NCBI GenBank assembly: GCA_965216465.1
Contig: CBDCFW010000006.1
Span: forward strand, 32,001-96,000
Length of the DNA: 64,000 bases
From: Bacteroidia bacterium
GTDB taxonomy: Bacteria > Bacteroidota > Bacteroidia > NS11-12g > UBA9320
Reading direction: 5' to 3'
The notes beneath the pieces were generated by a model. The model had not been told where the DNA came from. It ran no database searches and was given only the letters and a program-made list of their open reading frames with translations. Made by a program: the position numbers and the translations under genes. Below, one piece after another: positions 1 to 64,000 of the stretch. Position 1 is the first letter of the stretch; each line of letters begins with the position of its first letter.

Positions 1-979
1 GTTTTACGGTGTAGATGTGCCAAGTCATATTGGATACAAAATCCCAGAGATGTTTGATGCAGCACTAGAAGGAAAGCTTAAAGCCATTTGGATTATTGGT
101 GAAGATGTTGTTCAAACTGACCCTAATACCCAAAAGGTAATTAAAGCACTGAATAGCACAGACCTAGTTGTTGTACAAGAGTTATTTATGACCGAAACTG
201 CTAAACAAGCAGATGTGATACTTCCTGGTGCATCATTCTTAGAAAAGAGCGGGACATTTACCAATGGAGAACGTCGTGTTCAGGCGGTAAGACAGGTGGT
301 TGAACCAATTGAAGGAACTAAAGTTGATGGCCAGATCATAGTTGATATGATGAATCGAATGGGATATGACCAGCCCGATTATGACGCAGCTAATATGCTC
401 GATGAGATTAATCAAATTGTACCATTCTTTGCGGGAATCACTTGGGATAGATTGGGTGAAAACGGACTACAATGGCCTGTTGCCAAAGATGGTACCGATA
501 CCCAAATTCTTCATAAGCAAGAATTTAAATTGGGTAAAGGTCAGTTTATCTTCAACAATTGGAGAGAGACGGAAGAGCTTGTAGAACATGCAAAGGACTA
601 TCCATACATCTTGACTACAAATAGAGAGCTAGAGCATTACAATTGTGGTGCAATGACACGTAGAACAGGAAACGAGCTAATTCTTCAAGATGATTACCTT
701 ATGGTTAACCCAGAAGATGCTGAAAAACATTTAATCAACGAAGGTGATTATGTTTGTGTTGAATCTCCACGAGGCAAAGTAGATGTTAAAGCTCGAATAA
801 CCGATGAAGTGAAACCAGGTATTTTGAGTACGACTTTCCACTTCCCTGACATTATGATTAACAACATTACGGGTGATGTACACGACAGTGAAGCCAAATG
901 CCCTGAATACAAGGTTGTTGCCGTAAGAATCAGAAAGAGCAAAGGGAAGTTTAAACAGCTTGCAGAACAAAAATCTTAA
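1..979 (+). CDS. fdhF: Formate dehydrogenase alpha subunit / molybdopterin oxidoreductase, C-terminal part (5'-truncated by window edge)
   Basis: Frame is open from base 2 (FYGVDVPSH...). Motifs VVQELFMTETA..ADVILPGASFLEKSGTFTNGERRVQ, LTTNRELEHYNCGAMTRR and the terminal CPEYKVVAV are typical of FDH alpha. mobA lies downstream. Confidence 0.85.
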   Translation, partial: FYGVDVPSHIGYKIPEMFDAALEGKLKAIWIIGEDVVQTDPNTQKVIKALNSTDLVVVQELFMTETAKQADVILPGASFLEKSGTFTNGERRVQAVRQVVEPIEGTKVDGQIIVDMMNRMGYDQPDYDAANMLDEINQIVPFFAGITWDRLGENGLQWPVAKDGTDTQILHKQEFKLGKGQFIFNNWRETEELVEHAKDYPYILTTNRELEHYNCGAMTRRTGNELILQDDYLMVNPEDAEKHLINEGDYVCVESPRGKVDVKARITDEVKPGILSTTFHFPDIMINNITGDVHDSEAKCPEYKVVAVRIRKSKGKFKQLAEQKS

Positions 980-984
980 TCCAT

Positions 985-1176
985 ATGAGACGAAAAAAGA
1001 ACAAGATCAAAAACAGAAAAGTTAGAAATCGAAACAACTACATTCTAGGTATTTTTTTAGGACTTGTTTTTGGAGTGCTGATTGGCATTGCAGTTGAAAA
1101 TACTATAGCAGGTATTGCTATTGGTGTACTTTTAGGGGCAGGATTTGGTTATGCCATCAATTCTACAATATCCTGA
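985..1176 (+). CDS. Small membrane protein with basic N-terminus and GxxxG glycine-zipper helices
   Basis: 63 aa ORF fills the gap between fdh and mobA; K/R-rich start, then two Gly-rich hydrophobic segments. Confidence 0.6.
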   Translation: MRRKKNKIKNRKVRNRNNYILGIFLGLVFGVLIGIAVENTIAGIAIGVLLGAGFGYAINSTIS

Positions 1177-1733
1177 GTGACCTAAACGGAATAGTTTTAA
1201 TGGGTGGAGAAAGCACCCGAATGGGACGTGATAAGTCTCAGCTCAAGTATGAAGGTACAACGCTCGCTCAAAGGGCCTATGACCTCTTGCTTCCTCATTG
1301 CAATCAAGTGTATTATTCTATCAGCGAGGCTCAGCTAGAAAAATTAGATTTTAACAGTTGGTCTCTCGATTTGTTTGAAAATCAAGGTCCTTTAGGTGGT
1401 ATAATTTCTTCTCTTAGTCATCTCGAAGAGTCTATTTTAACTGTTGCCGTCGATATGCCGAAATTGACTTCAACACAAATTTCACGATTGATAGGCAACC
1501 GCGATGAGCAAAAGCTTGCTACAGTCTTTTTCAATGAAAAAAATCAAATGTTTGAAGGCACTGTTGGCATTTGGGAATATCACGGTTTAGATGAACTTTA
1601 CTCCTACTTCGACTCGGGCAAAAGGTCACTCCAGAAGTTCTTGTTTAACCACGATATAAAGCGAGTAATGGTAGAAGATTATGAATGCTTTAGAAACATT
1701 AACACCAACGATGACTACAAAAATCTAATTTAG
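1173..1733 (+). CDS. mobA: Molybdenum cofactor guanylyltransferase (probable CTG start at 1173; first ATG at 1200)
   Basis: GIVLMGGESTRMGRDK N-terminal motif, QGPLGGI, VAVDMP and NINT; adjacent to a molybdoenzyme gene. Confidence 0.85.
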   Translation: MSDLNGIVLMGGESTRMGRDKSQLKYEGTTLAQRAYDLLLPHCNQVYYSISEAQLEKLDFNSWSLDLFENQGPLGGIISSLSHLEESILTVAVDMPKLTSTQISRLIGNRDEQKLATVFFNEKNQMFEGTVGIWEYHGLDELYSYFDSGKRSLQKFLFNHDIKRVMVEDYECFRNINTNDDYKNLI

Positions 1734-2752
1734 TCGTTGTCATCTATTCGTAAGTGTATTCCGTAAAGAATTGAATCACCCATAAAGTTTCTGAAACGTG
1801 TGTAGCCCTTCTCTTTTTTGTTTTCTTTCCACGCTAGTTCAATTATGTTTTTGAGGTAAGGTAGAAGGGTCAATGTTTCATCAACTTCTTTTTGAACTCT
1901 CGACTGTTTAGTCTCTAAGAATTTTTTAAGCCATCTTGTAATTATAGGGCCAAGCACATAATACCACACTAAAAGAATACCAACACTTCGCAGAATAACA
2001 TAAAGACCATTCTTCCAAAGCGAGTCTCCTTCTTGAGTAAAGAATACATAAGTAAGAATTATTAATAATACTCCTCCCCAGAACAGCCACATTTTCCAAC
2101 GCCCTTTGCTCTTTTTATTCACCTTAAACTCAAGGTCAAATTCAATAGCTTTAATTTGGTAATGGATATTCCCTTTGTTGTATTCCAAGTACCTCATCAT
2201 ATCATAAATAAAGAAGCCGACTGCAATTCCAATAAGAGCATATGCCCAGAGGTAGAGCGTTACGAGTACTTGGGTAGAAACAACACCTGACATAAAGCTC
2301 AGTAAGCCTGAGATGTAGTCTCCAAAGCTGTTTATTGCCTTCCACAGTGAATTTCCATAAATCAACCAAAGCACCAATAGTTTTTGAACTGCCGATTCGA
2401 CCATGGTTACCACACCAAGAAGCATAGCACTCCACATATTCAAACTTAATTTGCTGTAAATTGCTCCTGCCATTACAGCCTGAAAAGTCACAGCTAAGTA
2501 GGCATCAGGTGGTGAGTGAGGACTAACAGCTAATTTGATAATTAGAACGACCAGAAGTGATTGAAATATGGTGTTCCATTTATTTTCTTTTTCAGCAAAA
2601 TAGGCAATTAAGCTAATTAATACAATGGCAAACCCTCCTACAAACAAGCCCGTGAACGGAAATTGAAAGGCATGCATTACCCCTCCAAGTCCTGCTTCGA
2701 CCAATGCCCAAAGTGCTGTTAGTCGGGTTATTATAGTAGAGTTATGTCGCAT
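1730..2752 (-). CDS. Multi-pass integral membrane protein of unknown function
   Basis: Several hydrophobic helices. Start placed at ATG 2752 because the longer ORF call runs through the isc terminator. Confidence 0.7.
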   Translation of the reverse strand: MRHNSTIITRLTALWALVEAGLGGVMHAFQFPFTGLFVGGFAIVLISLIAYFAEKENKWNTIFQSLLVVLIIKLAVSPHSPPDAYLAVTFQAVMAGAIYSKLSLNMWSAMLLGVVTMVESAVQKLLVLWLIYGNSLWKAINSFGDYISGLLSFMSGVVSTQVLVTLYLWAYALIGIAVGFFIYDMMRYLEYNKGNIHYQIKAIEFDLEFKVNKKSKGRWKMWLFWGGVLLIILTYVFFTQEGDSLWKNGLYVILRSVGILLVWYYVLGPIITRWLKKFLETKQSRVQKEVDETLTLLPYLKNIIELAWKENKKEKGYTRFRNFMGDSILYGIHLRIDDND

Positions 2753-2768
2753 CGTTGGGGGTAAAGAT

Positions 2769-2798
2769 AAAAAAAGGAGCCCGTATTGAGCTCCTTTT
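2769..2798 (-). terminator. Intrinsic terminator of the iscSUA operon
   Basis: AAAAGGAGC-ccgtattga-GCTCCTTTT stem-loop with an A-run on + (U-tract on -) just after the iscA stop. Confidence 0.75.
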
Positions 2799-2825
2799 AA
2801 AAAATTCATTTTAGTAACAATTTAT

Positions 2826-3152
2826 CTATACGGCAAAGCTTTCTCCACATCCGCAAGTTCTGCTCGCATTTGGATTGTTAAATTGAAAACCTTTTCCATT
2901 CAATCCATCCGTGAAATCTAACTCTGTTCCGCATAGGTATAAGAAGCTCTTCATATCGCAAACAATCTTTTTACCATTGCTTTCAAATATTTGATCTCCT
3001 TCTTGACTTTCGTTATCGAAGTCCATTTTATAACTTAATCCAGAACATCCTCCTCCTACTACAGACACTCGAATGAAGTAGTCTTCACCCAGATTTTCTG
3101 AACTCATTAGGCTATTAACCTGTGTTGCCGCTCTTTCTGAAACTGTAATCAT
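2826..3152 (-). CDS. iscA: A-type Fe-S carrier protein (HesB/IscA)
   Basis: GGGCSGLSY and FNNPNASRTCGCGESF motifs. Confidence 0.95.
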   Translation of the reverse strand: MITVSERAATQVNSLMSSENLGEDYFIRVSVVGGGCSGLSYKMDFDNESQEGDQIFESNGKKIVCDMKSFLYLCGTELDFTDGLNGKGFQFNNPNASRTCGCGESFAV

Positions 3153-3154
3153 AA

Positions 3155-3571
3155 TTAATAATGCTTTTTATCGTCCTCGATGGGCTCTAATCCTTGTTTA
3201 ACACGGTAATCGTTAATTGCTGTTTTGATCGCATCTTCTGCTAATACTGAACAGTGAATTTTTACCGGTGGTAAAGCCAATTCTTCTACAATTGCCATGT
3301 TATCGATTTCCATTGCTTGGTCTACTGATTTTCCTTTTAACCACTCAGTAGCCAAAGAAGAAGATGCAATAGCAGAACCACATCCAAATGTTTTAAACTT
3401 GGCGTCTTTGATAATACCTGTAGCGTCGTCTACTTCAATTTGTAAACGCATTACATCGCCACACTCTGGAGCACCTACAAGCCCAGTACCCACATTTTTT
3501 GATGCTTTATCCAAAGTTCCAATGTTTCTTGGATTTTGGTAGTGATCAATAACTTTTTCTGAATATGCCAT
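3155..3571 (-). CDS. iscU: Fe-S cluster scaffold
   Basis: MAYSEKVIDHY.NPRN, GAPECGDVM, FGCGSAIAS and LPPVKIHCS motifs. Confidence 0.97.
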   Translation of the reverse strand: MAYSEKVIDHYQNPRNIGTLDKASKNVGTGLVGAPECGDVMRLQIEVDDATGIIKDAKFKTFGCGSAIASSSLATEWLKGKSVDQAMEIDNMAIVEELALPPVKIHCSVLAEDAIKTAINDYRVKQGLEPIEDDKKHY

Positions 3572-3589
3572 ATTGTTTTTTTCTATTTA

Positions 3590-4804
3590 TTAATGTTCAA
3601 CCCACTCAACTGTTTTAAGATCAATTCCTTCTTTAAACATTTCCCATAGTGGGCTCATTTCTCTCAATTTATGAACTGCTTCTTTTACGTGACTAATTGC
3701 AAAATCTACTTCTTCATCCGTTGTAAATCTTCCCAATCCAAAGCGTAATGAAGAGTGAGCAAGTTCATCATCTAAACCTAATGATTTTAGTACGTAGCTT
3801 GGTTCTAAGCTAGCACTTGTGCACGCACTACCTGATGATACTGCGATATCTTTCGTACCCATCATTAAGCCTTCACCCTCAACAAATTTGAATGAAATAT
3901 TAGCTACATGAGGCAGTCTTTGTTCAACACTACCATTAACATAAGCTTCTTCGATGGTCAGTAATTCTTTCTCTAAGCGATCACGCATTGCACTTAATCT
4001 TTGAGCTTCCTCATCCATCTCGTTCATGCAAATTTCACAAGCTTTACCAAATCCAACAATTCCCGGTACGTTAAGTGTTCCACTTCTCATTCCTCTTTCA
4101 TGTCCACCACCATCCATTTGGCTGGTAACTTTAACACGTGGATTTTTTCTACGTACGTATAATGCTCCGACACCTTTAGGCCCGTACATTTTATGAGCAG
4201 AAAAACTCATTAAGTCGATACCATCGGCCATCACATCTACAGGAACTTTACCAACTGCTTGAGTAGCGTCGGTATGGAATAAAACTCCGTGCTTTTTAGC
4301 AATTGCTGAAATCGCCTTAACATCTTGAATAACCCCAATCTCGTTATTGCCATACATGATTGAAATCAAGATTGTTTTATCGGTAATAGCCTGTTCTAGC
4401 TCGTTTAAGTCGATTAATCCATTTTCTGCTGGAGAAAGGTAAGTAACCTCACCACCCATTTTCTCAACTTTCTTACAAGCATCTAAAACCGCTTTGTGCT
4501 CGGTTGATACGGTGATGATATGATTCCCTTTTGACCCATACATCTCATACACTCCTTTGATAGCTAAATTGTCTGATTCAGTTGCACCAGAAGTTAAGAT
4601 AATCTCTTTACTTGTGGCACCAATCAGACGTGCAATTTGCTCTCTGGCATAATCTACCGCTTCTTCTGCAGCCCAACCAAAGCCATGGTTTCTACTTGCT
4701 GCATTTCCAAACTTCTCTGTAAAGTATGGAATCATAGTCTCTAGAACACGCGGATCCATTGGCGTCGTCGCGTTGTTGTCTAGATATATGGGGAACTTCA
4801 ACAT
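3590..4804 (-). CDS. iscS: Cysteine desulfurase
   Basis: [12 protein letters not shown] motif [18 protein letters not shown] and SPLWEM. Confidence 0.97.
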
Positions 4805-4834
4805 TCTTATTTTTATTTAGATTAATTCTAACTG

Positions 4835-4842
4835 CAAATATA
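4835..4842 (-). promoter_or_regulatory. Bacteroidota sigma-A -7 box (TATATTTG) for iscSUA
   Basis: Matches TAnnTTTG, 30 nt upstream of the iscS ATG. Confidence 0.55.
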
Positions 4843-5002
4843 ACATCTGTAATAGAAAATTGTTGGTAAGGCTATATTGATATTTTTGATATGCATATTA
4901 GAATTGAATTTTGCACCTTAGTTTACAAGATATTAGGCACTTCTGAAGGCACCTAAATAACTTATATCCAATAACTAATCTCTTTTGCTTAAACTTGTAC
5001 CA

Positions 5003-5413
5003 ATGCAGAAAATTGAGCACATCGGCATTGCCGTCAAAAACATCGAAGAATCGAATGAACTTTTTGCCAAATTGCTTAAAACAGCACACTACAAAATGGA
5101 AGAAGTTGAAAGCGAAGGTGTGATTACTTCTTTTTTCAAGGTTGGTGATGTTAAAATTGAACTCTTACAAGCTACTAACGAAGAAAGTGCCATTCATAAA
5201 TTTGTTGAAAAGAAGGGTGAAGGTGTTCATCATATTGCATTTGCAGTTGAAGACGTGAACGAAGAATTAACACGATTAAAGAACGAAGGATTTGATGCAA
5301 TTCATCAACAAGCAAAAGACGGTGCAGATGGGAAAGTAATAGCATTTCTTCATCCCAAAAGCACCAATAAAGTTTTAACCGAAATATGTGCAGATAAACA
5401 TGTGGAACAATAG
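5003..5413 (+). CDS. mce: Methylmalonyl-CoA epimerase (VOC fold)
   Basis: IEHIGIAV, KIELL, GEGVHHIAF and FLHPKST motifs; ATG at 5003. Confidence 0.92.
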   Translation: MQKIEHIGIAVKNIEESNELFAKLLKTAHYKMEEVESEGVITSFFKVGDVKIELLQATNEESAIHKFVEKKGEGVHHIAFAVEDVNEELTRLKNEGFDAIHQQAKDGADGKVIAFLHPKSTNKVLTEICADKHVEQ

Positions 5414-6494
5414 AAATGTAAGACTCATTCTCGGAATTATTGGTGTAATCATTCTTGGTTACATAGTCTGGAATGTTCGTTCAATTATTATTTACTTTTT
5501 TGCCGCGGCAATTATTGCTTTTGTGGCAAGACCATTAATGGCTCTTCTCGGTAGGGTTAAAATTAAAGATTGGGTTCTTCCCAGCTGGGCTAAAGCTGCT
5601 CTGGTGTTGGTCACATTTGTTTTAATCATTTACGGTATGTTTATGATGATAACGCCAACGGTAGTTCGGCAAGCTGACATCATATCAAATATTGATACTG
5701 AAACCGTAATTCAAAACCTACAACCTCAAATAACCGCTGTTACAGAATGGATGGAGAAGATGAATATCAATGAAGTTGAACTCGAAGAAAATCTGGAGGC
5801 TGAACTTTCAAACATCTTTAGCGTGGGCGATATTGGCAGTTATATTTCAGGCTTTTTAGGTGGAATAACCGATTCGCTAATAGCCCTTTTCTCAATCTTT
5901 TTTATCAGCTTTTTCTTGTTGAAGGATGGCCAAATTGTAGACAACGTGATTACGAGTTTAACTCCGAACAAGTACTTAGATAAGATTAAAATCATTTTTA
6001 ATGACACCAAGAATCTTTTGTCGAGATACTTTATCGGAATCATTATTCAAATAACCATTGTAATGTTGGTCATTACACTTGGACTTACTTTCTTAGGCGT
6101 TAAAAATGCCTTGTTCATTGGATTAATTGCAGGAATATTTAATATCATTCCCTATGTAGGTCCGTTAATTGGAGGTCTTGTTGGTGTTAGTTTGGCAATA
6201 ACTTCTCAACTAGAAATGCATCCAGACCTTAATATCATGTCATTTGGTTTGCTTGCAATTTTACCGTTTGCTGCAGCTCAATTACTCGACAACTTTGTGC
6301 TACAACCCCTGATCTTCTCGACAAGTGTTAAAGCCCATCCTCTGGAAATCTTTATTGTCATCCTTGCAGCAGGTAGTTTAGCTGGAGTAATTGGTATGAT
6401 AGTAGCCGTTCCTGTTTATTCCTTTCTGCGGATTGTTGCAAGAGAATTTTTCAACGGTTACAAGGTTGTGCAAGGTCTTACAAAGAATATTTAG
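5400..6494 (+). CDS. AI-2E family transporter
   Basis: Multi-TM protein with NIIPYVGP, DNFVLQPLI and HPL..F motifs. Confidence 0.88.
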   Translation: MWNNRNVRLILGIIGVIILGYIVWNVRSIIIYFFAAAIIAFVARPLMALLGRVKIKDWVLPSWAKAALVLVTFVLIIYGMFMMITPTVVRQADIISNIDTETVIQNLQPQITAVTEWMEKMNINEVELEENLEAELSNIFSVGDIGSYISGFLGGITDSLIALFSIFFISFFLLKDGQIVDNVITSLTPNKYLDKIKIIFNDTKNLLSRYFIGIIIQITIVMLVITLGLTFLGVKNALFIGLIAGIFNIIPYVGPLIGGLVGVSLAITSQLEMHPDLNIMSFGLLAILPFAAAQLLDNFVLQPLIFSTSVKAHPLEIFIVILAAGSLAGVIGMIVAVPVYSFLRIVAREFFNGYKVVQGLTKNI

Positions 6495-6518
6495 CTAAAA
6501 GCTTCGTTTTACTGTCGG

Positions 6519-7412
6519 ATGAAAAAAATACTTCTACTTATAATATTAGCCCAATTCTCGATAAAGGCATCGAGCCAAACCTATACGGATTTTAGTTGGA
6601 GTTATAACATCTTTATTGGAGCATCGAACATGATGGGAGACCTTGGAGGAGCAGATTTTATTGGCAACGATGGTTTCGACATGGATGTTAGATCATTCAA
6701 GCCAGCAATTGGAGGGGGAATGATGTTTAACAGAGGAGGTATCTCAATAGGAACTAATTTAATTTTTACTCGTTTGGGTGGAAATGATGAATTCACGATT
6801 CAAGAATTTCAATCAACCCGAAACCTCAGTGTAAGAACAGACCTTATAGAAGCAAATTTGATTGCTGAACTTCGACCTTTCGGTCGTTCATATACCTTAA
6901 ATCGTTTTTACATTTATGGTGGAATTGCAGGTATTTATTATCAACCTAAGGCTAAGTACGAAGGTGACTGGGTGAAGCTTCGTCCGTTGGGAACTGAAGG
7001 CCAAAACTACATCGATACGATGAGCCCATACAGCGAGTTAGACTATGTTATTCCGTTTGGTTTGGGGTATAAATTTAAACTCCAGAGAAGCACTTCTCTT
7101 GTTCTTGACCTTGGTTTTAGAAAGACATTCACAGATTATTTAGACGATGTTAGTACAAAGTACCCAGACCCTGTTCAATTAGCAGAATCAGATGGTGAAG
7201 TAGCTGTAGCACTATCAGATCGATCAATATATGGTATGACTCCTGGAACCGAACGTGGCAATCCTGATAAAAATGACAGCTATTTTATTATTAGTTTAAA
7301 ATTTGAGAAAATACTTGGAGGAAACTCAAGTGCAGGCTGTTACTACAACAAGAACCCACGTAAGAAAAGAAGAGTGAAACAATACCAAAAGAAGATGTTT
7401 CACAAATGGTAA
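6519..7412 (+). CDS. Outer-membrane beta-barrel protein (DUF6089-like)
   Basis: Signal peptide; GDLGG, LGTEGQ, RKTFTDYLDDVS and RGNPDKNDSY motifs. Confidence 0.7.
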   Translation: MKKILLLIILAQFSIKASSQTYTDFSWSYNIFIGASNMMGDLGGADFIGNDGFDMDVRSFKPAIGGGMMFNRGGISIGTNLIFTRLGGNDEFTIQEFQSTRNLSVRTDLIEANLIAELRPFGRSYTLNRFYIYGGIAGIYYQPKAKYEGDWVKLRPLGTEGQNYIDTMSPYSELDYVIPFGLGYKFKLQRSTSLVLDLGFRKTFTDYLDDVSTKYPDPVQLAESDGEVAVALSDRSIYGMTPGTERGNPDKNDSYFIISLKFEKILGGNSSAGCYYNKNPRKKRRVKQYQKKMFHKW

Positions 7413-8012
7413 CTAGCCGTTAAACTCGTTCATAGCCCCTGTTAATCCTTTAGCAATCCAAGCTTCGATTGCCTTGCATGCTCTATCTTTTTGAATAGCT
7501 ACCTCGGCCTCTTCTTCTTCTTTCCATTTGCCAAGAACAAATTCTACCTGACGACCTCTTGGGAAATCAGCACCCACACCAAATCGAAGTCGATCGTATT
7601 TATCGGTTCCCAATTGAGCTTGAATGTCTTTTAAGCCATTGTGGCCTCCAGCACTTCCTTTACCTCTTAAACGAAGCTTACCCAGGTCAATTGATAAATC
7701 ATCTGTAATAATCAACACGTTTTTCTGAGGTATTCTTTCTTTAGTCATCCAGTGTTTTACAGCTTTCCCAGACAGGTTCATGAACGTTGTTGGTTTGATG
7801 CATACAATTTGCTTGCCTCGATACTTGAACTTAGAAATAAATGCAAGCCTTCCACTTTCAAATTCTGCTTCTCTTTCTTTTGCCCAATGGTCTACCACAT
7901 CAAATCCAATGTTGTGTCGCGTGTGGTTGTATTCTGGGCCAATATTCCCTAAGCCTACAATTAAAAATTTCATGTCGTCTAATTCCTTCTTTTTAAATAG
8001 CCACTTAAACAT
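7413..8012 (-). CDS. pth: Peptidyl-tRNA hydrolase
   Basis: GLGNIG.EY..TRHNIGF, KPTTFMNLSG and GGHNGLK. Confidence 0.97.
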   Translation of the reverse strand: MFKWLFKKKELDDMKFLIVGLGNIGPEYNHTRHNIGFDVVDHWAKEREAEFESGRLAFISKFKYRGKQIVCIKPTTFMNLSGKAVKHWMTKERIPQKNVLIITDDLSIDLGKLRLRGKGSAGGHNGLKDIQAQLGTDKYDRLRFGVGADFPRGRQVEFVLGKWKEEEEAEVAIQKDRACKAIEAWIAKGLTGAMNEFNG

Positions 8013-9226
8013 TAATTCAGTTGTTTAATCTCCGTTTTCCCCGCTTTGATTGCGGGGTAGAGTGAAATGATATATCCTAAAAATGAAACCGTTACAAATG
8101 TTAAAAATACATCCTTGAAGAGCAATTGAACAGGATAGGCTTCAACTATGCTATTCTCGATTTGAAGCCAGCCAAACTGCTGCTGGCCCAATACGACTAG
8201 AATGGCCAAAACCAATCCAATTCCTCCACCTATGAGGGCAATATAGCTGCCTTGCCAAACAAATACTTTTCTGATTACAGCCTCTTCTGCACCCATGCTT
8301 TTAAGCACGCCGATATCTTTTTTCTTATCCAAGACAAGCATAATCAATGATCCAAAAATGTTGAATGAAGAAATTACCAGTACCAGCGATAAAATGGCAT
8401 AGGTAAACCACTTTTCGCTTCTGAATATCTTATAAATCAACTCATTCAATTCTTCTTGAGTTTCTACCTTCCAGCCATCGCCAAGAGCATTGATCAATTT
8501 TTCTTTTACTTCAGTTCCGTTTGCCCCCGATTTCAATTTCAGCTCAATAGAGCTAATAGAGTTAGGGTAGGACAATAAGTCTTGGGCAAAATCTAATGAA
8601 GTTACAAAGATTTCATTGTCAATTTCTTCATGCACTTGAAAAACAGCACTCGACCTTAAATATTTCGTGCTCAGTGCCGCCTGCGGATTAAGTGCGTTGT
8701 ATTCTACATTTCTTTTTGGCACAAAGACACTAACCAATTGTTGAGACCCGGGAAAAAGATTGAGCTTAGATGCTAAACCTACTCCAAAAACACCAAGTGC
8801 ACTGTTTGAATCTCCAAGTTGAAAAGACCCTAAAACGACCAGAGAATCAAATTTATCGACATTGAAATTTTCATCGACTCCTTTAATTCTGGCAATCTCT
8901 TGTCGATCATTATATTTGATTACCACCTTCTCTTCTAAACAGCCTGAATACGAGTCTACTTCTTCAATTGCTGTAATACTGTTTTCAATGTCGGGAGTTA
9001 ATTCAAAGGTTTTTTTTCCTTGAGCTGTTATCTTAATTTCTGGATCGTAATTATTAATGAGTTCGGCAACTAAAGTTTCAAAACCATTGAATGCGGACAA
9101 TACCACAATCATGGCGAATGCACCAACTCCAAAACCAAGCATGGCTACGCCAGTAATTATGTTTATCGCATTAATCTTCTTCTTTGAAAAGAGATAACGA
9201 TATGCAATGAATAAAGGAAGCCTCAC
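8012..9226 (-). CDS. LolC/E-type (FtsX-like) lipoprotein-release ABC permease
   Basis: IAYRYLFSKK start, VLSAFNGF and KKKDIGVLKSMGA; 4-TM MacB/LolE topology. Confidence 0.85.
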   Translation of the reverse strand: MRLPLFIAYRYLFSKKKINAINIITGVAMLGFGVGAFAMIVVLSAFNGFETLVAELINNYDPEIKITAQGKKTFELTPDIENSITAIEEVDSYSGCLEEKVVIKYNDRQEIARIKGVDENFNVDKFDSLVVLGSFQLGDSNSALGVFGVGLASKLNLFPGSQQLVSVFVPKRNVEYNALNPQAALSTKYLRSSAVFQVHEEIDNEIFVTSLDFAQDLLSYPNSISSIELKLKSGANGTEVKEKLINALGDGWKVETQEELNELIYKIFRSEKWFTYAILSLVLVISSFNIFGSLIMLVLDKKKDIGVLKSMGAEEAVIRKVFVWQGSYIALIGGGIGLVLAILVVLGQQQFGWLQIENSIVEAYPVQLLFKDVFLTFVTVSFLGYIISLYPAIKAGKTEIKQLN

Positions 9227-9231
9227 GCTTT

Positions 9232-9573
9232 TTAGTTAAGATCGTTAAGAATCTTATCGATGCGTTCAGCGTGGTCCATAGTCGTATCAAGATAGAAATG
9301 CAACTCAGGAATCTTTCTAATTCGCTTACCGATTTGTTGGGCAAGTAGCTGTCGGATTTCTTTTTGGTGCATAGTTAAGGTATCAACACTCTTTTGGCGA
9401 TCAGTAGAGTTTAGAACACCAACATAAATTTTGGCAAGACCTAAATCTGCTGTAGCCACAACATCAACAATCGTAATCAATTGATTTGGTAGAATCTTGT
9501 TGCTATAACGAGAAAGAATAGGGGCTAAATCACGTTGTATTGCACGTGCTATCTTTTCTTGCCTGATTCCCAT
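9232..9573 (-). CDS. rbfA: Ribosome-binding factor A
   Basis: RQEKIARAIQRDL, DLGLAKIY and RKIPELHFYLD. Confidence 0.93.
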   Translation of the reverse strand: MGIRQEKIARAIQRDLAPILSRYSNKILPNQLITIVDVVATADLGLAKIYVGVLNSTDRQKSVDTLTMHQKEIRQLLAQQIGKRIRKIPELHFYLDTTMDHAERIDKILNDLN

Positions 9574-9576
9574 CGA

Positions 9577-10506
9577 TTATCTTAAGGTAAATTCTGTTGC
9601 TCCCATTTTGTGCGAATCGCTATAAACGTTTACAACATATCGTCCGGCAGTCATCGCCTCTGTTTTAGGGATGGTGAACGAACCTTTCTCATTTGAATTT
9701 TGGAAATTAACCACTTTTTTGGCGGTGTAATAACGTTCGCCACTATCGTAGTTAAATGTACCTGAACCAGATTCTGAATGCGTTAAAGTACTTTTGTTAG
9801 GAGTTACAACTTGGAAGTACAACGTTTTTTCTCCCTTTGTAGCCAAATCGTTGTTTCCAAGCGTGTATGAAATCTCTAGCTTGTCCATACGATTTAACTT
9901 ATCTGTTGTCTTGTATTCTCCAAAAACAGCACCACGAAGTGGTTTTGCTTCGAAAGCTTTCATAAATATTCTTGAACCTATTTTTACCTGCTCATCACGC
10001 TCAGAAATCACCCCTTCCATTTCGGCTACTTTTTCACGCTCAGCTTCTACCTGTTTCTGCATTACGTAATTTTCATCTTTAAGGTATTGATTCTCTTTCG
10101 ACAATCTTTCAATTTCCGCAGTTAGCTCGTCTTTCTCCTTCTTAAGATCTTTAATCTCAGCTCGAGCTCTGTCGCGTTCCGCTTTTGTAATGTTTCCACT
10201 TTTTAGCAGCGATTGAATTCGAACTAATTTTTCTTGAATTTCAGTATCTCTAACAGAAATTATACTGTCTAAGCTTGCGTTTTTACCTCTAAATTCTTCC
10301 AAATCAGCCTCTAATTCCAATTTCAAAGCCTCAACCTCTTTTAACTCAGCCTCAGTACTTTGAAGTTCAGTTGTAGTGGTTTTTAGCTCATTGTTTTTGG
10401 TTACTAACTTGTATATCAATCCTAAATTAATTAGGAAAAGAAGGAAGATCATGATAAACAGATACATCCTACTTTTTTTGTCCTTGTTTCCCTCGTTTAA
10501 TGCCAT
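9577..10506 (-). CDS. Single-TM protein with a long coiled coil and C-terminal beta-rich domain
   Basis: N-terminal TM, ~130 aa heptad-rich region, beta-rich C-terminus (GRYVVNVY). Start placed at ATG 10506, downstream of a TAAATTTG box at 10552-10559. Confidence 0.7.
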   Translation of the reverse strand: MALNEGNKDKKSRMYLFIMIFLLFLINLGLIYKLVTKNNELKTTTTELQSTEAELKEVEALKLELEADLEEFRGKNASLDSIISVRDTEIQEKLVRIQSLLKSGNITKAERDRARAEIKDLKKEKDELTAEIERLSKENQYLKDENYVMQKQVEAEREKVAEMEGVISERDEQVKIGSRIFMKAFEAKPLRGAVFGEYKTTDKLNRMDKLEISYTLGNNDLATKGEKTLYFQVVTPNKSTLTHSESGSGTFNYDSGERYYTAKKVVNFQNSNEKGSFTIPKTEAMTAGRYVVNVYSDSHKMGATEFTLR

Positions 10507-10583
10507 AATGAATTGTTTAAACTTAAAACGTTTTTTAGTTTGGTTATTATACAAATTTACTCAAATCGTTCACAATTAATAAA

Positions 10584-12860
10584 TTAAGCATTTTGCTGCT
10601 TAATCAAATTAAGTGCACTACCGGCTTTGAACCAGTCGATTTGTGCTTGGTTGTATGTGTGGTTTACTGCAATAGTATCGGTTGATCCATCTTGGTGGTT
10701 CATTACAATTTGCAACGGTTGTCCTGGTGTAAAGTTCTCTAAACCAATGATATCAAAAGTATCGTTTTCTTGCACCTTGTCGTAGTCATCAGGATTTTGG
10801 AATGTTAATCCCAACATACCTTGTTTTTTCAAATTGGTTTCGTGAATACGAGCGAAAGACTTCACTACAACTGCACGTACTGCCAAATGACGAGGCTCCA
10901 TTGCGGCGTGCTCTCTACTACTTCCTTCACCATAATTCTCTTCACCAAATACAATTGAGAAATCACCAGAAGCTTTTACCGCTCTAGCAACTTTAGGCAC
11001 CCCTTCATATTGATTAGTGTAAGGGTTTAGTACGGTATCGGTTTTATCGTTGAATGCATTTACTGCACCAATCAACAAGTTGTTTGAGATATTATCAAGG
11101 TGACCTCTGTAAGTCAACCATGGTCCGGCCATTGAAATGTGATCTGTGGTACATTTTCCTTTAGCCTTGATTAATAGTTTTAATCCTTTAAGGTCTTTAC
11201 CATCCCAAGGTTGGAAGCCTTCAAGTAATTGTAAACGCTTTGAATCTGGTTTCACAATTACTTCAACACCACTTCCATCTTCAACGGGTGCAACATAACC
11301 GTTGTCTTCAACATCAAATCCTTTTGGCGGCAACTCAAACCCTGTTGGTTCGTCAAGCATAACCTCTTCTCCATTTTCATTTACTAAAGTATCGGTAGCT
11401 GGATTAAAGTCTAATCGACCACTGATCGCAATGGCAGCTACTATTTCTGGAGATGCAACAAATGCGTGTGTATTTGGATTACCGTCTGCACGTTTTGCAA
11501 AGTTTCTATTGAACGAGTGCACGATACTGTTTTTCTCTTGTCGACTTGCTCCTTCTCTATCCCACTGACCAATACATGGACCACAAGCGTTGGTAAAGAT
11601 TGTAGCATCTAAATCTTCAAAGATGCCTAGCAAACCATCTCTATCTGCTGTATAACGAACCGTTTCTGATCCTGGATTAATACCAAATTTAGCTTTAGTC
11701 TTAAGATTTTTGTCTACTGCCTGTTTAGCAATTGAAGCCGCTCTTGAAAGGTCTTCATATGATGAGTTAGTACAAGAACCAATTAGCCCCCATTGTACAT
11801 CTAAAGGCCATCCGTTTTCTTCAGCTTTTTCTCTCATTTCTCCAACTGGTGTGTCTAAATCCGGAGTAAATGGACCGTTTAAGTGAGGTCTAAGCTCAGA
11901 TAAGTTTATTTCGATCACTTGATCAAAGTATTGTTCTGGATTGGCATAAACTTCGTCGTCACCTGTTAAGTGTTCTTTAACACCATTCGCTAAATCAGCA
12001 ACGTCATCTCTTCCAGTTGCTCTTAGGTAACGTTCCATACTCTCATCGTAACCAAATGTTGAAGTAGTAGCTCCTACTTCAGCACCCATATTACAAATTG
12101 TACCTTTACCTGTGCAAGACATTGACTTAGCACCTTCTCCAAAATATTCGATAATCGCTCCGGTTCCACCTTTAACAGATAAAATACCTGCTACTTTAAG
12201 AATTACATCCTTTGGTGCAGTCCAGCCATTAAGTTTTCCAGTAAGTTTAACACCGATTAGTTTAGGGAATTTCAGCTCCCAAGGCATTCCTGCCATAACA
12301 TCTACAGCATCAGCTCCTCCGACTCCAATAGCAACCATTCCCAATCCACCCGCGTTTACCGTGTGAGAATCTGTTCCAATCATCATTCCTCCAGGAAATG
12401 CATAGTTTTCTAAAACTACCTGGTGAATAATTCCTGCTCCTGGTTTCCAGAAACCAATTCCATATTTGTCAGATACCGACGCAAGGAAATTAAAAACCTC
12501 GTTACTCTGATTGATCGCATTCTGCAAATCTGCTTCAGCTCCAATTTTAGCTTGAATCAAGTGATCACAATGAACTGTGGTTGGAACAGCAACTTTCTTT
12601 TTACCAGCTTGCATAAATTGAAGCAAGGCCATTTGTGCTGTTGCATCTTGACAAGCAATTCTATCGGGAGCAAAATCAACATAGTCTTTGCCTCTGGTGA
12701 AGCTTGTACTTGCATTTCCATCCCAAAGGTGGCTATACAAAATCTTTTCAGCCAAGGTTAAAGGTCTTCCTACAACTTCTTTAGCAGCAGATACTTTAGT
12801 TGCAAGGTTGTCGTACGTTCTTTTGATTAAGTCTAAGTCGAAGATATTCTGGTTACTCAT
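10584..12860 (-). CDS. acnA: Aconitate hydratase (mitochondrial-type)
   Basis: [37 protein letters not shown] and GSSREHAA. Confidence 0.95.
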
Positions 12861-12868
12861 GAGGTTTG

Positions 12869-12901
12869 CAAAGGTAACCGTTTGACAAAAAAATATTCAA
12901 A
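12869..12901 (-). promoter_or_regulatory. Sigma-A promoter of aconitase (TTTG-N21-TACCTTTG)
   Basis: -7 box at 12869-12876 and -33 TTTG at 12898-12901; only 8 nt from the ATG. Confidence 0.65.
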
Positions 12902-12927
12902 AAAAAAGGGCTTTTTGAAAAGCCCTT
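12899..12927 (-). terminator. Intrinsic terminator
   Basis: AAGGGCTTTT-tg-AAAAGCCCTT inverted repeat with U9 on the minus strand. Confidence 0.75.
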
Positions 12928-13022
12928 ATATCATCAATATTTTTCTACATAGTTTAGCTAAGGAAAGTAGCTAGTCTTAGTTTATCTATATCTTATAATT
13001 TCTTATTTCTGAAGTAGTAAAC
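12899..13022 (-). ncRNA. Candidate AU-rich small RNA (or long 3'UTR of the M43 protease gene)
   Basis: No ORF. Candidate -7 boxes CACATTTG (13028-13035) and TATTTTTG (13083-13090), an internal TAGCTA-N7-TAGCTA stem and a strong terminator. Confidence 0.35.
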
Positions 13023-13177
13023 TGAAGCAAATGTGGTAAATAAAACGGTACGGTTACCCACAAACAATTAAGAAATCGTCCTCAAAAATAAACTCGCCAA
13101 AAAAGCAGGATATAAGATGCTGAAAATCTGACTCTTAGAAGCAACCATGGAAGTGAGAAAAATTCTCACAAGTAGAG

Positions 13178-14491
13178 TTATTCCATTCCAAAGATTACCT
13201 TCCCTTCGGCAATTGGCTCTTCATCGTTCTCAATTATGCGATATACGTGCATGCCTGAAAGTGCAAATTTCCAGTTAATTTGCTGCCAAAATTCTGGGTC
13301 TATATTTTCTGAATACACTGTTTGACCAAGCATATTCATTATTTCTAACTTGTAAGTTGATTCGAAATTAAAACCGTTAATCACAACTGAAATATCAGAA
13401 TGAGCTGGATTTGGATAGATTCCAGTTTCTGTATCCTCCGAAACAGGATATACTACAGGTGGTATATAAGTTTCAAAAATGCCTCTTCTAAACGTGGTTA
13501 GGTTATAACGCATTAATTTGATTTGGTCAGAAGTAAACATATTTTGGCAAAATCCCTGCGAATAATCCATGTAGTTTTCAAGCATATCTGGCAAATCACC
13601 CGCGCCTGTGAAACATGTATTTTTACCCCATGCACATGAAGTCTGCGAACTCGGTGTGCCAGCTAGCGGAGTGTCATCTAAACCATCATCGTAATTTTCA
13701 GAGCAACGATCCCAATTCGGAGCATCTCCCCAAATGTGACGTAAGCCTAAAAAGTGCCCTACTTCGTGAACTGCGGTTTTTACTCCCGTAAATCCTGAGT
13801 TAGGGTTTCCTTCTCCAACTATAGCATAATTTAATACTACCCCTTGGCGTGATGGACCAACGAACGAGCCTCCACCCCAATGTGCAGCTCCTGTAGGAGG
13901 AAATGCAAAACCATAAAGTGCTGGTCCAAGGTTACAAACCCAAACATTCATATACTTATCCGTATCCCAAGCTGGAGTTCCATAAAGCGATTGTTTCACT
14001 CTGTCAGCATTTGACAAAAAGTTACCAGAACCTTGAGTAAAATTGTCGATTGATGTTTGTCTTCTAGTAATTCCTGTTGTGGAATCGCCATTCGGGTCAA
14101 CCTTAGCCAATTCGAACTGTATTCCTGCATCGCCAGCAATCGGTTTAAATATGTCTCGTGTATTGTTAGTATCAGGATTTTGTCTTCTGAAGCACATATT
14201 CAACCATTCCATTTGCGAATGAATTAGCGAGTCATGCAAATTTTGAGTTGGCGTATTGTATACAATGTGAAATACTACGCGAATGGTGTGAACGGTATCC
14301 TGTACTTCAAATTTTGACTTTAGCTTGCTTTGACGAATCGCATCGTAATAAGATTGATCGACAGCAGTCTTGAAGCCAGGAGCAATCTCATTCAAATAAT
14401 TAACGTATTCAACGTGGCCACATGGCTCACTTACCTGACTGAACCCATTAAAAAAGAACAGACTGCTTAGGATTAGTAATGTTTTTCTCAA
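13178..14491 (-). CDS. M43 (pappalysin/ulilysin-like) zinc metalloprotease with T9SS type A CTD
   Basis: Signal peptide, propeptide Cys, HEVGHFLGLRH, NYMDYS Met-turn and IYPNP...NMLGQ CTD. Confidence 0.9.
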   Translation of the reverse strand: MRKTLLILSSLFFFNGFSQVSEPCGHVEYVNYLNEIAPGFKTAVDQSYYDAIRQSKLKSKFEVQDTVHTIRVVFHIVYNTPTQNLHDSLIHSQMEWLNMCFRRQNPDTNNTRDIFKPIAGDAGIQFELAKVDPNGDSTTGITRRQTSIDNFTQGSGNFLSNADRVKQSLYGTPAWDTDKYMNVWVCNLGPALYGFAFPPTGAAHWGGGSFVGPSRQGVVLNYAIVGEGNPNSGFTGVKTAVHEVGHFLGLRHIWGDAPNWDRCSENYDDGLDDTPLAGTPSSQTSCAWGKNTCFTGAGDLPDMLENYMDYSQGFCQNMFTSDQIKLMRYNLTTFRRGIFETYIPPVVYPVSEDTETGIYPNPAHSDISVVINGFNFESTYKLEIMNMLGQTVYSENIDPEFWQQINWKFALSGMHVYRIIENDEEPIAEGKVIFGME

Positions 14492-14556
14492 TTTCTTAAC
14501 TTAGTTCACGAAAGTAACAAATAGCAGCAAACTAAATTGTCATGTTAATTCTAAAA

Positions 14557-15336
14557 TTAACTTCCGGTAAATTCCGGGCTTCTTTTTTCATTGAATGCTG
14601 TTACCCCTTCTTTGTAATCATTCGTATAGCCAGCGATTTCCTGACAGTAGGCTTCGTATTGTAACATTTCGTTCAAATCTGAGGTAGTCGACTTGTTCAA
14701 CATTTTCTTCATCATTCCGATTGCCTTGGTAGGAGCTTTTGCATAGTAATTGGCAACTGATGCCACTGCATCATCCAATTCTTCTGGTGCAACAACCTGA
14801 TTAATCATGCCCCAATCTTTCGCTTGAGCAGCTGACACCTTAGTACCCATAGTTGCAAGCTCAAATGCACGATTGCTACCTACTAATCTTGGTAAGAAAT
14901 AGGAAGAACCTGAGTCTAATACCAGCCCAACATTAATAAAGACTTCAATAAGGCTTGCCTTTTCGGAAGCAACCACAAAATCGCATGCTAAAACTAAAGA
15001 ACATCCTGCTCCCGCAGCGACTCCATTTTGTCTACAGATAATAGGCTTCTCCAGGTTTCGCATCGCTTTAATGATAGGGTTGTATCTTTTATACAGCGAC
15101 TCAGAAAGAATTCTTTTTTCCCCCGCAATGTCTTTCAAATCCTGGCCCGAGCAAAATGCTTTTCCTGCTCCGGTTAAAACCACAACACGGCATTCTTTAT
15201 CTCTTTTCACTGCTTTTAGAGCATCTTGAAGCTCAAAGCTCATCTCATTATCAAAAGCGTTAAAGCGATCTGGTCTGTTCAGCGTAATGGTTGTAATTCC
15301 ATTTTTATTTTCGTATTGAAGTGTATTAAATTCCAT
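14557..15336 (-). CDS. paaG: Enoyl-CoA hydratase/isomerase, PaaG-like
   Basis: LNRPDRFNA, AFCSGQDL, NGVAAGAG and GLVLDSG (Asp as in PaaG). Confidence 0.7.
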   Translation of the reverse strand: MEFNTLQYENKNGITTITLNRPDRFNAFDNEMSFELQDALKAVKRDKECRVVVLTGAGKAFCSGQDLKDIAGEKRILSESLYKRYNPIIKAMRNLEKPIICRQNGVAAGAGCSLVLACDFVVASEKASLIEVFINVGLVLDSGSSYFLPRLVGSNRAFELATMGTKVSAAQAKDWGMINQVVAPEELDDAVASVANYYAKAPTKAIGMMKKMLNKSTTSDLNEMLQYEAYCQEIAGYTNDYKEGVTAFNEKRSPEFTGS

Positions 15337-15338
15337 AT

Positions 15339-15920
15339 TTATGCGATTAGTACGAGCGAAGATGTTATTCCAACTGCCACACCCATTATCAGTTCAAACC
15401 AACTGTGGGCATTTTGCAGTTTCCTGCAAATAAACACCAGAATAAATATCCCAAGCAAGGTGTAGACAACAATATTAAAATCAACAAATCGATACTTATC
15501 CCAGAGCACCAATGCGCTCATTAAAAGATATGCCCATCCACCCGTGTGCCAGCTCGCCTTTAAATGGATAATTGTGAGCAAGAAGAGCATTAAATGCATC
15601 ACCGCAAAGCCTAAAAAAAATGCCACATATTCTTTAAAGATATAGTATGCTACAATACCCAGTACAGCATTTAGAACCGCATAACCTTTAAATATTGACC
15701 TCCGTTCAGGAATACTTGGAGCCTTTAAATCAATCTTTTTTATCTTTTTGAAGTAGAACGTTGGTAAAAAGATGTATGCAAACAATAACCAACATAATCC
15801 AATCACGAGTGGAGTTTGATCATACTTAAGTACCAAAGAATAGTAAACCCAAATGCTAAATAATGGAATAAAAACGGGGTGAGTTAGAAAAGAAAATCCA
15901 AATAATAAGCGCTGCATCAC
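15339..15920 (-). CDS. Membrane protein (PAP2-superfamily-like)
   Basis: About 6 TM; KASWH and R...AH...E motifs; coupled to rpoN by an ATGA overlap. Confidence 0.6.
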   Translation of the reverse strand: MMQRLLFGFSFLTHPVFIPLFSIWVYYSLVLKYDQTPLVIGLCWLLFAYIFLPTFYFKKIKKIDLKAPSIPERRSIFKGYAVLNAVLGIVAYYIFKEYVAFFLGFAVMHLMLFLLTIIHLKASWHTGGWAYLLMSALVLWDKYRFVDFNIVVYTLLGIFILVFICRKLQNAHSWFELIMGVAVGITSSLVLIA

Positions 15921-17371
15921 ATCTCTTTTCTCAATCTTGCCACTGGAATATTAAGTTGTTCTCTGTATTTGGCTACAGTTCTTCGGGCAATCTTGTATCC
16001 TTTTTCTTGTAGTATTTTTTTCAAGGCTTCATCGGTTAATGGTTTTTGCTTGTTCTCTGAATCAACTGCATCTTTAAGAATCTTCTTCACTTCTCGATTC
16101 GAAACCTCTTCCCCACTATCCGTTGTAATACCTTCAGTAAAGAAGTCTTTCAGTAAAAATATGCCAAAGTCAGTTTCAACATATTTGCTGCTTGCCACCC
16201 TTGAAATGGTAGAAATATCCATTCCTATTTCATCTGCAATATCTTTCAAGATCATTGGTTTCAACTCCGTCTCGTCTCCGCTTAAAAAGAATTCTTTTTG
16301 CAGCTCTACAATTTTATTCATGGTAGAAAGCAAGGTATTTTGGCGTTGCTTAACCGAATCGATAAACCATTTTGCACTATCCAGTTTCTGCTTAATGTAC
16401 TGAACCGCCTCTTTTTGAGCTTTGGTTTTTTCTTTGCTCTTATCGTAAGCTTTTAAGGTTTCATTGTACGAAGGACTCACCCGAAGTTCAGGAGCATTTT
16501 TAGAGTTTAAACTCACTTCCAATTGTCCGTAGTTCTCTTTAACAATGAAATCAGGAATGATAAAATCTTTATTGGTTGCCCCTTCAGAACCTGATTGTGC
16601 AGGTTTAGGGTTAAGTTTCGATACGAACTCTAGTGTTTCTTTCAAGTAGTCGTCTGTAACTCCAAACTTCTTCACCAATTTTTGATAGTGCTTTTTGGAA
16701 AAATCTTCCATCGCCTCATCAATAATCTTATAGGCGAGCTTGTAGATCGCATTGTTGCTGCTTTCTTGTCTGCGTTTAATCTGCAGGAGTAAGCACTCTT
16801 TTAAGTCTCTCGCTCCAACACCGGCAGGTTCAAGTTCTTGCAAGATATTCAGCACCCGCTCCAAATCTTCTACCGTGGTTTTTATGTTCTGCGTGAACAA
16901 TAGATCGTTCTTGATTGCGGATAATGGACGTCTCAAATAACCATCATCGTCTAATGTACCAACAATTTGGTCGGCGAGAATTTCATCATCGGCAGATCGC
17001 AAAACGGACGAAACTTGCTCAAGCAAGCGCTCTCTGAATGAAGTATAATATACCGCTGGCATAAACTCCTTCTCTTCGTCATGCCCACTGTATTCACCAC
17101 TGAGGTGCACTCCACCGTCGTCATCTGACATATAATCGCTTACGTCAAATTCATCTTGTTTGCTGTCATAGTCTAAATCATCCCTTTCATCAAATCCTGG
17201 ATCTAAATCTTCCGCCTCTTCTTTGCCGCTTTCAAGGGCTGGATTTTCGAGTAATTCTTCGTCTACTCTTTCTTCAAAATTGAGGGTGTTTAATTGCAGC
17301 AGTTTGATGAACTGTATTTGCTGAGGACTAAGCTTTTGGAGTAGCTTTTGACTTAACTGCTGTTTTATCAT
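15917..17371 (-). CDS. rpoN: RNA polymerase sigma-54 factor
   Basis: Q/L-rich region I, PAGVGARDLKECL, STISRV and RpoN box ARRTVAKYRE. Confidence 0.97.
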   Translation of the reverse strand: MIKQQLSQKLLQKLSPQQIQFIKLLQLNTLNFEERVDEELLENPALESGKEEAEDLDPGFDERDDLDYDSKQDEFDVSDYMSDDDGGVHLSGEYSGHDEEKEFMPAVYYTSFRERLLEQVSSVLRSADDEILADQIVGTLDDDGYLRRPLSAIKNDLLFTQNIKTTVEDLERVLNILQELEPAGVGARDLKECLLLQIKRRQESSNNAIYKLAYKIIDEAMEDFSKKHYQKLVKKFGVTDDYLKETLEFVSKLNPKPAQSGSEGATNKDFIIPDFIVKENYGQLEVSLNSKNAPELRVSPSYNETLKAYDKSKEKTKAQKEAVQYIKQKLDSAKWFIDSVKQRQNTLLSTMNKIVELQKEFFLSGDETELKPMILKDIADEIGMDISTISRVASSKYVETDFGIFLLKDFFTEGITTDSGEEVSNREVKKILKDAVDSENKQKPLTDEALKKILQEKGYKIARRTVAKYREQLNIPVARLRKEM

Positions 17372-17444
17372 AATAGTTTAGAAAAGTATTGGAATGCAAT
17401 TACTTTTGTACCTCAAAATTACGCAGAAAAACGATAGCAGCAAA

Positions 17445-18959
17445 ATGCATACCACAAATTTAAAAGACAATGTTGGCAAGGAAGTAACCCTTAAAGGATG
17501 GGTTGCAAACAAAAGAGAAAGCAAAACTGTGGTTTTTGTTAATTTGAGAGATGGATTTGGCCTATGTCAATGCATTATGGGTCACAATGATATTGGCGAT
17601 GAGCAGTTTGAAGTTGCAAAATCACTTGGACTTGAAAGTTCAATAGCCGTTACCGGTATTGTGGTTGAAGATACTCGCCAAGTTGGAGGCTATGAAATTC
17701 ATGTAAGCTCTTTACATGTTTATCAAAATGCAAGTGATTATCCTATTGCGAAAAAAGAACACGGAGTTGAGTTTTTATTAGATAAGCGTCATCTTTGGTT
17801 ACGAAGTAGAAGACAATGGGCAATTATGCGTGTTAGAAATAACATCATTTATGCAATCCATAACTTCTTTCAGGGTGAAGGCTTTGTACAAATGGATGCA
17901 CCGATTTTTACGGGTAATGCTGCAGAAGGAACCACAGACCTTTTCGAGACCGATTATTTTGGAAAACCAGCTTATCTAACCCAATCTGGCCAGCTTTATG
18001 GTGAAGCAATGGCGTTGGCTATGGGTAAAATCTACACCTTCGGTCCAACATTTAGAGCTGAAAAGTCTAAGACCAGACGACACCTTTCAGAGTTTTGGAT
18101 GATTGAGCCAGAAATTGCATTCTGCGATATCTTTGAAAACATGGACGTAATCGAGAAGTTTTTACGTTCAGTGGTTACCGAAGTTGTTGAAAAAAGCAGT
18201 GAGGAGCTCGCAGTTCTTGAAAGAGATACTGACAAATTATTAACCGTTGCCAAAGAATTTCCACGTTTATCTTACGACGATGCAGTTGAAATCTTAAAAG
18301 GAAATAAAGATGTTGATGGTCAAAATTCCATTACTACATTAGAACAAGATCTTGCAGATGTAACCGCACGAATTGCAGAAGCTCAAGCTGAAATTGACGA
18401 GCGTGAAGCAAATATTGCGGCAGGAGGAATGAAGAAAGGTCAAATCAACTTTAACCAAAACAAAATTGACAGCTTGAAAAACGAAATCAAGCAATTGGAA
18501 GAAGATCAACGTAATATTCCAAACTGGATTAAATCAGCTCGTGATTTCGAATACGGAAATGATTTTGGAGGAAGCGATGAAACGGTTCTTACACGATTAT
18601 TTGACCTTCCAATCATGGTTTACGATTGGCCACATGAAATTAAAGCTTTTTACATGAAGCGTAATCCCGAAGATCCTCGTTTTGCTCGAGGAGTTGACGT
18701 ATTGGCTCCAGAAGGATATGGGGAAATTGTAGGTGGTGGAGAAAGAGAAACCAGTGAAGAATGGTTAAAAGAAAAGATTGAAGAGCACAAGCTTCCGATG
18801 GATGTGTTCGAATGGTATCTTGATTTAAGAAGGTATGGCTCAGTACCCCATAGTGGATTCGGTTTAGGACTTGAGCGATTGGTTGCTTGGATTTGTAAAT
18901 TAGATCACGTTCGTGAAACTATTCCTTTCCCACGCTATTATGGAAGATTGGAGCCGTAA
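17445..18959 (+). CDS. asnS: Asparagine--tRNA ligase with a large helical insertion
   Basis: OB-fold start, RHLWLRS, LTQSGQLY, FRAEKSKTRRHLSEFWMIE and PHSGFGLGLER; -7 box TACTTTTG at 17401-17408. Confidence 0.93.
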   Translation: MHTTNLKDNVGKEVTLKGWVANKRESKTVVFVNLRDGFGLCQCIMGHNDIGDEQFEVAKSLGLESSIAVTGIVVEDTRQVGGYEIHVSSLHVYQNASDYPIAKKEHGVEFLLDKRHLWLRSRRQWAIMRVRNNIIYAIHNFFQGEGFVQMDAPIFTGNAAEGTTDLFETDYFGKPAYLTQSGQLYGEAMALAMGKIYTFGPTFRAEKSKTRRHLSEFWMIEPEIAFCDIFENMDVIEKFLRSVVTEVVEKSSEELAVLERDTDKLLTVAKEFPRLSYDDAVEILKGNKDVDGQNSITTLEQDLADVTARIAEAQAEIDEREANIAAGGMKKGQINFNQNKIDSLKNEIKQLEEDQRNIPNWIKSARDFEYGNDFGGSDETVLTRLFDLPIMVYDWPHEIKAFYMKRNPEDPRFARGVDVLAPEGYGEIVGGGERETSEEWLKEKIEEHKLPMDVFEWYLDLRRYGSVPHSGFGLGLERLVAWICKLDHVRETIPFPRYYGRLEP

Positions 18960-19457
18960 TTATTTTACATACGTGCTAAACTCAAAAGCAAACTCATTGG
19001 TTTCTGTTTGCTCATAAGATTGACTGTTTTGAACAGTCCAAGCAGAGAGATCAACTTCTGGAAAGAAAGTATCAGCATCTTCAAAAGTGCAGTCAACATG
19101 TGAAATGTACATCTTATCAACTTTATCAAGAGCCTGACGATAGATTTCTGCTCCTCCAAGAATAAAGATTTCACCTTTTTGCTCAAGAACATGTGCAAGC
19201 TCAAGAGCTTCATCGAGAGAATGTGCCAAGAAAGCCCCTTTGGGCTGATAGTCTCGATTTCTGGTAATTACAATATTGGTTCTATTGGGAAGTGGTTTAC
19301 CTATAGACTCGAAAGACTTTCTTCCGTGAATCACCACATGTCCGTTTGTTGTTGCCTTAAAGAGTTTGAGGTCATCACGAATGTGCCATAGAAGCTGATT
19401 GTTTTTACCAATTGCCCAGTTTTTAGCTATTGCTACGATAAGCGAAATCTTATTCAC
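18960..19457 (-). CDS. folA: Dihydrofolate reductase
   Basis: AIGKNNQLLW, GRKSFESI, PLPNRTN, GGAEIY and DTFFP. Confidence 0.95.
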   Translation of the reverse strand: MNKISLIVAIAKNWAIGKNNQLLWHIRDDLKLFKATTNGHVVIHGRKSFESIGKPLPNRTNIVITRNRDYQPKGAFLAHSLDEALELAHVLEQKGEIFILGGAEIYRQALDKVDKMYISHVDCTFEDADTFFPEVDLSAWTVQNSQSYEQTETNEFAFEFSTYVK

Positions 19458-19468
19458 AGGTGCAAATT

Positions 19469-19499
19469 AAAAAAGCCCAAGCGAATGCTTGAGCTTTTT
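19469..19499 (-). terminator. Intrinsic terminator of the OMP gene
   Basis: AAAAAGCCCAAGC-gaat-GCTTGAGCTTTTT; the C/A mismatch becomes a G-U pair on the minus strand. Confidence 0.7.
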
Positions 19500-19520
19500 A
19501 TCCAATATTTTGGTGAAGGA

Positions 19521-20336
19521 TTATCCTCCGATTGTTAATTTGATACCGAGGTTAATACCCATGGAACCATATGACGTTTTTGACGCCACTTCCTTCATAG
19601 GCAAACTGTCATCATCGTTGTCGCCATGATTAACAACATCAACATATTCAGTTTTTCTTTCTTGAACTGTCTCATACTCATCTTCTAAAGAATTACCATC
19701 ATCATCCTTATAGGATATGATTTCGCTTGAACCTGATTTTATCATGAGCGAAATTGCCTGAAATTCTCCGAAAAACACAAGGCCATCAGACAACTCCAAG
19801 TTGAAACCAATTGCACCTACACCACCAATGGAAAAAGCACCACTAGTTTCTGTTACTTCTTCAACGCCGTCCAGTTCGGAAGTCATAGTTACAGTGGTCT
19901 TACCTCCAACGGGTAGAACAGCTCCCACTCTACCATACAATCCAGTTTCTCCATTGTGAAACACAACTGAAGGCATAAATCTTATTTGATTTGATTTTGC
20001 CATAACTACAACATTGTCGATTCCTTGAAGTGTCGGAAAATTAAAGTTGGCAACTTCAAGTTCACTGCCAATTCTGTACTCAAAATTAGCATCTACAGAG
20101 ATATTATCTGTTATTCCTAATCCTACTCCAAATGTTATTGGTATAGCTCCACCTGCCGAGTAATTATGAGCTGTTTCAGTCAATTCTCCATTTCCAGATA
20201 ATTCATTCATAATTCCAGCTTCATTTCCGAAAGCCCCTCCATGAAATCCTAGGCCCAAGTTTGCCGTAAGTTGTGCAGAAGCAAACGAAGCAATCCCCAA
20301 TGCCACTGCGGTTAATAGAATGTTTAATTTTTTCAT
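19521..20336 (-). CDS. Outer-membrane beta-barrel protein
   Basis: Signal peptide, alternating beta-strands and a terminal GINLGIKLTIG strand. Confidence 0.75.
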   Translation of the reverse strand: MKKLNILLTAVALGIASFASAQLTANLGLGFHGGAFGNEAGIMNELSGNGELTETAHNYSAGGAIPITFGVGLGITDNISVDANFEYRIGSELEVANFNFPTLQGIDNVVVMAKSNQIRFMPSVVFHNGETGLYGRVGAVLPVGGKTTVTMTSELDGVEEVTETSGAFSIGGVGAIGFNLELSDGLVFFGEFQAISLMIKSGSSEIISYKDDDGNSLEDEYETVQERKTEYVDVVNHGDNDDDSLPMKEVASKTSYGSMGINLGIKLTIGG

Positions 20337-20515
20337 ATTTTGTAAGTTTTTGACGATTAAAAAATCGATAATTCGATTACAATATAGTGAATATCAAGTG
20401 CTTTGAATTTTTCAGTTATCAACATACTTGTAGGGTTAAAGCTCTTACAAATCAAAAAAGAATATGACAACAATGGCTAGGAGACTTCCCAAAGAATAGT
20501 AATATTGCTTAGCGA

Positions 20516-21145
20516 ATGACAGCGTCAACAAATATTTCTTTTGAGAATAAGGGAGCGGCGTACACGCTTGGTAATCAAGGTGACAAGCTCATTTTTGTTT
20601 TGCACGGTTACGGTCAACTAGCCAAATATTTCATCCAGAAATTCGACAAAATTGTTGAGCTGGGCTACAACGTGGTTGCCCCAGAAGGTTTGCATCGATT
20701 TTACCTCAAAGGCAATAGTGGACGAGTTGGTGCCAGCTGGATGACTAAAGAAAATCGAGAGTTAGATATTGCCAATTACATCAGCTACCTTAATGAAGTA
20801 TATCGGCAAGTCAAAAAACAAAAGAAATGGAACAAAATTGTGGTGCTAGGTTTTAGTCAAGGTGTGGCAACGGCTTTTCGGTGGGTGGCAGATGGACAAA
20901 TAAAACCCAATCAACTGTTGATCTGCAGTGGAATGATCCCGCCTGATGTTAATCTAGAAGAAAACAGTGCTGTATTCGACTCAATTGATATGACCTACTT
21001 TACTGGAAAGCAAGATCCTTTCAGAACAGAGGAGGCGGTTGTTAGTTTCCAAGCAAGGCTCAAATCATTTAACCACCCCATTGAAGTCATAGAATTTGAT
21101 GGTGTTCATGAAGTTAATGTTGATGAAGTGCTAAAATTCCTTTAG
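20516..21145 (+). CDS. Alpha/beta hydrolase (esterase/phospholipase)
   Basis: LHGYGQ, GFSQG nucleophile elbow and GVH catalytic His. Confidence 0.85.
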   Translation: MTASTNISFENKGAAYTLGNQGDKLIFVLHGYGQLAKYFIQKFDKIVELGYNVVAPEGLHRFYLKGNSGRVGASWMTKENRELDIANYISYLNEVYRQVKKQKKWNKIVVLGFSQGVATAFRWVADGQIKPNQLLICSGMIPPDVNLEENSAVFDSIDMTYFTGKQDPFRTEEAVVSFQARLKSFNHPIEVIEFDGVHEVNVDEVLKFL

Positions 21146-21979
21146 ACTCAAATCTAAGCTTTTCACAGAGTGCGTAAGAGCTCCAACTGAAATGAAATCA
21201 ACCCCAGTTTCTGCATAGCTTCGAATAGTGTCTTCTGTAATTCCTCCGCTTGCTTCTGTTTCACATTGCCCGTTCACTAGTTTAACCCCTTTCACCATTA
21301 ATTCAGGTGAGAAGTTATCAAACATAATGCGATCAACATGACCTGTGGCTAATGCTTCCTTAACTTCTTCTAAGTTTCGCGTCTCTACTTCAATTTGAAG
21401 TGATTTCCCTTTCTTATTTAGGTATTTGACGGTTTGATTAACAGCAGCTGTAATTCCACCAGCGTAGTCGTTGTGATTGTCTTTCAGCATTACCATGTCG
21501 TACAATCCAATTCTGTGATTTTCTCCTCCACCAAGTTTTACGGCGTACTTTTCAAACACGCGTAGACCAGGAGTAGTTTTTCGGGTATCTAACAGCCGAG
21601 CACCTGTCCCCTCAATTTTGTCTACCAAACGTTTGGTAATAGTTGATATCCCACTCATGCGTTGCATGAAATTCAGCATTAGGCGTTCAGCTTGTAAGAT
21701 GCTGTGTACATTACCCTCAACTGTAAAAGCAATATCCCCTTGGGTCACTTCACTTCCTTCATCAATAAATCGATTGAACACCACCTGCTCATCGATTTTT
21801 TTCATGATATGCTCAGCTAAATGTATTCCGGCTATAACTCCTTGGTCTTTCACCAATAATCGAGCTTTGCCTTGTACCCCATTTGTAATTGACCCCGCAC
21901 TGGAATGATCACCATCGCCAATGTCTTCTAATATCGCTAGGTCAATAATATTACTTACGAATGGATCGCTGAAATTCAT
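21131..21979 (-). CDS. nadC: Quinolinate phosphoribosyltransferase
   Basis: LLDTRKTTPGLR, NHRIGLYD, LKDNH, EASGG and SVGALTHS. Confidence 0.96.
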   Translation of the reverse strand: MNFSDPFVSNIIDLAILEDIGDGDHSSAGSITNGVQGKARLLVKDQGVIAGIHLAEHIMKKIDEQVVFNRFIDEGSEVTQGDIAFTVEGNVHSILQAERLMLNFMQRMSGISTITKRLVDKIEGTGARLLDTRKTTPGLRVFEKYAVKLGGGENHRIGLYDMVMLKDNHNDYAGGITAAVNQTVKYLNKKGKSLQIEVETRNLEEVKEALATGHVDRIMFDNFSPELMVKGVKLVNGQCETEASGGITEDTIRSYAETGVDFISVGALTHSVKSLDLSLKEF

Positions 21980-21983
21980 ACAG

Positions 21984-21991
21984 CAAAGCTA
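21984..21991 (-). promoter_or_regulatory. -7 box TAGCTTTG of nadC (near-leaderless)
   Basis: Exact TAnnTTTG match 4 nt upstream of the ATG. Confidence 0.55.
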
Positions 21992-22051
21992 AATCTATTT
22001 CATCTATATTTTTGGAATACTTTTGAAGAAATTTAATGCCAAAAACACTAC

Positions 22052-22756
22052 ATGCCTAATAACTTGTTCTTCGATCTTGACCACACCATTTGGGACTTCG
22101 AGACCAATGCAAATGAAACGCTTCGTGAGCTGTATCATTTCTATGAACTTCACAAGTTTTCTTCAAATTCTGAAGACGACTTCTTGGCGATTTACCACAA
22201 GAACAATGACAAGCTTTGGGACCTGTATCGCCAGCATAAAATTGAAAAGCCGCTGTTGCGCACCAAACGCTTTACCGATACCTTTATAGAAATGGGTGTG
22301 AAAGAAGCCGATGTTCCTACTTCAATTTGGGACCACTACCTTGAAGTTTGTCCAACAAAAACCGCATTGATACCAGGAGCAATTGAAACCCTCGATTATT
22401 TGGCTTCTCGTTACCGACTTCATCTAATTACAAATGGTTTTGCTGAAACGCAACGCAGAAAACTTAAAAACTCCAGGTTAGATCATTATTTTGATACATT
22501 GACCATTTCTGAAGAGGTTGGTGTTCAAAAACCTCATCCTCTAATCTTTTCTACTGCACTTAAGAATGCGGGCAGCAAAGAATCTACCAGCACCTATGTT
22601 GGTGACAATGAAATTGCTGATGTAATGGGTGGATTAAATTCTGGGTGGAAGGTATTTTGGTACAATCCAATGAACAAAGATTTATCAAGTGATTTGGTTG
22701 CAAATGCCAATTTGCGGTTTTTGAGTCACCTTACCGAACTAAAAAATCATCTATGA
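22052..22756 (+). CDS. yjjG: YjjG-family HAD pyrimidine nucleotidase
   Basis: FFDLDHTIWDF, ITNG, KPHP and VGDN..ADV. Confidence 0.85.
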   Translation: MPNNLFFDLDHTIWDFETNANETLRELYHFYELHKFSSNSEDDFLAIYHKNNDKLWDLYRQHKIEKPLLRTKRFTDTFIEMGVKEADVPTSIWDHYLEVCPTKTALIPGAIETLDYLASRYRLHLITNGFAETQRRKLKNSRLDHYFDTLTISEEVGVQKPHPLIFSTALKNAGSKESTSTYVGDNEIADVMGGLNSGWKVFWYNPMNKDLSSDLVANANLRFLSHLTELKNHL

Positions 22757-23749
22757 TTATTTGTTCATCATAAGCCACAACTTATCTTTAAGTTGTTGGA
22801 TGTTGAATCCGGATACCGACGAGATAAATAGATGCTCACAGTCGAGATCAAGTTCACTTTCCATTTCATTTTTGAGTTCATCATCAAGCATATCTGCTTT
22901 CGTGATAGCAACTATGCGGTCTTTAAACAGCAGTTCTTTGTTGAACTTTTCAAGTTCGGTTAGCAGAATTCGGTACTCTTTGTTAATGTCATCACTGTCT
23001 GCAGGAATCATAAACAGCAGAGCTGCATTACGCTCTATGTGGCGTAAGAATCGATGTCCCAGACCTTTACCTTCACTAGCACCTTCTATAATACCTGGAA
23101 TATCTGCTACTATAAACGACTTAAACTCATGGTACTTTACAATACCCAGGTTTGGAGTTAAAGTTGTAAATGCATAATCGGCAATTTCAGGCTTTGCAGC
23201 AGAAACTACAGATAAGAAAGTAGATTTTCCTGCATTGGGGAAACCAACTAAACCTACATCGGCAAGTACTTTCAATTCCAGAATCTTCCACTCTTCCTTT
23301 CCCGGTTCACCCGGCTGGGCATATTTAGGGGCCTGATTGGTTGGGCTTTTAAAATGAGAATTTCCTAGTCCGCCCCTCCCACCTTCAACCAGCGTCATTT
23401 TTTGACCGTCTTCGGTAATTTCACCCAGCACTTCAAAAGTCTCTGGATCTTTAACAACTGTTCCTAATGGAACTTCAACGATTTGGTTTTGGCCAGATTT
23501 TCCCGTTTTATGTTTTTTGCCCCCATTGGCTCCATTCTCGCAAAAAACATGGCGTTTGTATTTGAGATGTAGCAAGGTCCAAAGTTGAGCATTTCCTTTT
23601 AAAATAACAGAACCTCCTTTACCTCCATCACCTCCGTCTGGACCACCTTTACTATTCAGGTTGTCGCGAAAAAAACTGTGGCTACCCGCACCTCCTTTGC
23701 CACTTCTGCAGCAAATTTTTACGTAGTCGATGAAGTTCTGATTGCTCAT
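22757..23749 (-). CDS. obgE: GTPase Obg/CgtA
   Basis: Gly-rich Obg fold, [18 protein letters not shown] and TKAD. Confidence 0.96.
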
Positions 23750-23754
23750 GGCAA

Positions 23755-24333
23755 TTATCCTATTTTAGCGTCAATGGCATGGCAAAGACGATCAAATATT
23801 TCGTCGATTGAACCCATACCGTGTACTCCTACATACTTATCTTGATCGGAGTAGTATTTAGCTAGCGGAGATGTTTCATCTTCGTAAACACGAAAACGAT
23901 TTCTTATTGTATTTTCATCTTGATCATCAGCTCTTCCACTTGTTTTTCCTCTTTCAAGTAAACGTTTAACAAGCTCATCTTCTTCTACTTCAAGGGCTAC
24001 CATCATAGAAATTTCCTTCCCAGATTTAGCTAATAATTGATCAAGTGCATTTCCTTGTGCAATTGTTCTAGGGTAACCATCAAAGATTACACCGTTCGGA
24101 TTAGGGTTTCGTTCAAGAAAATCTGCCACCATATTATTAGTGACTTCATCAGGAACCAATTCTCCTTTATCGATATAACTTTTTGCAAGTTTACCTAGCT
24201 CTGTATCGTTCTTCATATTATATCTGAACACATCCCCAGTTGAAAGATGAGTAACCCCATACTTTTCAATTATCTTCTCGCTTTGTGTTCCTTTTCCGGC
24301 ACCTGGAGGGCCAAATAAAATGATATTCAACAT
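23755..24333 (-). CDS. adk: Adenylate kinase
   Basis: [20 protein letters not shown] and GRADD; -7 box TAACTTTG at 24351-24358. Confidence 0.96.
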
Positions 24334-24400
24334 ACTTTATATTGTTGCGGCAAAGTTATACCGTTTGGTAAAACATGCTTAGATTATTTCCACATTCCTT

Positions 24401-25885
24401 CTACTTTCTTAGGACAAGATTCTTTGCTTTCCCGTACAAACGATTGAGCTCATCCGAAACATTCAATTTAAGAACAATGAAGGTGTATGCAACAAGCACC
24501 GCTCCAGGCCAAACTGTTAAATTAAGCCAAACATTTTCGAATCGAGGTGCGAATTGAATTGCTGCAAAGATGACTATGCCTAAAATTAGAATTTTGAGCG
24601 TATCAACTGAAAAAGGTTCTAATTTAAATCGAATCTTTAGGTACAAATACTTCAATAAGTTGAATAAGAATATTGAGATTAAGGTAGAAACGGCTGCACC
24701 TTCTATACCATATATTGGGATTAGGTAGACGTTTAGAACAACATTTACAAATGAAAGAAAGAGAAGAAACACGAAATACATCACATACTTCTCAGACATT
24801 GACAAGATTTGACTGTTCAAGCCTGAGACCATATCTACCAATTTTGAACCCGCCAAAATCAGTATTACATATTTCCCTGCAGCAAACTGATCTCCTTTGG
24901 GCATAATTTCAAATATACCATCTAATGCAGACCACATAATAAGAAAGACTCCAAGCCCAAGTACAAAAAGATTAATTGATGATTTCTTGTACATCGTATT
25001 AATGCTATCCAATTCGTTTTTAGCCCAATGACCAGCAATTAGTGGTGAACTTATAGATGAAATAAGAGTTAGTGGAATGATAATAGTGTTCGAAACAAAC
25101 ATTGCTACACTGTAAATACCATTCTCAAATGTATTCTGAATAGACGTCACCATTACGGTGTCAATTCGTGTAGCTAAATGGCTCCCTAATCCAGCCAACA
25201 CCCCAAAAAGAGCATATCTCATTATTCCTAAGAACTCACCTTTTGGAATATTTTTGACCATTGAAAAGTCAACTCCTATATTTCCTATTTTTCGGAGGTA
25301 AACAATAAATACTCCCAACATAAGAAGGTGATGAGCAACAAGGCCATACAATAAAGCTTCAAACGAGATATATTGAAAAAAGTAAAGCAAACACAAAATT
25401 GGAAGTGTTACTTTAATCAAATTATTCAATACGGATGGAACTGCAATTCTTTTTAGATTAGAGCAGAAACTGTTGGCTAATGATGAAAATGACATCACTA
25501 TAGTGAGCATAACCAGCAGCTTTATGGCCAAAGGGCTTACACCAGAGTGCGTTGTGTAGTAGTCAATTAGACCCTCATTAAATAAGAAGTATACCAATAA
25601 CAGTAGTATTCCACTAAAGAAAGGTGGAAGCATTATGAATGTAAAAAATGCCGAATTCTTCCCTTCTTCAACATACTTAGAAAAGTACTTGTAAGAAACT
25701 GCAGTAAAGCCAAATACCATAAAAGGTACTAGCATAGCAGCTGTTTGAAGTACAAACTGAATTTCCCCTAATTCCTCAATTTCAAGCGTTGAAGGATAGA
25801 TTATGATTGTATTCAATACTCCAAGTGCCGTGGCCAGGTAGCTTACCAGACTTGACTTTGCACCTTGTCGTATAATTACTCCCAT
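24401..25885 (-). CDS. wzx: Wzx-type oligosaccharide flippase (MOP superfamily)
   Basis: About 14 TM; MGVIIRQ start, ID..M...GIYS and LIPIYGIEGAAVST. Confidence 0.85.
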   Translation of the reverse strand: MGVIIRQGAKSSLVSYLATALGVLNTIIIYPSTLEIEELGEIQFVLQTAAMLVPFMVFGFTAVSYKYFSKYVEEGKNSAFFTFIMLPPFFSGILLLLVYFLFNEGLIDYYTTHSGVSPLAIKLLVMLTIVMSFSSLANSFCSNLKRIAVPSVLNNLIKVTLPILCLLYFFQYISFEALLYGLVAHHLLMLGVFIVYLRKIGNIGVDFSMVKNIPKGEFLGIMRYALFGVLAGLGSHLATRIDTVMVTSIQNTFENGIYSVAMFVSNTIIIPLTLISSISSPLIAGHWAKNELDSINTMYKKSSINLFVLGLGVFLIMWSALDGIFEIMPKGDQFAAGKYVILILAGSKLVDMVSGLNSQILSMSEKYVMYFVFLLFLSFVNVVLNVYLIPIYGIEGAAVSTLISIFLFNLLKYLYLKIRFKLEPFSVDTLKILILGIVIFAAIQFAPRFENVWLNLTVWPGAVLVAYTFIVLKLNVSDELNRLYGKAKNLVLRK

Positions 25886-25886
25886 T

Positions 25887-26621
25887 TTAGTAGTCTAGGT
25901 CCAACAGAGCACCTCCAATACCTCCATTGTACTGAATATCTGAGCCATTTAGAAAGCGGTTATTGGATGAAACCAGAGTGCATATGAAATCTGCTAATGA
26001 TTTTGGACTTCCCAAGGTTTGAGAGGGGTGTATTTCAGCCAATTCATCTAGCTTATCTTGATTATAATCAAAGCCTTCTTTTAACATTTCAGTTTCTATA
26101 GCAGCTGGGCTCACTGAGTTTACTGTAATTCGCCCTTTGAATTCTACCGCAAGTGATTTTGTTAGCCCTACAAGTGCCGCTTTCGAGGTTGCATAGGCAA
26201 AAAAACCAGGTTTTGTGAGGTTTGCATGGATGCTGGCAATATTTAAAATCTGTCCCTTTTGCTCCGTCAAACTTGCGACAAAGGCTTTACTAAGCATAAA
26301 GGCAGAAGTTAAATTGACATTCATGGTGGTGTTCCACATTTCAACACTGAATTCTTCTATCTTCCCAAGTATTTGAGTCGCTGCATTATTAATCAAAACT
26401 TCAGGGCTGTATTCAGCGAGTTCTACCAATACTTTAGCCTGATAATCCGTATCTGAAATTAAGCGATTTAGATCTAGAGGTTGATATGCATTGCAGAAAT
26501 TATGTGTCGGCTCATCTGCTTTATCTGAAGCTATTACATAATATCCTTTTGCAGTGAACGCCTCGCACAGGGCACTTCCAATGCCACCATTTGCTCCCGA
26601 TATAAATATGCTCTTTATCAT
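25887..26621 (-). CDS. Short-chain dehydrogenase/reductase
   Basis: GANGGIG, NNAA, YATSK and VNSVSP. Confidence 0.9.
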   Translation of the reverse strand: MIKSIFISGANGGIGSALCEAFTAKGYYVIASDKADEPTHNFCNAYQPLDLNRLISDTDYQAKVLVELAEYSPEVLINNAATQILGKIEEFSVEMWNTTMNVNLTSAFMLSKAFVASLTEQKGQILNIASIHANLTKPGFFAYATSKAALVGLTKSLAVEFKGRITVNSVSPAAIETEMLKEGFDYNQDKLDELAEIHPSQTLGSPKSLADFICTLVSSNNRFLNGSDIQYNGGIGGALLDLDY

Positions 26622-27541
26622 TTAATTCCAAGATATTCAAACAACGTAGCTATCGCTTTGTAACTTGTTTTATCTACAGCTTCTTTTGTGTTTGAACCGT
26701 TATGACTTCCAAACATACAATTTTCAAACTCATTTAGCGGAGAAGTTGTCGACAGTGGTTCTACTTCAAACACATCTAACCCCGCACCTGCAATACCATT
26801 TCTTTTTAAACATTGTACGAGCGCATCCTCGTCAATTAATGGGCCACGGGATACATTAACGATGTAACATGTTTCTTTCAATTTTCTAAGAATGTCGTCA
26901 TTGATCAGGTGGTGCGTTGATGGATTTAATGCACAAGCCAAAAAGAGATAGTCTAAGTCTTCAACTCCTTCTGGAAACTGCTTAACCGGTACACCGTAGT
27001 CGGATTCTGCAAAAGGGTCGTAGGCACAAACATCCATATCAAATGCTTTTAATTTTCTTGCAATTCCTTTTCCAATATCGCCAAATCCTACAACACCAAC
27101 TTTCTTTCCAACCGTTGAATTACCAACAGGTTTAATCCAATTTCCTTTTCGAACTTCACGATCTATGATGTGCAGTTTTCGAGTTAGGTTTAGCATCAGA
27201 CCAATCGCAACATCCGACACTTCATTACCGAACATTCCAGGGGTATTCGTAATAGGGATATTCAATCGCTTGCAAGCGTCAAAATCTACATTATCGACAC
27301 CCACTCCCCATTTTACCGCTGCCTTAAGATTTCCTTTAACCCCAGCTTCAAATACATTTGAATTGGCCGGATCATCTCCGATAATCCAACCATCCATTGT
27401 TGGTACCAATTCGATTAATTCTTCTTCCGTTAAAACTTGAACGACGTTTGGTGCTATTAATTCAACACCTTTTTCTTCAAACAAATGACGATAATCATCA
27501 ATTTGTTTTAACATCGGAGGACAAGTAACTAGTATTCTCAT
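26618..27541 (-). CDS. D-isomer-specific 2-hydroxyacid dehydrogenase (SerA-like)
   Basis: GVGVDNVD, NTPG, GFGDIG, NVSRG, LDVFEVEP and SHNGS. Confidence 0.9.
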   Translation of the reverse strand: MRILVTCPPMLKQIDDYRHLFEEKGVELIAPNVVQVLTEEELIELVPTMDGWIIGDDPANSNVFEAGVKGNLKAAVKWGVGVDNVDFDACKRLNIPITNTPGMFGNEVSDVAIGLMLNLTRKLHIIDREVRKGNWIKPVGNSTVGKKVGVVGFGDIGKGIARKLKAFDMDVCAYDPFAESDYGVPVKQFPEGVEDLDYLFLACALNPSTHHLINDDILRKLKETCYIVNVSRGPLIDEDALVQCLKRNGIAGAGLDVFEVEPLSTTSPLNEFENCMFGSHNGSNTKEAVDKTSYKAIATLFEYLGIK

Positions 27542-28209
27542 TTTTTGTTGTTCAAGTAAATAGCTTCTGCAATCAAAAATTCTTGTTCTGTATCAATATC
27601 TTGAGCTTCAATCTGCTCAGTTTCAAACATCAACGGACGATCACCTATTCTATTATGCTTGTTCCTTAAGATTTCTTCGGTAAATAGATAAATGCATGAA
27701 TTTTCCTCATAAACAGGAGGAAGATCTTGAGTTGGCAGCAATATATTCGGGTTGTGATTCAGCGGTTGCGTTAGCTCATTCCATAATCGGGTTTGGAGTC
27801 TGGTGACACTAAATAATGAATCATAAATTGGATATTTATCTAAGAACTGTCCAATGGCTTTGTCAATACTCTCAACTGTTAGCAATGGGTTGGTGCTGTG
27901 CGTTTGAAGATAGAAATTAGATTCAACTTGAGAAATCGTATTCAACAACACATCGTTCATTGGGGTATCTCCAGGGCGCAGGTGCTCTGGCCTTAGTAAG
28001 ACCTTAACATCTGGATATTCTTCATTCAGTTTATCCATGATGGTTTGGCTATCGGTGTCGACCACAACTTGATCTATTTTTGAGCTTTTCAGCAGCGTTT
28101 GCAAGATGTGTTCAAATAATAACTTATCTCCAAACTGTCGGTAGTTTTTGCCCGGCACACGCTCGCTTGAGTGCTTCATTGGCAATATTGCAACTATATT
28201 ATTTTTCAT
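27538..28209 (-). CDS. NeuA/KdsB-family (CMP-ulosonate) cytidylyltransferase
   Basis: PMKHSSERVPGKN (variant of PARxxSxRxPxKN), VDTDS, QTHSTNP, EENS and DIDT. Confidence 0.85.
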   Translation of the reverse strand: MKNNIVAILPMKHSSERVPGKNYRQFGDKLLFEHILQTLLKSSKIDQVVVDTDSQTIMDKLNEEYPDVKVLLRPEHLRPGDTPMNDVLLNTISQVESNFYLQTHSTNPLLTVESIDKAIGQFLDKYPIYDSLFSVTRLQTRLWNELTQPLNHNPNILLPTQDLPPVYEENSCIYLFTEEILRNKHNRIGDRPLMFETEQIEAQDIDTEQEFLIAEAIYLNNKK

Positions 28210-28849
28210 TGATTTCTGTCAGTATGGCTCTGCACGGAGCCGCTTCTAATTCATTTAGTTTTAAAGGAAGGCAAATTAAATTATACCAACCCTCCGTTAC
28301 TTCTGTTAAGTTAATCGTTTCGAGTAAGACCGTGTCATTTTTAAGCAATTCACGATGTGTATCGTTGTGCTCATAAAATCCTTGTATTGATAAATAATCA
28401 ACACCCACCAAGTCAATATTACGCTTAACCAATGCCCTTGCTCCATCTAGGTTAAGTGCAACGAATCTATCCTCAAATGTATGTCCGTCTTTTGTCCAAA
28501 GCTTAGAGTTCTTGGTTTTGAATAGAACCTTTTCTACCCCCTCTGGAAGCTCATCTATAATTCGAGATGAAATTACATCAGCATCTCCACATTCTTTAAC
28601 AAAGCACTTGCCCAATAACTTTGAAAGCGGAATTGATTCAATAGTTTTACCTTCCTTTAAAAAGTGAAGAGGAGCATCAATATGAGTTCCGCAATGCACA
28701 TCCATTTGAATTGATGAAACATTTGCTTCTACCTCGTCATTAATTTCCATTTCTTTTCGAGAACTAAACCCTAAGCTATTAGGCCACTTCACCAGGTTTG
28801 CTGAAAGGTTTACTGATATGTCGATTGGGTTCTTAATCACGGTAGTCAA
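28199..28849 (-). CDS. Cyclase-family (kynurenine formamidase-like) metal hydrolase
   Basis: HCGTHIDAPLH, GVDYLS, H..LL...LLE and LPLKL...EAAPCRA. Confidence 0.88.
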   Translation of the reverse strand: MTTVIKNPIDISVNLSANLVKWPNSLGFSSRKEMEINDEVEANVSSIQMDVHCGTHIDAPLHFLKEGKTIESIPLSKLLGKCFVKECGDADVISSRIIDELPEGVEKVLFKTKNSKLWTKDGHTFEDRFVALNLDGARALVKRNIDLVGVDYLSIQGFYEHNDTHRELLKNDTVLLETINLTEVTEGWYNLICLPLKLNELEAAPCRAILTEINEK

Positions 28850-29777
28850 TTGATTTTTGATTTTCAGAATTTACATTGGTTCTTTCTGTGCTAGGCGGGT
28901 AATAGTACTTTTTTCTCAATTTTTCATCCAGTTTAACATTGGTCTCTCTGTAGCCTGCATAGGTGCCCATAAACTGATTGTGTCGAAACATAAATATTTC
29001 CCGAAAGTACTTAAAAAACTTACCTTCCTTAGCCGCTTGTTGCAAGTCATGCACAACATTAATAACCATCAATTGAGTGAGGTCCCATAAACCAAATTTT
29101 GACTCTGGATTTATTTTAGTTAAGGCAATAGCTTCTCTTCGATATCTATTTCTAATGTTTGCAGCTTTTTCTTCGTGCACGTGAATTATTGTGGCCTTGC
29201 CTTCATATGCAAGTTTGTAACCTTTGGTCTGAATTTTTTTCGCCCAATCAAGGTCTTCCAATCCTGTAAGTTCTTCGTCAAATTGCTGTTCTAACCATAA
29301 CGATTTACGAACCGCACAATTGGCATTGTTACAGAACGGAATTTGTTGGTCGTAGTTTGATTCATCAGGGAACCATTGTTTAAAGATTTGATGTTCAGAA
29401 AATTTATTGCGATGGTCTCCACGCTGTTTACCATAAACAAGCGCAACCTTTTCATCATTAATAAAAGGTGCAGTCATGAGGCTTAACCAATCTTCAAACA
29501 AAGGATAAACGTGGGCACTAGCAAAAAGCAATATATCACCTGTGGCAGCCTTACATCCCACATTTAGTGCATATCCAAAAGAAAATTCTTCTGGCTTAAT
29601 CTTTATAATATTGGTATCAAACTTCGAAGCGATTGCCACAGTTGAGTCTGTAGAACCGGAATCTACCACAATCACTTCATAGTCATCGTGATCTTGATGC
29701 TCTATTCCTGTTAGTAGTTTACCGATGTGTTCTTCCTCGTTAAAACACCGAATGATGATTGAAACTTTCAAGGACAC
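28833..29777 (-). CDS. GT2 glycosyltransferase (rhamnosyltransferase-like)
   Basis: SIIIRCFNEE, VVDSGSTD, FSFGYALN, NNANC and ED motif. Confidence 0.9.
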   Translation of the reverse strand: MSLKVSIIIRCFNEEEHIGKLLTGIEHQDHDDYEVIVVDSGSTDSTVAIASKFDTNIIKIKPEEFSFGYALNVGCKAATGDILLFASAHVYPLFEDWLSLMTAPFINDEKVALVYGKQRGDHRNKFSEHQIFKQWFPDESNYDQQIPFCNNANCAVRKSLWLEQQFDEELTGLEDLDWAKKIQTKGYKLAYEGKATIIHVHEEKAANIRNRYRREAIALTKINPESKFGLWDLTQLMVINVVHDLQQAAKEGKFFKYFREIFMFRHNQFMGTYAGYRETNVKLDEKLRKKYYYPPSTERTNVNSENQKSIDYRD

Positions 29778-29788
29778 AAATTTAAGAA

Positions 29789-30997
29789 CTATTTCCTTCT
29801 AACAGATGAACTTAACTTTCTAAATATAGGGTGATAATAAATCCCTTTTATACGTTGGCTCATGCTATCTGGTTTCATCGGAAAACTTCCACTTAATAGG
29901 AGTTTCGCAATTCTTTCAGAAGGCAGGTCTTTTCTTGTTGAAGGCAAGCAGTTTTTAGCTATATATTGCTGATAATCTTGATTTTGCAACTCTCTTCCAA
30001 GCACATTTACAACAGCGACATGAAGTTCGTCTTTGTTCCTAACAAGGGTAATCACCTTTTCGTCAATTTCTAGGTTTTGATACTGCTTTTCTCCATGAGG
30101 ATTGTAGTAAATAACAGGAATATTGAAGAACAAAGCCTCATGAATCAATGAGCTAAATCGAGTGATAAGCAGTTTTGCTCCTGAAAGTTGTTCGTGTACA
30201 CTTGATGCAGAGCTGTTAATCACATTAGAAAATTTAGACAAATTGCCTTTGTCTCTAGGGTGTTGAGAAATCTGATATTCCAGATTCTGATCTTTTAAGA
30301 CATTTGTAATATCGCTTAACCATGCTTCACGTTGACTCTCAAATATGCCATAGGTAAAATTGCAATTAATTAAAACCTTATCGCCCTTACTTTGCCTTGA
30401 ATAAATGAGATGTTCATATCTCGGATTACCAGTAAGCATGGTAAGTTTTCGGTCTAGCTTTTGCAGGTAAAACGAGCCTTGTAGCATTACACTATCAGCA
30501 AAAGTCATTCGTCTGTTTTCACTAAAATCAATCATAGACTCCTGAATGCACACACTAGGAATACTGATTGACCGAGCTTGCATAATGACCCATTTAGCCA
30601 ATTTTGACCAATCGTTCAAGCAAACCAAAACATCAGGCTTAAAAGCTCTGATTTTTGATTTTGAAAAGACTTCATACGCAATCCCATCCTCATCTAACTG
30701 TTTGGCACTATTTTCCTGGTTTACAGGAGGCACAAATACTTTGAAAGAAGCTTGGTCTAGATGTTTTATAATGGGCAATGCACTTCGCACAAGAGTATCG
30801 CTTTGCAAGTAAAAAGCAACTTTGTTCTGCCTTGCAACATTCGATTGTCTTGAATCAATCTCCCATTTATATTGAGCATATGAATTTCTTATCTCCTTAG
30901 CGATTTCACCAGCGGCAGAGTCGAGCCAAATGAGTTTATCGTATTCGTGAAATAATAACGAAGCAACAGAAATATCTTGAAAGATTAGTCCTTTCAC
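29789..30997 (-). CDS. Putative GT-B fold transferase (capsule/ulosonate-transferase-like)
   Basis: TGNPRY, HPRD and SSLIHEA...IPVI resemble the HP and S(S/T) motifs of GT-B CMP/CDP-donor transferases; GTGA overlap inside the operon. Confidence 0.5.
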   Translation of the reverse strand: MKGLIFQDISVASLLFHEYDKLIWLDSAAGEIAKEIRNSYAQYKWEIDSRQSNVARQNKVAFYLQSDTLVRSALPIIKHLDQASFKVFVPPVNQENSAKQLDEDGIAYEVFSKSKIRAFKPDVLVCLNDWSKLAKWVIMQARSISIPSVCIQESMIDFSENRRMTFADSVMLQGSFYLQKLDRKLTMLTGNPRYEHLIYSRQSKGDKVLINCNFTYGIFESQREAWLSDITNVLKDQNLEYQISQHPRDKGNLSKFSNVINSSASSVHEQLSGAKLLITRFSSLIHEALFFNIPVIYYNPHGEKQYQNLEIDEKVITLVRNKDELHVAVVNVLGRELQNQDYQQYIAKNCLPSTRKDLPSERIAKLLLSGSFPMKPDSMSQRIKGIYYHPIFRKLSSSVRRK

Positions 30998-31998
30998 TCT
31001 TTAAATATAGTATTAAAGATTTTCTTCCAGACTTCGTGTTGGTTATATTCTTCTTTTATTCTGCGTTGAACCTTTTGAATGTAAGGAAGTTGCTTATCTA
31101 CATTATTCATATAGTAGATACTTTTTTCGACATACTCTTCAGGATTCATTTCTAGAACAAGGTCTGACTCATCGTAAAAATCAAGCACTCCTTCATTATC
31201 TACAACACCAAATCGACCCAGTGAGAAGACGGTCCAAAACCGATCCATAATTCCTTTTTCAACCTTCCAAGAAGTAGCATGAATTATCGGACACAGTCTT
31301 GATTGTTCTAAGATCTCAATATGCTTTTCGATCGAAACAGCTCCCAACTTGGTTCCTCTCCCTGCCAAAACAGTATTCTCTGATGAGTCAAGAACAGGTT
31401 GGAGGTAACTGTTCCATTCCTTAATATTTCCACGTGTTTCTGTGCCCCATTTGCTTCCAACAAAACCGGCATCAAATTTGAACCCGTTGATGATGGGACT
31501 TGCTTTCATTATATCCTGGTAACTCAACGTCATAGTCCCCCATGGAATCCAAAAAATGCGTTCCTTATGTTTATTAACTATTGACGCCTTTGTTGGGAAG
31601 GTATCTACATCTGATTGAGCACCGAAAGCATAGTACCGGTATCCACTATTTTCTAGGTAGTCAAGTTTCTGGTATTGTGGCCAGTGCCAGTTTTTAAAAA
31701 ACTCCAGTGGCTCATCAGTCCAATCGCGCTCGGATGCTTTGCTTCCATCAAAAGAAGTTAGCTTTTGAATAATAATACTGTCCTTATGGGGTTTGTATTT
31801 TTCAATCAACTCAATGCTATCTGGAGCGTTCCAGCAGATATACACAGCTGGTTTGCTAAAATCTATTTTGTTCGCATTTCGATGAAATGCTTCGTATCCA
31901 AGCTCTTGGAAAGTATTTTTCAGGTAATTCCAAGGCCAAAAGTTGGTATGTTTTTTCTTATAAAACGGAGGTATATATCCGACTAGGTTAATTTGCAT
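30994..31998 (-). CDS. Glycosyltransferase (Glyco_trans_1_2 / CgeB-like)
   Basis: DAGFVGS, IMDRFW and C-terminal EHT-like EEYNQ. Start placed at ATG 31998, overlapping the upstream stop. Confidence 0.65.
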   Translation of the reverse strand: MQINLVGYIPPFYKKKHTNFWPWNYLKNTFQELGYEAFHRNANKIDFSKPAVYICWNAPDSIELIEKYKPHKDSIIIQKLTSFDGSKASERDWTDEPLEFFKNWHWPQYQKLDYLENSGYRYYAFGAQSDVDTFPTKASIVNKHKERIFWIPWGTMTLSYQDIMKASPIINGFKFDAGFVGSKWGTETRGNIKEWNSYLQPVLDSSENTVLAGRGTKLGAVSIEKHIEILEQSRLCPIIHATSWKVEKGIMDRFWTVFSLGRFGVVDNEGVLDFYDESDLVLEMNPEEYVEKSIYYMNNVDKQLPYIQKVQRRIKEEYNQHEVWKKIFNTIFKE

Positions 31999-33646
31999 AT
32001 ATCTTAGTAGAGACAATTGAACCGTCAATTAGCACAATTCTTAGGACATAATATCCATTTTTAAGTTCTGGTAGAGTTGCCAAATACATGTAATGACCAC
32101 TTCGTTCTATTGAGTTTATTTCGATTGTTTGACCTAATGTATTTATTAAGTATGCATCAACAGGTTGCTTAAAGTATCTAATTACTATACTAGAGCCATT
32201 AATAGGGTTAGGATAGGCTTCTAGATTAGATCCAGGTGCTAGGTCATCAATCCCCAAAGTTATTATCTCGTCACAATACAAAGAGTCTGGGTCGTACAAG
32301 CCTCTTCCAACAACAAAGTTGTCAAGACAACCTGTGAAGTGCTGGTCAATAGTTCCGCGATTATTTCTTGCTCCAACAACAAATGGATATTCAAATTTTC
32401 CCAAATTATTTGGAACTTCATTTCGAATATCAATCTTCGTTTGTTCAACCCCATCAAGATAGGCTTTATAGGTTGACCCACTTTTTTCGAAAGCTAAACA
32501 ATGCCATTGATTATCAAAGGCATCTTTTATATCTATTACATAGCTTCTGGTATCTCCATCCTTATCTCGTAAATAAAATAGAACTCTACCAAAATGATAA
32601 ACGGAAGCATATTTGTGAAAGTCTATTGCAAGGCCTTGATCAGACCCTCCAGAATTAAAGTTACTAAACACACTAGCCAGTTTAGCGTCAACTGAATCTT
32701 GTCTAAAGTTAAACCCTATATAAAAGGAGTCAAGGCTAGAAGCTAATTCGTCTAATGTTGTCAGCTCTGTATATTCACTTCCATTCAAGCAGATCGAATG
32801 ATTATCAGAACCGTCATGACCAACCCCAAACTCTGCTCCATGATTTGTCCCATCATTAAGCCCAACTTGATCTTTGATATCCCCTCCAAAAGGGTATTTG
32901 CAAAATACACGTGGTGTCTCAGGATTCACAATTTCATCGCAATACAAAGAGTCTGGTTGATAAGCACCACGTCCAATTATGAAATTATCGATGCTTCCTG
33001 TAAAGTTATTATCAATCGATCCGCGATTATTTCTAGCTCCTATTACGAAAGGATAATCAAAACTTCCAAAGTTATCGGGACCTTCATCTCTAATCTCAAT
33101 CTTCGATTGTTCAACGCCATCTAGAAAGGCTTTATAGTTATTCCCTAATTTCTGAAAAGCTAAACAGTGCCAGTTTCCATCAAATGCTTCATCTATTTCA
33201 ATTGCATAACTTCGAGTCACTCCATCTTTGTCTCGTATGTAGAACAGAACTCTTCCAAAATGATAAACTGAAGCGTATCTATGAAAATCGATTACTAAGC
33301 CTTGTCCTGATCCAGCGGTATTGAAGTTTGAAAACAAACTTGACATTTCAGCATCAAACGAATTCTGTTTAAAGTTGAATCCTATAAAAAATGAATCTAG
33401 GCTAGAAGCAAGATCATCCAATTTCGTAAATTCTGTATAGGTACTGCCGTTTAGAGAGATTGCATGATCAGAAGACCCATCATGTCCTATTGTATAAGCT
33501 GCACCGTGGTTGCTTCCATCATTGTTTCCAACTTGATCTTCCAAATTTGCTGCAAAAGGGTATTTGCAAAAAATCTGTGCCGAAGTGTTAATAGATAATG
33601 CTAAAAAAAATATAAGTAATATTCTCATGGGGTAAAGTGTTTTCAT
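31988..33646 (-). CDS. T9SS cargo with two tandem LamG/ConA-like domains and type A CTD
   Basis: Signal peptide, two ~222 aa repeats (WHCLAF...LDG...IGA...FTG.ID) and AYPNP...NTLGQ...GYYVLRI CTD. Confidence 0.85.
   Translation of the reverse strand: MKTLYPMRILLIFFLALSINTSAQIFCKYPFAANLEDQVGNNDGSNHGAAYTIGHDGSSDHAISLNGSTYTEFTKLDDLASSLDSFFIGFNFKQNSFDAEMSSLFSNFNTAGSGQGLVIDFHRYASVYHFGRVLFYIRDKDGVTRSYAIEIDEAFDGNWHCLAFQKLGNNYKAFLDGVEQSKIEIRDEGPDNFGSFDYPFVIGARNNRGSIDNNFTGSIDNFIIGRGAYQPDSLYCDEIVNPETPRVFCKYPFGGDIKDQVGLNDGTNHGAEFGVGHDGSDNHSICLNGSEYTELTTLDELASSLDSFYIGFNFRQDSVDAKLASVFSNFNSGGSDQGLAIDFHKYASVYHFGRVLFYLRDKDGDTRSYVIDIKDAFDNQWHCLAFEKSGSTYKAYLDGVEQTKIDIRNEVPNNLGKFEYPFVVGARNNRGTIDQHFTGCLDNFVVGRGLYDPDSLYCDEIITLGIDDLAPGSNLEAYPNPINGSSIVIRYFKQPVDAYLINTLGQTIEINSIERSGHYMYLATLPELKNGYYVLRIVLIDGSIVSTKIYAN
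32261..33574 (-). repeat. Intragenic tandem duplication, 666 nt period
   Basis: Copies start at 33574 (IFCKYPF) and 32908 (VFCKYPF) and share long identical blocks such as YASVYHFGRVLFY, GARNNRG and PDSLYCDEI. Confidence 0.9.
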
Positions 33647-33650
33647 GCGT

Positions 33651-33658
33651 CAAATATA
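33651..33658 (-). promoter_or_regulatory. -7 box TATATTTG heading the LamG-to-wzx operon
   Basis: Exact TAnnTTTG match 4 nt upstream of ATG 33646. Confidence 0.55.
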
Positions 33659-33677
33659 CAAAACGAATTATAGAAAA

Positions 33678-34547
33678 TTAAGAGTCAGTGCTCAACTTTT
33701 TTAATACATTCAAAAGATCTTCTGAACTATTTTTCAAAGCAATAAAGTTTCCCCATTCGTCTGGTTTAATGTCAAATGGATATGCTTGAAGTCTTGAAAA
33801 ACTATGATTCTGACCATATTTAACAATAGGCTCCCAAATAGATGCAAAAACAGTATAACCATTTGCTATAAATAAGTCAACCATGTCTTCTTTCCCATAA
33901 GGCAAATCTTTTGTTTTACGGTCCTCAAATTCTACCAAAATAACTTCGGGAGAGCACGTATCGAAGTCAATTCCTTTTAAGACTTGATAATCTGCTCCTT
34001 CTACATCTATTTTTAAAAACTGAACAGAGTCTATCTTTTTTTCTTCAATAAAGTCTTTAAGTGCTACTGTTTTTACAATATGGCTTTTCTGATGATTATC
34101 ACTAAACTTAACAGTAGATGCTATACCTTTAGATTCTTCCGAAACAAAGAATTCCAGTTCGACACCTGATTTATCTGAAACTGCTCGATTGTCTAAATGA
34201 AATTTCGAGAAGCGTTTCTGCACTTCTTTCAAGTGTTCACTCTTATCACCATCAATATCTGGTTCAAAAGCGTAGCATGTCCAATTCTTATAGAGAAATG
34301 GCATTGAACTCTCTCCAAACATTGCACCAACATCCAACATTGTACCATTATTCTTTCCTATATAGGTGAAGATTACTTCATTTTCGTTAAAAGACTGCTT
34401 TAATTTTGACTTAAACCTAGAACTATTAACGAACCACCGTGGACGAAGGCCCCAGAATTTATACGTTGTTCTTTTAATAAACTCTGGATAGTCAAACCCA
34501 GTTACCTTAATGATCCAATTTCTCTGTTCCTTGGTAAGAATTCCCAT
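33678..34547 (-). CDS. FkbM-family methyltransferase
   Basis: LDVGAMFG, AFEP and LKIDVEGAD..VLKG. Confidence 0.88.
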   Translation of the reverse strand: MGILTKEQRNWIIKVTGFDYPEFIKRTTYKFWGLRPRWFVNSSRFKSKLKQSFNENEVIFTYIGKNNGTMLDVGAMFGESSMPFLYKNWTCYAFEPDIDGDKSEHLKEVQKRFSKFHLDNRAVSDKSGVELEFFVSEESKGIASTVKFSDNHQKSHIVKTVALKDFIEEKKIDSVQFLKIDVEGADYQVLKGIDFDTCSPEVILVEFEDRKTKDLPYGKEDMVDLFIANGYTVFASIWEPIVKYGQNHSFSRLQAYPFDIKPDEWGNFIALKNSSEDLLNVLKKLSTDS

Positions 34548-34660
34548 TGTATTTAAAAGGAAGCAAAAATAAGAGATTACTTTACTTTCTGATTATCGCA
34601 AATAAATTCACATTATCTACAACTTACTTATTTAATCAAATGAAGTACTTTTGTTTCTTT

Positions 34661-36082
34661 ATGAAGACGCTTAGACCCCTAATTTTAAAGACAATATTGC
34701 TTTCTAGCTTGTTCACGCTTCTTCTCCTCAACTCGTCAACAGTTAGTGCACAAATACCTGATTCTGGACTAATTGGACGTTACGATTTTGAAAAGAATTT
34801 TGGTGATTCGAGCGGCATTGGCAACCATGCAACAAATTCAGGAGCCAAATTTATAACAGATCGATGTTTTTATGATTCAATGGCACTTGTGTTTAACGGA
34901 ATCAATCAATACATAGACTTGGGAAAACAAGATTCGTTAAACGCATATTTAAATAACTTCACTACGGCTTTCTGGTTTAAGTCTCATCCTGGCAAAAACA
35001 ACTGGGAAAGCATCATAAAGACCATAAACAATGCCGGTACCGGAACGGTATACAGCATTGAGATAAACCGCAAACCTTCTGGATTTGAGTATGGAGTTTT
35101 TGTTGCACAGCTGCGTGATAAGAATGGAAAAACACTCTCAATGGCCTTTAAAGACTCAATAATAAACAATCTTGAATGGCATCATGTTGCGCTTGTTGTT
35201 GAAAATTCTTCTACAAACCAGTACAAACTTTATCTAGACGGAATTGAAAAACAGAAGCTATCTGGTCTTCCTGCGGGTGGCCCTTCACAGTACAACAGTT
35301 TTGACAACAATGTAGTCGCAGGAGCTAGTAATTCAAGAGGCACAATAACAAACCACTTTAGTGGAGCTCTGGATCAAATATTGCTATACAAAAGAGCTTT
35401 AGACAGTATCGAAATTGTGAACATCTACAATACAAGCTGCGACAGCATTGTGTGCACCGACACCACGTTTACAACCCATATTGATACCATTGTTTACAAT
35501 GATACTTTAATCCACACTGACACAATTCAGTATATTGACACCTTAATATTAAATGATACTATTCAGGTGCTTGATACCACTTTTATTAATATTTATGATA
35601 CAACATATATTGACATAATTGATACCATCTTTGTTGATGTATTTGACACAACCTTTGTGTCGATATTTGATACAACCATTGTAACTGTCTTTGATACGAC
35701 AGAAATAATAGTTCGTGACACTATTTGGGTTACTGATACAAACTACCACACTGTTCAAATATATGACACCGTACTAACCTCGAAATGTGATACAATAACG
35801 CTAAACTTTATTGACACCACATGCAACTCACAGTGGATAAAAATTTTACTTTATCCAAATCCCGTTAGGGATCACTTAAGTATCGAATTTGAGGAAGAGT
35901 ATTGCTTCAGCGACTATTTTGTTACAGTCTGGAATGTCCTAGGACAAAAGGTAGGAGAGTTTAATATTGATTCAAGAGTAACTAAATACCCAGTTGGCGG
36001 TCTTGCAAGAAGTACATACTTTATGCGATTATACAACTACAAAACTGGATCAGTCCGCGTTCTAAAATTTATTATTAAATAG
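34661..36082 (+). CDS. T9SS cargo: LamG domain, DT-repeat stalk and type A CTD
   Basis: ATG 34661 follows TACTTTTG (34646-34653); signal peptide, LamG (WHHVAL..LYLDG..FSGALD) and LYPNPV...NVLGQ...KFIIK. Confidence 0.85.
   Translation: MKTLRPLILKTILLSSLFTLLLLNSSTVSAQIPDSGLIGRYDFEKNFGDSSGIGNHATNSGAKFITDRCFYDSMALVFNGINQYIDLGKQDSLNAYLNNFTTAFWFKSHPGKNNWESIIKTINNAGTGTVYSIEINRKPSGFEYGVFVAQLRDKNGKTLSMAFKDSIINNLEWHHVALVVENSSTNQYKLYLDGIEKQKLSGLPAGGPSQYNSFDNNVVAGASNSRGTITNHFSGALDQILLYKRALDSIEIVNIYNTSCDSIVCTDTTFTTHIDTIVYNDTLIHTDTIQYIDTLILNDTIQVLDTTFINIYDTTYIDIIDTIFVDVFDTTFVSIFDTTIVTVFDTTEIIVRDTIWVTDTNYHTVQIYDTVLTSKCDTITLNFIDTTCNSQWIKILLYPNPVRDHLSIEFEEEYCFSDYFVTVWNVLGQKVGEFNIDSRVTKYPVGGLARSTYFMRLYNYKTGSVRVLKFIIK
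35441..35824 (+). repeat. Degenerate D-T-x repeat array (mostly 6- and 8-residue units)
   Basis: 18 D-S/T dipeptides in 128 codons, for example DTIVYN DTLIHT DTIQYI ... DTTFINIY DTTYIDII. Confidence 0.9.
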
Positions 36083-36184
36083 TTTTCTGATTGAACTTCT
36101 TATTCGAGCAGTTACTCATGTGGTGTTTGAAATCGACCAATAGTTTGAAATCTTATAAACTGTCTTTAAATTTGAAGTTGACTA

Positions 36185-38614
36185 ATGAATAAGACTGCAC
36201 TCCTTTTTTTTGCCTTAATTTTAAGCTTTGATGTATTTTCACAAATTGACACAACATTTTGGTTTGCAGCCCCAGAAGTATCTAGGCACACTTCAGATTT
36301 TGATAGACCCATATTACTCCGTCTAACGACCCTGGATCAATCAAGCACAGTCAAAGTTTCGCAACCAGCGAACAGTAATTTTAGTGAGTTAAGTTTTATG
36401 GTTGGCCAAAATTCAACACAAACTATTGACTTATCAAGCTACATTGACCAAATCGAAAGTAAGCCAGCCAATTCAACTCTTAACACTGGGATATTAATCA
36501 GATCTTCTGCTCCTATTACAGCCTATTATGAAGTGGCCAGTGCAACCTGTAATTGCAATCCGGAAATCTTTAGTCTTAAAGGAGGCAATGCCGCTGGTAA
36601 TTCGTTCTACATTCCGACTCAGGTTTACTTTGACAACTCACTTCGTTACACCCCACAAGCATATAGCTCCTTTGATATAGTTTCAACCGAAGATAACAAT
36701 GTAATTACAATAACTCCTAAAAAACAAATTGTTGGCCACAGTGCAAATCAGTCTTTTAATATAACCTTAATGAAAGGTGAGGTTTATTCTGCCGCGGCGA
36801 CATCTCATTTAGCGAGTCAACATTTGGCAGGGTCTCGTGTAACTTCATTATACCCCATATCAATTACTGTAAAAGACGATCTGCTTGAAGGTCTTGGTCA
36901 ATGTAGAGACATAGCAGGAGATCAAATTGTACCCATAGATAATATAGGGACAGAATACATTGCTGTGAAAGGATTTTTAGATGGAAACAGAGAACGTATA
37001 TCGGTAATTGCAACAGAAGACAATACCTCAGTTTATAGCAATTCGAATAGTAGCCCATTAGCGACCATTGATGCTGGCGAGGTGTATGAGGTTCTTCTGA
37101 GTCAATCTGCCACTTACATTAATACTTCTAAGCCTAGTTATGTGTGGCACACTTCTGGTTTTGGATGCGAGCTGGCAGGAGCATTACTTCCGCCCATTAA
37201 TTGTACAGGAACTTTCCAAAGTTCTTTTGTAAGAACAACACAAGATCAATTTGGTATTATCATTTTTGTAGAGAAGGCAGGTGTAGCCAATTTTTCATTA
37301 AACAACAGTTCATCATACATTCAACAATCCCATTTCTCAGCCATTCCTGGAACTTCAGATCAGTGGTATTCTGCACGTATTGAATTGTCTAATTCCGTTA
37401 TCTCAGCAGGAAGTTTAGTGAATATTAAAAATTCTACAAATCTTTTTCATCTCGGATTTATAAATGGAGTTGCAGGTTCAGGAACACGCTATGGTTACTT
37501 CTCAGACTATGCTAAAATTACTGGGAAAAATCACGCTTTATCATTCTGCGAGGATAATGAGTTAACCCTCACAACATCCAATGGTACAAATTACAATTGG
37601 AGTACAACTGAAACAACTTCGTCAATTAAGGTAAGTACGGAAGGCAAATATTGGGTCGATTATAAAATCAATGAATGTGCGGCTACAGATAGTTTTGATG
37701 TAGCCATGTATTATAGAAATGGACCAGATTTTGAAGACTCTGTGTTATGTAACAATGACTCCCTTATCCTTGACTTAAATCCAAACCAAGTTATTTTGAA
37801 TAGTGAAGGTGACACTTTGAAAACGAATTCGATTAAAAATCAAGGCACATACACTGTTCACACTGAAGGTTGTAAGAACTCAGATCAAATTAATTTAAAA
37901 TTCGAATCACCTCAAATTAGTTTAGGACCAGATACAACCTTCTGCGATTCAATAAATCTACAACTTCAGGTTAGCGATACGTTTTTAAGTTATGTATGGA
38001 ACTCTGGAAGCATAGGGAACGAAATTTTGGTTAAAAGTCCAGGCACCTATTGGATTATTGCACAAACCATTAGAGGCTGTGAATCTAATGATTCAATTAC
38101 TATTCGTCAATCTTCAACACCAAAGATTAACTTGGGTAATGACACATCAGTTTGCTTTAGCACTGGATTTTTGCTAGATGCTGGAACGAATAGCAAAATT
38201 CTATGGCAAGATGGGTCCACTAATCGTTATTTTTCTGCCCAATCAAAGGGCACGTTTCATGTTGTGGTAACAAATGACGATGGATGCATAGCATCAGATA
38301 CGATAATTATAGATGCTACTGGTGCAAATCAAACAATCCGCTTTCTTCCAAATTCATTCACTCCGGATGGTAATGGCATTAATGATTTCTTTCCATTTAG
38401 TCCTGAAAAACATCAACCAATTGATCAGTACTCATTAAAAATCTTTAGCTTCTGGGGCGAAAAACTATGGGAATCTATCGAAAGCTCTGTTCCTTGGAAC
38501 GGGATTTACCAGGGAAAAGAAGCTCAACAGGGGAATTACATGTACATTCTTTCGTGGAAAGACTGCAACAACAATTACCATTCAACAAGTGGAGTGGTGA
38601 TGTTATTAAGGTAG
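36185..38614 (+). CDS. IgGFc-binding-domain protein with Ig-like repeats and T9SS type B (gliding-motility-associated) CTD
   Basis: DTTFWFAAP start, GTEY...ATEDNT, repeated LGxDT/YxWxxG units and PNSFTPDGNGIND..W.G...G.Y.Y...G.VMLLR. Confidence 0.82.
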   Translation: MNKTALLFFALILSFDVFSQIDTTFWFAAPEVSRHTSDFDRPILLRLTTLDQSSTVKVSQPANSNFSELSFMVGQNSTQTIDLSSYIDQIESKPANSTLNTGILIRSSAPITAYYEVASATCNCNPEIFSLKGGNAAGNSFYIPTQVYFDNSLRYTPQAYSSFDIVSTEDNNVITITPKKQIVGHSANQSFNITLMKGEVYSAAATSHLASQHLAGSRVTSLYPISITVKDDLLEGLGQCRDIAGDQIVPIDNIGTEYIAVKGFLDGNRERISVIATEDNTSVYSNSNSSPLATIDAGEVYEVLLSQSATYINTSKPSYVWHTSGFGCELAGALLPPINCTGTFQSSFVRTTQDQFGIIIFVEKAGVANFSLNNSSSYIQQSHFSAIPGTSDQWYSARIELSNSVISAGSLVNIKNSTNLFHLGFINGVAGSGTRYGYFSDYAKITGKNHALSFCEDNELTLTTSNGTNYNWSTTETTSSIKVSTEGKYWVDYKINECAATDSFDVAMYYRNGPDFEDSVLCNNDSLILDLNPNQVILNSEGDTLKTNSIKNQGTYTVHTEGCKNSDQINLKFESPQISLGPDTTFCDSINLQLQVSDTFLSYVWNSGSIGNEILVKSPGTYWIIAQTIRGCESNDSITIRQSSTPKINLGNDTSVCFSTGFLLDAGTNSKILWQDGSTNRYFSAQSKGTFHVVVTNDDGCIASDTIIIDATGANQTIRFLPNSFTPDGNGINDFFPFSPEKHQPIDQYSLKIFSFWGEKLWESIESSVPWNGIYQGKEAQQGNYMYILSWKDCNNNYHSTSGVVMLLR

Positions 38615-38642
38615 ATAAATTTGGATGATTTACAAAAATTGA

Positions 38643-39374
38643 TCAATACTTCTCAATTGCTTCTTCAAAACTTATTTCAGGAAACAAATTACTCAACCTT
38701 GACCCAGGAGAGCACAGTAATATTTCCATGCCTTTAGATTTGTACTTTCGGCTGATATATTGCCAACCTTTGTAATGGTTTTGAGTTTGGGGTTTGGAAT
38801 ATTCTGTCCCTTTTCCGAAATAATCAGGTCGAAAATGATTCGGGTCACTATCTCCTTCAGATTTGTAAACGATTCTGCGGTCAACGCTATCTTCATTTAC
38901 TTCTACAGAAACTCCTTTTATATTATGCTCTTCATAATTACAATCTGTTCCAAGAATAATAATTCTCTTATACCCTAAGCTTTTCAAAATTGGGACAGCC
39001 GTTGCTCCAACGTTGGCAATCAACCCCATGTTTTTTATGGTTTTTCCCCACTTATATCCGCGCTCCCAAATCTTTCTGTTAAAGTTTATGAAATGAACTT
39101 GATCTAAATTATTACCAAAGTAGGATTTAAACTTTTTATCGAAATAGAACGACTTAATCTGCCCCTGCTTAATCAAGTCATTTACAGCATCCTTTGTATT
39201 GCTCATAACAACAGGGTCTGCAATCATAAAGTGTGTTGGATAGAACCCCCAATCTTCATACGCGATATAAGCCCTATTGAAAGATATTGTATTTTTATCC
39301 CTCAGTTTTTCTATATCTATCTTATTTAAACTTGGCCCATTTCCAATAAGATAGACTGTTTCACCACCGTGCAT
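38643..39374 (-). CDS. DUF115/MAF_flag10-like (Cst-II-type fold) putative CMP-ulosonate transferase
   Basis: IGNGPSL, FNR, LGY..I..LGTD and NHF..DY. Confidence 0.7.
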   Translation of the reverse strand: MHGGETVYLIGNGPSLNKIDIEKLRDKNTISFNRAYIAYEDWGFYPTHFMIADPVVMSNTKDAVNDLIKQGQIKSFYFDKKFKSYFGNNLDQVHFINFNRKIWERGYKWGKTIKNMGLIANVGATAVPILKSLGYKRIIILGTDCNYEEHNIKGVSVEVNEDSVDRRIVYKSEGDSDPNHFRPDYFGKGTEYSKPQTQNHYKGWQYISRKYKSKGMEILLCSPGSRLSNLFPEISFEEAIEKY

Positions 39375-39518
39375 CTATTTTTTTTTGGCACGAAAGTACT
39401 TCAATCTTACTAAACACAAACCCTTTAAACGGAATATTCAAACCATCACGTAAGGTAAATTGAAAGTTTAATTTAATTTATTCTTACCATTGCAATATAT
39501 TTTTATCACAAACAGAAA

Positions 39519-40223
39519 ATGAGCAGACTGATTACCTCTATTTCAGATATATTTTATAAATTTTTCTCGTCCTACTTTCGAAACCGTTTTTCAATGGATA
39601 TTGAAATTCAACTTCGAATGAATTCATTAGCGTCAACAGCAAAATACATCGAAAGCAATATGGTTGACGTCCCAATGTTTCAATCTAAAAAGGAAGTTCT
39701 TGACCTATCTCTCTCAAAAGTATCGTTAGATGGAATGTATTGCGAATTTGGAGTGTATAAAGGAAGTACAGCAAATCATATTGCCAGAGTGACAAAAAAG
39801 CCTATTCATGCTTTTGACTCATTTGAAGGGCTCCCTGAAGACTGGTCTATCCGTCACAAAAAGGGGCTGTTTGCCTTAAAAAATATGCCAACATTTGAAG
39901 ATAACGTTGTAGTTCACAAAGGTTGGTTCGATGATACTTTACCTGGCTTTGCTCAAGAAGAAAAAGGAGACTTGGCGTTTTTACATATAGATTCAGACCT
40001 TTATTCTTCAGCAAAAACAATCTTTCAATATCTTGGTGACAGAATTATCCCAGGAACTATTATCCTTTTTGACGAGTACTTCAATTATCCATTCTGGGAG
40101 CACCATGAATATAAAGCATTTGCTGAATTTGTAGCAGAAAACAACATTAAGTACGAATATCTTGGTTTTAATACTTTGACCTATGGATCAAATGCAGCTG
40201 TCAAGATTATCTCTAGAGATTAG
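39519..40223 (+). CDS. TylF/MycF/NovP-like class I SAM O-methyltransferase
   Basis: EFGVYKG, FDSFEGLP, GWFDDTL, HIDSDLYSS and FDEY. Confidence 0.88.
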   Translation: MSRLITSISDIFYKFFSSYFRNRFSMDIEIQLRMNSLASTAKYIESNMVDVPMFQSKKEVLDLSLSKVSLDGMYCEFGVYKGSTANHIARVTKKPIHAFDSFEGLPEDWSIRHKKGLFALKNMPTFEDNVVVHKGWFDDTLPGFAQEEKGDLAFLHIDSDLYSSAKTIFQYLGDRIIPGTIILFDEYFNYPFWEHHEYKAFAEFVAENNIKYEYLGFNTLTYGSNAAVKIISRD

Positions 40224-40379
40224 AAGAGTAATTCACAGGCTTCCTTTTCAAAATTTGGAACAACTCACTAAAGAAAATAGTGCATATTCAAGATGAAGCG
40301 TTAGCCTTTATTTCAATAAAAAAATCTAGACAAAGATTATTCATCTATTTTTGGCTGCGAAAATACTTTATCATTAAAT

Positions 40380-41294
40380 ATGGTTTTAAGCATTGTTATA
40401 TGCACATACAATCGAATTAGATTATTGCCTTTTTGCCTTGAAAGTATTCTCGATCAAGATTATAAGGGAAAAGACGTTGAGATCATTCTCGTTAATAACA
40501 ATTCTACTGATAATACTGCTGAATATTTCAAGGCTTTTCAAAATGACCACAGTGAGTTTTCTTTTCGCTATGTTGAAGAAACAAACCAAGGTTTATCCTT
40601 TGCTCGAAATAGAGGTATCAAAGAGTCTGAAGGCGAGTATGTTGCATTTGTTGATGACGATGCCATTTTGAGAAAAGACTACTTCCAGAACATCATAAAC
40701 TTTATTAAACAATATCCTGATTGTGATGCTTTTGGAGGAAAGATTCTGGTTCACTTCGAAGGCCAACCACCACGCTGGGAAAACAAGTTTATCAACTCGA
40801 TGTTTGGCTATTTTAACGTCGGTGATCAGCCATTCATCTTTGACAAAACAAATTACCCCAGAGGATCAAACATGATCTTCAAACAGTCGTTGATTGATCA
40901 AGTTGGAGACTTCAACACTAAGCTTGGTCGAGTTAAACGCGGCTTAGAAGGTAATGAAGAAAAAGACCTCTTTCAGCGCATTTATCAAGCAAACAAACAA
41001 GTAAGATACGACCCCAACTTAGTTGTAGAGCACATTGCACCAGTAGAACGAACAACCATTGCATTTGTTAGAAAACAAGCAAATGGTACGGGTTATTCTG
41101 AAAATGTGCGAACCAAAAACATAGGTATTGGTGCTTACATTAAAAAACTTGGCTTAGAATTATTGAAATGGGGTGCAACGTTTTTGCTGCTCATTTGGTT
41201 TTGTATAAAACTTCAACCTGCCAAGGGAATCATCTTGGTGAGATTCCGTTTTTGGATCACTTGTGGTATTCTCGGAATCAAATTCACCTCTTAA
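40380..41294 (+). CDS. GT2 glycosyltransferase
   Basis: SIVICTYNR, NNNSTD, GLSFARN, FVDDD and EE.DL. Confidence 0.92.
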   Translation: MVLSIVICTYNRIRLLPFCLESILDQDYKGKDVEIILVNNNSTDNTAEYFKAFQNDHSEFSFRYVEETNQGLSFARNRGIKESEGEYVAFVDDDAILRKDYFQNIINFIKQYPDCDAFGGKILVHFEGQPPRWENKFINSMFGYFNVGDQPFIFDKTNYPRGSNMIFKQSLIDQVGDFNTKLGRVKRGLEGNEEKDLFQRIYQANKQVRYDPNLVVEHIAPVERTTIAFVRKQANGTGYSENVRTKNIGIGAYIKKLGLELLKWGATFLLLIWFCIKLQPAKGIILVRFRFWITCGILGIKFTS

Positions 41295-41379
41295 ATTAGT
41301 TCAGACTATAATTTTTTTATTCGACATTATATAAAATATTTGTTGCTATTAGTTATTAAAGACACTCAAACAACTCAAT

Positions 41380-43860
41380 ATGAAAAACATTTTTAATAAG
41401 TATAAGATCTACATTATCCATATTCTGATTCTATCTGCTGTAGCTTATGCTTATGTGCCTGAAGTTCTTAGCGGGAAAACCATAATCCAATCGGATGTTG
41501 TGCAATACAAAGGCATGGCCACCGAAATATTGGATTACGAAAAAGCTGAAGGGCAAGGTCCGCTTTGGACCAATGCTCAGTTTGGAGGTATGCCCTCATA
41601 TCAAATAAGTATGGTAGGACATGACAATCCAGTTAGACAACTCATGAAGCCTTCATGGCACCACCCATATAATAAAATATTTATCGCCATGGTGTGTGCA
41701 TATATTATGTTCTTGGCATTTGGCGTCAAACCTTGGCTCTCGCTGATTGGAGCATTCGCTATTGCCTTCTCAACCAATAACCTTATAATTCTTGAAGCTG
41801 GGCATAACACCAAAATGCAAGCCATTGCCTATGCACCGTTGGTCATAGCCGGATTAAAATATTTGTTGAGAAAACGGTGGTTGCTTGGCATAAATCTTCT
41901 GGCTGTTGGAGCATCGCTCGAAATTGCATCTAATCACGTCCAAATTACCTACTATCTCGGGATTATCATAGTTCTGTGGATGCTAGCAGAATTGTATAAA
42001 GCCATTACCGCAGGTGAAATTATGACCTACCTCAAGGTTGTTGGAGTTGCAGGTGCAATTGCCATACTTGCATTAGCAATAAATTCCCAAAACATGATGT
42101 TGTCTCAGGAGTACGCTAAAACAACCATTCGTGGAAGCTCTGACCTGACGATTTCAAAAACTCAATCGGATGAATCGAAAGCAAAGGATGGACTCGATTA
42201 CGATTATGCATACCAATGGAGCAACGGATGGGCAGATGTTATGGCGTTGGTTATTCCAAATTATGCAGGTAGCGGAAGTAGCGTTGATCTAGGTTCAAGC
42301 TCGGTTTTTGCTAATCAGCTTCCAGAGAACTTTACCAAAAACTACCCTTTTGCATATTGGGGAAGCCTTCCATTTACAGCAGGTCCGGTTTACTTCGGAG
42401 CATCAATGTTCTTCCTATTTGTTCTCGGATTTATTTTTGCGAAAGGACCAATACGCTGGTGGATTCTTGTGGCTTTTGTACTTTCTGTCGCCATGTCGAT
42501 GGGGAAAAACCATTTTGTATGGTTGAATGATTTCCTTTTTAATCACCTGCCTTTATATAACAAGTTTAGGGCACCTACTATGGCACTGACCATCGCCCAA
42601 ATTTGTCTTCCAATTCTTGCCATTATCGGTTTATCAGAATTTTTCAATGCAGAAAAAACCAGTGCAGAAGTTGCTAAAAAGCTTAAAACCGCAGGAATTG
42701 CCGTTGGTGGCTTTTTAGTTATCTTAACTTTTATGAGTGGCATGTTCACTGATTTTGGACATTATATTCAAGATCCAGATACGGGTGAAATTGTTAAAGA
42801 CTACGATCAAGAAGTTTTTGAACAGTATAAAAACCAAGTGAACTTAGAGCCTGCAATGCAAGTTGAAGCTCGTAAAGATTTAATTCAAAGCGATGGCTTA
42901 CGGTCTATTTTCTTTGTTGGTGCAATCTTCTTATTGCTATTCTTCTATACGCGAGGAAAACTAGACAAGAAATATGCTATCATGGGAGTTGCTCTTATGA
43001 TTGTTATGGACCTTTGGATGGTTGATAAGCGCTTCTTGAATAACGATGATTTTGAAAGAAAACGTAAGGTTGAGAACTATGTTGCACCATCTCAGGTTGA
43101 CCTTGAGATTATGAAAGATAAATCGTACTACCGCGTTTTAGACTTGCAAGGAAACCCAATGACCAACGCAAGAACTTCATACTTCCATAAATCAATTGGT
43201 GGTTATCACGCAGCTAAATTGAGAAGATATCAAGAATTATATGATTGGCACATTCAAGATGCAATGGTTTCGAACGACTTGTTTGGAAGCAACGCATTAA
43301 ATATGCTGAACACCAAATACATCATAGGGCAAGGTGCTGATGGCCAAGTAAGCTTCCAGCAAAATCCAAATGCAATGGGCAATGTTTGGTTGGTTAACAA
43401 TGTGAACATTGTTGAGAATGCAGATAGTGCTATTTTAGGTCTTAAGAATATTGACCCAAGAACCACTGCTGTGGTTGAGTCTAAATATGAAGCCATGGTG
43501 ACCGCTGCAGGAAATGACTCTTCAGCCAGTATATCATTAACAGCTTACCATCCTGAGAAAATGACTTATAAGTCAAATAGCAATGCAGATGCTGTTGCTA
43601 TATTCTCTGAAATTTACTACCCCTTTGGGTGGAACGCATATATAGATGGAAATAAGACGGACCACTTCTGTGCGAATTATGTGCTAAGAGGACTGTCGAT
43701 TCCTAAAGGCGAGCATGAAATTGAATTTAGATTTGAACCTGAATCCTATAAAACCGGAAAAATGCTTATGATGGGTGGAAATGCTATTTTATATCTCATG
43801 TTAATTGGATCAATAGGCTTCTGGATTTACACTTCGATTAAGACCCAAAATGCTGAATAA
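41380..43860 (+). CDS. YfhO-family GT-C membrane glycosyltransferase
   Basis: More than 10 TM; W....FGGMP, NHVQITYY, GPVYFG, GGYHAAKL and SEIYYPFGW.A.IDG. Confidence 0.85.
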   Translation: MKNIFNKYKIYIIHILILSAVAYAYVPEVLSGKTIIQSDVVQYKGMATEILDYEKAEGQGPLWTNAQFGGMPSYQISMVGHDNPVRQLMKPSWHHPYNKIFIAMVCAYIMFLAFGVKPWLSLIGAFAIAFSTNNLIILEAGHNTKMQAIAYAPLVIAGLKYLLRKRWLLGINLLAVGASLEIASNHVQITYYLGIIIVLWMLAELYKAITAGEIMTYLKVVGVAGAIAILALAINSQNMMLSQEYAKTTIRGSSDLTISKTQSDESKAKDGLDYDYAYQWSNGWADVMALVIPNYAGSGSSVDLGSSSVFANQLPENFTKNYPFAYWGSLPFTAGPVYFGASMFFLFVLGFIFAKGPIRWWILVAFVLSVAMSMGKNHFVWLNDFLFNHLPLYNKFRAPTMALTIAQICLPILAIIGLSEFFNAEKTSAEVAKKLKTAGIAVGGFLVILTFMSGMFTDFGHYIQDPDTGEIVKDYDQEVFEQYKNQVNLEPAMQVEARKDLIQSDGLRSIFFVGAIFLLLFFYTRGKLDKKYAIMGVALMIVMDLWMVDKRFLNNDDFERKRKVENYVAPSQVDLEIMKDKSYYRVLDLQGNPMTNARTSYFHKSIGGYHAAKLRRYQELYDWHIQDAMVSNDLFGSNALNMLNTKYIIGQGADGQVSFQQNPNAMGNVWLVNNVNIVENADSAILGLKNIDPRTTAVVESKYEAMVTAAGNDSSASISLTAYHPEKMTYKSNSNADAVAIFSEIYYPFGWNAYIDGNKTDHFCANYVLRGLSIPKGEHEIEFRFEPESYKTGKMLMMGGNAILYLMLIGSIGFWIYTSIKTQNAE

Positions 43861-44485
43861 CTTCCAAAAGATATTAATTCTAGCACCGCATACTGATGAC
43901 GGTGAATTTGGTTGTGGTGCAAGCATTAACAAGTGGATTGAAGATGGCAAGGAAGTTTACTATGCTACATTTTCTGCTTGTAAGCAGTCTGTTTTGCCCC
44001 AGTTTCCTGAAGACATTTTAATCACTGAAGTAAAAGAGGCTACTTCAACTTTAGGGATTGATCCAGAAAATTTAATCTTGTTTGACTACGAAGTTCGAAC
44101 CTTCAATTATCACAGACAAGCTATTTTGGATGACCTAATTAAGCTCCGTGAAAAAATAAACCCCGACTTGGTTTTAATGCCTTCAAAAAATGATATTCAT
44201 CAAGACCACAAAACCATCTTTGATGAAGGACTAAGGGCGTTTAAATTTAAAAGCATTTTATGCTATGAAATGCCTTGGAACAACCTCAACTTTAATACTG
44301 CTTGTTTCAGTATACTAGAAGAAAAACACGTGAACAAAAAACTAGAAGCACTTAAAAAGTATGTCTCACAAAGCCATAGACCCTATTCGGACGAAAGCTT
44401 TATTAATGGGCTTGCTCGGGCTCGAGGCGTACAGATTAACAATCAGTTTGCTGAAGTTTTTGAAATTGTAAGGTGGCTGATCTAA
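43850..44485 (+). CDS. PIG-L/LmbE-family N-deacetylase
   Basis: APHTDDGE.G.G, D.HQDH and YE motifs. Confidence 0.9.
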   Translation: MLNNFQKILILAPHTDDGEFGCGASINKWIEDGKEVYYATFSACKQSVLPQFPEDILITEVKEATSTLGIDPENLILFDYEVRTFNYHRQAILDDLIKLREKINPDLVLMPSKNDIHQDHKTIFDEGLRAFKFKSILCYEMPWNNLNFNTACFSILEEKHVNKKLEALKKYVSQSHRPYSDESFINGLARARGVQINNQFAEVFEIVRWLI

Positions 44486-45495
44486 TTAAAATATTGCTTA
44501 CTGGAGGAGGAGCTCCCGGATGCTCCGGAATCATTAAAGGACTTCGTGAAAGAAGCGACCTTCATATAACCAGTTGCGATATGCAAAGTGAAGTTGTTGG
44601 AAAAGTCTTGGCCGATGATTTCTTTCAAGTACCAGGAGGAGATGATCCTGAATACATTGACTTTTTATTACAAGCTTGTGTAGCTAGAGACATTAATGTA
44701 GTCATTCCAATAACTACAAGAGAACTTTTGCCACTAAGCCGAAACAAACCCCGGTTTTCAGAGGTGGGTATCAAAATCATCGTTAGCCCTTGGACTGATT
44801 TGGAAATTGCGAATCACAAATGTGAGCTTTACCAACACTTAGAAAAAGCTAAAGTTCCTGTTCCTCAATATTTTATTGCCAAAACGGTAAGTGAATTTCA
44901 GCTTGCAGCTGCACAGCTTAATCACCCTTTTACATTTAAACCTTGCTTTGGAAATGGCAGTCGAGGCTTTCGAATAGTTGATGATCAGGCGAGCAGATCT
45001 AAGCTTCTATTCGACACGAAACCCGGACATAGTTATATCACCTACGATGAGGCCATCGATGTGCTTTCAGAGGCATCATTTCCACCCCTACTGGTATCTG
45101 AATTCTTGCCTGGAGATGAGTATTCTGTAGATTGTGTTCTCGATGCCAATTCAATTCCAAGAGTTATCATTCCACGAAAAAGAATAAAAATAAACAACGG
45201 AATTTCTGCCGAAGGACTAATTGAAAACAATGAGGAAATCATCAAGTATTGTAAAGAGATTCTCAAAACTATGCGACTCACTGGACCAATTGGAATTCAA
45301 GTAAAGATTAATAAAGATAACAAGCCGATGATTCTTGAAATTAATCCAAGATTGCAAGGTTCTTCATCGGCATGTATGGAAGCAGGTGTCAATGTTCCGC
45401 TAATTGCATTAAACCTCGCACTTCAGTCTACTTTTATTGCTCCCGAAATACAATGGGGCACTCATTTTTATCGACAATACAAAGATTACAGCTAG
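44473..45495 (+). CDS. ATP-grasp ligase (CarB-like single domain)
   Basis: KP..G.GSRG, EFLPGDEYSVD and LEINPR. Confidence 0.85.
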   Translation: MADLIKILLTGGGAPGCSGIIKGLRERSDLHITSCDMQSEVVGKVLADDFFQVPGGDDPEYIDFLLQACVARDINVVIPITTRELLPLSRNKPRFSEVGIKIIVSPWTDLEIANHKCELYQHLEKAKVPVPQYFIAKTVSEFQLAAAQLNHPFTFKPCFGNGSRGFRIVDDQASRSKLLFDTKPGHSYITYDEAIDVLSEASFPPLLVSEFLPGDEYSVDCVLDANSIPRVIIPRKRIKINNGISAEGLIENNEEIIKYCKEILKTMRLTGPIGIQVKINKDNKPMILEINPRLQGSSSACMEAGVNVPLIALNLALQSTFIAPEIQWGTHFYRQYKDYS

Positions 45496-45564
45496 AGTGA
45501 CTTTAAAAGTCAAATAATTAGCAGTCAATCCAAATTACCTGCTATTTTTGACCGTTGTAATTCG

Positions 45565-46677
45565 ATGCAGTTTAAGGAAGTACACGGATACGATGATCTA
45601 AAGCAAAAATTAGTTCAGAATCATAAGCTGAATAGAATTCCTCATGCCCAATTATTTATTGGTCCGGAAGGTTCTGGAAATTTGGGCTTAGCCTTGGCTT
45701 TAACTCAATTAATTTACTGCCAAAATCCTTCAGAAAATGACTCTTGTGGTATTTGCAGCTCTTGTGTAAAAATTGCAAAACTGACCCACCCTGATGTTCA
45801 TTTTACCTATCCTACAATTGGTGCACGTGAGGTTAGCTCTTCATTTATTACTGAATGGAGGGAAATGGTCGAAAATTCTAAGCACTTTAATGCAGTTGAT
45901 TGGACTTCGAAGATTGGAAAAGATGAAAACAAGACCCTAAACATCACGAAAGAAGAAACGCGTGACATCATTTCTAAACTTTCCCTTAAACCTTTTGAAG
46001 GAGATGCTAAGACTTTGATTATCTGGATGCCAGAATATCTAAACAAAGAAGGTAATGCATTACTTAAACTGATAGAGGAACCTCCTCAAAAAACCTACTT
46101 CATTCTTGTTGCCAATAATTTCGATAGTCTGTTAACTACAATTACGAGCAGAACTCAATTGGTGAAAGTTCCAGCATATTCTCAAGAAGAAGTGGTTTCG
46201 TATTTGAACGAAAAGTACCACCTAGACCATAACAAGTCTGAAAGCATTGCTTTTCTTGCAGAAGGTAGTATGAACAGTGCTATTGCACTCGTAGAAAGTG
46301 TTGAGAACAATTACGCTGAAATGTTCAGAAACTGGATGCTATCTTGCTACAAGAACAACTTGCTAGAAGTATCAAGCATTATGGATGACCTAGCTAAACT
46401 GGGCAGAACGCAGATTCAACTTTTTCTTCGAAACGGTCTAAAAATTTTAAGAGAGAGTTTACTTTACAAAAGCATCGATGATTACGACATTAAGTTCGAA
46501 GGTGAATACAAAGAATTCATCAAAAAATTTTCAAACACGCTTAATGCCAAGCACATAGAAAACAGCTACGAGCAGATAAATGAAACCATTTATCATATCC
46601 AACGAAATGCAAATGCAAAAATCTCGTTGTTTAATCTATCTTTGGCACTAAGACATAACTTTATAAGAAAAAGATAA
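45565..46677 (+). CDS. holB: DNA polymerase III delta' subunit
   Basis: HAQLFIG, C..CG.C.SC, HPD, NALLKLIEEP and TITSR; -7 box TATTTTTG at 45543-45550. Confidence 0.9.
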   Translation: MQFKEVHGYDDLKQKLVQNHKLNRIPHAQLFIGPEGSGNLGLALALTQLIYCQNPSENDSCGICSSCVKIAKLTHPDVHFTYPTIGAREVSSSFITEWREMVENSKHFNAVDWTSKIGKDENKTLNITKEETRDIISKLSLKPFEGDAKTLIIWMPEYLNKEGNALLKLIEEPPQKTYFILVANNFDSLLTTITSRTQLVKVPAYSQEEVVSYLNEKYHLDHNKSESIAFLAEGSMNSAIALVESVENNYAEMFRNWMLSCYKNNLLEVSSIMDDLAKLGRTQIQLFLRNGLKILRESLLYKSIDDYDIKFEGEYKEFIKKFSNTLNAKHIENSYEQINETIYHIQRNANAKISLFNLSLALRHNFIRKR

Positions 46678-46678
46678 T

Positions 46679-47995
46679 ATGGGATGCGGAAGTTGTGGCA
46701 AGAATAATGGAAGTCATAGTCCGGGTTGTAAAAGCAACGGCGGATGCAGCACAGGAAGCTGTAATAAATTGAATGTATACAACTGGCTAACCGACATGGT
46801 TTTGCCAGAAGATTATACTCCTTTTAACATTGTTGAAATTCGTTTTAAAGGAAGCAAAAAACAGTTTTACAAAAACGTAAACAATCTAGAACTCTTTACC
46901 GGAGACAAAGTAGTTGTTGACTCTGACATTGGTTATGATGTTGGTGAAGTATCTCTTAGCGGAGAACTTGTTAAACTTCAATTGAAAAAATATGGCGTTG
47001 AAGAAGACAATGCCGAAATGAGAACCATTAGAGGATTAGCCACTGAAGAACAGCTCGAAAAATACAAAGCTGTAAAAGATAAAGAACAAAAAACGCTCGA
47101 ATCTGCTAGAACAATTGCGTTGCGATTGAACTTAAAAATGAAGATCAGCGATATTGAATTTCAAGGCGACGGTAAAAAAGTTACTTTCTATTATACATCA
47201 GAAGGACGTGTTGACTTTAGAGAATTGATTCGACGTTATGCGTCTGAATTTAAAGCTAGAATTCAAATGCTTCAAGTTAGTTACCGTGAGGAAGCTTCGA
47301 GACTAGGAGGAATTGGTTCTTGTGGCCGAGAATTGTGCTGCAGCACCTGGCTTACTGACTATAAAGTAGTTAGCATGAGTGCACCTAAAACACAGAACTT
47401 ATCAATTAACATGCTCAAGCTTAGTGGCCAGTGCGGACGATTGAAGTGCTGCCTTAACTACGAGCTAGAATTGTACAGCGAGATGTTAACCGAGTTCCCT
47501 TCAGACAATGTAAAACTTAAGACTGAAGCAGGTATCGCATCGTTAAAGAAGATAGATATCCTTAAAAGAACAGCATGGTACTGCTACGATAAAAGTTTCG
47601 ATTGGATTCCATTAAACCTTGATCGTGTTCAAGAAATAATTGCGGCTAATAAAAAAGGAGAAACACCACCAACACTTAGCGACACTGCAAAAGGTGCCGA
47701 AATTGCACACAAGACTCTGGAATATAAAGATGAGCTTCTAGGGGATACAGACCTTACTCGAATGGACAAAAAGTCGAAAGGAAAAAGAAAGGGTCGAGGA
47801 CGAGGCAAGTTTCAAGGCAAAAGAGGTAAAGGTGGTCAACCGACAAAATCAGGTCAAAAACCTGGAGGCAACAAACCTGAAGGTGAAAACAAGCAAAACA
47901 AGCCGGAAGTAAATAAGAAGAGAAATAGAAACAACAATAGAAATAGGAAAAGAAATAACCCTAAACCAAAAAATGATGGTCCTAAAAAGGACTAG
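46679..47995 (+). CDS. ricT: PSP1/RicT (YaaT) family protein with a basic low-complexity tail
   Basis: RVDFRELI, GSCGRELCC and GQCGRLKCCL; adjacent to holB. Confidence 0.88.
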   Translation: MGCGSCGKNNGSHSPGCKSNGGCSTGSCNKLNVYNWLTDMVLPEDYTPFNIVEIRFKGSKKQFYKNVNNLELFTGDKVVVDSDIGYDVGEVSLSGELVKLQLKKYGVEEDNAEMRTIRGLATEEQLEKYKAVKDKEQKTLESARTIALRLNLKMKISDIEFQGDGKKVTFYYTSEGRVDFRELIRRYASEFKARIQMLQVSYREEASRLGGIGSCGRELCCSTWLTDYKVVSMSAPKTQNLSINMLKLSGQCGRLKCCLNYELELYSEMLTEFPSDNVKLKTEAGIASLKKIDILKRTAWYCYDKSFDWIPLNLDRVQEIIAANKKGETPPTLSDTAKGAEIAHKTLEYKDELLGDTDLTRMDKKSKGKRKGRGRGKFQGKRGKGGQPTKSGQKPGGNKPEGENKQNKPEVNKKRNRNNNRNRKRNNPKPKNDGPKKD

Positions 47996-47998
47996 GCC

Positions 47999-48604
47999 TT
48001 AAGGGTTCATTTTTATTCTATTCTTGATGGATCTTGCCAGCGACATCTCATCGGCATATTCCAGCTCCCCTCCTACTGAAATTCCTTTTGAAAGTGTAGA
48101 TACCTCTACGCCTATTTCACGTAGTTTTTTAGCAATATAATACTCTGTAGTATCTCCTTCTAAAGTTGCACTTAGAGCAATAATTGCTTCTTTTATGGTG
48201 CCATCAGAAGCTCGATTGAGCAATTGAGGAATTTTAATATCGTTCGGACCTACTCCATCTACAGGAGAAATCAATCCACCCAAAACATGATAATGGCCGT
48301 TGTACTGGCCCGTATTTTCGATGGCGATAACATCTTGGAAGTCTTTAACTACACATACTACACTCTCATCCTTAGAAGGAGATGCACAGACATTGCATAG
48401 TTCTCCATCACTCAAGTTGAAGCATTGCTTGCAGAACTTAATCTCGGTTCTCATCTTCAAAATGGCTTCACTAAGTGCAATCGTTTCAGATTCTGGTCGT
48501 TTAAGTAAAAATAATGCCATACGCAGTGCACTCTTTTGCCCTATTCCAGGAAATCGAGACAATTGTTCGACAGCTTTATTGATAAGATTTGAGGAAGTAC
48601 CCAT
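47999..48604 (-). CDS. recR: Recombination mediator RecR
   Basis: PGIGQKSA, C4 zinc finger, YHVLGG and EGDTT; -7 box TACATTTG at 48616-48623. Confidence 0.95.
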   Translation of the reverse strand: MGTSSNLINKAVEQLSRFPGIGQKSALRMALFLLKRPESETIALSEAILKMRTEIKFCKQCFNLSDGELCNVCASPSKDESVVCVVKDFQDVIAIENTGQYNGHYHVLGGLISPVDGVGPNDIKIPQLLNRASDGTIKEAIIALSATLEGDTTEYYIAKKLREIGVEVSTLSKGISVGGELEYADEMSLARSIKNRIKMNP

Positions 48605-48714
48605 GAATTATTAAACAAATGTATTAACTGATACTAAACTTACAACAATTTGAACATTGTTGTGTTTATTTGAACACAAACAAGTTAAGCTTGACAGAAT
48701 TATCTAAAATAAAC

Positions 48715-49080
48715 ATGCTAATTGACATTCGTGTTGAAGTAAAACACGAAGTAGATCACGTTGTTGAAGGAGCAAATCATGTTTTCAGCTACTGGATAAC
48801 CATTCGCAACCACAGTACTGAAACAATTCAACTTGAACGCAGACATTGGTTTATTTCTGATGGATTTGAGCACGATCGTGAGGTTGAAGGCGAAGGTGTA
48901 GTCGGACAAACTCCAATATTAGAACCAAATCAAGAGTTTTCTTACCAATCTTGGTGTCCTACTGTTTCTGAGCTAGGTGTAATGAGTGGTTATTACCAAT
49001 TCCGGTTGCTGAGAACAAGTGAAGAATTTGATGTAGAAATTCCGGCATTTGTGTTAATGCCTTCGTATCAATTAAACTAG
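48715..49080 (+). CDS. apaG: ApaG domain protein
   Basis: FSYWITIRN, RHWFI and GEGVVGQTP; ATG at 48715. Confidence 0.9.
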   Translation: MLIDIRVEVKHEVDHVVEGANHVFSYWITIRNHSTETIQLERRHWFISDGFEHDREVEGEGVVGQTPILEPNQEFSYQSWCPTVSELGVMSGYYQFRLLRTSEEFDVEIPAFVLMPSYQLN

Positions 49081-49878
49081 GGTGTAAACAATCCCTATAA
49101 TTCCAACAATCCAGCAGTAGATGGAGAAGTAGGTGAGCTTGCTTCGCTTAACAATGGCAATCATCCACTTGCAGGCAAAATAACCCGAAATAAATGCCGC
49201 AACAAAACCAGCGATTACCGTACCATCTAAAATTAATGCTGATTGCTTTTCAGCATCTGACATGTCAAAGTAATCTTTAAACTCCATCGCCATCGCCCCT
49301 ACTATCAATGGAAGAACCATTAAAAAGCTAAATCTGGCAGCCTTCTCTCTGTTCACACCAAGCAGAACGGCACTGGCTATGGTGCTCCCACTTCGACTAA
49401 TTCCTGGAAGAATAGCAATTGCTTGAACTATTCCCAAAAGTGTTGCTTTCCCTTCATTTAGAGGCTTTGAAACGTCTTTCATACGATCTGACATAAAGAG
49501 AATTACCCCTGTAATCAAAAGCATAACGCTTACCAGTAAAACATTGCCATCGAATACGGTTTCAATTTGCTCCTTATATAAAACACCCACAAGAACTGCA
49601 GGAATCATAGACAAGATAACCATCAAGCCAAACCGAGTCTCTTCGTTCCACTGAAATCTTAAAATACCTTTAAAAATATTGACAATGTCTTTCCAAAAAA
49701 CAACAAGCGTACTGAGCGCAGTCGCAAAATGAAGAACAACCGTAAAAAGCAAACCTGCTTCCTTTTCTTCAATACCAAAAATGGCTTTCCCTAATTCAAT
49801 ATGACCGCTGCTGCTAACGGGAAGAAACTCCGTTAATCCCTGAATGATTCCAAGGATAATCGACTCAATAAGACTCAT
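49072..49878 (-). CDS. uppP: Undecaprenyl-diphosphatase (BacA)
   Basis: QGLTEFLPVSSSGH and PGISRSG. Confidence 0.96.
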   Translation of the reverse strand: MSLIESIILGIIQGLTEFLPVSSSGHIELGKAIFGIEEKEAGLLFTVVLHFATALSTLVVFWKDIVNIFKGILRFQWNEETRFGLMVILSMIPAVLVGVLYKEQIETVFDGNVLLVSVMLLITGVILFMSDRMKDVSKPLNEGKATLLGIVQAIAILPGISRSGSTIASAVLLGVNREKAARFSFLMVLPLIVGAMAMEFKDYFDMSDAEKQSALILDGTVIAGFVAAFISGYFACKWMIAIVKRSKLTYFSIYCWIVGIIGIVYTLV

Positions 49879-50126
49879 TATTCAGACTTTGGCTTCTTCA
49901 TAATAGCGAAGAACTCAATCACAAAACCGGTTAACACAACAACAGGAGCTAAAGTGATTTTTCTAAAATCATAAATATCTTCTTTTCCATACATCAGTGC
50001 GAATCCCAAAACTATAACTGCTATTCCGATTAGCATAAGAACATAGTTCTGCTTTCCAAAAACAAAGTTGTGTTGAGGTGTCTTATTAGATTCTGTCTGT
50101 TTATTTGATTTCTGAGAATTCGACAT
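49878..50126 (-). CDS. DUF3098 small membrane protein
   Basis: F.K.NY.LM..G and ITLAP; typical ftsX-DUF3098-uppP order. Confidence 0.85.
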   Translation of the reverse strand: MSNSQKSNKQTESNKTPQHNFVFGKQNYVLMLIGIAVIVLGFALMYGKEDIYDFRKITLAPVVVLTGFVIEFFAIMKKPKSE

Positions 50127-50127
50127 T

Positions 50128-51009
50128 TTATTTATATAAGTTATCTGTATGTGTGTTTAAATATCTTCTGGCGGCAAATGCAGTTGTTTGGTAAACAATT
50201 GTTGCTCCTCCTACAAGCAGCAAAAATAACATCAAAATGTATTGATACCAGCTTTGTTGCAAATGATGTGTTATAGAATTGGAATCAAGCTCAAGAGATA
50301 CCTCAATCCAAGTCCATCCTACCCAAGCAATCACTAGTAACATAGCCACTCCCAAAATAAAACTACTAATCGTCCATTTTATTGCTTTTCGCTTGTAGGG
50401 TTTTAGGATAAATTTTTCGCGTGCTCCAATCAGTTGTTGGTTGCGAATCAGAAATCTATCCGCATATATTAACAGCCGCACTGTGCTGACCATCAGCACA
50501 ATGGCCACAATAACCATCAAGCCACTTAGCGATAAGAGCCATGAAACAAAGACCTTTCTATTTCTTTCAAGCTGTTCAAAAACATTATAGGGATAGCTCA
50601 CTTCTAGCACCTCATTGAGCGTGGATAACGACCACTGAATCCGTTCTAAATCATTATTTTCAATATACTCTGACTTAATCGCTAATTCGACCGTAGCTGG
50701 CAATGGGTTATTGCCAAGAACCTCAATAAAATCTTCGCCAATTTCATTCTTAAAATTAAATGCAGCCTGATCACTACTTATAAATTGATGGTCAATTACA
50801 TAGGGAAGTTTTGCGATGCTATCGGCTAAAATTTTACATTTTTGATTGTCAAGCCCGACATTAAAGAACACCGATATTTTCATGTTTTCTTGCACATAGG
50901 TATTCAATTTTGCAGCGTTGATGAGTAACGCTCCGAGTAATCCTAGCAAGAAAACAACCACAGATAAACTTGCGACTATAGCAATTCCATTCGATCGGCT
51001 CCCCTTCAT
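50128..51009 (-). CDS. ftsX: Cell division permease FtsX
   Basis: LGNNPLP and RL.IY..RFLI...LIGA; 4 TM. Confidence 0.85.
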   Translation of the reverse strand: MKGSRSNGIAIVASLSVVVFLLGLLGALLINAAKLNTYVQENMKISVFFNVGLDNQKCKILADSIAKLPYVIDHQFISSDQAAFNFKNEIGEDFIEVLGNNPLPATVELAIKSEYIENNDLERIQWSLSTLNEVLEVSYPYNVFEQLERNRKVFVSWLLSLSGLMVIVAIVLMVSTVRLLIYADRFLIRNQQLIGAREKFILKPYKRKAIKWTISSFILGVAMLLVIAWVGWTWIEVSLELDSNSITHHLQQSWYQYILMLFLLLVGGATIVYQTTAFAARRYLNTHTDNLYK

Positions 51010-51080
51010 TTCTCTTCAAAAATATCAGAATTACTCGCTTAAAATTATATAAGATTTCCACGAAATAGCCTCGCTTCTAC

Positions 51081-51088
51081 TACCTTTG
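51081..51088 (+). promoter_or_regulatory. -7 box TACCTTTG of leuS
   Basis: Exact TAnnTTTG match 16 nt before the ATG. Confidence 0.6.
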
Positions 51089-51104
51089 CCGCTTTCTAAT
51101 TTTA

Positions 51105-54056
51105 ATGAGTACGTACGATTTTAAATCCATCGAAGAAAACTGGCAAAAAGAATGGGCCGAGAATAAAGTTTATAAGACCGTTATCGATCATAACAAACCT
51201 AAGTTTTATGCCCTCGATATGTTTCCTTATCCAAGTGGAGCGGGATTACATGTTGGACATCCTTTAGGATACATTGCCTCTGACATTGTAGCTAGGTTCA
51301 AAAGACTTAGTGGATTTAACGTACTTCACCCAATGGGTTTTGATGCGTTTGGTTTACCCGCTGAGCAGTATGCAATTCAAACAGGTCAACATCCAGCAAT
51401 CACCACTCAGGAAAACTTAAATCGCTACAAAAAACAACTCAACAGAATAGGGTTTTGCTACGATTGGGATAGAGAAATTCAAACCTGTGATCCAAATTAT
51501 TACAAATGGACACAATGGATTTTTATACAGCTTTTTAATTCTTGGTACAACGCAAAATCAGATAAAGCAGAGTCAATTGACAACCTAATTACCATATTTG
51601 AGAACGACGGAAATGTAAATGTTCATCATAAAGGAGACGAGGTTGAAGCTTTTACTGCTGAAGACTGGGAAAACTTTACCGCTTTAGAAAGATCTAAAAT
51701 ACTTCAATGCTACCGACTGGCTTTTCAGAAAGAAACAACAGTAAACTGGTGCGAAGAACTTGGTACGGTACTAGCCAACGACGAAGTAAAAGATGGCTTG
51801 TCGGAGCGAGGTGGTTATCCTGTAACTCAAAAACTGATGACGCAATGGTATTTGCGTATAACGGCTTATGCAGATCGTTTGCTTGAAGGTTTAAATCGAA
51901 TTGAGTGGAGTGATTCAATAAAAGAAATGCAACGCAACTGGATCGGGAGAAGCGAAGGTGCTTCCATCCATTTCAAGGTTCAAAATTCAGATCAAAGTAT
52001 TGAGGTCTTTACTACTCGGCCTGATACCATATTCGGATCTACCTTTATGGTTCTTGCCCCAGATCATGAATTGGTGGCGGAACTCACAACTCCTGAACAA
52101 AAGGCTAAAGTTGAAGCTTACGCAAGCAAGGCAAATAATAAAAGTGAGCGTGAGAGGATGATGAACAAGGAAGTTTCTGGTGTATTTACTGGTGGTTATG
52201 CACTTAATCCTTTCAACAACTCTCCCATTCCGATTTATATTTCTGAATATGTATTAAGTGGATATGGAACGGGTGCAATTATGGCTGTTCCTGCCCATGA
52301 TGAGCGAGATCATGCTTTTGCCAAGAAGTTCGGCTTAGAGATCAAACAAGTAATTTCTGCTCCTGAGGGTGTTAACATTCAAGAAGAAAGCTACGATGCT
52401 AAAGAAGGTAAACTGATGAACAGTGAGAACTTCGACAGACTTTCAGTAAAAGAAGGAATTCAAGCTACTATTCAGTTAGCGGAAGAAAAAGGTTTTGGGA
52501 AACGCAAGGTAAACTACAAGCTACGCGATGCGGGTTATAGCCGACAGCGTTACTGGGGTGAGCCTTTCCCAATTATATATAAAGATGGAGTACCTACAGT
52601 TGATAACAATCTCCCTCTTGAACTTCCAAAGGTTGAAAGCTACGAACCAACGGGTACTGGTGAAAGTCCTTTAGCTGGTAATGAAGATTGGTTAAATACG
52701 AACGAAGGAAGAAGAGAAACAGACACCATGCCGGGATATGCTGGAAGTAGCTGGTATTTCTTACGCTACATGGACCCCAATAACAATGACGTATTTGCCA
52801 GTAAAGAAGCTTTAGACTACTGGCAACAAGTTGATTTATACATTGGAGGAACCGAGCACGCTACCGGTCATTTGCTTTACAGCAGGTTCTGGACCAAATT
52901 TTTAAATGATTTGGGATACATTTCATTCGATGAGCCATTCAAAAAGCTGGTAAACCAAGGGATGATTCAGGGTGAAAGTAAATATATCTATAAAATGAAT
53001 TTTATGGTATCAACACAAATGGACCTTAACGAAGATCCAACAGAGTCATCATTACTTCCTAACATCTTGTATTCTCCTAAAACTCAAGACGAAGCGAGAA
53101 AAGCAATTGCACATAACAAGGTCGAAGCTCATATTTTGGAGATTGTAAAAAAAGAAGAACAAAAGTTCCAAAAGAAACACCCAGATTTAGATTGGAAAAT
53201 ATTACCAGACTTCTACTCAGCAAAACAAGTGAGAATACCCGTTCAATTGGTCGATAAGAATAATGTCGTTGATATAGATTCTTTTCTTGCGAACAATAAA
53301 TACCAAATGGATGACAGTAGTATAATTATAACTACACAGGATGGAAAAATAATTGCTGAAAATTTAGTAGAAAAGATGTCAAAGAGATGGGGAAATGTAG
53401 TTAACCCAGATGATGTCAGCGATCAGTATGGTGCAGATACGCTCCGTCTGTATGAAATGTTTTTAGGACCTCTTGAAGATAGCAAACCGTGGAGCACCAA
53501 AGGTATTGATGGTACGCATCGATTCTTGAAAAAACTTTGGGCCTTGTTCTATGACCAAGACAACCATCAGGTTTGGAACACTGATGCACCGGGTAAAGAT
53601 TCACTTAAGACATTGCACAAGACGATTAAGAAAATTACAGAAGACATAAACAACTTTTCTTTCAATACTTCGGTTTCTCAGTTTATGATCTGTGTAAATG
53701 AGTTAAGCAGTCAAAAATGCAACTCAAAAGAAATTTTGGAGCAGGTGTTGATTTTGTTAAACCCTTTTGCACCCCACATCACAGAAGAACTTTGGAGACG
53801 AATTGGTAACGAAGGATGGATTATGGATGCGACCTGGCCATCGTTTGATGAAAGCTTGCTGGTAGAATCAACCAAGGCCTACCCTATTTCGATCAATGGT
53901 AAAACAAGAACAACTTTAGAGCTACCACTTGACATGCCAAAAAATGAAATTGAAGAACAAGTTTTGGCCAACGAAGTTGTTCAGAAATGGTTGGATGGCA
54001 ATGCACCCAAAAAGGTGATTGTTGTTCCGGGTAGAATTGTGAATGTTGTAGTGTAA
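51105..54056 (+). CDS. leuS: Leucine--tRNA ligase
   Basis: MFPYPSGAGLHVGH, FTTRPDT, GTGAIMAVPAHD, SRQRYWGEP and KMSK. Confidence 0.97.
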   Translation: MSTYDFKSIEENWQKEWAENKVYKTVIDHNKPKFYALDMFPYPSGAGLHVGHPLGYIASDIVARFKRLSGFNVLHPMGFDAFGLPAEQYAIQTGQHPAITTQENLNRYKKQLNRIGFCYDWDREIQTCDPNYYKWTQWIFIQLFNSWYNAKSDKAESIDNLITIFENDGNVNVHHKGDEVEAFTAEDWENFTALERSKILQCYRLAFQKETTVNWCEELGTVLANDEVKDGLSERGGYPVTQKLMTQWYLRITAYADRLLEGLNRIEWSDSIKEMQRNWIGRSEGASIHFKVQNSDQSIEVFTTRPDTIFGSTFMVLAPDHELVAELTTPEQKAKVEAYASKANNKSERERMMNKEVSGVFTGGYALNPFNNSPIPIYISEYVLSGYGTGAIMAVPAHDERDHAFAKKFGLEIKQVISAPEGVNIQEESYDAKEGKLMNSENFDRLSVKEGIQATIQLAEEKGFGKRKVNYKLRDAGYSRQRYWGEPFPIIYKDGVPTVDNNLPLELPKVESYEPTGTGESPLAGNEDWLNTNEGRRETDTMPGYAGSSWYFLRYMDPNNNDVFASKEALDYWQQVDLYIGGTEHATGHLLYSRFWTKFLNDLGYISFDEPFKKLVNQGMIQGESKYIYKMNFMVSTQMDLNEDPTESSLLPNILYSPKTQDEARKAIAHNKVEAHILEIVKKEEQKFQKKHPDLDWKILPDFYSAKQVRIPVQLVDKNNVVDIDSFLANNKYQMDDSSIIITTQDGKIIAENLVEKMSKRWGNVVNPDDVSDQYGADTLRLYEMFLGPLEDSKPWSTKGIDGTHRFLKKLWALFYDQDNHQVWNTDAPGKDSLKTLHKTIKKITEDINNFSFNTSVSQFMICVNELSSQKCNSKEILEQVLILLNPFAPHITEELWRRIGNEGWIMDATWPSFDESLLVESTKAYPISINGKTRTTLELPLDMPKNEIEEQVLANEVVQKWLDGNAPKKVIVVPGRIVNVVV

Positions 54057-54091
54057 AATCATTTACTATATTTCCGATTTAATCGGAGTTT

Positions 54092-54838
54092 ATGGTTGAA
54101 TCCTTCCTATTTATTCTTATCCTGGTGGCAGGGATTGCCATTTTTGGTTATATCGTTTTTCCGCTATTCACTAAAGAAGAGTATAAATCTGATGATGAGC
54201 GTCTCTATGACCCTGAGGCTGGCAAGTTTTATGAAATCGACTTTTCAGACGATAAACTTAACATTGACATAGCGAAAGATCAAAGAAGGACAGAAAATTC
54301 TTCACTTCCCAGAGATCAATATAATATGCTAATTAAGCATCTTCTTGAGCAAGGGTTTAAGCATATACATCAACCCAAGAACATGGCTGCCGTTGATCAA
54401 ATGATAGAGAAATACGACTTGGTCAAATTAGGAGAAGGCCTGGGTGGTATTGACGAATATTTCATCAAAGATGGCAACCTTACTTTTTTTATCACAGATG
54501 GCCGTGAAGACATAATCGCATCTGTGCTTATTTTCTCAAGTTCTACTTTTACCGGATTTGGAAGCTTATATCCTAAAAGCTTGTCAGATATGAAACTAAA
54601 TCCCATAAGTTCACTTATTGACGATAGTACTAAAATTAGTCCTCAGTTTAATGGCCGTTACAATTTTTATTACGACCATGAGCTTGACCATATTGCTATA
54701 TCAAAGATTGATCATTTTGGTAAGTTAAATGACCTCCATATTGAGTTTGAGTACGGAAATCTAGTCATTCTCAAAACAGGGAATACCAACTCTGAATTGT
54801 TTGACCAATTGTACAACGAAGCAATTAAACTACAATAG
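54092..54838 (+). CDS. Hypothetical protein with N-terminal TM anchor
   Basis: 248 aa ORF fills the gap; hydrophobic N-terminus; no family recognised. Confidence 0.6.
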   Translation: MVESFLFILILVAGIAIFGYIVFPLFTKEEYKSDDERLYDPEAGKFYEIDFSDDKLNIDIAKDQRRTENSSLPRDQYNMLIKHLLEQGFKHIHQPKNMAAVDQMIEKYDLVKLGEGLGGIDEYFIKDGNLTFFITDGREDIIASVLIFSSSTFTGFGSLYPKSLSDMKLNPISSLIDDSTKISPQFNGRYNFYYDHELDHIAISKIDHFGKLNDLHIEFEYGNLVILKTGNTNSELFDQLYNEAIKLQ

Positions 54839-54857
54839 ATTCATTTTTTTTCTCGGG

Positions 54858-54890
54858 ATATGCAACCCTCAAGCATTAAACTTGTATATC
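54858..54890 (+). promoter_or_regulatory. Putative ECF promoter copy 1 (ATATGCAACCC-N15-GTATATC)
   Basis: Same motif and spacing recur at 57028-57060; AAC in -35 and GT in -10 are ECF-like; lies directly upstream of the ECF gene. Confidence 0.7.
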
Positions 54891-54908
54891 AGTATAAACA
54901 AAGTAACA

Positions 54909-55454
54909 ATTAGTACTCCGAGTACGCATATCGCGATCGTAAAAAGGTGCTTGCTAGGCGACCAATCTGCTGAATATGAGCTATATAAGCTTTATTCCAA
55001 TGCACTGTACAATACGTGTATACGGATGTTAAAGCATGTTCCTGAGGCAGAAGACCTGTTGCAAGAAACTTTTATAAAGATCTTCAATAATCTGGATCGC
55101 TTTAATCTCGAGTCTAATTTTTACACCTGGGCAAACAGAATTGCCATTAACGGTTGCATTAACCACCAAAACAAAAAGGGCGTTGATTACACCATGGATT
55201 ACGAGCACGAAATAGCAATGCAGAAAGCAGACGACGATTATTCTGAAGCAGATGTTGATTGGACAGTGACTCAGGTTAATCAAGCCATTTTAAATTTACC
55301 CAACGGTTATCGAGAGATTATAAGTTTATACCTGTTAGAAGGATACGACCATCAAGAAATATCAGAGATACTTGGCATAAGTGTCTCAACCAGCAAATCA
55401 CAGTATGCCCGAGCAAAAAAGAAGTTGAAACAAATATTATCAACCAATGGATAA
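54909..55454 (+). CDS. ECF sigma-70 factor (start uncertain; probable ATT at 54909)
   Basis: AEDLLQETFIKIF, W..RIAIN, LPNGYR...L..LEGYDHQEIS..LG and SKSQYARAK. Confidence 0.88.
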   Translation: MSTPSTHIAIVKRCLLGDQSAEYELYKLYSNALYNTCIRMLKHVPEAEDLLQETFIKIFNNLDRFNLESNFYTWANRIAINGCINHQNKKGVDYTMDYEHEIAMQKADDDYSEADVDWTVTQVNQAILNLPNGYREIISLYLLEGYDHQEISEILGISVSTSKSQYARAKKKLKQILSTNG

Positions 55455-55986
55455 TTTAGAAAAATTCATAAAAGATCACAAAAGTGAATTCGATGTTGAA
55501 ACACCTCGAACTGAACTTTGGGATCAACTCAATCAAAAAAGAGGAAAAACAAAACCTACTAAAAGGATTTCAATGTTTCCTTATAAAACACTGCGTATAG
55601 CTGCCAGTATAGTAATCTTGGCTTTTGCAGTGTACGGAGCATACAATCTATTTGCTCCAACGCCTACGGAAACAACTGCATCTACTGAAGTTACATTGCC
55701 TGCTGAATTGGTTGAACTAGACCAATACTATGAGGGCCAAGTTAAAGTTCAATTCACCAAGGTAAATCAGCTAATTGACGATGAAGAAATCCTTGATGAT
55801 ATCAAATCGGATTTGGAAATGCTCAATGATGAAAAAGTGGCTTTAATGGAAGAATACGGAACACATATTGACGATGAAGAGGTTGTTGAAGCATTGATCA
55901 ACACTTACCGCATGAAAATTCACATTTTAGAGGACATCTTAAGTATAATTAATGAACAAGAAATTGAAAATGAACAAGCTATATAG
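55447..55986 (+). CDS. Putative anti-sigma factor
   Basis: Overlaps the sigma stop; EKFI...FD..P...W cytoplasmic segment, single TM (IAASIVIL) and helical periplasmic part. Confidence 0.75.
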   Translation: MDNLEKFIKDHKSEFDVETPRTELWDQLNQKRGKTKPTKRISMFPYKTLRIAASIVILAFAVYGAYNLFAPTPTETTASTEVTLPAELVELDQYYEGQVKVQFTKVNQLIDDEEILDDIKSDLEMLNDEKVALMEEYGTHIDDEEVVEALINTYRMKIHILEDILSIINEQEIENEQAI

Positions 55987-57028
55987 ATATATTTTAACTG
56001 CCGCGATTCTCACATCGTCGTTGATCAATTATGCCCAATTCAAAGATGACAAAACCACGGAGAAATCAAGCAAGTTTAGTCAAACAGGCAAAGTGATGGT
56101 TAATAATCGCCATGGAAATATACAAGTTATTTCGTGGGCTAAAGATTCGATTCGAGTTAAAGCTCATATAAGCGGCGAATCAAAATCATTGGCAAACCTT
56201 AGTGAAGCATTGTCTAAAACTACAGCACAAATCAACCTAAGTTTTACGAACGCTGAAATTAATACAGTGGTTTATGAATCTGGAATTGAAAAGAGTATAA
56301 ATGATATCAAGAAAATTGCAGGAGCTGGAACTAATATCAAAATAAACTATACCATCTATGCTCCAAAATCATGCAAACTGATGCTATCAAACAAGTATGG
56401 TGACATTTTGCTCGACAACCACGATGGAGTTGTAATAGCTAAGCTAAACCATGGAAATCTACGTGCAAATGAACTCCCTCAGTTAAACAATTTGCATTGC
56501 ACTTTTGGCAATATTTATATACGCTCTGCAGAAACTTTTACTGGAAGCTTTTACTTCTCCGACCTTGATATAGAATCTGTTGGTCAAATCTCAATGGACG
56601 CAAAGAGCAGCACTTTAGAAATTGGCAAAATTGATGAACTAACAATCTCTTCATCCAACGACGAAATTATAATTGATGAGATTAATCATTTCAACTTCAA
56701 TGGTAACTTAAGTAAGATTAAAATTGGAAGCTTAGGCCTTACAAGCATGGTCAATATGAAGTATGGTAAATTTAGAGTTCGACGAATCGAAAGCACAGTT
56801 TGTAAGTTTAATGCTCAATCGAGCAGAACTACTATAGATCTCGGATTCGCTCCTAACGTTAATTTTAGAGTTAGCGGATATCAAGAAGATGTAGATTTTA
56901 GCTCTACAAACCCGCTGAGCCATGTGAATACATCGTTAAATTCTTTCAATGGATATTATGGTCAAAACCCAGAAGCTCAGTGTGTTTACATGCTGAATGG
57001 GCAAAAATCTAAAATTTATTTTAGGTAA
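55970..57028 (+). CDS. DUF4097/toastrack-like beta-solenoid exported protein
   Basis: Signal peptide; repeated N(R/K)(H/Y)G(N/D)I beta-repeats. Confidence 0.65.
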   Translation: MNKLYRYILTAAILTSSLINYAQFKDDKTTEKSSKFSQTGKVMVNNRHGNIQVISWAKDSIRVKAHISGESKSLANLSEALSKTTAQINLSFTNAEINTVVYESGIEKSINDIKKIAGAGTNIKINYTIYAPKSCKLMLSNKYGDILLDNHDGVVIAKLNHGNLRANELPQLNNLHCTFGNIYIRSAETFTGSFYFSDLDIESVGQISMDAKSSTLEIGKIDELTISSSNDEIIIDEINHFNFNGNLSKIKIGSLGLTSMVNMKYGKFRVRRIESTVCKFNAQSSRTTIDLGFAPNVNFRVSGYQEDVDFSSTNPLSHVNTSLNSFNGYYGQNPEAQCVYMLNGQKSKIYFR

Positions 57029-57060
57029 TATGCAACCCCTTGATTTCATTTCGGTATATC
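57028..57060 (+). promoter_or_regulatory. Putative ECF promoter copy 2 (ATATGCAACCC-N15-GTATATC)
   Basis: Same motif and spacing as 54858-54890; 5 nt before ATG 57066. Confidence 0.7.
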
Positions 57061-57065
57061 TTAAT

Positions 57066-57707
57066 ATGAAAAAGCATTTGAAATCAACACTAAGCATTTT
57101 GATTCTCCTATTGAGCAGCAATTTGCTTCATGCACAAAACGATAATACACCATCTAATGACGAGTATGAATCGTTCTTTAACCCAATCAGCATTCGTGGT
57201 AACATCGGTTTGCATTCTGGAACTTTAGCTACTAAAAACAACAACCTTGTTCTTAAAACAGGCGGCTCAGTAGCCGTTATTCTAAATCACAAACTAGCCC
57301 TTGGTTTTACAGGAACTGGATTTGTAGGCTCACAGAATGTAACACTCAATAACACAACATATTCTATGGCAGGTGGATACGGTGGTTTGCTAATAGAACC
57401 CATTTTAATGCCTAAAAAATCAATCCATGTAAGTTTTCCTGTAACCATAGGTGCCGGAGAGGTTCAGTACTTCGAAGACGATGGAAACTACAGAGATTGG
57501 CACTATCATTATTCCTACACAGATTACAATGATTTTATTCTAATCGAACCAGGAATAAACGTTGAAGCCAACTTAACCAATTTCATGCGATTTGGCGTGA
57601 GTGGATCATATGTATTCACCAATTCAGTTTCAAACACTGTGTTTAAAAATTCTGAAATTGATGGATTAAGTCTAACTGCAACCTTAAAATTTGGTTGGTT
57701 TAAATAA
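57066..57707 (+). CDS. Small outer-membrane beta-barrel protein
   Basis: Signal peptide, GYGGL..E, EPG.N.E.N and terminal LKFGWF. Confidence 0.7.
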   Translation: MKKHLKSTLSILILLLSSNLLHAQNDNTPSNDEYESFFNPISIRGNIGLHSGTLATKNNNLVLKTGGSVAVILNHKLALGFTGTGFVGSQNVTLNNTTYSMAGGYGGLLIEPILMPKKSIHVSFPVTIGAGEVQYFEDDGNYRDWHYHYSYTDYNDFILIEPGINVEANLTNFMRFGVSGSYVFTNSVSNTVFKNSEIDGLSLTATLKFGWFK

Positions 57708-58450
57708 TGTACGCCATGAGAAATATAAATATTCCAATAATCGTAATTCTTGCACTTGCTACGCTCCTTTATTCTTGCGATCATGAGCAATTGTGCATCC
57801 GAGGAAACAACAATATCCAGTCTGAATCTATAGACTTAGACGACTTTGAATCTGTAGAACTTGATGGTGCCTTCGATGTTTATATCAAACAAGGAAGATC
57901 ATTCGAAATCATAGTAACAGGCGACGACAATATTCTACCTGATGTTAAAGCTTATGTGAGTGACGGCATCCTAAAACTTGACCTCGAACGAGGCTGCTAT
58001 AGAAACTATGACTTACAATTTGATATTACCATGCCAGCACTTCACAGCGTTCATCTCGATGGCAGTGGAAATATTGAAGTCGACAACTTTAGCGGTCAAG
58101 ACTTTTTAGAAGCACATCTTGATGGATCTGGGAATATTGACTTATTCGAGTTTGATGGAATCACGGAGCTCATCATGCAAATTGATGGAAGCGGAGATAT
58201 AGTGTGTAATGAACCTATTGCGCATCTCGACAATCTTGAAACCAGAATTGCAGGCTCTGGAAATATTAGAGCATATCATGCTAGTGCAGACAATGCAACA
58301 GCAAAAATCACCGGCAGTGGAGATATTCGATTAACATGTCATGAGAATTTAGATGTCCGCATAACAGGAAGTGGCAATGTATTGTACAAAGGCAATCCTT
58401 CCATTCACAGTAGAATTACTGGTTCTGGTGAAGTTGTTGATGCAAACTAG
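57707..58450 (+). CDS. DUF2807 (head GIN/toastrack) lipoprotein
   Basis: Lipobox LYSC, repeated (D/T)GSG(N/D)I units and Y.GNP. Confidence 0.85.
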   Translation: MYAMRNINIPIIVILALATLLYSCDHEQLCIRGNNNIQSESIDLDDFESVELDGAFDVYIKQGRSFEIIVTGDDNILPDVKAYVSDGILKLDLERGCYRNYDLQFDITMPALHSVHLDGSGNIEVDNFSGQDFLEAHLDGSGNIDLFEFDGITELIMQIDGSGDIVCNEPIAHLDNLETRIAGSGNIRAYHASADNATAKITGSGDIRLTCHENLDVRITGSGNVLYKGNPSIHSRITGSGEVVDAN

Positions 58451-58469
58451 CTTTGTTAAGTTAATTTTG

Positions 58470-58498
58470 AACCCAGACAGTATCGTCTGGGTTTTTTT
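58470..58498 (+). terminator. Intrinsic terminator of the ECF operon
   Basis: AACCCAGAC-agtatc-GTCTGGGTT followed by a T-run. Confidence 0.8.
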
Positions 58499-58996
58499 AT
58501 GTATTTATTCGAAACAGCAAGATTAGGTTTAAGACCCATTTTGGCTTCAGATGCTGAAGAAATGTTCATCCTAAATTCTGATTGGGATGTTGTAAAATAT
58601 ACTGGTGATGTTCCTTTCAAATCTATTGAAGAAGCACGTACGTTTATTTCGAACTATGACCACTACGAAAAATATGGTTACGGCAGATGGTTGGTTGCAC
58701 TAAAAGACACTCACGAAACGCTAGGCTGGTGTGGACTTAAGAACCACAATGACGAATTTATCGATATCGGATTTCGATTTATGAAAAAGCACTGGGGAAA
58801 AGGGTTTGCAACGGAATCAGCTCTTGCCTGTATTAATTATGGTTTTGAAAATCTAGGGATGACCGAAATTATCGGAAGAGCTATGCCTGAAAATGAAGCT
58901 TCCATCGCAGTTCTTAAGAAGCTTGGTATGAAGTATTTCAAGCAGGATGAATGTAAAGGTTTACACGCCGCTCATTGGTTTAAAATTGAGAAATAA
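58499..58996 (+). CDS. RimJ/RimL-type GNAT acetyltransferase
   Basis: ETARL.LR, GWCGL, WGKGFATE and N.AS..VL.KLGM. Confidence 0.9.
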   Translation: MYLFETARLGLRPILASDAEEMFILNSDWDVVKYTGDVPFKSIEEARTFISNYDHYEKYGYGRWLVALKDTHETLGWCGLKNHNDEFIDIGFRFMKKHWGKGFATESALACINYGFENLGMTEIIGRAMPENEASIAVLKKLGMKYFKQDECKGLHAAHWFKIEK

Positions 58997-59053
58997 TGGA
59001 ATGATGATAAAATCATATTCGTTTAGTACCTTCGGCCCCTTAATTTGAACGTA

Positions 59054-60277
59054 ATGAACACCTGGATAGATATTCCTCAAAATTCTGATTTTTCACTTCA
59101 CAACCTTCCATATGGCGTATTTATTCGCGATGAGAAGCCAACTCCTGGAATTGCAATCGGCGACTCAATCATTGATTTGAATGCCGCAGCTAATGTTGGA
59201 GTTTTCACTGAATTAAGTTTTGACACAGCAGTTTTTGAATCTGAATTTTTGAACGACTTTATCGATTGCGGAAAACCTGTTTGGTCTGCAGTAAAAGCAA
59301 GAATAACTGAAGAACTAACCTCTGAAGGTAAATTGTTTGAATTCAGAGAAAAAGTAATTGTCAATAGAATTGGAGCTCAAATGTGCATGCCTATTCAAAT
59401 TGGGGATTATACCGACTTCTACAGCAGCATCGAGCACGCTACTAACGTAGGAAAGATGTTCAGACCCGATAATCCTTTATTACCAAATTGGAAGCACATT
59501 CCTGTTGGGTACCATGGCCGCTCAAGCAGTATTGTAATAAGCGGAACAGATATTAAGCGTCCACATGGCCAAATGATGCCACCAAATGCCGATAAACCCG
59601 TTTATGGCCCTTCTAAAAGAATGGATATTGAATTGGAAATGGCATTCGTAATTGGTAAGCAATCTAACTTAGGTGAACCGGTAAGTATTGATGAGGCTGA
59701 AGATTACATCTTTGGTAAAGTAATATTCAATGACTGGAGTGCAAGAGATATTCAAAAGTGGGAGTATGTGCCTCTAGGACCTTTTCTAGGTAAGAATTTT
59801 GGAAGTACAATTTCTCCTTGGATTGTTACGATGGAAGCACTTGAACCATTCAGATGTGAAAGTATTGAACAAGACCCGGAAGTGTTGCCTTACTTGAAGT
59901 ATTCTGGCAACAAAAACTACGATATCAATTTAGAAGTTGGATTAACTCCTGAAGGAGATGAAGAATCGATCATTTGTGAAAGTAATTTCAAGTATATGTA
60001 CTGGAACATGGCTCAGCAATTAACGCATCATACCGTTAACGGTTGCAACGTAAATGTTGGAGATCTTATGGCGAGTGGTACTATTTCTGGAAAGGAAAAA
60101 GGGAGCTACGGTAGTATGTTAGAATTAAGTTGGGGAGGCAAAGAAGAGATTCAACTTAAAAACGGAAAGACGCGTACCTTTATAGAGGATGGTGACACCT
60201 TAACGCTGAGAGCCTATTGCGAAAAAGACGGTATCCGTGTTGGGTTTGGAGAGTGTGTAGGAAAGATAGTTTCTTAG
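59054..60277 (+). CDS. fahA: Fumarylacetoacetase
   Basis: DFSLHNLPYG, GDYTDFYSS, YHGRSSS, NDWSARDIQKWEYVPLGPF and SGTISG. Confidence 0.95.
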   Translation: MNTWIDIPQNSDFSLHNLPYGVFIRDEKPTPGIAIGDSIIDLNAAANVGVFTELSFDTAVFESEFLNDFIDCGKPVWSAVKARITEELTSEGKLFEFREKVIVNRIGAQMCMPIQIGDYTDFYSSIEHATNVGKMFRPDNPLLPNWKHIPVGYHGRSSSIVISGTDIKRPHGQMMPPNADKPVYGPSKRMDIELEMAFVIGKQSNLGEPVSIDEAEDYIFGKVIFNDWSARDIQKWEYVPLGPFLGKNFGSTISPWIVTMEALEPFRCESIEQDPEVLPYLKYSGNKNYDINLEVGLTPEGDEESIICESNFKYMYWNMAQQLTHHTVNGCNVNVGDLMASGTISGKEKGSYGSMLELSWGGKEEIQLKNGKTRTFIEDGDTLTLRAYCEKDGIRVGFGECVGKIVS

Positions 60278-60301
60278 CTTCATCGTAAAGACTTGTCTGG
60301 T

Positions 60302-60877
60302 CTAATCGAATAGATGGGTTGTATTTAGAATTTCAAATACGTACCACTTCTCGTTGAATTTATAAACAGTTACCGGCACTGTTTCATCCTTATCGTTGTA
60401 ATTTAACACAACCTCAAGTACTCCCATTCCCGATGGAGAATCGGTCGGCGGAGTATATTTATACTCTTTAAAAGTAACCAATGCTCGGTCTACATCATGC
60501 TCCTTCATCTCTGCCTGAATCTTGTCAAAATTTGACACAAACCGATCATTTAACGGTTTCAGCATATTTTCTTGAATATCCGCATCTGTAAAGTAAGGAT
60601 CTCCTTCAGGAATTAATTCTCGAGCGACTTCAACAGTTGGTATATAAACACCCAAAACTGTAACATCATTGGTTAATACTGCATGCGAAAAAGATCGAGC
60701 AACGGAATTTAGTCCATCATCTTTAGCGATCCCAAAGACATTTTCGGGGGTTTTCTCTACCTCCTCTGCTACCTCTACATTTTGTATTTCGGGAGTTTCA
60801 ACTTCAGGAGTTTTTGGCTTAGATGTAAAACAGGAACTAGCTAAAATTACAACAGCTATTAAGTAGACATTCTTCAT
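60302..60877 (-). CDS. Hypothetical lipoprotein
   Basis: MKNVYLIAVVILASSC lipobox followed by a P/E-rich linker. Confidence 0.7.
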   Translation of the reverse strand: MKNVYLIAVVILASSCFTSKPKTPEVETPEIQNVEVAEEVEKTPENVFGIAKDDGLNSVARSFSHAVLTNDVTVLGVYIPTVEVARELIPEGDPYFTDADIQENMLKPLNDRFVSNFDKIQAEMKEHDVDRALVTFKEYKYTPPTDSPSGMGVLEVVLNYNDKDETVPVTVYKFNEKWYVFEILNTTHLFD

Positions 60878-60912
60878 GGCTAACAAAAATACAAGAAATG
60901 GTTAAGTGATTT

Positions 60913-61218
60913 TTACTCAGAATCTGGCTTCTTTCGTCGTGGTCGAAGCTTTCTTTCCTTCTTCGGTTCTTCACCTGGTCTAGGACGAGCTTCTTGAACT
61001 GATAAAGGACGGTTGTTGATCTTTCTACGATTTAGTCTCATGATTGCTTTTTGGCCATCATAGCTGCTTCCCATAAGAACAAAACCATATCCTTTCGGTT
61101 TCTTGGTTTCTAAATCGATAAGAATTTTTACAGACTTAACTTCTCCGTACTCCTCAAAAAGTTTACGCAACTCATCCTCACTAATTTTGTAGTCTATATT
61201 AGAAACAAATAAATTCAT
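60913..61218 (-). CDS. RRM RNA-binding protein
   Basis: RNP2 LFVSNI, RNP1 KGYGFV and basic tail; -7 box TACCTTTG at 61285-61292. Confidence 0.9.
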   Translation of the reverse strand: MNLFVSNIDYKISEDELRKLFEEYGEVKSVKILIDLETKKPKGYGFVLMGSSYDGQKAIMRLNRRKINNRPLSVQEARPRPGEEPKKERKLRPRRKKPDSE

Positions 61219-61350
61219 CTAAAAACATGGTTAATCTCAGAGTTCTTCATCAAAAAACGTAGAAAGCTGAAATAATAATTCAAACAAAGGTATTATTTAT
61301 TTAAAAGAATCTCGTATCCCACGGGCTTTTTTATTTTTGCAACAGATTGA

Positions 61351-62796
61351 ATGAAAAAACTGTTAAACTATATAAACGGTGAATTGATACCACCTTCAGG
61401 AGGTAATTATATAGACAATTACAACCCTTCCACAGGGCAGGTCTATTCTCTAATTCCCGACTCAGATCAAAATGATGTTGATCTTGCCATTCAAAGTGCT
61501 CGAAACGCATTTGAATCGTGGAGTAGTCTTAAACCTACAGAACGTGCTAAATGGTTAGAGAAAGTATCAGAAGGAATTGCTGAAAGACTAGATGAGTTAG
61601 CACTGGCAGAAAGCACTGACAATGGAAAGCCACTATGGTTGGCCACCGCAGTTGATATTCCACGTGCTCGAGATAACTTTAAGTTTTATTCTACGGCTAT
61701 TATGCACTATGCCTCTGAAAGCCACCAAACTGCAGATAATGTTATCAACTATACCCTGCGCAAACCAATTGGTGTAGCAGCATGTATTTCACCGTGGAAT
61801 CTCCCACTATATCTTTTCTCTTGGAAAATTGCTCCTGCCCTTGCAGCAGGAAATACGGTAGTTGCCAAGCCCTCTGAAGTAACACCTATGACGGCTTATC
61901 TACTAAGCGAAATTTGTAAAGAAATTGACTTTCCGAAAGGAGTATTAAATATTGTTCACGGACTTGGGGCTTCTACAGGAAATAGTATTATTTCTAGCGA
62001 CAACATTGATCTTGTTTCTTTTACAGGAGGTACAAAAACTGGAGAGCATATCGCTCGTATTGTAGCTCCAAAGTTTAAGAAAATGTCATTAGAGCTTGGA
62101 GGCAAGAATCCAAATATCATATTTGATGATTGTGACTTTGAGAAAGCCTTAAAAACATCGATTAACAGTTCCTTCAGTAATCAAGGTCAAATTTGCTTGT
62201 GTGGCTCAAGAATACTTGTTCAAAGAGGAATCTACGAGAAGTTTAGAGATGCCTTTGTTAAAAAAGTCGAAGCTATGAAAGTGGGTAATCCGATGGACGA
62301 TGATTCACGCATGGGAGCTATTGTTTCAAAACCGCACTACGAAAAGGTTTTGTCATACATTGAACTTGCCAAAGAAGAAGGAGGTACTGTTTTAACTGGT
62401 GGGCATGCAGTACAACTCGATGGAGAATACAAAGATGGATGGTACATTCGACCAACCGTAATTGAAGGACTTGATCAACAATGCAGAACCAATCAAGAGG
62501 AGATTTTTGGGCCTGTAGTGACAATTCAACCATTTGATACAGAAGAAGAAGCCGTCGAACTAGCAAATTGTACCGGGTATGGCCTTGCAGCTACTATTTG
62601 GACACAAGATCTATCTAAGGCACACAGAATGGCAAACAGCGTTAAAAGTGGCATAATATGGGTAAACTGTTGGCTGCTTAGAGATTTAAGAACACCATTT
62701 GGTGGTATGAAGAATAGTGGTGTTGGTAGAGAAGGTGGATGGGAAGCTTTGAAATTCTTTACTGAACCCAAGAATGTCTGTATCAAATACGACTAA
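61351..62796 (+). CDS. Aldehyde dehydrogenase, 2-aminomuconate-semialdehyde dehydrogenase (ALDH8A1-like)
   Basis: VDIPRA, ISPWNLPLYL, ELGGKN, NQGQICLCGSR, EEIFGPV and NCWLLRDL; -7 box at 61332-61339. Confidence 0.85.
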   Translation: MKKLLNYINGELIPPSGGNYIDNYNPSTGQVYSLIPDSDQNDVDLAIQSARNAFESWSSLKPTERAKWLEKVSEGIAERLDELALAESTDNGKPLWLATAVDIPRARDNFKFYSTAIMHYASESHQTADNVINYTLRKPIGVAACISPWNLPLYLFSWKIAPALAAGNTVVAKPSEVTPMTAYLLSEICKEIDFPKGVLNIVHGLGASTGNSIISSDNIDLVSFTGGTKTGEHIARIVAPKFKKMSLELGGKNPNIIFDDCDFEKALKTSINSSFSNQGQICLCGSRILVQRGIYEKFRDAFVKKVEAMKVGNPMDDDSRMGAIVSKPHYEKVLSYIELAKEEGGTVLTGGHAVQLDGEYKDGWYIRPTVIEGLDQQCRTNQEEIFGPVVTIQPFDTEEEAVELANCTGYGLAATIWTQDLSKAHRMANSVKSGIIWVNCWLLRDLRTPFGGMKNSGVGREGGWEALKFFTEPKNVCIKYD

Positions 62797-62810
62797 AAAT
62801 TTTATCAAAT

Positions 62811-62840
62811 AAAAAGGGAGGCGAATCGCCTCCCTTTTTT
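62811..62840. terminator. Bidirectional intrinsic terminator
   Basis: AAAAAGGGAGGCG-aat-CGCCTCCCTTTTTT between convergent genes. Confidence 0.85.
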
Positions 62841-62878
62841 ATTACACATTTAAGTATTAAGGGCTTTCGCCCAAACAA

Positions 62879-63433
62879 CTAATGATAATCGTCTTCGACG
62901 AAACCAGTTCTTCTGTGTCCTGCGAAAACGTACTCAGTTCCTGGATCATCACTGAATGTTGCGGTAATATGGATACTATCCATCTCAACACCTGTTAGAG
63001 ATCTTCCAGCTCCGGCAATTATTTTACCTTCAACTGTAATGGTCTCATAACCAGAACCTGTTACGGTAACTGAATCAATTGGGTCGATATTTGGATCTCT
63101 AATGATATCTGCTGTATCGTAAGTCGTCCAAGTAACTTCCATATTGTCTCCAGTTCCGCTAAACGTAGCGTTTCCTGCATTTGCAGCAATTTTTGCTTTA
63201 AACGGCCAGATATGACCATGGTCATCTAACCAGATAGAATCTCCAGTAGCAGAGGCAAGGTTGTAAGTCAAGATTCGCTCATGACCTAGTACCACAGTTC
63301 CTCCAACTGAGGTTTCTACCCACCATTCACCAGCCAGCTCATTGCCGGGAATCATTTCGGGTTCATATTCGTCTTGGCAAGCCACAAAGCCAATCGCGAT
63401 CAATGCCAATAATATTAATTTACTTATTTTCAT
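62879..63433 (-). CDS. Lipoprotein of the lipid-binding putative hydrolase (Lipid_bd) type, SusC/D-associated
   Basis: Lipobox FVAC, LAGEWWV, TYN.A...D.IWLDD and terminal G.RRTGF.EDD. Confidence 0.75.
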   Translation of the reverse strand: MKISKLILLALIAIGFVACQDEYEPEMIPGNELAGEWWVETSVGGTVVLGHERILTYNLASATGDSIWLDDHGHIWPFKAKIAANAGNATFSGTGDNMEVTWTTYDTADIIRDPNIDPIDSVTVTGSGYETITVEGKIIAGAGRSLTGVEMDSIHITATFSDDPGTEYVFAGHRRTGFVEDDYH

Positions 63434-63444
63434 TTAGGTTTTTC

Positions 63445-64000
63445 TTAAAATTGAACTTGCGTTAATTCGACCTCGAACGTGTAGCCAATAGCCCAGTCTG
63501 TGGTCATGTTGATCTTCTTGTTAGCAGCATCTACGGTGAAATCCGTCATGGTCATTGGCCAAGGCCATCCACCATATCCTGAAGCAAATGTAGGAAGTGT
63601 AAAGTCATTACTTCCAATGTCATTTGCTACAACAGAAGTAGGTGCATTAAATGGAATACCATATGCTGTACCAATTTGGTAGTAAGCACCAATACCGCAT
63701 GAAATACCATACTCTCCCGCTCCTTTGTCGTAGATTAATACATACTCCAATCCACTAAAACGTGGTACACCATTTCTAACGATGGTTGAAGTATACAATC
63801 CTGCAATGCTATTTACAAGGTCACCTGTTTCAACAACATAAACTCTTCTGGTTGCTGATCCATCGAATCCATCTTTATTTGTTGCACTATAAGTAAGGTC
63901 ATAGCAGTCTGCAACATTCTCATCAAGTGATGAGCCACCTTGGTAAGCTCCAGATACAGAAGTTGTAACTTCAATTTCATTACCTCCCTCTAATGCTTTA
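63445..64000 (-). CDS. BT_2262/DUF5011-type Ig-domain protein (5'-truncated by window edge)
   Basis: Manual translation shows the frame open to the window end (KALEGG...YDLTYSATNKDGFDGSATRRVYVV); normally paired with Lipid_bd lipoproteins. Confidence 0.7.
   Translation of the reverse strand, partial: KALEGGNEIEVTTSVSGAYQGGSSLDENVADCYDLTYSATNKDGFDGSATRRVYVVETGDLVNSIAGLYTSTIVRNGVPRFSGLEYVLIYDKGAGEYGISCGIGAYYQIGTAYGIPFNAPTSVVANDIGSNDFTLPTFASGYGGWPWPMTMTDFTVDAANKKINMTTDWAIGYTFEVELTQVQF

Follow-up and report, generated by a model that had tools for sequence, protein, structure and literature searches.

Can an acidic keto sugar be made and activated for a surface glycan by oxidation, from genes among which no condensing synthase is found? 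CMP-activated 3-deoxy-2-ulosonic acids are central to immune mimicry, to flagellin glycosylation and to LPS, and to our knowledge the known CMP-activated sugars (sialic, legionaminic and pseudaminic acids, Kdn and Kdo) are all 3-deoxy-2-ulosonic acids that come from condensing synthases. The locus considered here lies in a stretch of 64,000 nucleotides (the window; C6:32001-96000 of the source genome), in which selected long ORFs between 17.4 and 51 kb were scanned against Pfam. Its features are the following.

28199-28849, minus strand: cyclase-family hydrolase ORF, 216 aa, TTG start
27538-28209, minus strand: cytidylyltransferase (CT) ORF, 223 aa
26618-27541, minus strand: D-2-hydroxyacid dehydrogenase (2HADH) ORF, 307 aa
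25887-26621, minus strand: SDR ORF, 244 aa
28833-29777, minus strand: GT2a, the family-2 glycosyltransferase of the cassette (PF00535, 3.5e-24)
24401-25885, minus strand: Wzx-like flippase, Polysacc_synt (PF01943, 2.9e-10), as context
38643-39374, minus strand: MptE-like/Maf-like (DUF115) putative CMP-ulosonate transferase (PF01973)
39519-40223, plus strand: TylF/Methyltransf_24 O-methyltransferase adjoining the Maf-like gene (PF05711, 4.2e-14; PF13578, 3.1e-12)
29789-34547, minus strand: upstream co-directional genes, namely orf402 (no Pfam family), a GT1-like gene, a LamG/T9SS protein and an FkbM methyltransferase

A previous sequence-only reading had described the first four of these as a minus-strand cassette between a GT2 and wzx. 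Its coordinates are exact, as are the overlaps of 11, 4 and 4 nt between the cyclase and CT, CT and 2HADH, and 2HADH and SDR ORFs; the Pfam families agree, and the GT2a and cyclase ORFs overlap by 17 nt. The same reading had seen no NeuB, KdsA or aldolase in the window, and all of the genome's matches to NeuB, DAHP_synth_1 (the KdsA type) and HpcH_HpaI do fall outside it.

Whether such genes occur together in distant taxa was the test which that reading had itself proposed, and the gene order does recur. Across 84 related loci (80 found through CT orthologues and 4 more) the genes run GT2-(cyclase)-CT-2HADH-SDR, in most cases accompanied by a Maf-like transferase; repetition on this scale places the arrangement far beyond chance. 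In the 46 loci that were fully flanked, with at least 4 kb upstream and at least 6 kb downstream of the CT, 2HADH was present in 44, a Maf-like gene in 38, the SDR in 34, GT2a in 29, NeuB at no more than 10 kb from the CT in 21 and the cyclase in 6. The CT-2HADH-SDR core of the proposed four-gene unit is therefore conserved and the cyclase is not a fixed member, so that the conserved unit is GT2-CT-2HADH-SDR-Maf rather than the four genes originally named. Orthologues of the CT, at 54-84% identity, come from Bacteroidota, Chloroflexota, Alphaproteobacteria, Cyanobacteria, Planctomycetota and one archaeon, and in the closest locus (L038) the homologues of the FkbM, GT1-like and orf402 genes are also syntenic. 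The genes are fused as well as adjacent: the 95 longer CT homologues include about 59 CT-SDR, 12 CT-2HADH and 12 GT2-CT fusions and one CT-2HADH-SDR fusion from the alga Triparma, with the domains in the order of the genes in the cassette; HMGL-like-CT fusions also occur. The four genes represent one instance of a cassette that is widespread, uncharacterised and built on the core GT2a-CT-2HADH-SDR, and of which we found no published description. Public data contain more than 8000 close homologues of its CT family, and its cultured carriers include Flexilinea flocculi TC1, Niveispirillum irakense DSM 11586, Stappia, Croceitalea and Catalinimonas.

There are also two sister arrangements whose CTs fall in the same clade, type II (HpcH aldolase-CT-2HADH-HAD-extended SDR-6PGL-like) and type III (HpcH-2HADH-GFO-SIS-SDR-AroB-like (TIGR04425)-DUF386-CT-cyclase). 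Both are uncharacterised, and their RefSeq names are generic only.

The CT belongs to CTP_transf_3 (PF02348, 2.8e-29; 102.9 bits against a gathering cut-off of 22.6), and its closest solved relative is the CMP-NeuAc synthetase of N. meningitidis (5.8e-11). It falls below the cut-offs of both the PseF equivalog model (74.3 bits, cut-off 205.7) and the best KdsB model (39.3 bits, cut-off 193), and shares only 27% identity with the source genome's PseF-like CT and about 24% with the CT linked to NeuB in the Chloroflexota loci. Residues 10-22, PMKHSSERVPGKN, had been called atypical; the form PM[R/K]HxSxRVPGKN is, however, conserved in 71 aligned CT sequences and hence marks the CT subfamily rather than a peculiarity of one gene. 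The N-terminal phosphate-binding loop, with its basic residues and PGK(N), is present and aligns to ARQNSKGLPLKN of 1eyr.

Its constant partner is a D-isomer-specific, SerA-like 2HADH without an ACT domain (2-Hacid_dh_C, PF02826, 2.1e-51; 2-Hacid_dh, PF00389, 2.5e-15), which adjoins the CT in 44/46 fully flanked loci and whose closest solved relative is the phosphoglycerate dehydrogenase 1wwk (9e-52). Conservation across 71 sequences extends to the RG, E and HN columns, which we take for the catalytic Arg/Glu/His triad. This family interconverts 2-hydroxy and 2-keto acids, and 2-keto-D-gluconate and 2-keto-L-gulonate are among the substrates named in an excerpted account of it (PMC6303947). 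The third core enzyme is a classical SDR (adh_short_C2, PF13561, 1.8e-37; adh_short, 3.4e-36) whose solved relatives, at about 1e-26, include FabG-type reductases and proteins related to aldohexose/glucose 1-dehydrogenase; judged by similarity, they fail to discriminate an aldose dehydrogenase from a ketoreductase.

GT2a (86 bits against a PF00535 cut-off of 23.3) has orthologues, 45-76% identical, directly upstream of the CT, and in all 42 aligned sequences SAHVYP is invariant, with SAH standing where DxD is expected and aligning to the DSD of TarS (5tze). In GT2 enzymes the DxD motif binds the metal of the nucleotide diphosphate; its replacement in the GT2a alignment fits a monophosphate (CMP) donor. 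The Maf-like ORF lies 9.8 kb upstream of the cassette and is a marginal match (35.3 bits against a cut-off of 34.6), with one TAG inside the slightly longer match of the genome search; its orthologues near the CT score 45-62 bits, and a Maf-like gene stands within 10 kb of the CT in the 38 fully flanked loci counted above. Methyltransf_24 is a recurrent partner, either fused to Maf-like or cassette genes or next to them in four loci (L023, L031, L042 and L048). Maf-like enzymes are described as nonulosonate-associated transferases and have been proposed for Kdo too (PMC7387560, in part). The cassette probably makes an acidic 2-keto sugar, converts it to the CMP-activated form and attaches it to a surface glycan; possibly the keto sugar is made by oxidation alone, in place of the usual condensing enzyme.

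Independence from a synthase cannot be read from the source genome, because this has KdsA outside the window and, on contig C1, a legionaminic-acid-type cluster with NeuB (343 bits), NeuC-like and PtmE-like genes and further CTs. The synthase-free case rests on one genome, G272, which is 98% complete and has the full cassette beside a flagellin gene: its search returned no NeuB, no DAHP_synth_1 (KdsA/DAHP-type) and no HpcH aldolase, and it has no CTP_transf_3 gene other than the cassette CT. The absence of DAHP_synth_1 is a family-wide trait (0/5 further genomes of the family). More widely, a NeuB family match was absent from 5 of the 21 carrier genomes tested and present in 16, and HpcH reached its family cut-off in none of five type-I carriers, the source genome having one sub-threshold match of 21.7 bits; five of five tested Chloroflexota carriers with no NeuB nearby had one elsewhere in the genome. 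A cassette in a genome without NeuB and KdsA is seen in G272, and not in the genome for which the NeuB/KdsA-free route had been proposed.

The reading that we prefer, tentatively and with somewhat less than even confidence, is an unproven oxidative route, independent of PEP and pyruvate, that leads from sugar to lactone, aldonate, 2-keto-aldonate and CMP-sugar. The NAD-type SDR would oxidise the sugar at C1 to a lactone, which would open spontaneously or with the aid of the cyclase-family hydrolase; from the 2-hydroxy acid the SerA-like 2HADH would then form, by oxidation, a 2-keto acid of the hex-2-ulosonate type of sugar. By condensing the anomeric hydroxyl with CTP, the CT would release pyrophosphate and so pull the unfavourable oxidation forward, and the DxD-less GT2a, the Maf-like enzyme or both would transfer the sugar. 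On such a scheme a PEP- or pyruvate-dependent synthase would be unnecessary. It is supported by the synteny across phyla, the fusions, G272 and the carriers from which NeuB is absent, and also by the chemistry of the 2HADH family, the non-homologous hydrolases that occupy one slot (see below) and the altered motif of GT2a. Against it stand the loci with NeuB close to the CT and the Chloroflexota genomes with NeuB elsewhere, as well as the HMGL-like-CT fusions and the sister cassettes, which pair an HpcH aldolase with the 2HADH, so that in such cassettes the 2HADH cannot simply replace a synthase. Furthermore, ElaABC and EpaAB, both of the characterised modules that combine a CT with two oxidoreductases, are epimerases, the SDR's relatives are non-discriminating, and we know of no CMP-activated 2-ulosonic acid that is not 3-deoxy.

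A second reading, which we consider rather unlikely, is that the cassette is a tailoring module of the ElaABC/EpaAB kind, in which the 2HADH and SDR oxidise and re-reduce a single hydroxyl, and thereby epimerise or otherwise alter it, on an ulosonic acid that is synthesised elsewhere (for the source genome, Kdo or the Leg-type NulO from the locus on contig C1); the cassette's own CT would bind or re-activate the modified sugar for the Maf-like or GT2a transferases. There are precedents, known to us from excerpts of the reports. EpaA, a CTP_transf_3 domain fused to an aldo-keto reductase, and EpaB, an SDR, convert Pse to 8-epi-Pse despite the K locus's own CT (PMC12053666); ElaB (a CT), ElaA (Gfo/Idh/MocA) and ElaC (an SDR) epimerise CMP-Leg at C8 (PMC13656337); and Leg clusters have PtmA-LegF-PtmF (SDR-CT-oxidoreductase) as a standard arrangement (PMC4481668). 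The substrate might come from a NeuB pathway where NeuB accompanies the cassette, as it does within 10 kb in 21/46 loci, in 16/21 carrier genomes and, with the NeuC-like and PtmE-like genes and further CTs of contig C1, in the source genome, and the nonulosonate association of Maf-like enzymes (PMC7387560, in part) points the same way. However, G272 carries the cassette but lacks NeuB, synthases of the KdsA and HpcH types and any further CT, and the cassette CT stands far from the equivalogs PseF and KdsB as well as from the PseF-like CT of the source genome and the NeuB-linked CT of the Chloroflexota loci. Its conservation across phyla (54-63%) also exceeds what would be expected if each host supplied a different ulosonate, and the characterised 2HADHs covered in the excerpted account all act at C2 of the acid and not at remote sugar hydroxyls (PMC6303947).

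A narrower doubt concerns the cyclase-family gene alone, which might be the genome's kynurenine formamidase, serving NAD synthesis from tryptophan and idle in sugar synthesis; we judge this distinctly unlikely. The ORF is a Cyclase family member (PF04199, 3.7e-18) whose closest solved relatives are 1r61 and the kynurenine formamidases. It contains VHCGTHIDAPLHF, and its motifs HxGTHxDxPxH and H...E, presumably metal-binding, are intact and conserved in 13 orthologues. It is the top match to the arylformamidase model (TIGR03035) in the source genome (143 bits, against 29 bits for the second paralogue), that genome has a true 3-hydroxyanthranilate 3,4-dioxygenase (3-HAO; 265 bits against a cut-off of 220) and a TDO-like ORF, nadC lies in the window 4 kb from the cyclase, and most cassette loci work with no cyclase gene. 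Nevertheless, its 143 bits are under the curated KynB cut-off of 223.05, the TDO-like ORF covers only the N-terminal half of its model (88 bits against 390.7), and the cyclase ORF overlaps both of its neighbours. The gene keeps its place between GT2a and the CT in Bacteroidota, Cyanobacteria, a Methanolinea MAG, Deltaproteobacteria, Zixibacteriota and Chloroflexaceae, and in five other carriers of the cyclase-containing cassette tryptophan dioxygenase (TDO) was found in two and 3-HAO in one, with none seen in three and four respectively, two of these being MAGs. In L031, moreover, an MBL domain fused to GT2a fills the same slot (best named match the L-ascorbate-6-phosphate lactonase, at 61.7 bits far below its cut-off). 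Another non-homologous hydrolase, a 6-phosphogluconolactonase-family protein, holds that slot in sister cassettes (TIGR01198, 140 bits against 124.45, in L027). We propose that the cyclase-family gene is an optional cassette member and a putative lactonase.

Least probable of all, and in our opinion improbable on any count, is that the 2HADH and SDR supply a small keto or hydroxy acid such as hydroxypyruvate or glycerate out of central metabolism, which a so far unrecognised condensing enzyme would use as donor or which would decorate the glycan as an acyl or ether group, while the CT activates an ulosonate of other origin: the 2HADH is indeed closest to phosphoglycerate dehydrogenase and the glyoxylate/hydroxypyruvate reductases, and in the sister cassettes, which join it with HpcH or HMGL-like pyruvate aldolases, its product could be an aldol donor or acceptor, but HpcH is below the family cut-off in the five type-I carriers tested, no acyltransferase or ligase is among the conserved members, and the near-universal adjacency and fusion of CT and 2HADH argue for consecutive steps.

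If the oxidative route that we prefer is real, it would be a second way to a CMP-activatable keto-acid sugar, and thus a new nucleotide sugar and a new glycan residue: a class of CMP-activated non-3-deoxy 2-ulosonic acid transferred by a DxD-less GT2 and small Maf-like enzymes. The route would extend to many bacterial phyla, to methanogen-related archaea and, as fused enzymes, to algae; it would give a CMP-dependent function to a GT2 lineage and would account for thousands of genes that currently bear the annotation 'acylneuraminate cytidylyltransferase' or 'phosphoglycerate dehydrogenase'. Were the cassette an epimerisation module instead, the ElaABC/EpaAB principle would be extended to a new enzyme family in many phyla. 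Since cultured carriers exist, the question is directly testable.

Among known systems, kynurenine formamidase KynB resembles the window cyclase in fold family and metal-binding motifs and is its best solved relative by sequence, but the window protein is below the equivalog cut-off, is translationally overlapped with glycan genes and keeps its position in hosts that yielded no tryptophan dioxygenase. In the sister cassettes of types II and III the CTs are 42-58% identical to the window CT, the 2HADH is always there and in L026 a cyclase-family hydrolase adjoins the CT, although the window cassette has neither the pyruvate aldolase nor their further enzymes. With the established CMP-ulosonate pathways (KdsA/KdsC/KdsB, NeuC/NeuB/NeuA, and those of Pse and Leg) the cassette shares a CTP_transf_3 CT, the Maf-like association and a surface-glycan setting that includes a flippase and glycosyltransferases; in contrast to these, it is conserved with no condensing synthase of its own (in G272 with none in the genome), its CT fails the PseF and KdsB equivalog cut-offs and the constant partner of that CT is a 2HADH. 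There is also a likeness in design to the modules ElaABC, from A. baumannii KL49 and V. vulnificus, and EpaAB, from A. baumannii prophages, which epimerise nonulosonates at C8 (PMC13656337, PMC12053666, both in part). Like these and PtmA-LegF-PtmF, the cassette joins a dedicated CT to an SDR and to a second NAD(P)-dependent oxidoreductase from another family, and CT-oxidoreductase fusions occur in both it and ElaABC/EpaAB. It differs from ElaABC and EpaAB, as far as the excerpted reports describe them, in that its second oxidoreductase is a 2HADH rather than a Gfo/Idh/MocA protein or an aldo-keto reductase and its CT is of another subfamily; in G272, moreover, it is present with no NulO synthase, and the Chloroflexota loci have a distinct GFO-SDR-CT-NeuB unit next to the cassette.

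The genes between the GT2 and wzx certainly have to do with CMP-activated keto-acid sugars; their route may be oxidative, running from a sugar through a lactone, an aldonate and a 2-keto-aldonate to a CMP-sugar, without a PEP- or pyruvate-condensing synthase. ORF calling returned the four minus-strand genes from which the sequence-only reading had derived such a route, at the same coordinates and with the same overlaps (11, 4 and 4 nt), and a genome family search upheld its statement that no synthase gene accompanies them: NeuB, DAHP_synth_1 and HpcH have no match inside the window.

Features of the glycan locus (coordinates, strand, description)
24401-25885, minus, Wzx-like gene, one base after the SDR
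25887-26621, minus, SDR, 244 aa; Pfam PF13561 (1.8e-37) and PF00106 (3.4e-36)
26618-27541, minus, D-2-hydroxyacid dehydrogenase (2HADH), 307 aa; Pfam PF02826 (2.1e-51) and PF00389 (2.5e-15)
27538-28209, minus, cytidylyltransferase (CT), 223 aa; Pfam PF02348 (2.8e-29)
28199-28849, minus, cyclase-family protein, 216 aa, TTG start; Pfam PF04199 (3.7e-18)
28833-29777, minus, family-2 glycosyltransferase (GT2a), 17-nt overlap with the cyclase ORF
38643-39374, minus, MptE-like/Maf-like gene; 35.3 bits against a Pfam cut-off of 34.6

The cassette genes are part of a co-directional run (FkbM methyltransferase, LamG/T9SS protein, GT1-like, orf402, GT2, cyclase, CT, 2HADH, SDR, wzx), and the housekeeping genes adk and obg come after its wzx end. 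Upstream of the FkbM gene are two T9SS-sorted proteins and then the Maf-like gene, beyond which lie a TylF/Methyltransf_24 methyltransferase, a second GT2, a YfhO-like membrane protein, a PIG-L deacetylase and an ATP-grasp enzyme; the last three, on the plus strand at the end of the locus (41380-45495), are possible glycan modifiers. In all, the stretch from the glycosyltransferase genes to the Maf-like gene encodes three secreted proteins that bear T9SS sorting domains (31988-38614; two with LamG domains, one IgGFc-binding-like/CHU_C), and these could be glycosylation targets. The Maf-like ORF, barely over its Pfam cut-off, has 243 aa as against 266-290 aa in its orthologues, and the genome-search match (38643-39383) exceeds its start by 9 nt, crossing one TAG; its N-terminus may be truncated. 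It has no sequence match among solved structures. Promoter and terminator predictions across 23.5-35.5 kb were fewer than those in shuffled sequence and are therefore uninformative on operon limits.

Neither the CT, the cyclase nor the 2HADH reaches a curated equivalog cut-off: the CT scores 74 bits with PseF (cut-off 205.7) and at most 39 bits with KdsB models, the cyclase 143 bits with arylformamidase (223) and the 2HADH 193 bits with PGDH (454). The CT family is very large (at least 8000 candidates, all at E <= 1e-10). In a same-phylum sample of 401 genomes, 14 have a CT match at E <= 1e-30, and four of the 13 stretches around these matches (L021, L022, L023, L031) carry GT2-(cyclase)-CT-2HADH-SDR, two including the cyclase and all four with an MptE-like gene nearby; the L023 cassette adjoins a flagellin gene. 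With one genome scanned per species, 423 stretches encoding a CT relative were obtained. The best 80 of these relatives (54-84% identity) are spread over Bacteroidota, many Anaerolineae and other Chloroflexota, Planctomycetota, Deltaproteobacteria, Zixibacteriota, a Methanolinea MAG, Alphaproteobacteria (Niveispirillum, Stappia, Mesorhizobium, Methyloligella, Sphingobium) and Cyanobacteria (Trichodesmium, Microcoleus). When the 1162 ORFs of these 80 loci and the four same-phylum ones were clustered, the CT family was found in 76 of the 84 loci, 2HADH in 69, SDR in 59, MptE-like in 45, the cassette GT2 in 41, a KpsS-like family (540 aa) in 35, Gfo/Idh/MocA in 16 and the cyclase in 12; NeuB accounted for 24, plus seven NeuB-AP_endonuc_2 fusions. 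Counted by tblastn in the 46 loci whose CT is flanked by at least 4 kb on the upstream side and 6 kb on the downstream side, 2HADH is present in 44 (one of the two misses, L037, is an overlap-filter artefact), Maf-like in 38, SDR in 34, GT2a in 29, NeuB and KpsS-like in 21 each, and the cyclase in six. The expectation that the four genes co-occur across taxa is borne out, but the conserved unit is GT2a-CT-2HADH-SDR-Maf, with the cyclase optional.

The usual layout in Chloroflexota is [GFO][SDR]-CT1-NeuB-KpsS-like-[GT2a]-CT2-2HADH-SDR-Maf, in which the cassette stands next to a canonical NeuB unit that has a CT of its own (CT1, about 24% identical to the window's). At one locus (L020, genome G067) a 65% identical CT has no cassette around it, its neighbors being enoyl-CoA hydratase and RimM genes. 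No CT homologue at E 1e-10 occurs in phage records, and plasmid records hold six matches with generic or absent annotation. A full-text literature search of main texts, combining the cassette's enzyme families with sugar-acid terms, found no description of it beyond the precedents cited below; the E. coli K3 capsule reportedly contains 4-deoxy-2-hexulosonic acid.

Among 1085 candidates, 95 are longer CT homologues at E <= 1e-30, and these comprise about 59 CT-SDR, 12 CT-2HADH (some eukaryotic) and 12 GT2-CT fusions, a single CT-2HADH-SDR triple fusion (Triparma laevis), fusions to sulfotransferase (3), HMGL-like (2) and hexapeptide-repeat (2) domains, one each to methyltransferase, FkbM and UDP-glucose dehydrogenase, and one protein without a second domain. 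In the eight that were re-scanned, domain order equals gene order. The CT-2HADH and CT-2HADH-SDR fusions P0125, P0130, P0131 and P0213 are eukaryotic (EukProt entries, the brown alga Discosporangium, the stramenopile Triparma), so the cassette has reached algae.

The 2HADH, closest to SerA-type enzymes, conserves in 71 sequences RG, E and HN positions that are presumably its catalytic Arg, Glu and His residues. In each dehydrogenase an Asp follows the second beta-strand (VIASD in the SDR, CAYDP in the 2HADH), which we take as a preference for NAD, and this fits with oxidation. The known reactions of the 2HADH family convert a 2-hydroxy acid to a 2-keto acid, and several members take 2-keto-D-gluconate or 2-keto-L-gulonate (PMC6303947). 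The solved-structure relatives of the SDR do not discriminate between functions. Cytidylyltransferases of this fold need a 2-keto acid, and that CT and 2HADH are almost constantly adjacent or fused is thus in keeping with consecutive steps, the 2HADH yielding the 2-keto acid on which the CT would act next. In the hydrolase slot three unrelated folds occur: the cyclase family (in the window and at 11 further loci), an MBL domain joined to GT2a (L031) whose best named match, L-ascorbate-6-phosphate lactonase, is weak (61.7 bits against a cut-off of 306), and, in sister cassettes, a 6-phosphogluconolactonase-family protein (TIGR01198: 140 bits in L027, over the 124.45 cut-off; 104 bits on contig C1 of the source genome; 98 bits in L024). 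A lactonase step in this slot would agree circumstantially with the three folds and with the slot being optional. As for GT2a, the DxD position reads SAHVYP in 42 of 42 aligned sequences, with SAH opposite the DSD of TarS (5tze), and the LTGLEDL(D)W region is retained; a GT-A enzyme that lacks ligands for the diphosphate metal would suit a monophosphate (CMP) donor.

Whether a condensing synthase is needed was approached through 21 carrier genomes, a tally that includes the doubtful carrier G067. NeuB has no match in five: G272, a Mesorhizobium sp. L-8-3 chromosome (G401), Methyloligella (G402), Croceitalea (G405) and a Sphingobium MAG (G410); G401, G402 and G405 have DAHP_synth_1 genes. All NeuB matches in G067, G407 and G409 score 50 bits or less. 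Such weak matches are doubtful as true synthases: the 25.5-bit "NeuB" of the source genome is its KdsA-type gene, and those of the three genomes may be of that type too. Genome G272 (98% complete) has the full GT2a-cyclase-CT-2HADH-SDR-(methyltransferase-Maf) set, no NeuB, HpcH or DAHP_synth_1 match, and one CTP_transf_3 gene, the cassette's CT. It also has flagellin. DAHP_synth_1 is absent from all six genomes searched in its family f32 (G272, G148, G152, G228, G236, G340; 98-100% complete), and NeuB from four of the five besides G272, two of these five being single-contig; the absence is therefore a lineage trait and not an assembly gap. A family without DAHP_synth_1 has neither KdsA nor class-I DAHP synthase, which suggests that this lineage of the phylum does without Kdo. 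The HpcH cut-off was reached in none of five carriers of the window's kind of cassette.

Other observations count against the oxidative route. Five Chloroflexota carriers picked for having no nearby NeuB all have two to five matches elsewhere. The source genome matches NeuB at C1:249149, C1:246001 and C6:742846, DAHP_synth_1 at C6:742846 and C1:146002, and HpcH once, below threshold, at C6:1014148, all outside the window, which spans C6:32001-96000; its C1 contig bears a Leg-type cluster with dehydratase, formyltransferase, NeuB (342 bits by Pfam scan, 342.9 by genome search), NeuC-like, PtmE-like and second NeuB-like genes, two additional CTs and sulfotransferases. Cassettes that encode HpcH pyruvate aldolase together with 2HADH have CTs of 42-58% identity to the window's (L024, L026, L027, and an Acuticoccus plasmid annotated aldolase / acylneuraminate cytidylyltransferase family / phosphoglycerate dehydrogenase / HAD / oxidoreductase). 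These cassettes and the HMGL-like-CT fusions also speak against an oxidative route, since the 2HADH there is no simple stand-in for a synthase.

The region C1:232000-262000 (L033, L034) forms a second large glycan locus, its legionaminic-acid-type set including a LegB-like dehydratase, a CBS-NTP transferase, a NeuC-like epimerase, the weak second NeuB-like gene and two sulfotransferases, with a run of PseF-like CT, 2HADH, extended SDR and 6PGL-like genes. Around L026:9404-10489 (also L024, L025, L028-L030) is a larger cassette whose CT is about 48% identical; it has HpcH aldolase, 2HADH, Gfo/Idh/MocA, SIS, SDR, DUF386, cyclase and polysialyltransferase-like genes, and an AroB-related "sugar phosphate phospholyase" (TIGR04425, 424 bits, over cut-off).

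Both literature examples of a CT with two oxidoreductases, EpaA (CT fused to aldo-keto reductase) with EpaB (SDR) and ElaB/ElaA/ElaC, tailor finished nonulosonates (PMC12053666, PMC13656337), and that the cassette is instead an ElaABC-like tailoring module is in our view only a little less probable than the oxidative route. Our tentative preference, by a small margin, for a synthase-independent, oxidative route stems from G272, from what the 2HADH family is known to catalyze, and from the fusions and the hydrolase slot.

The cyclase could yet be a plain kynurenine formamidase in the source genome, which encodes a genuine 3-hydroxyanthranilate dioxygenase (265 bits, cut-off 220), nadC in the window and a half-length TDO-like ORF (88 bits against 390.7), and whose best arylformamidase-model match is this cyclase (the other paralogue, beside a GT9 gene, scores 29 bits); yet the cyclase retains its place between GT2a and CT in six phylum-level groups, and among five other carriers with the cyclase TDO was found in two and 3-HAO in one, two of the negatives being MAGs. 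The TDO-like ORF (C1:76978-77938, L119:6978-7938; 171 aa, matching the model's N-terminal half) precedes a 142-aa ORF without family, with arsenic-resistance genes alongside, and is either a short form or one part of a split gene. The second cyclase-family gene (C3:246428-247177, L116:6428-7177) adjoins a GT9 heptosyltransferase-like gene and an AMP-binding enzyme, likewise outside a tryptophan-degradation context.

Among known systems, EpaA/EpaB and ElaB/ElaA/ElaC are like the cassette in joining a CT to two oxidoreductases. In Leg clusters, PtmA-LegF-PtmF likewise has the order SDR-CT-oxidoreductase (PMC4481668).
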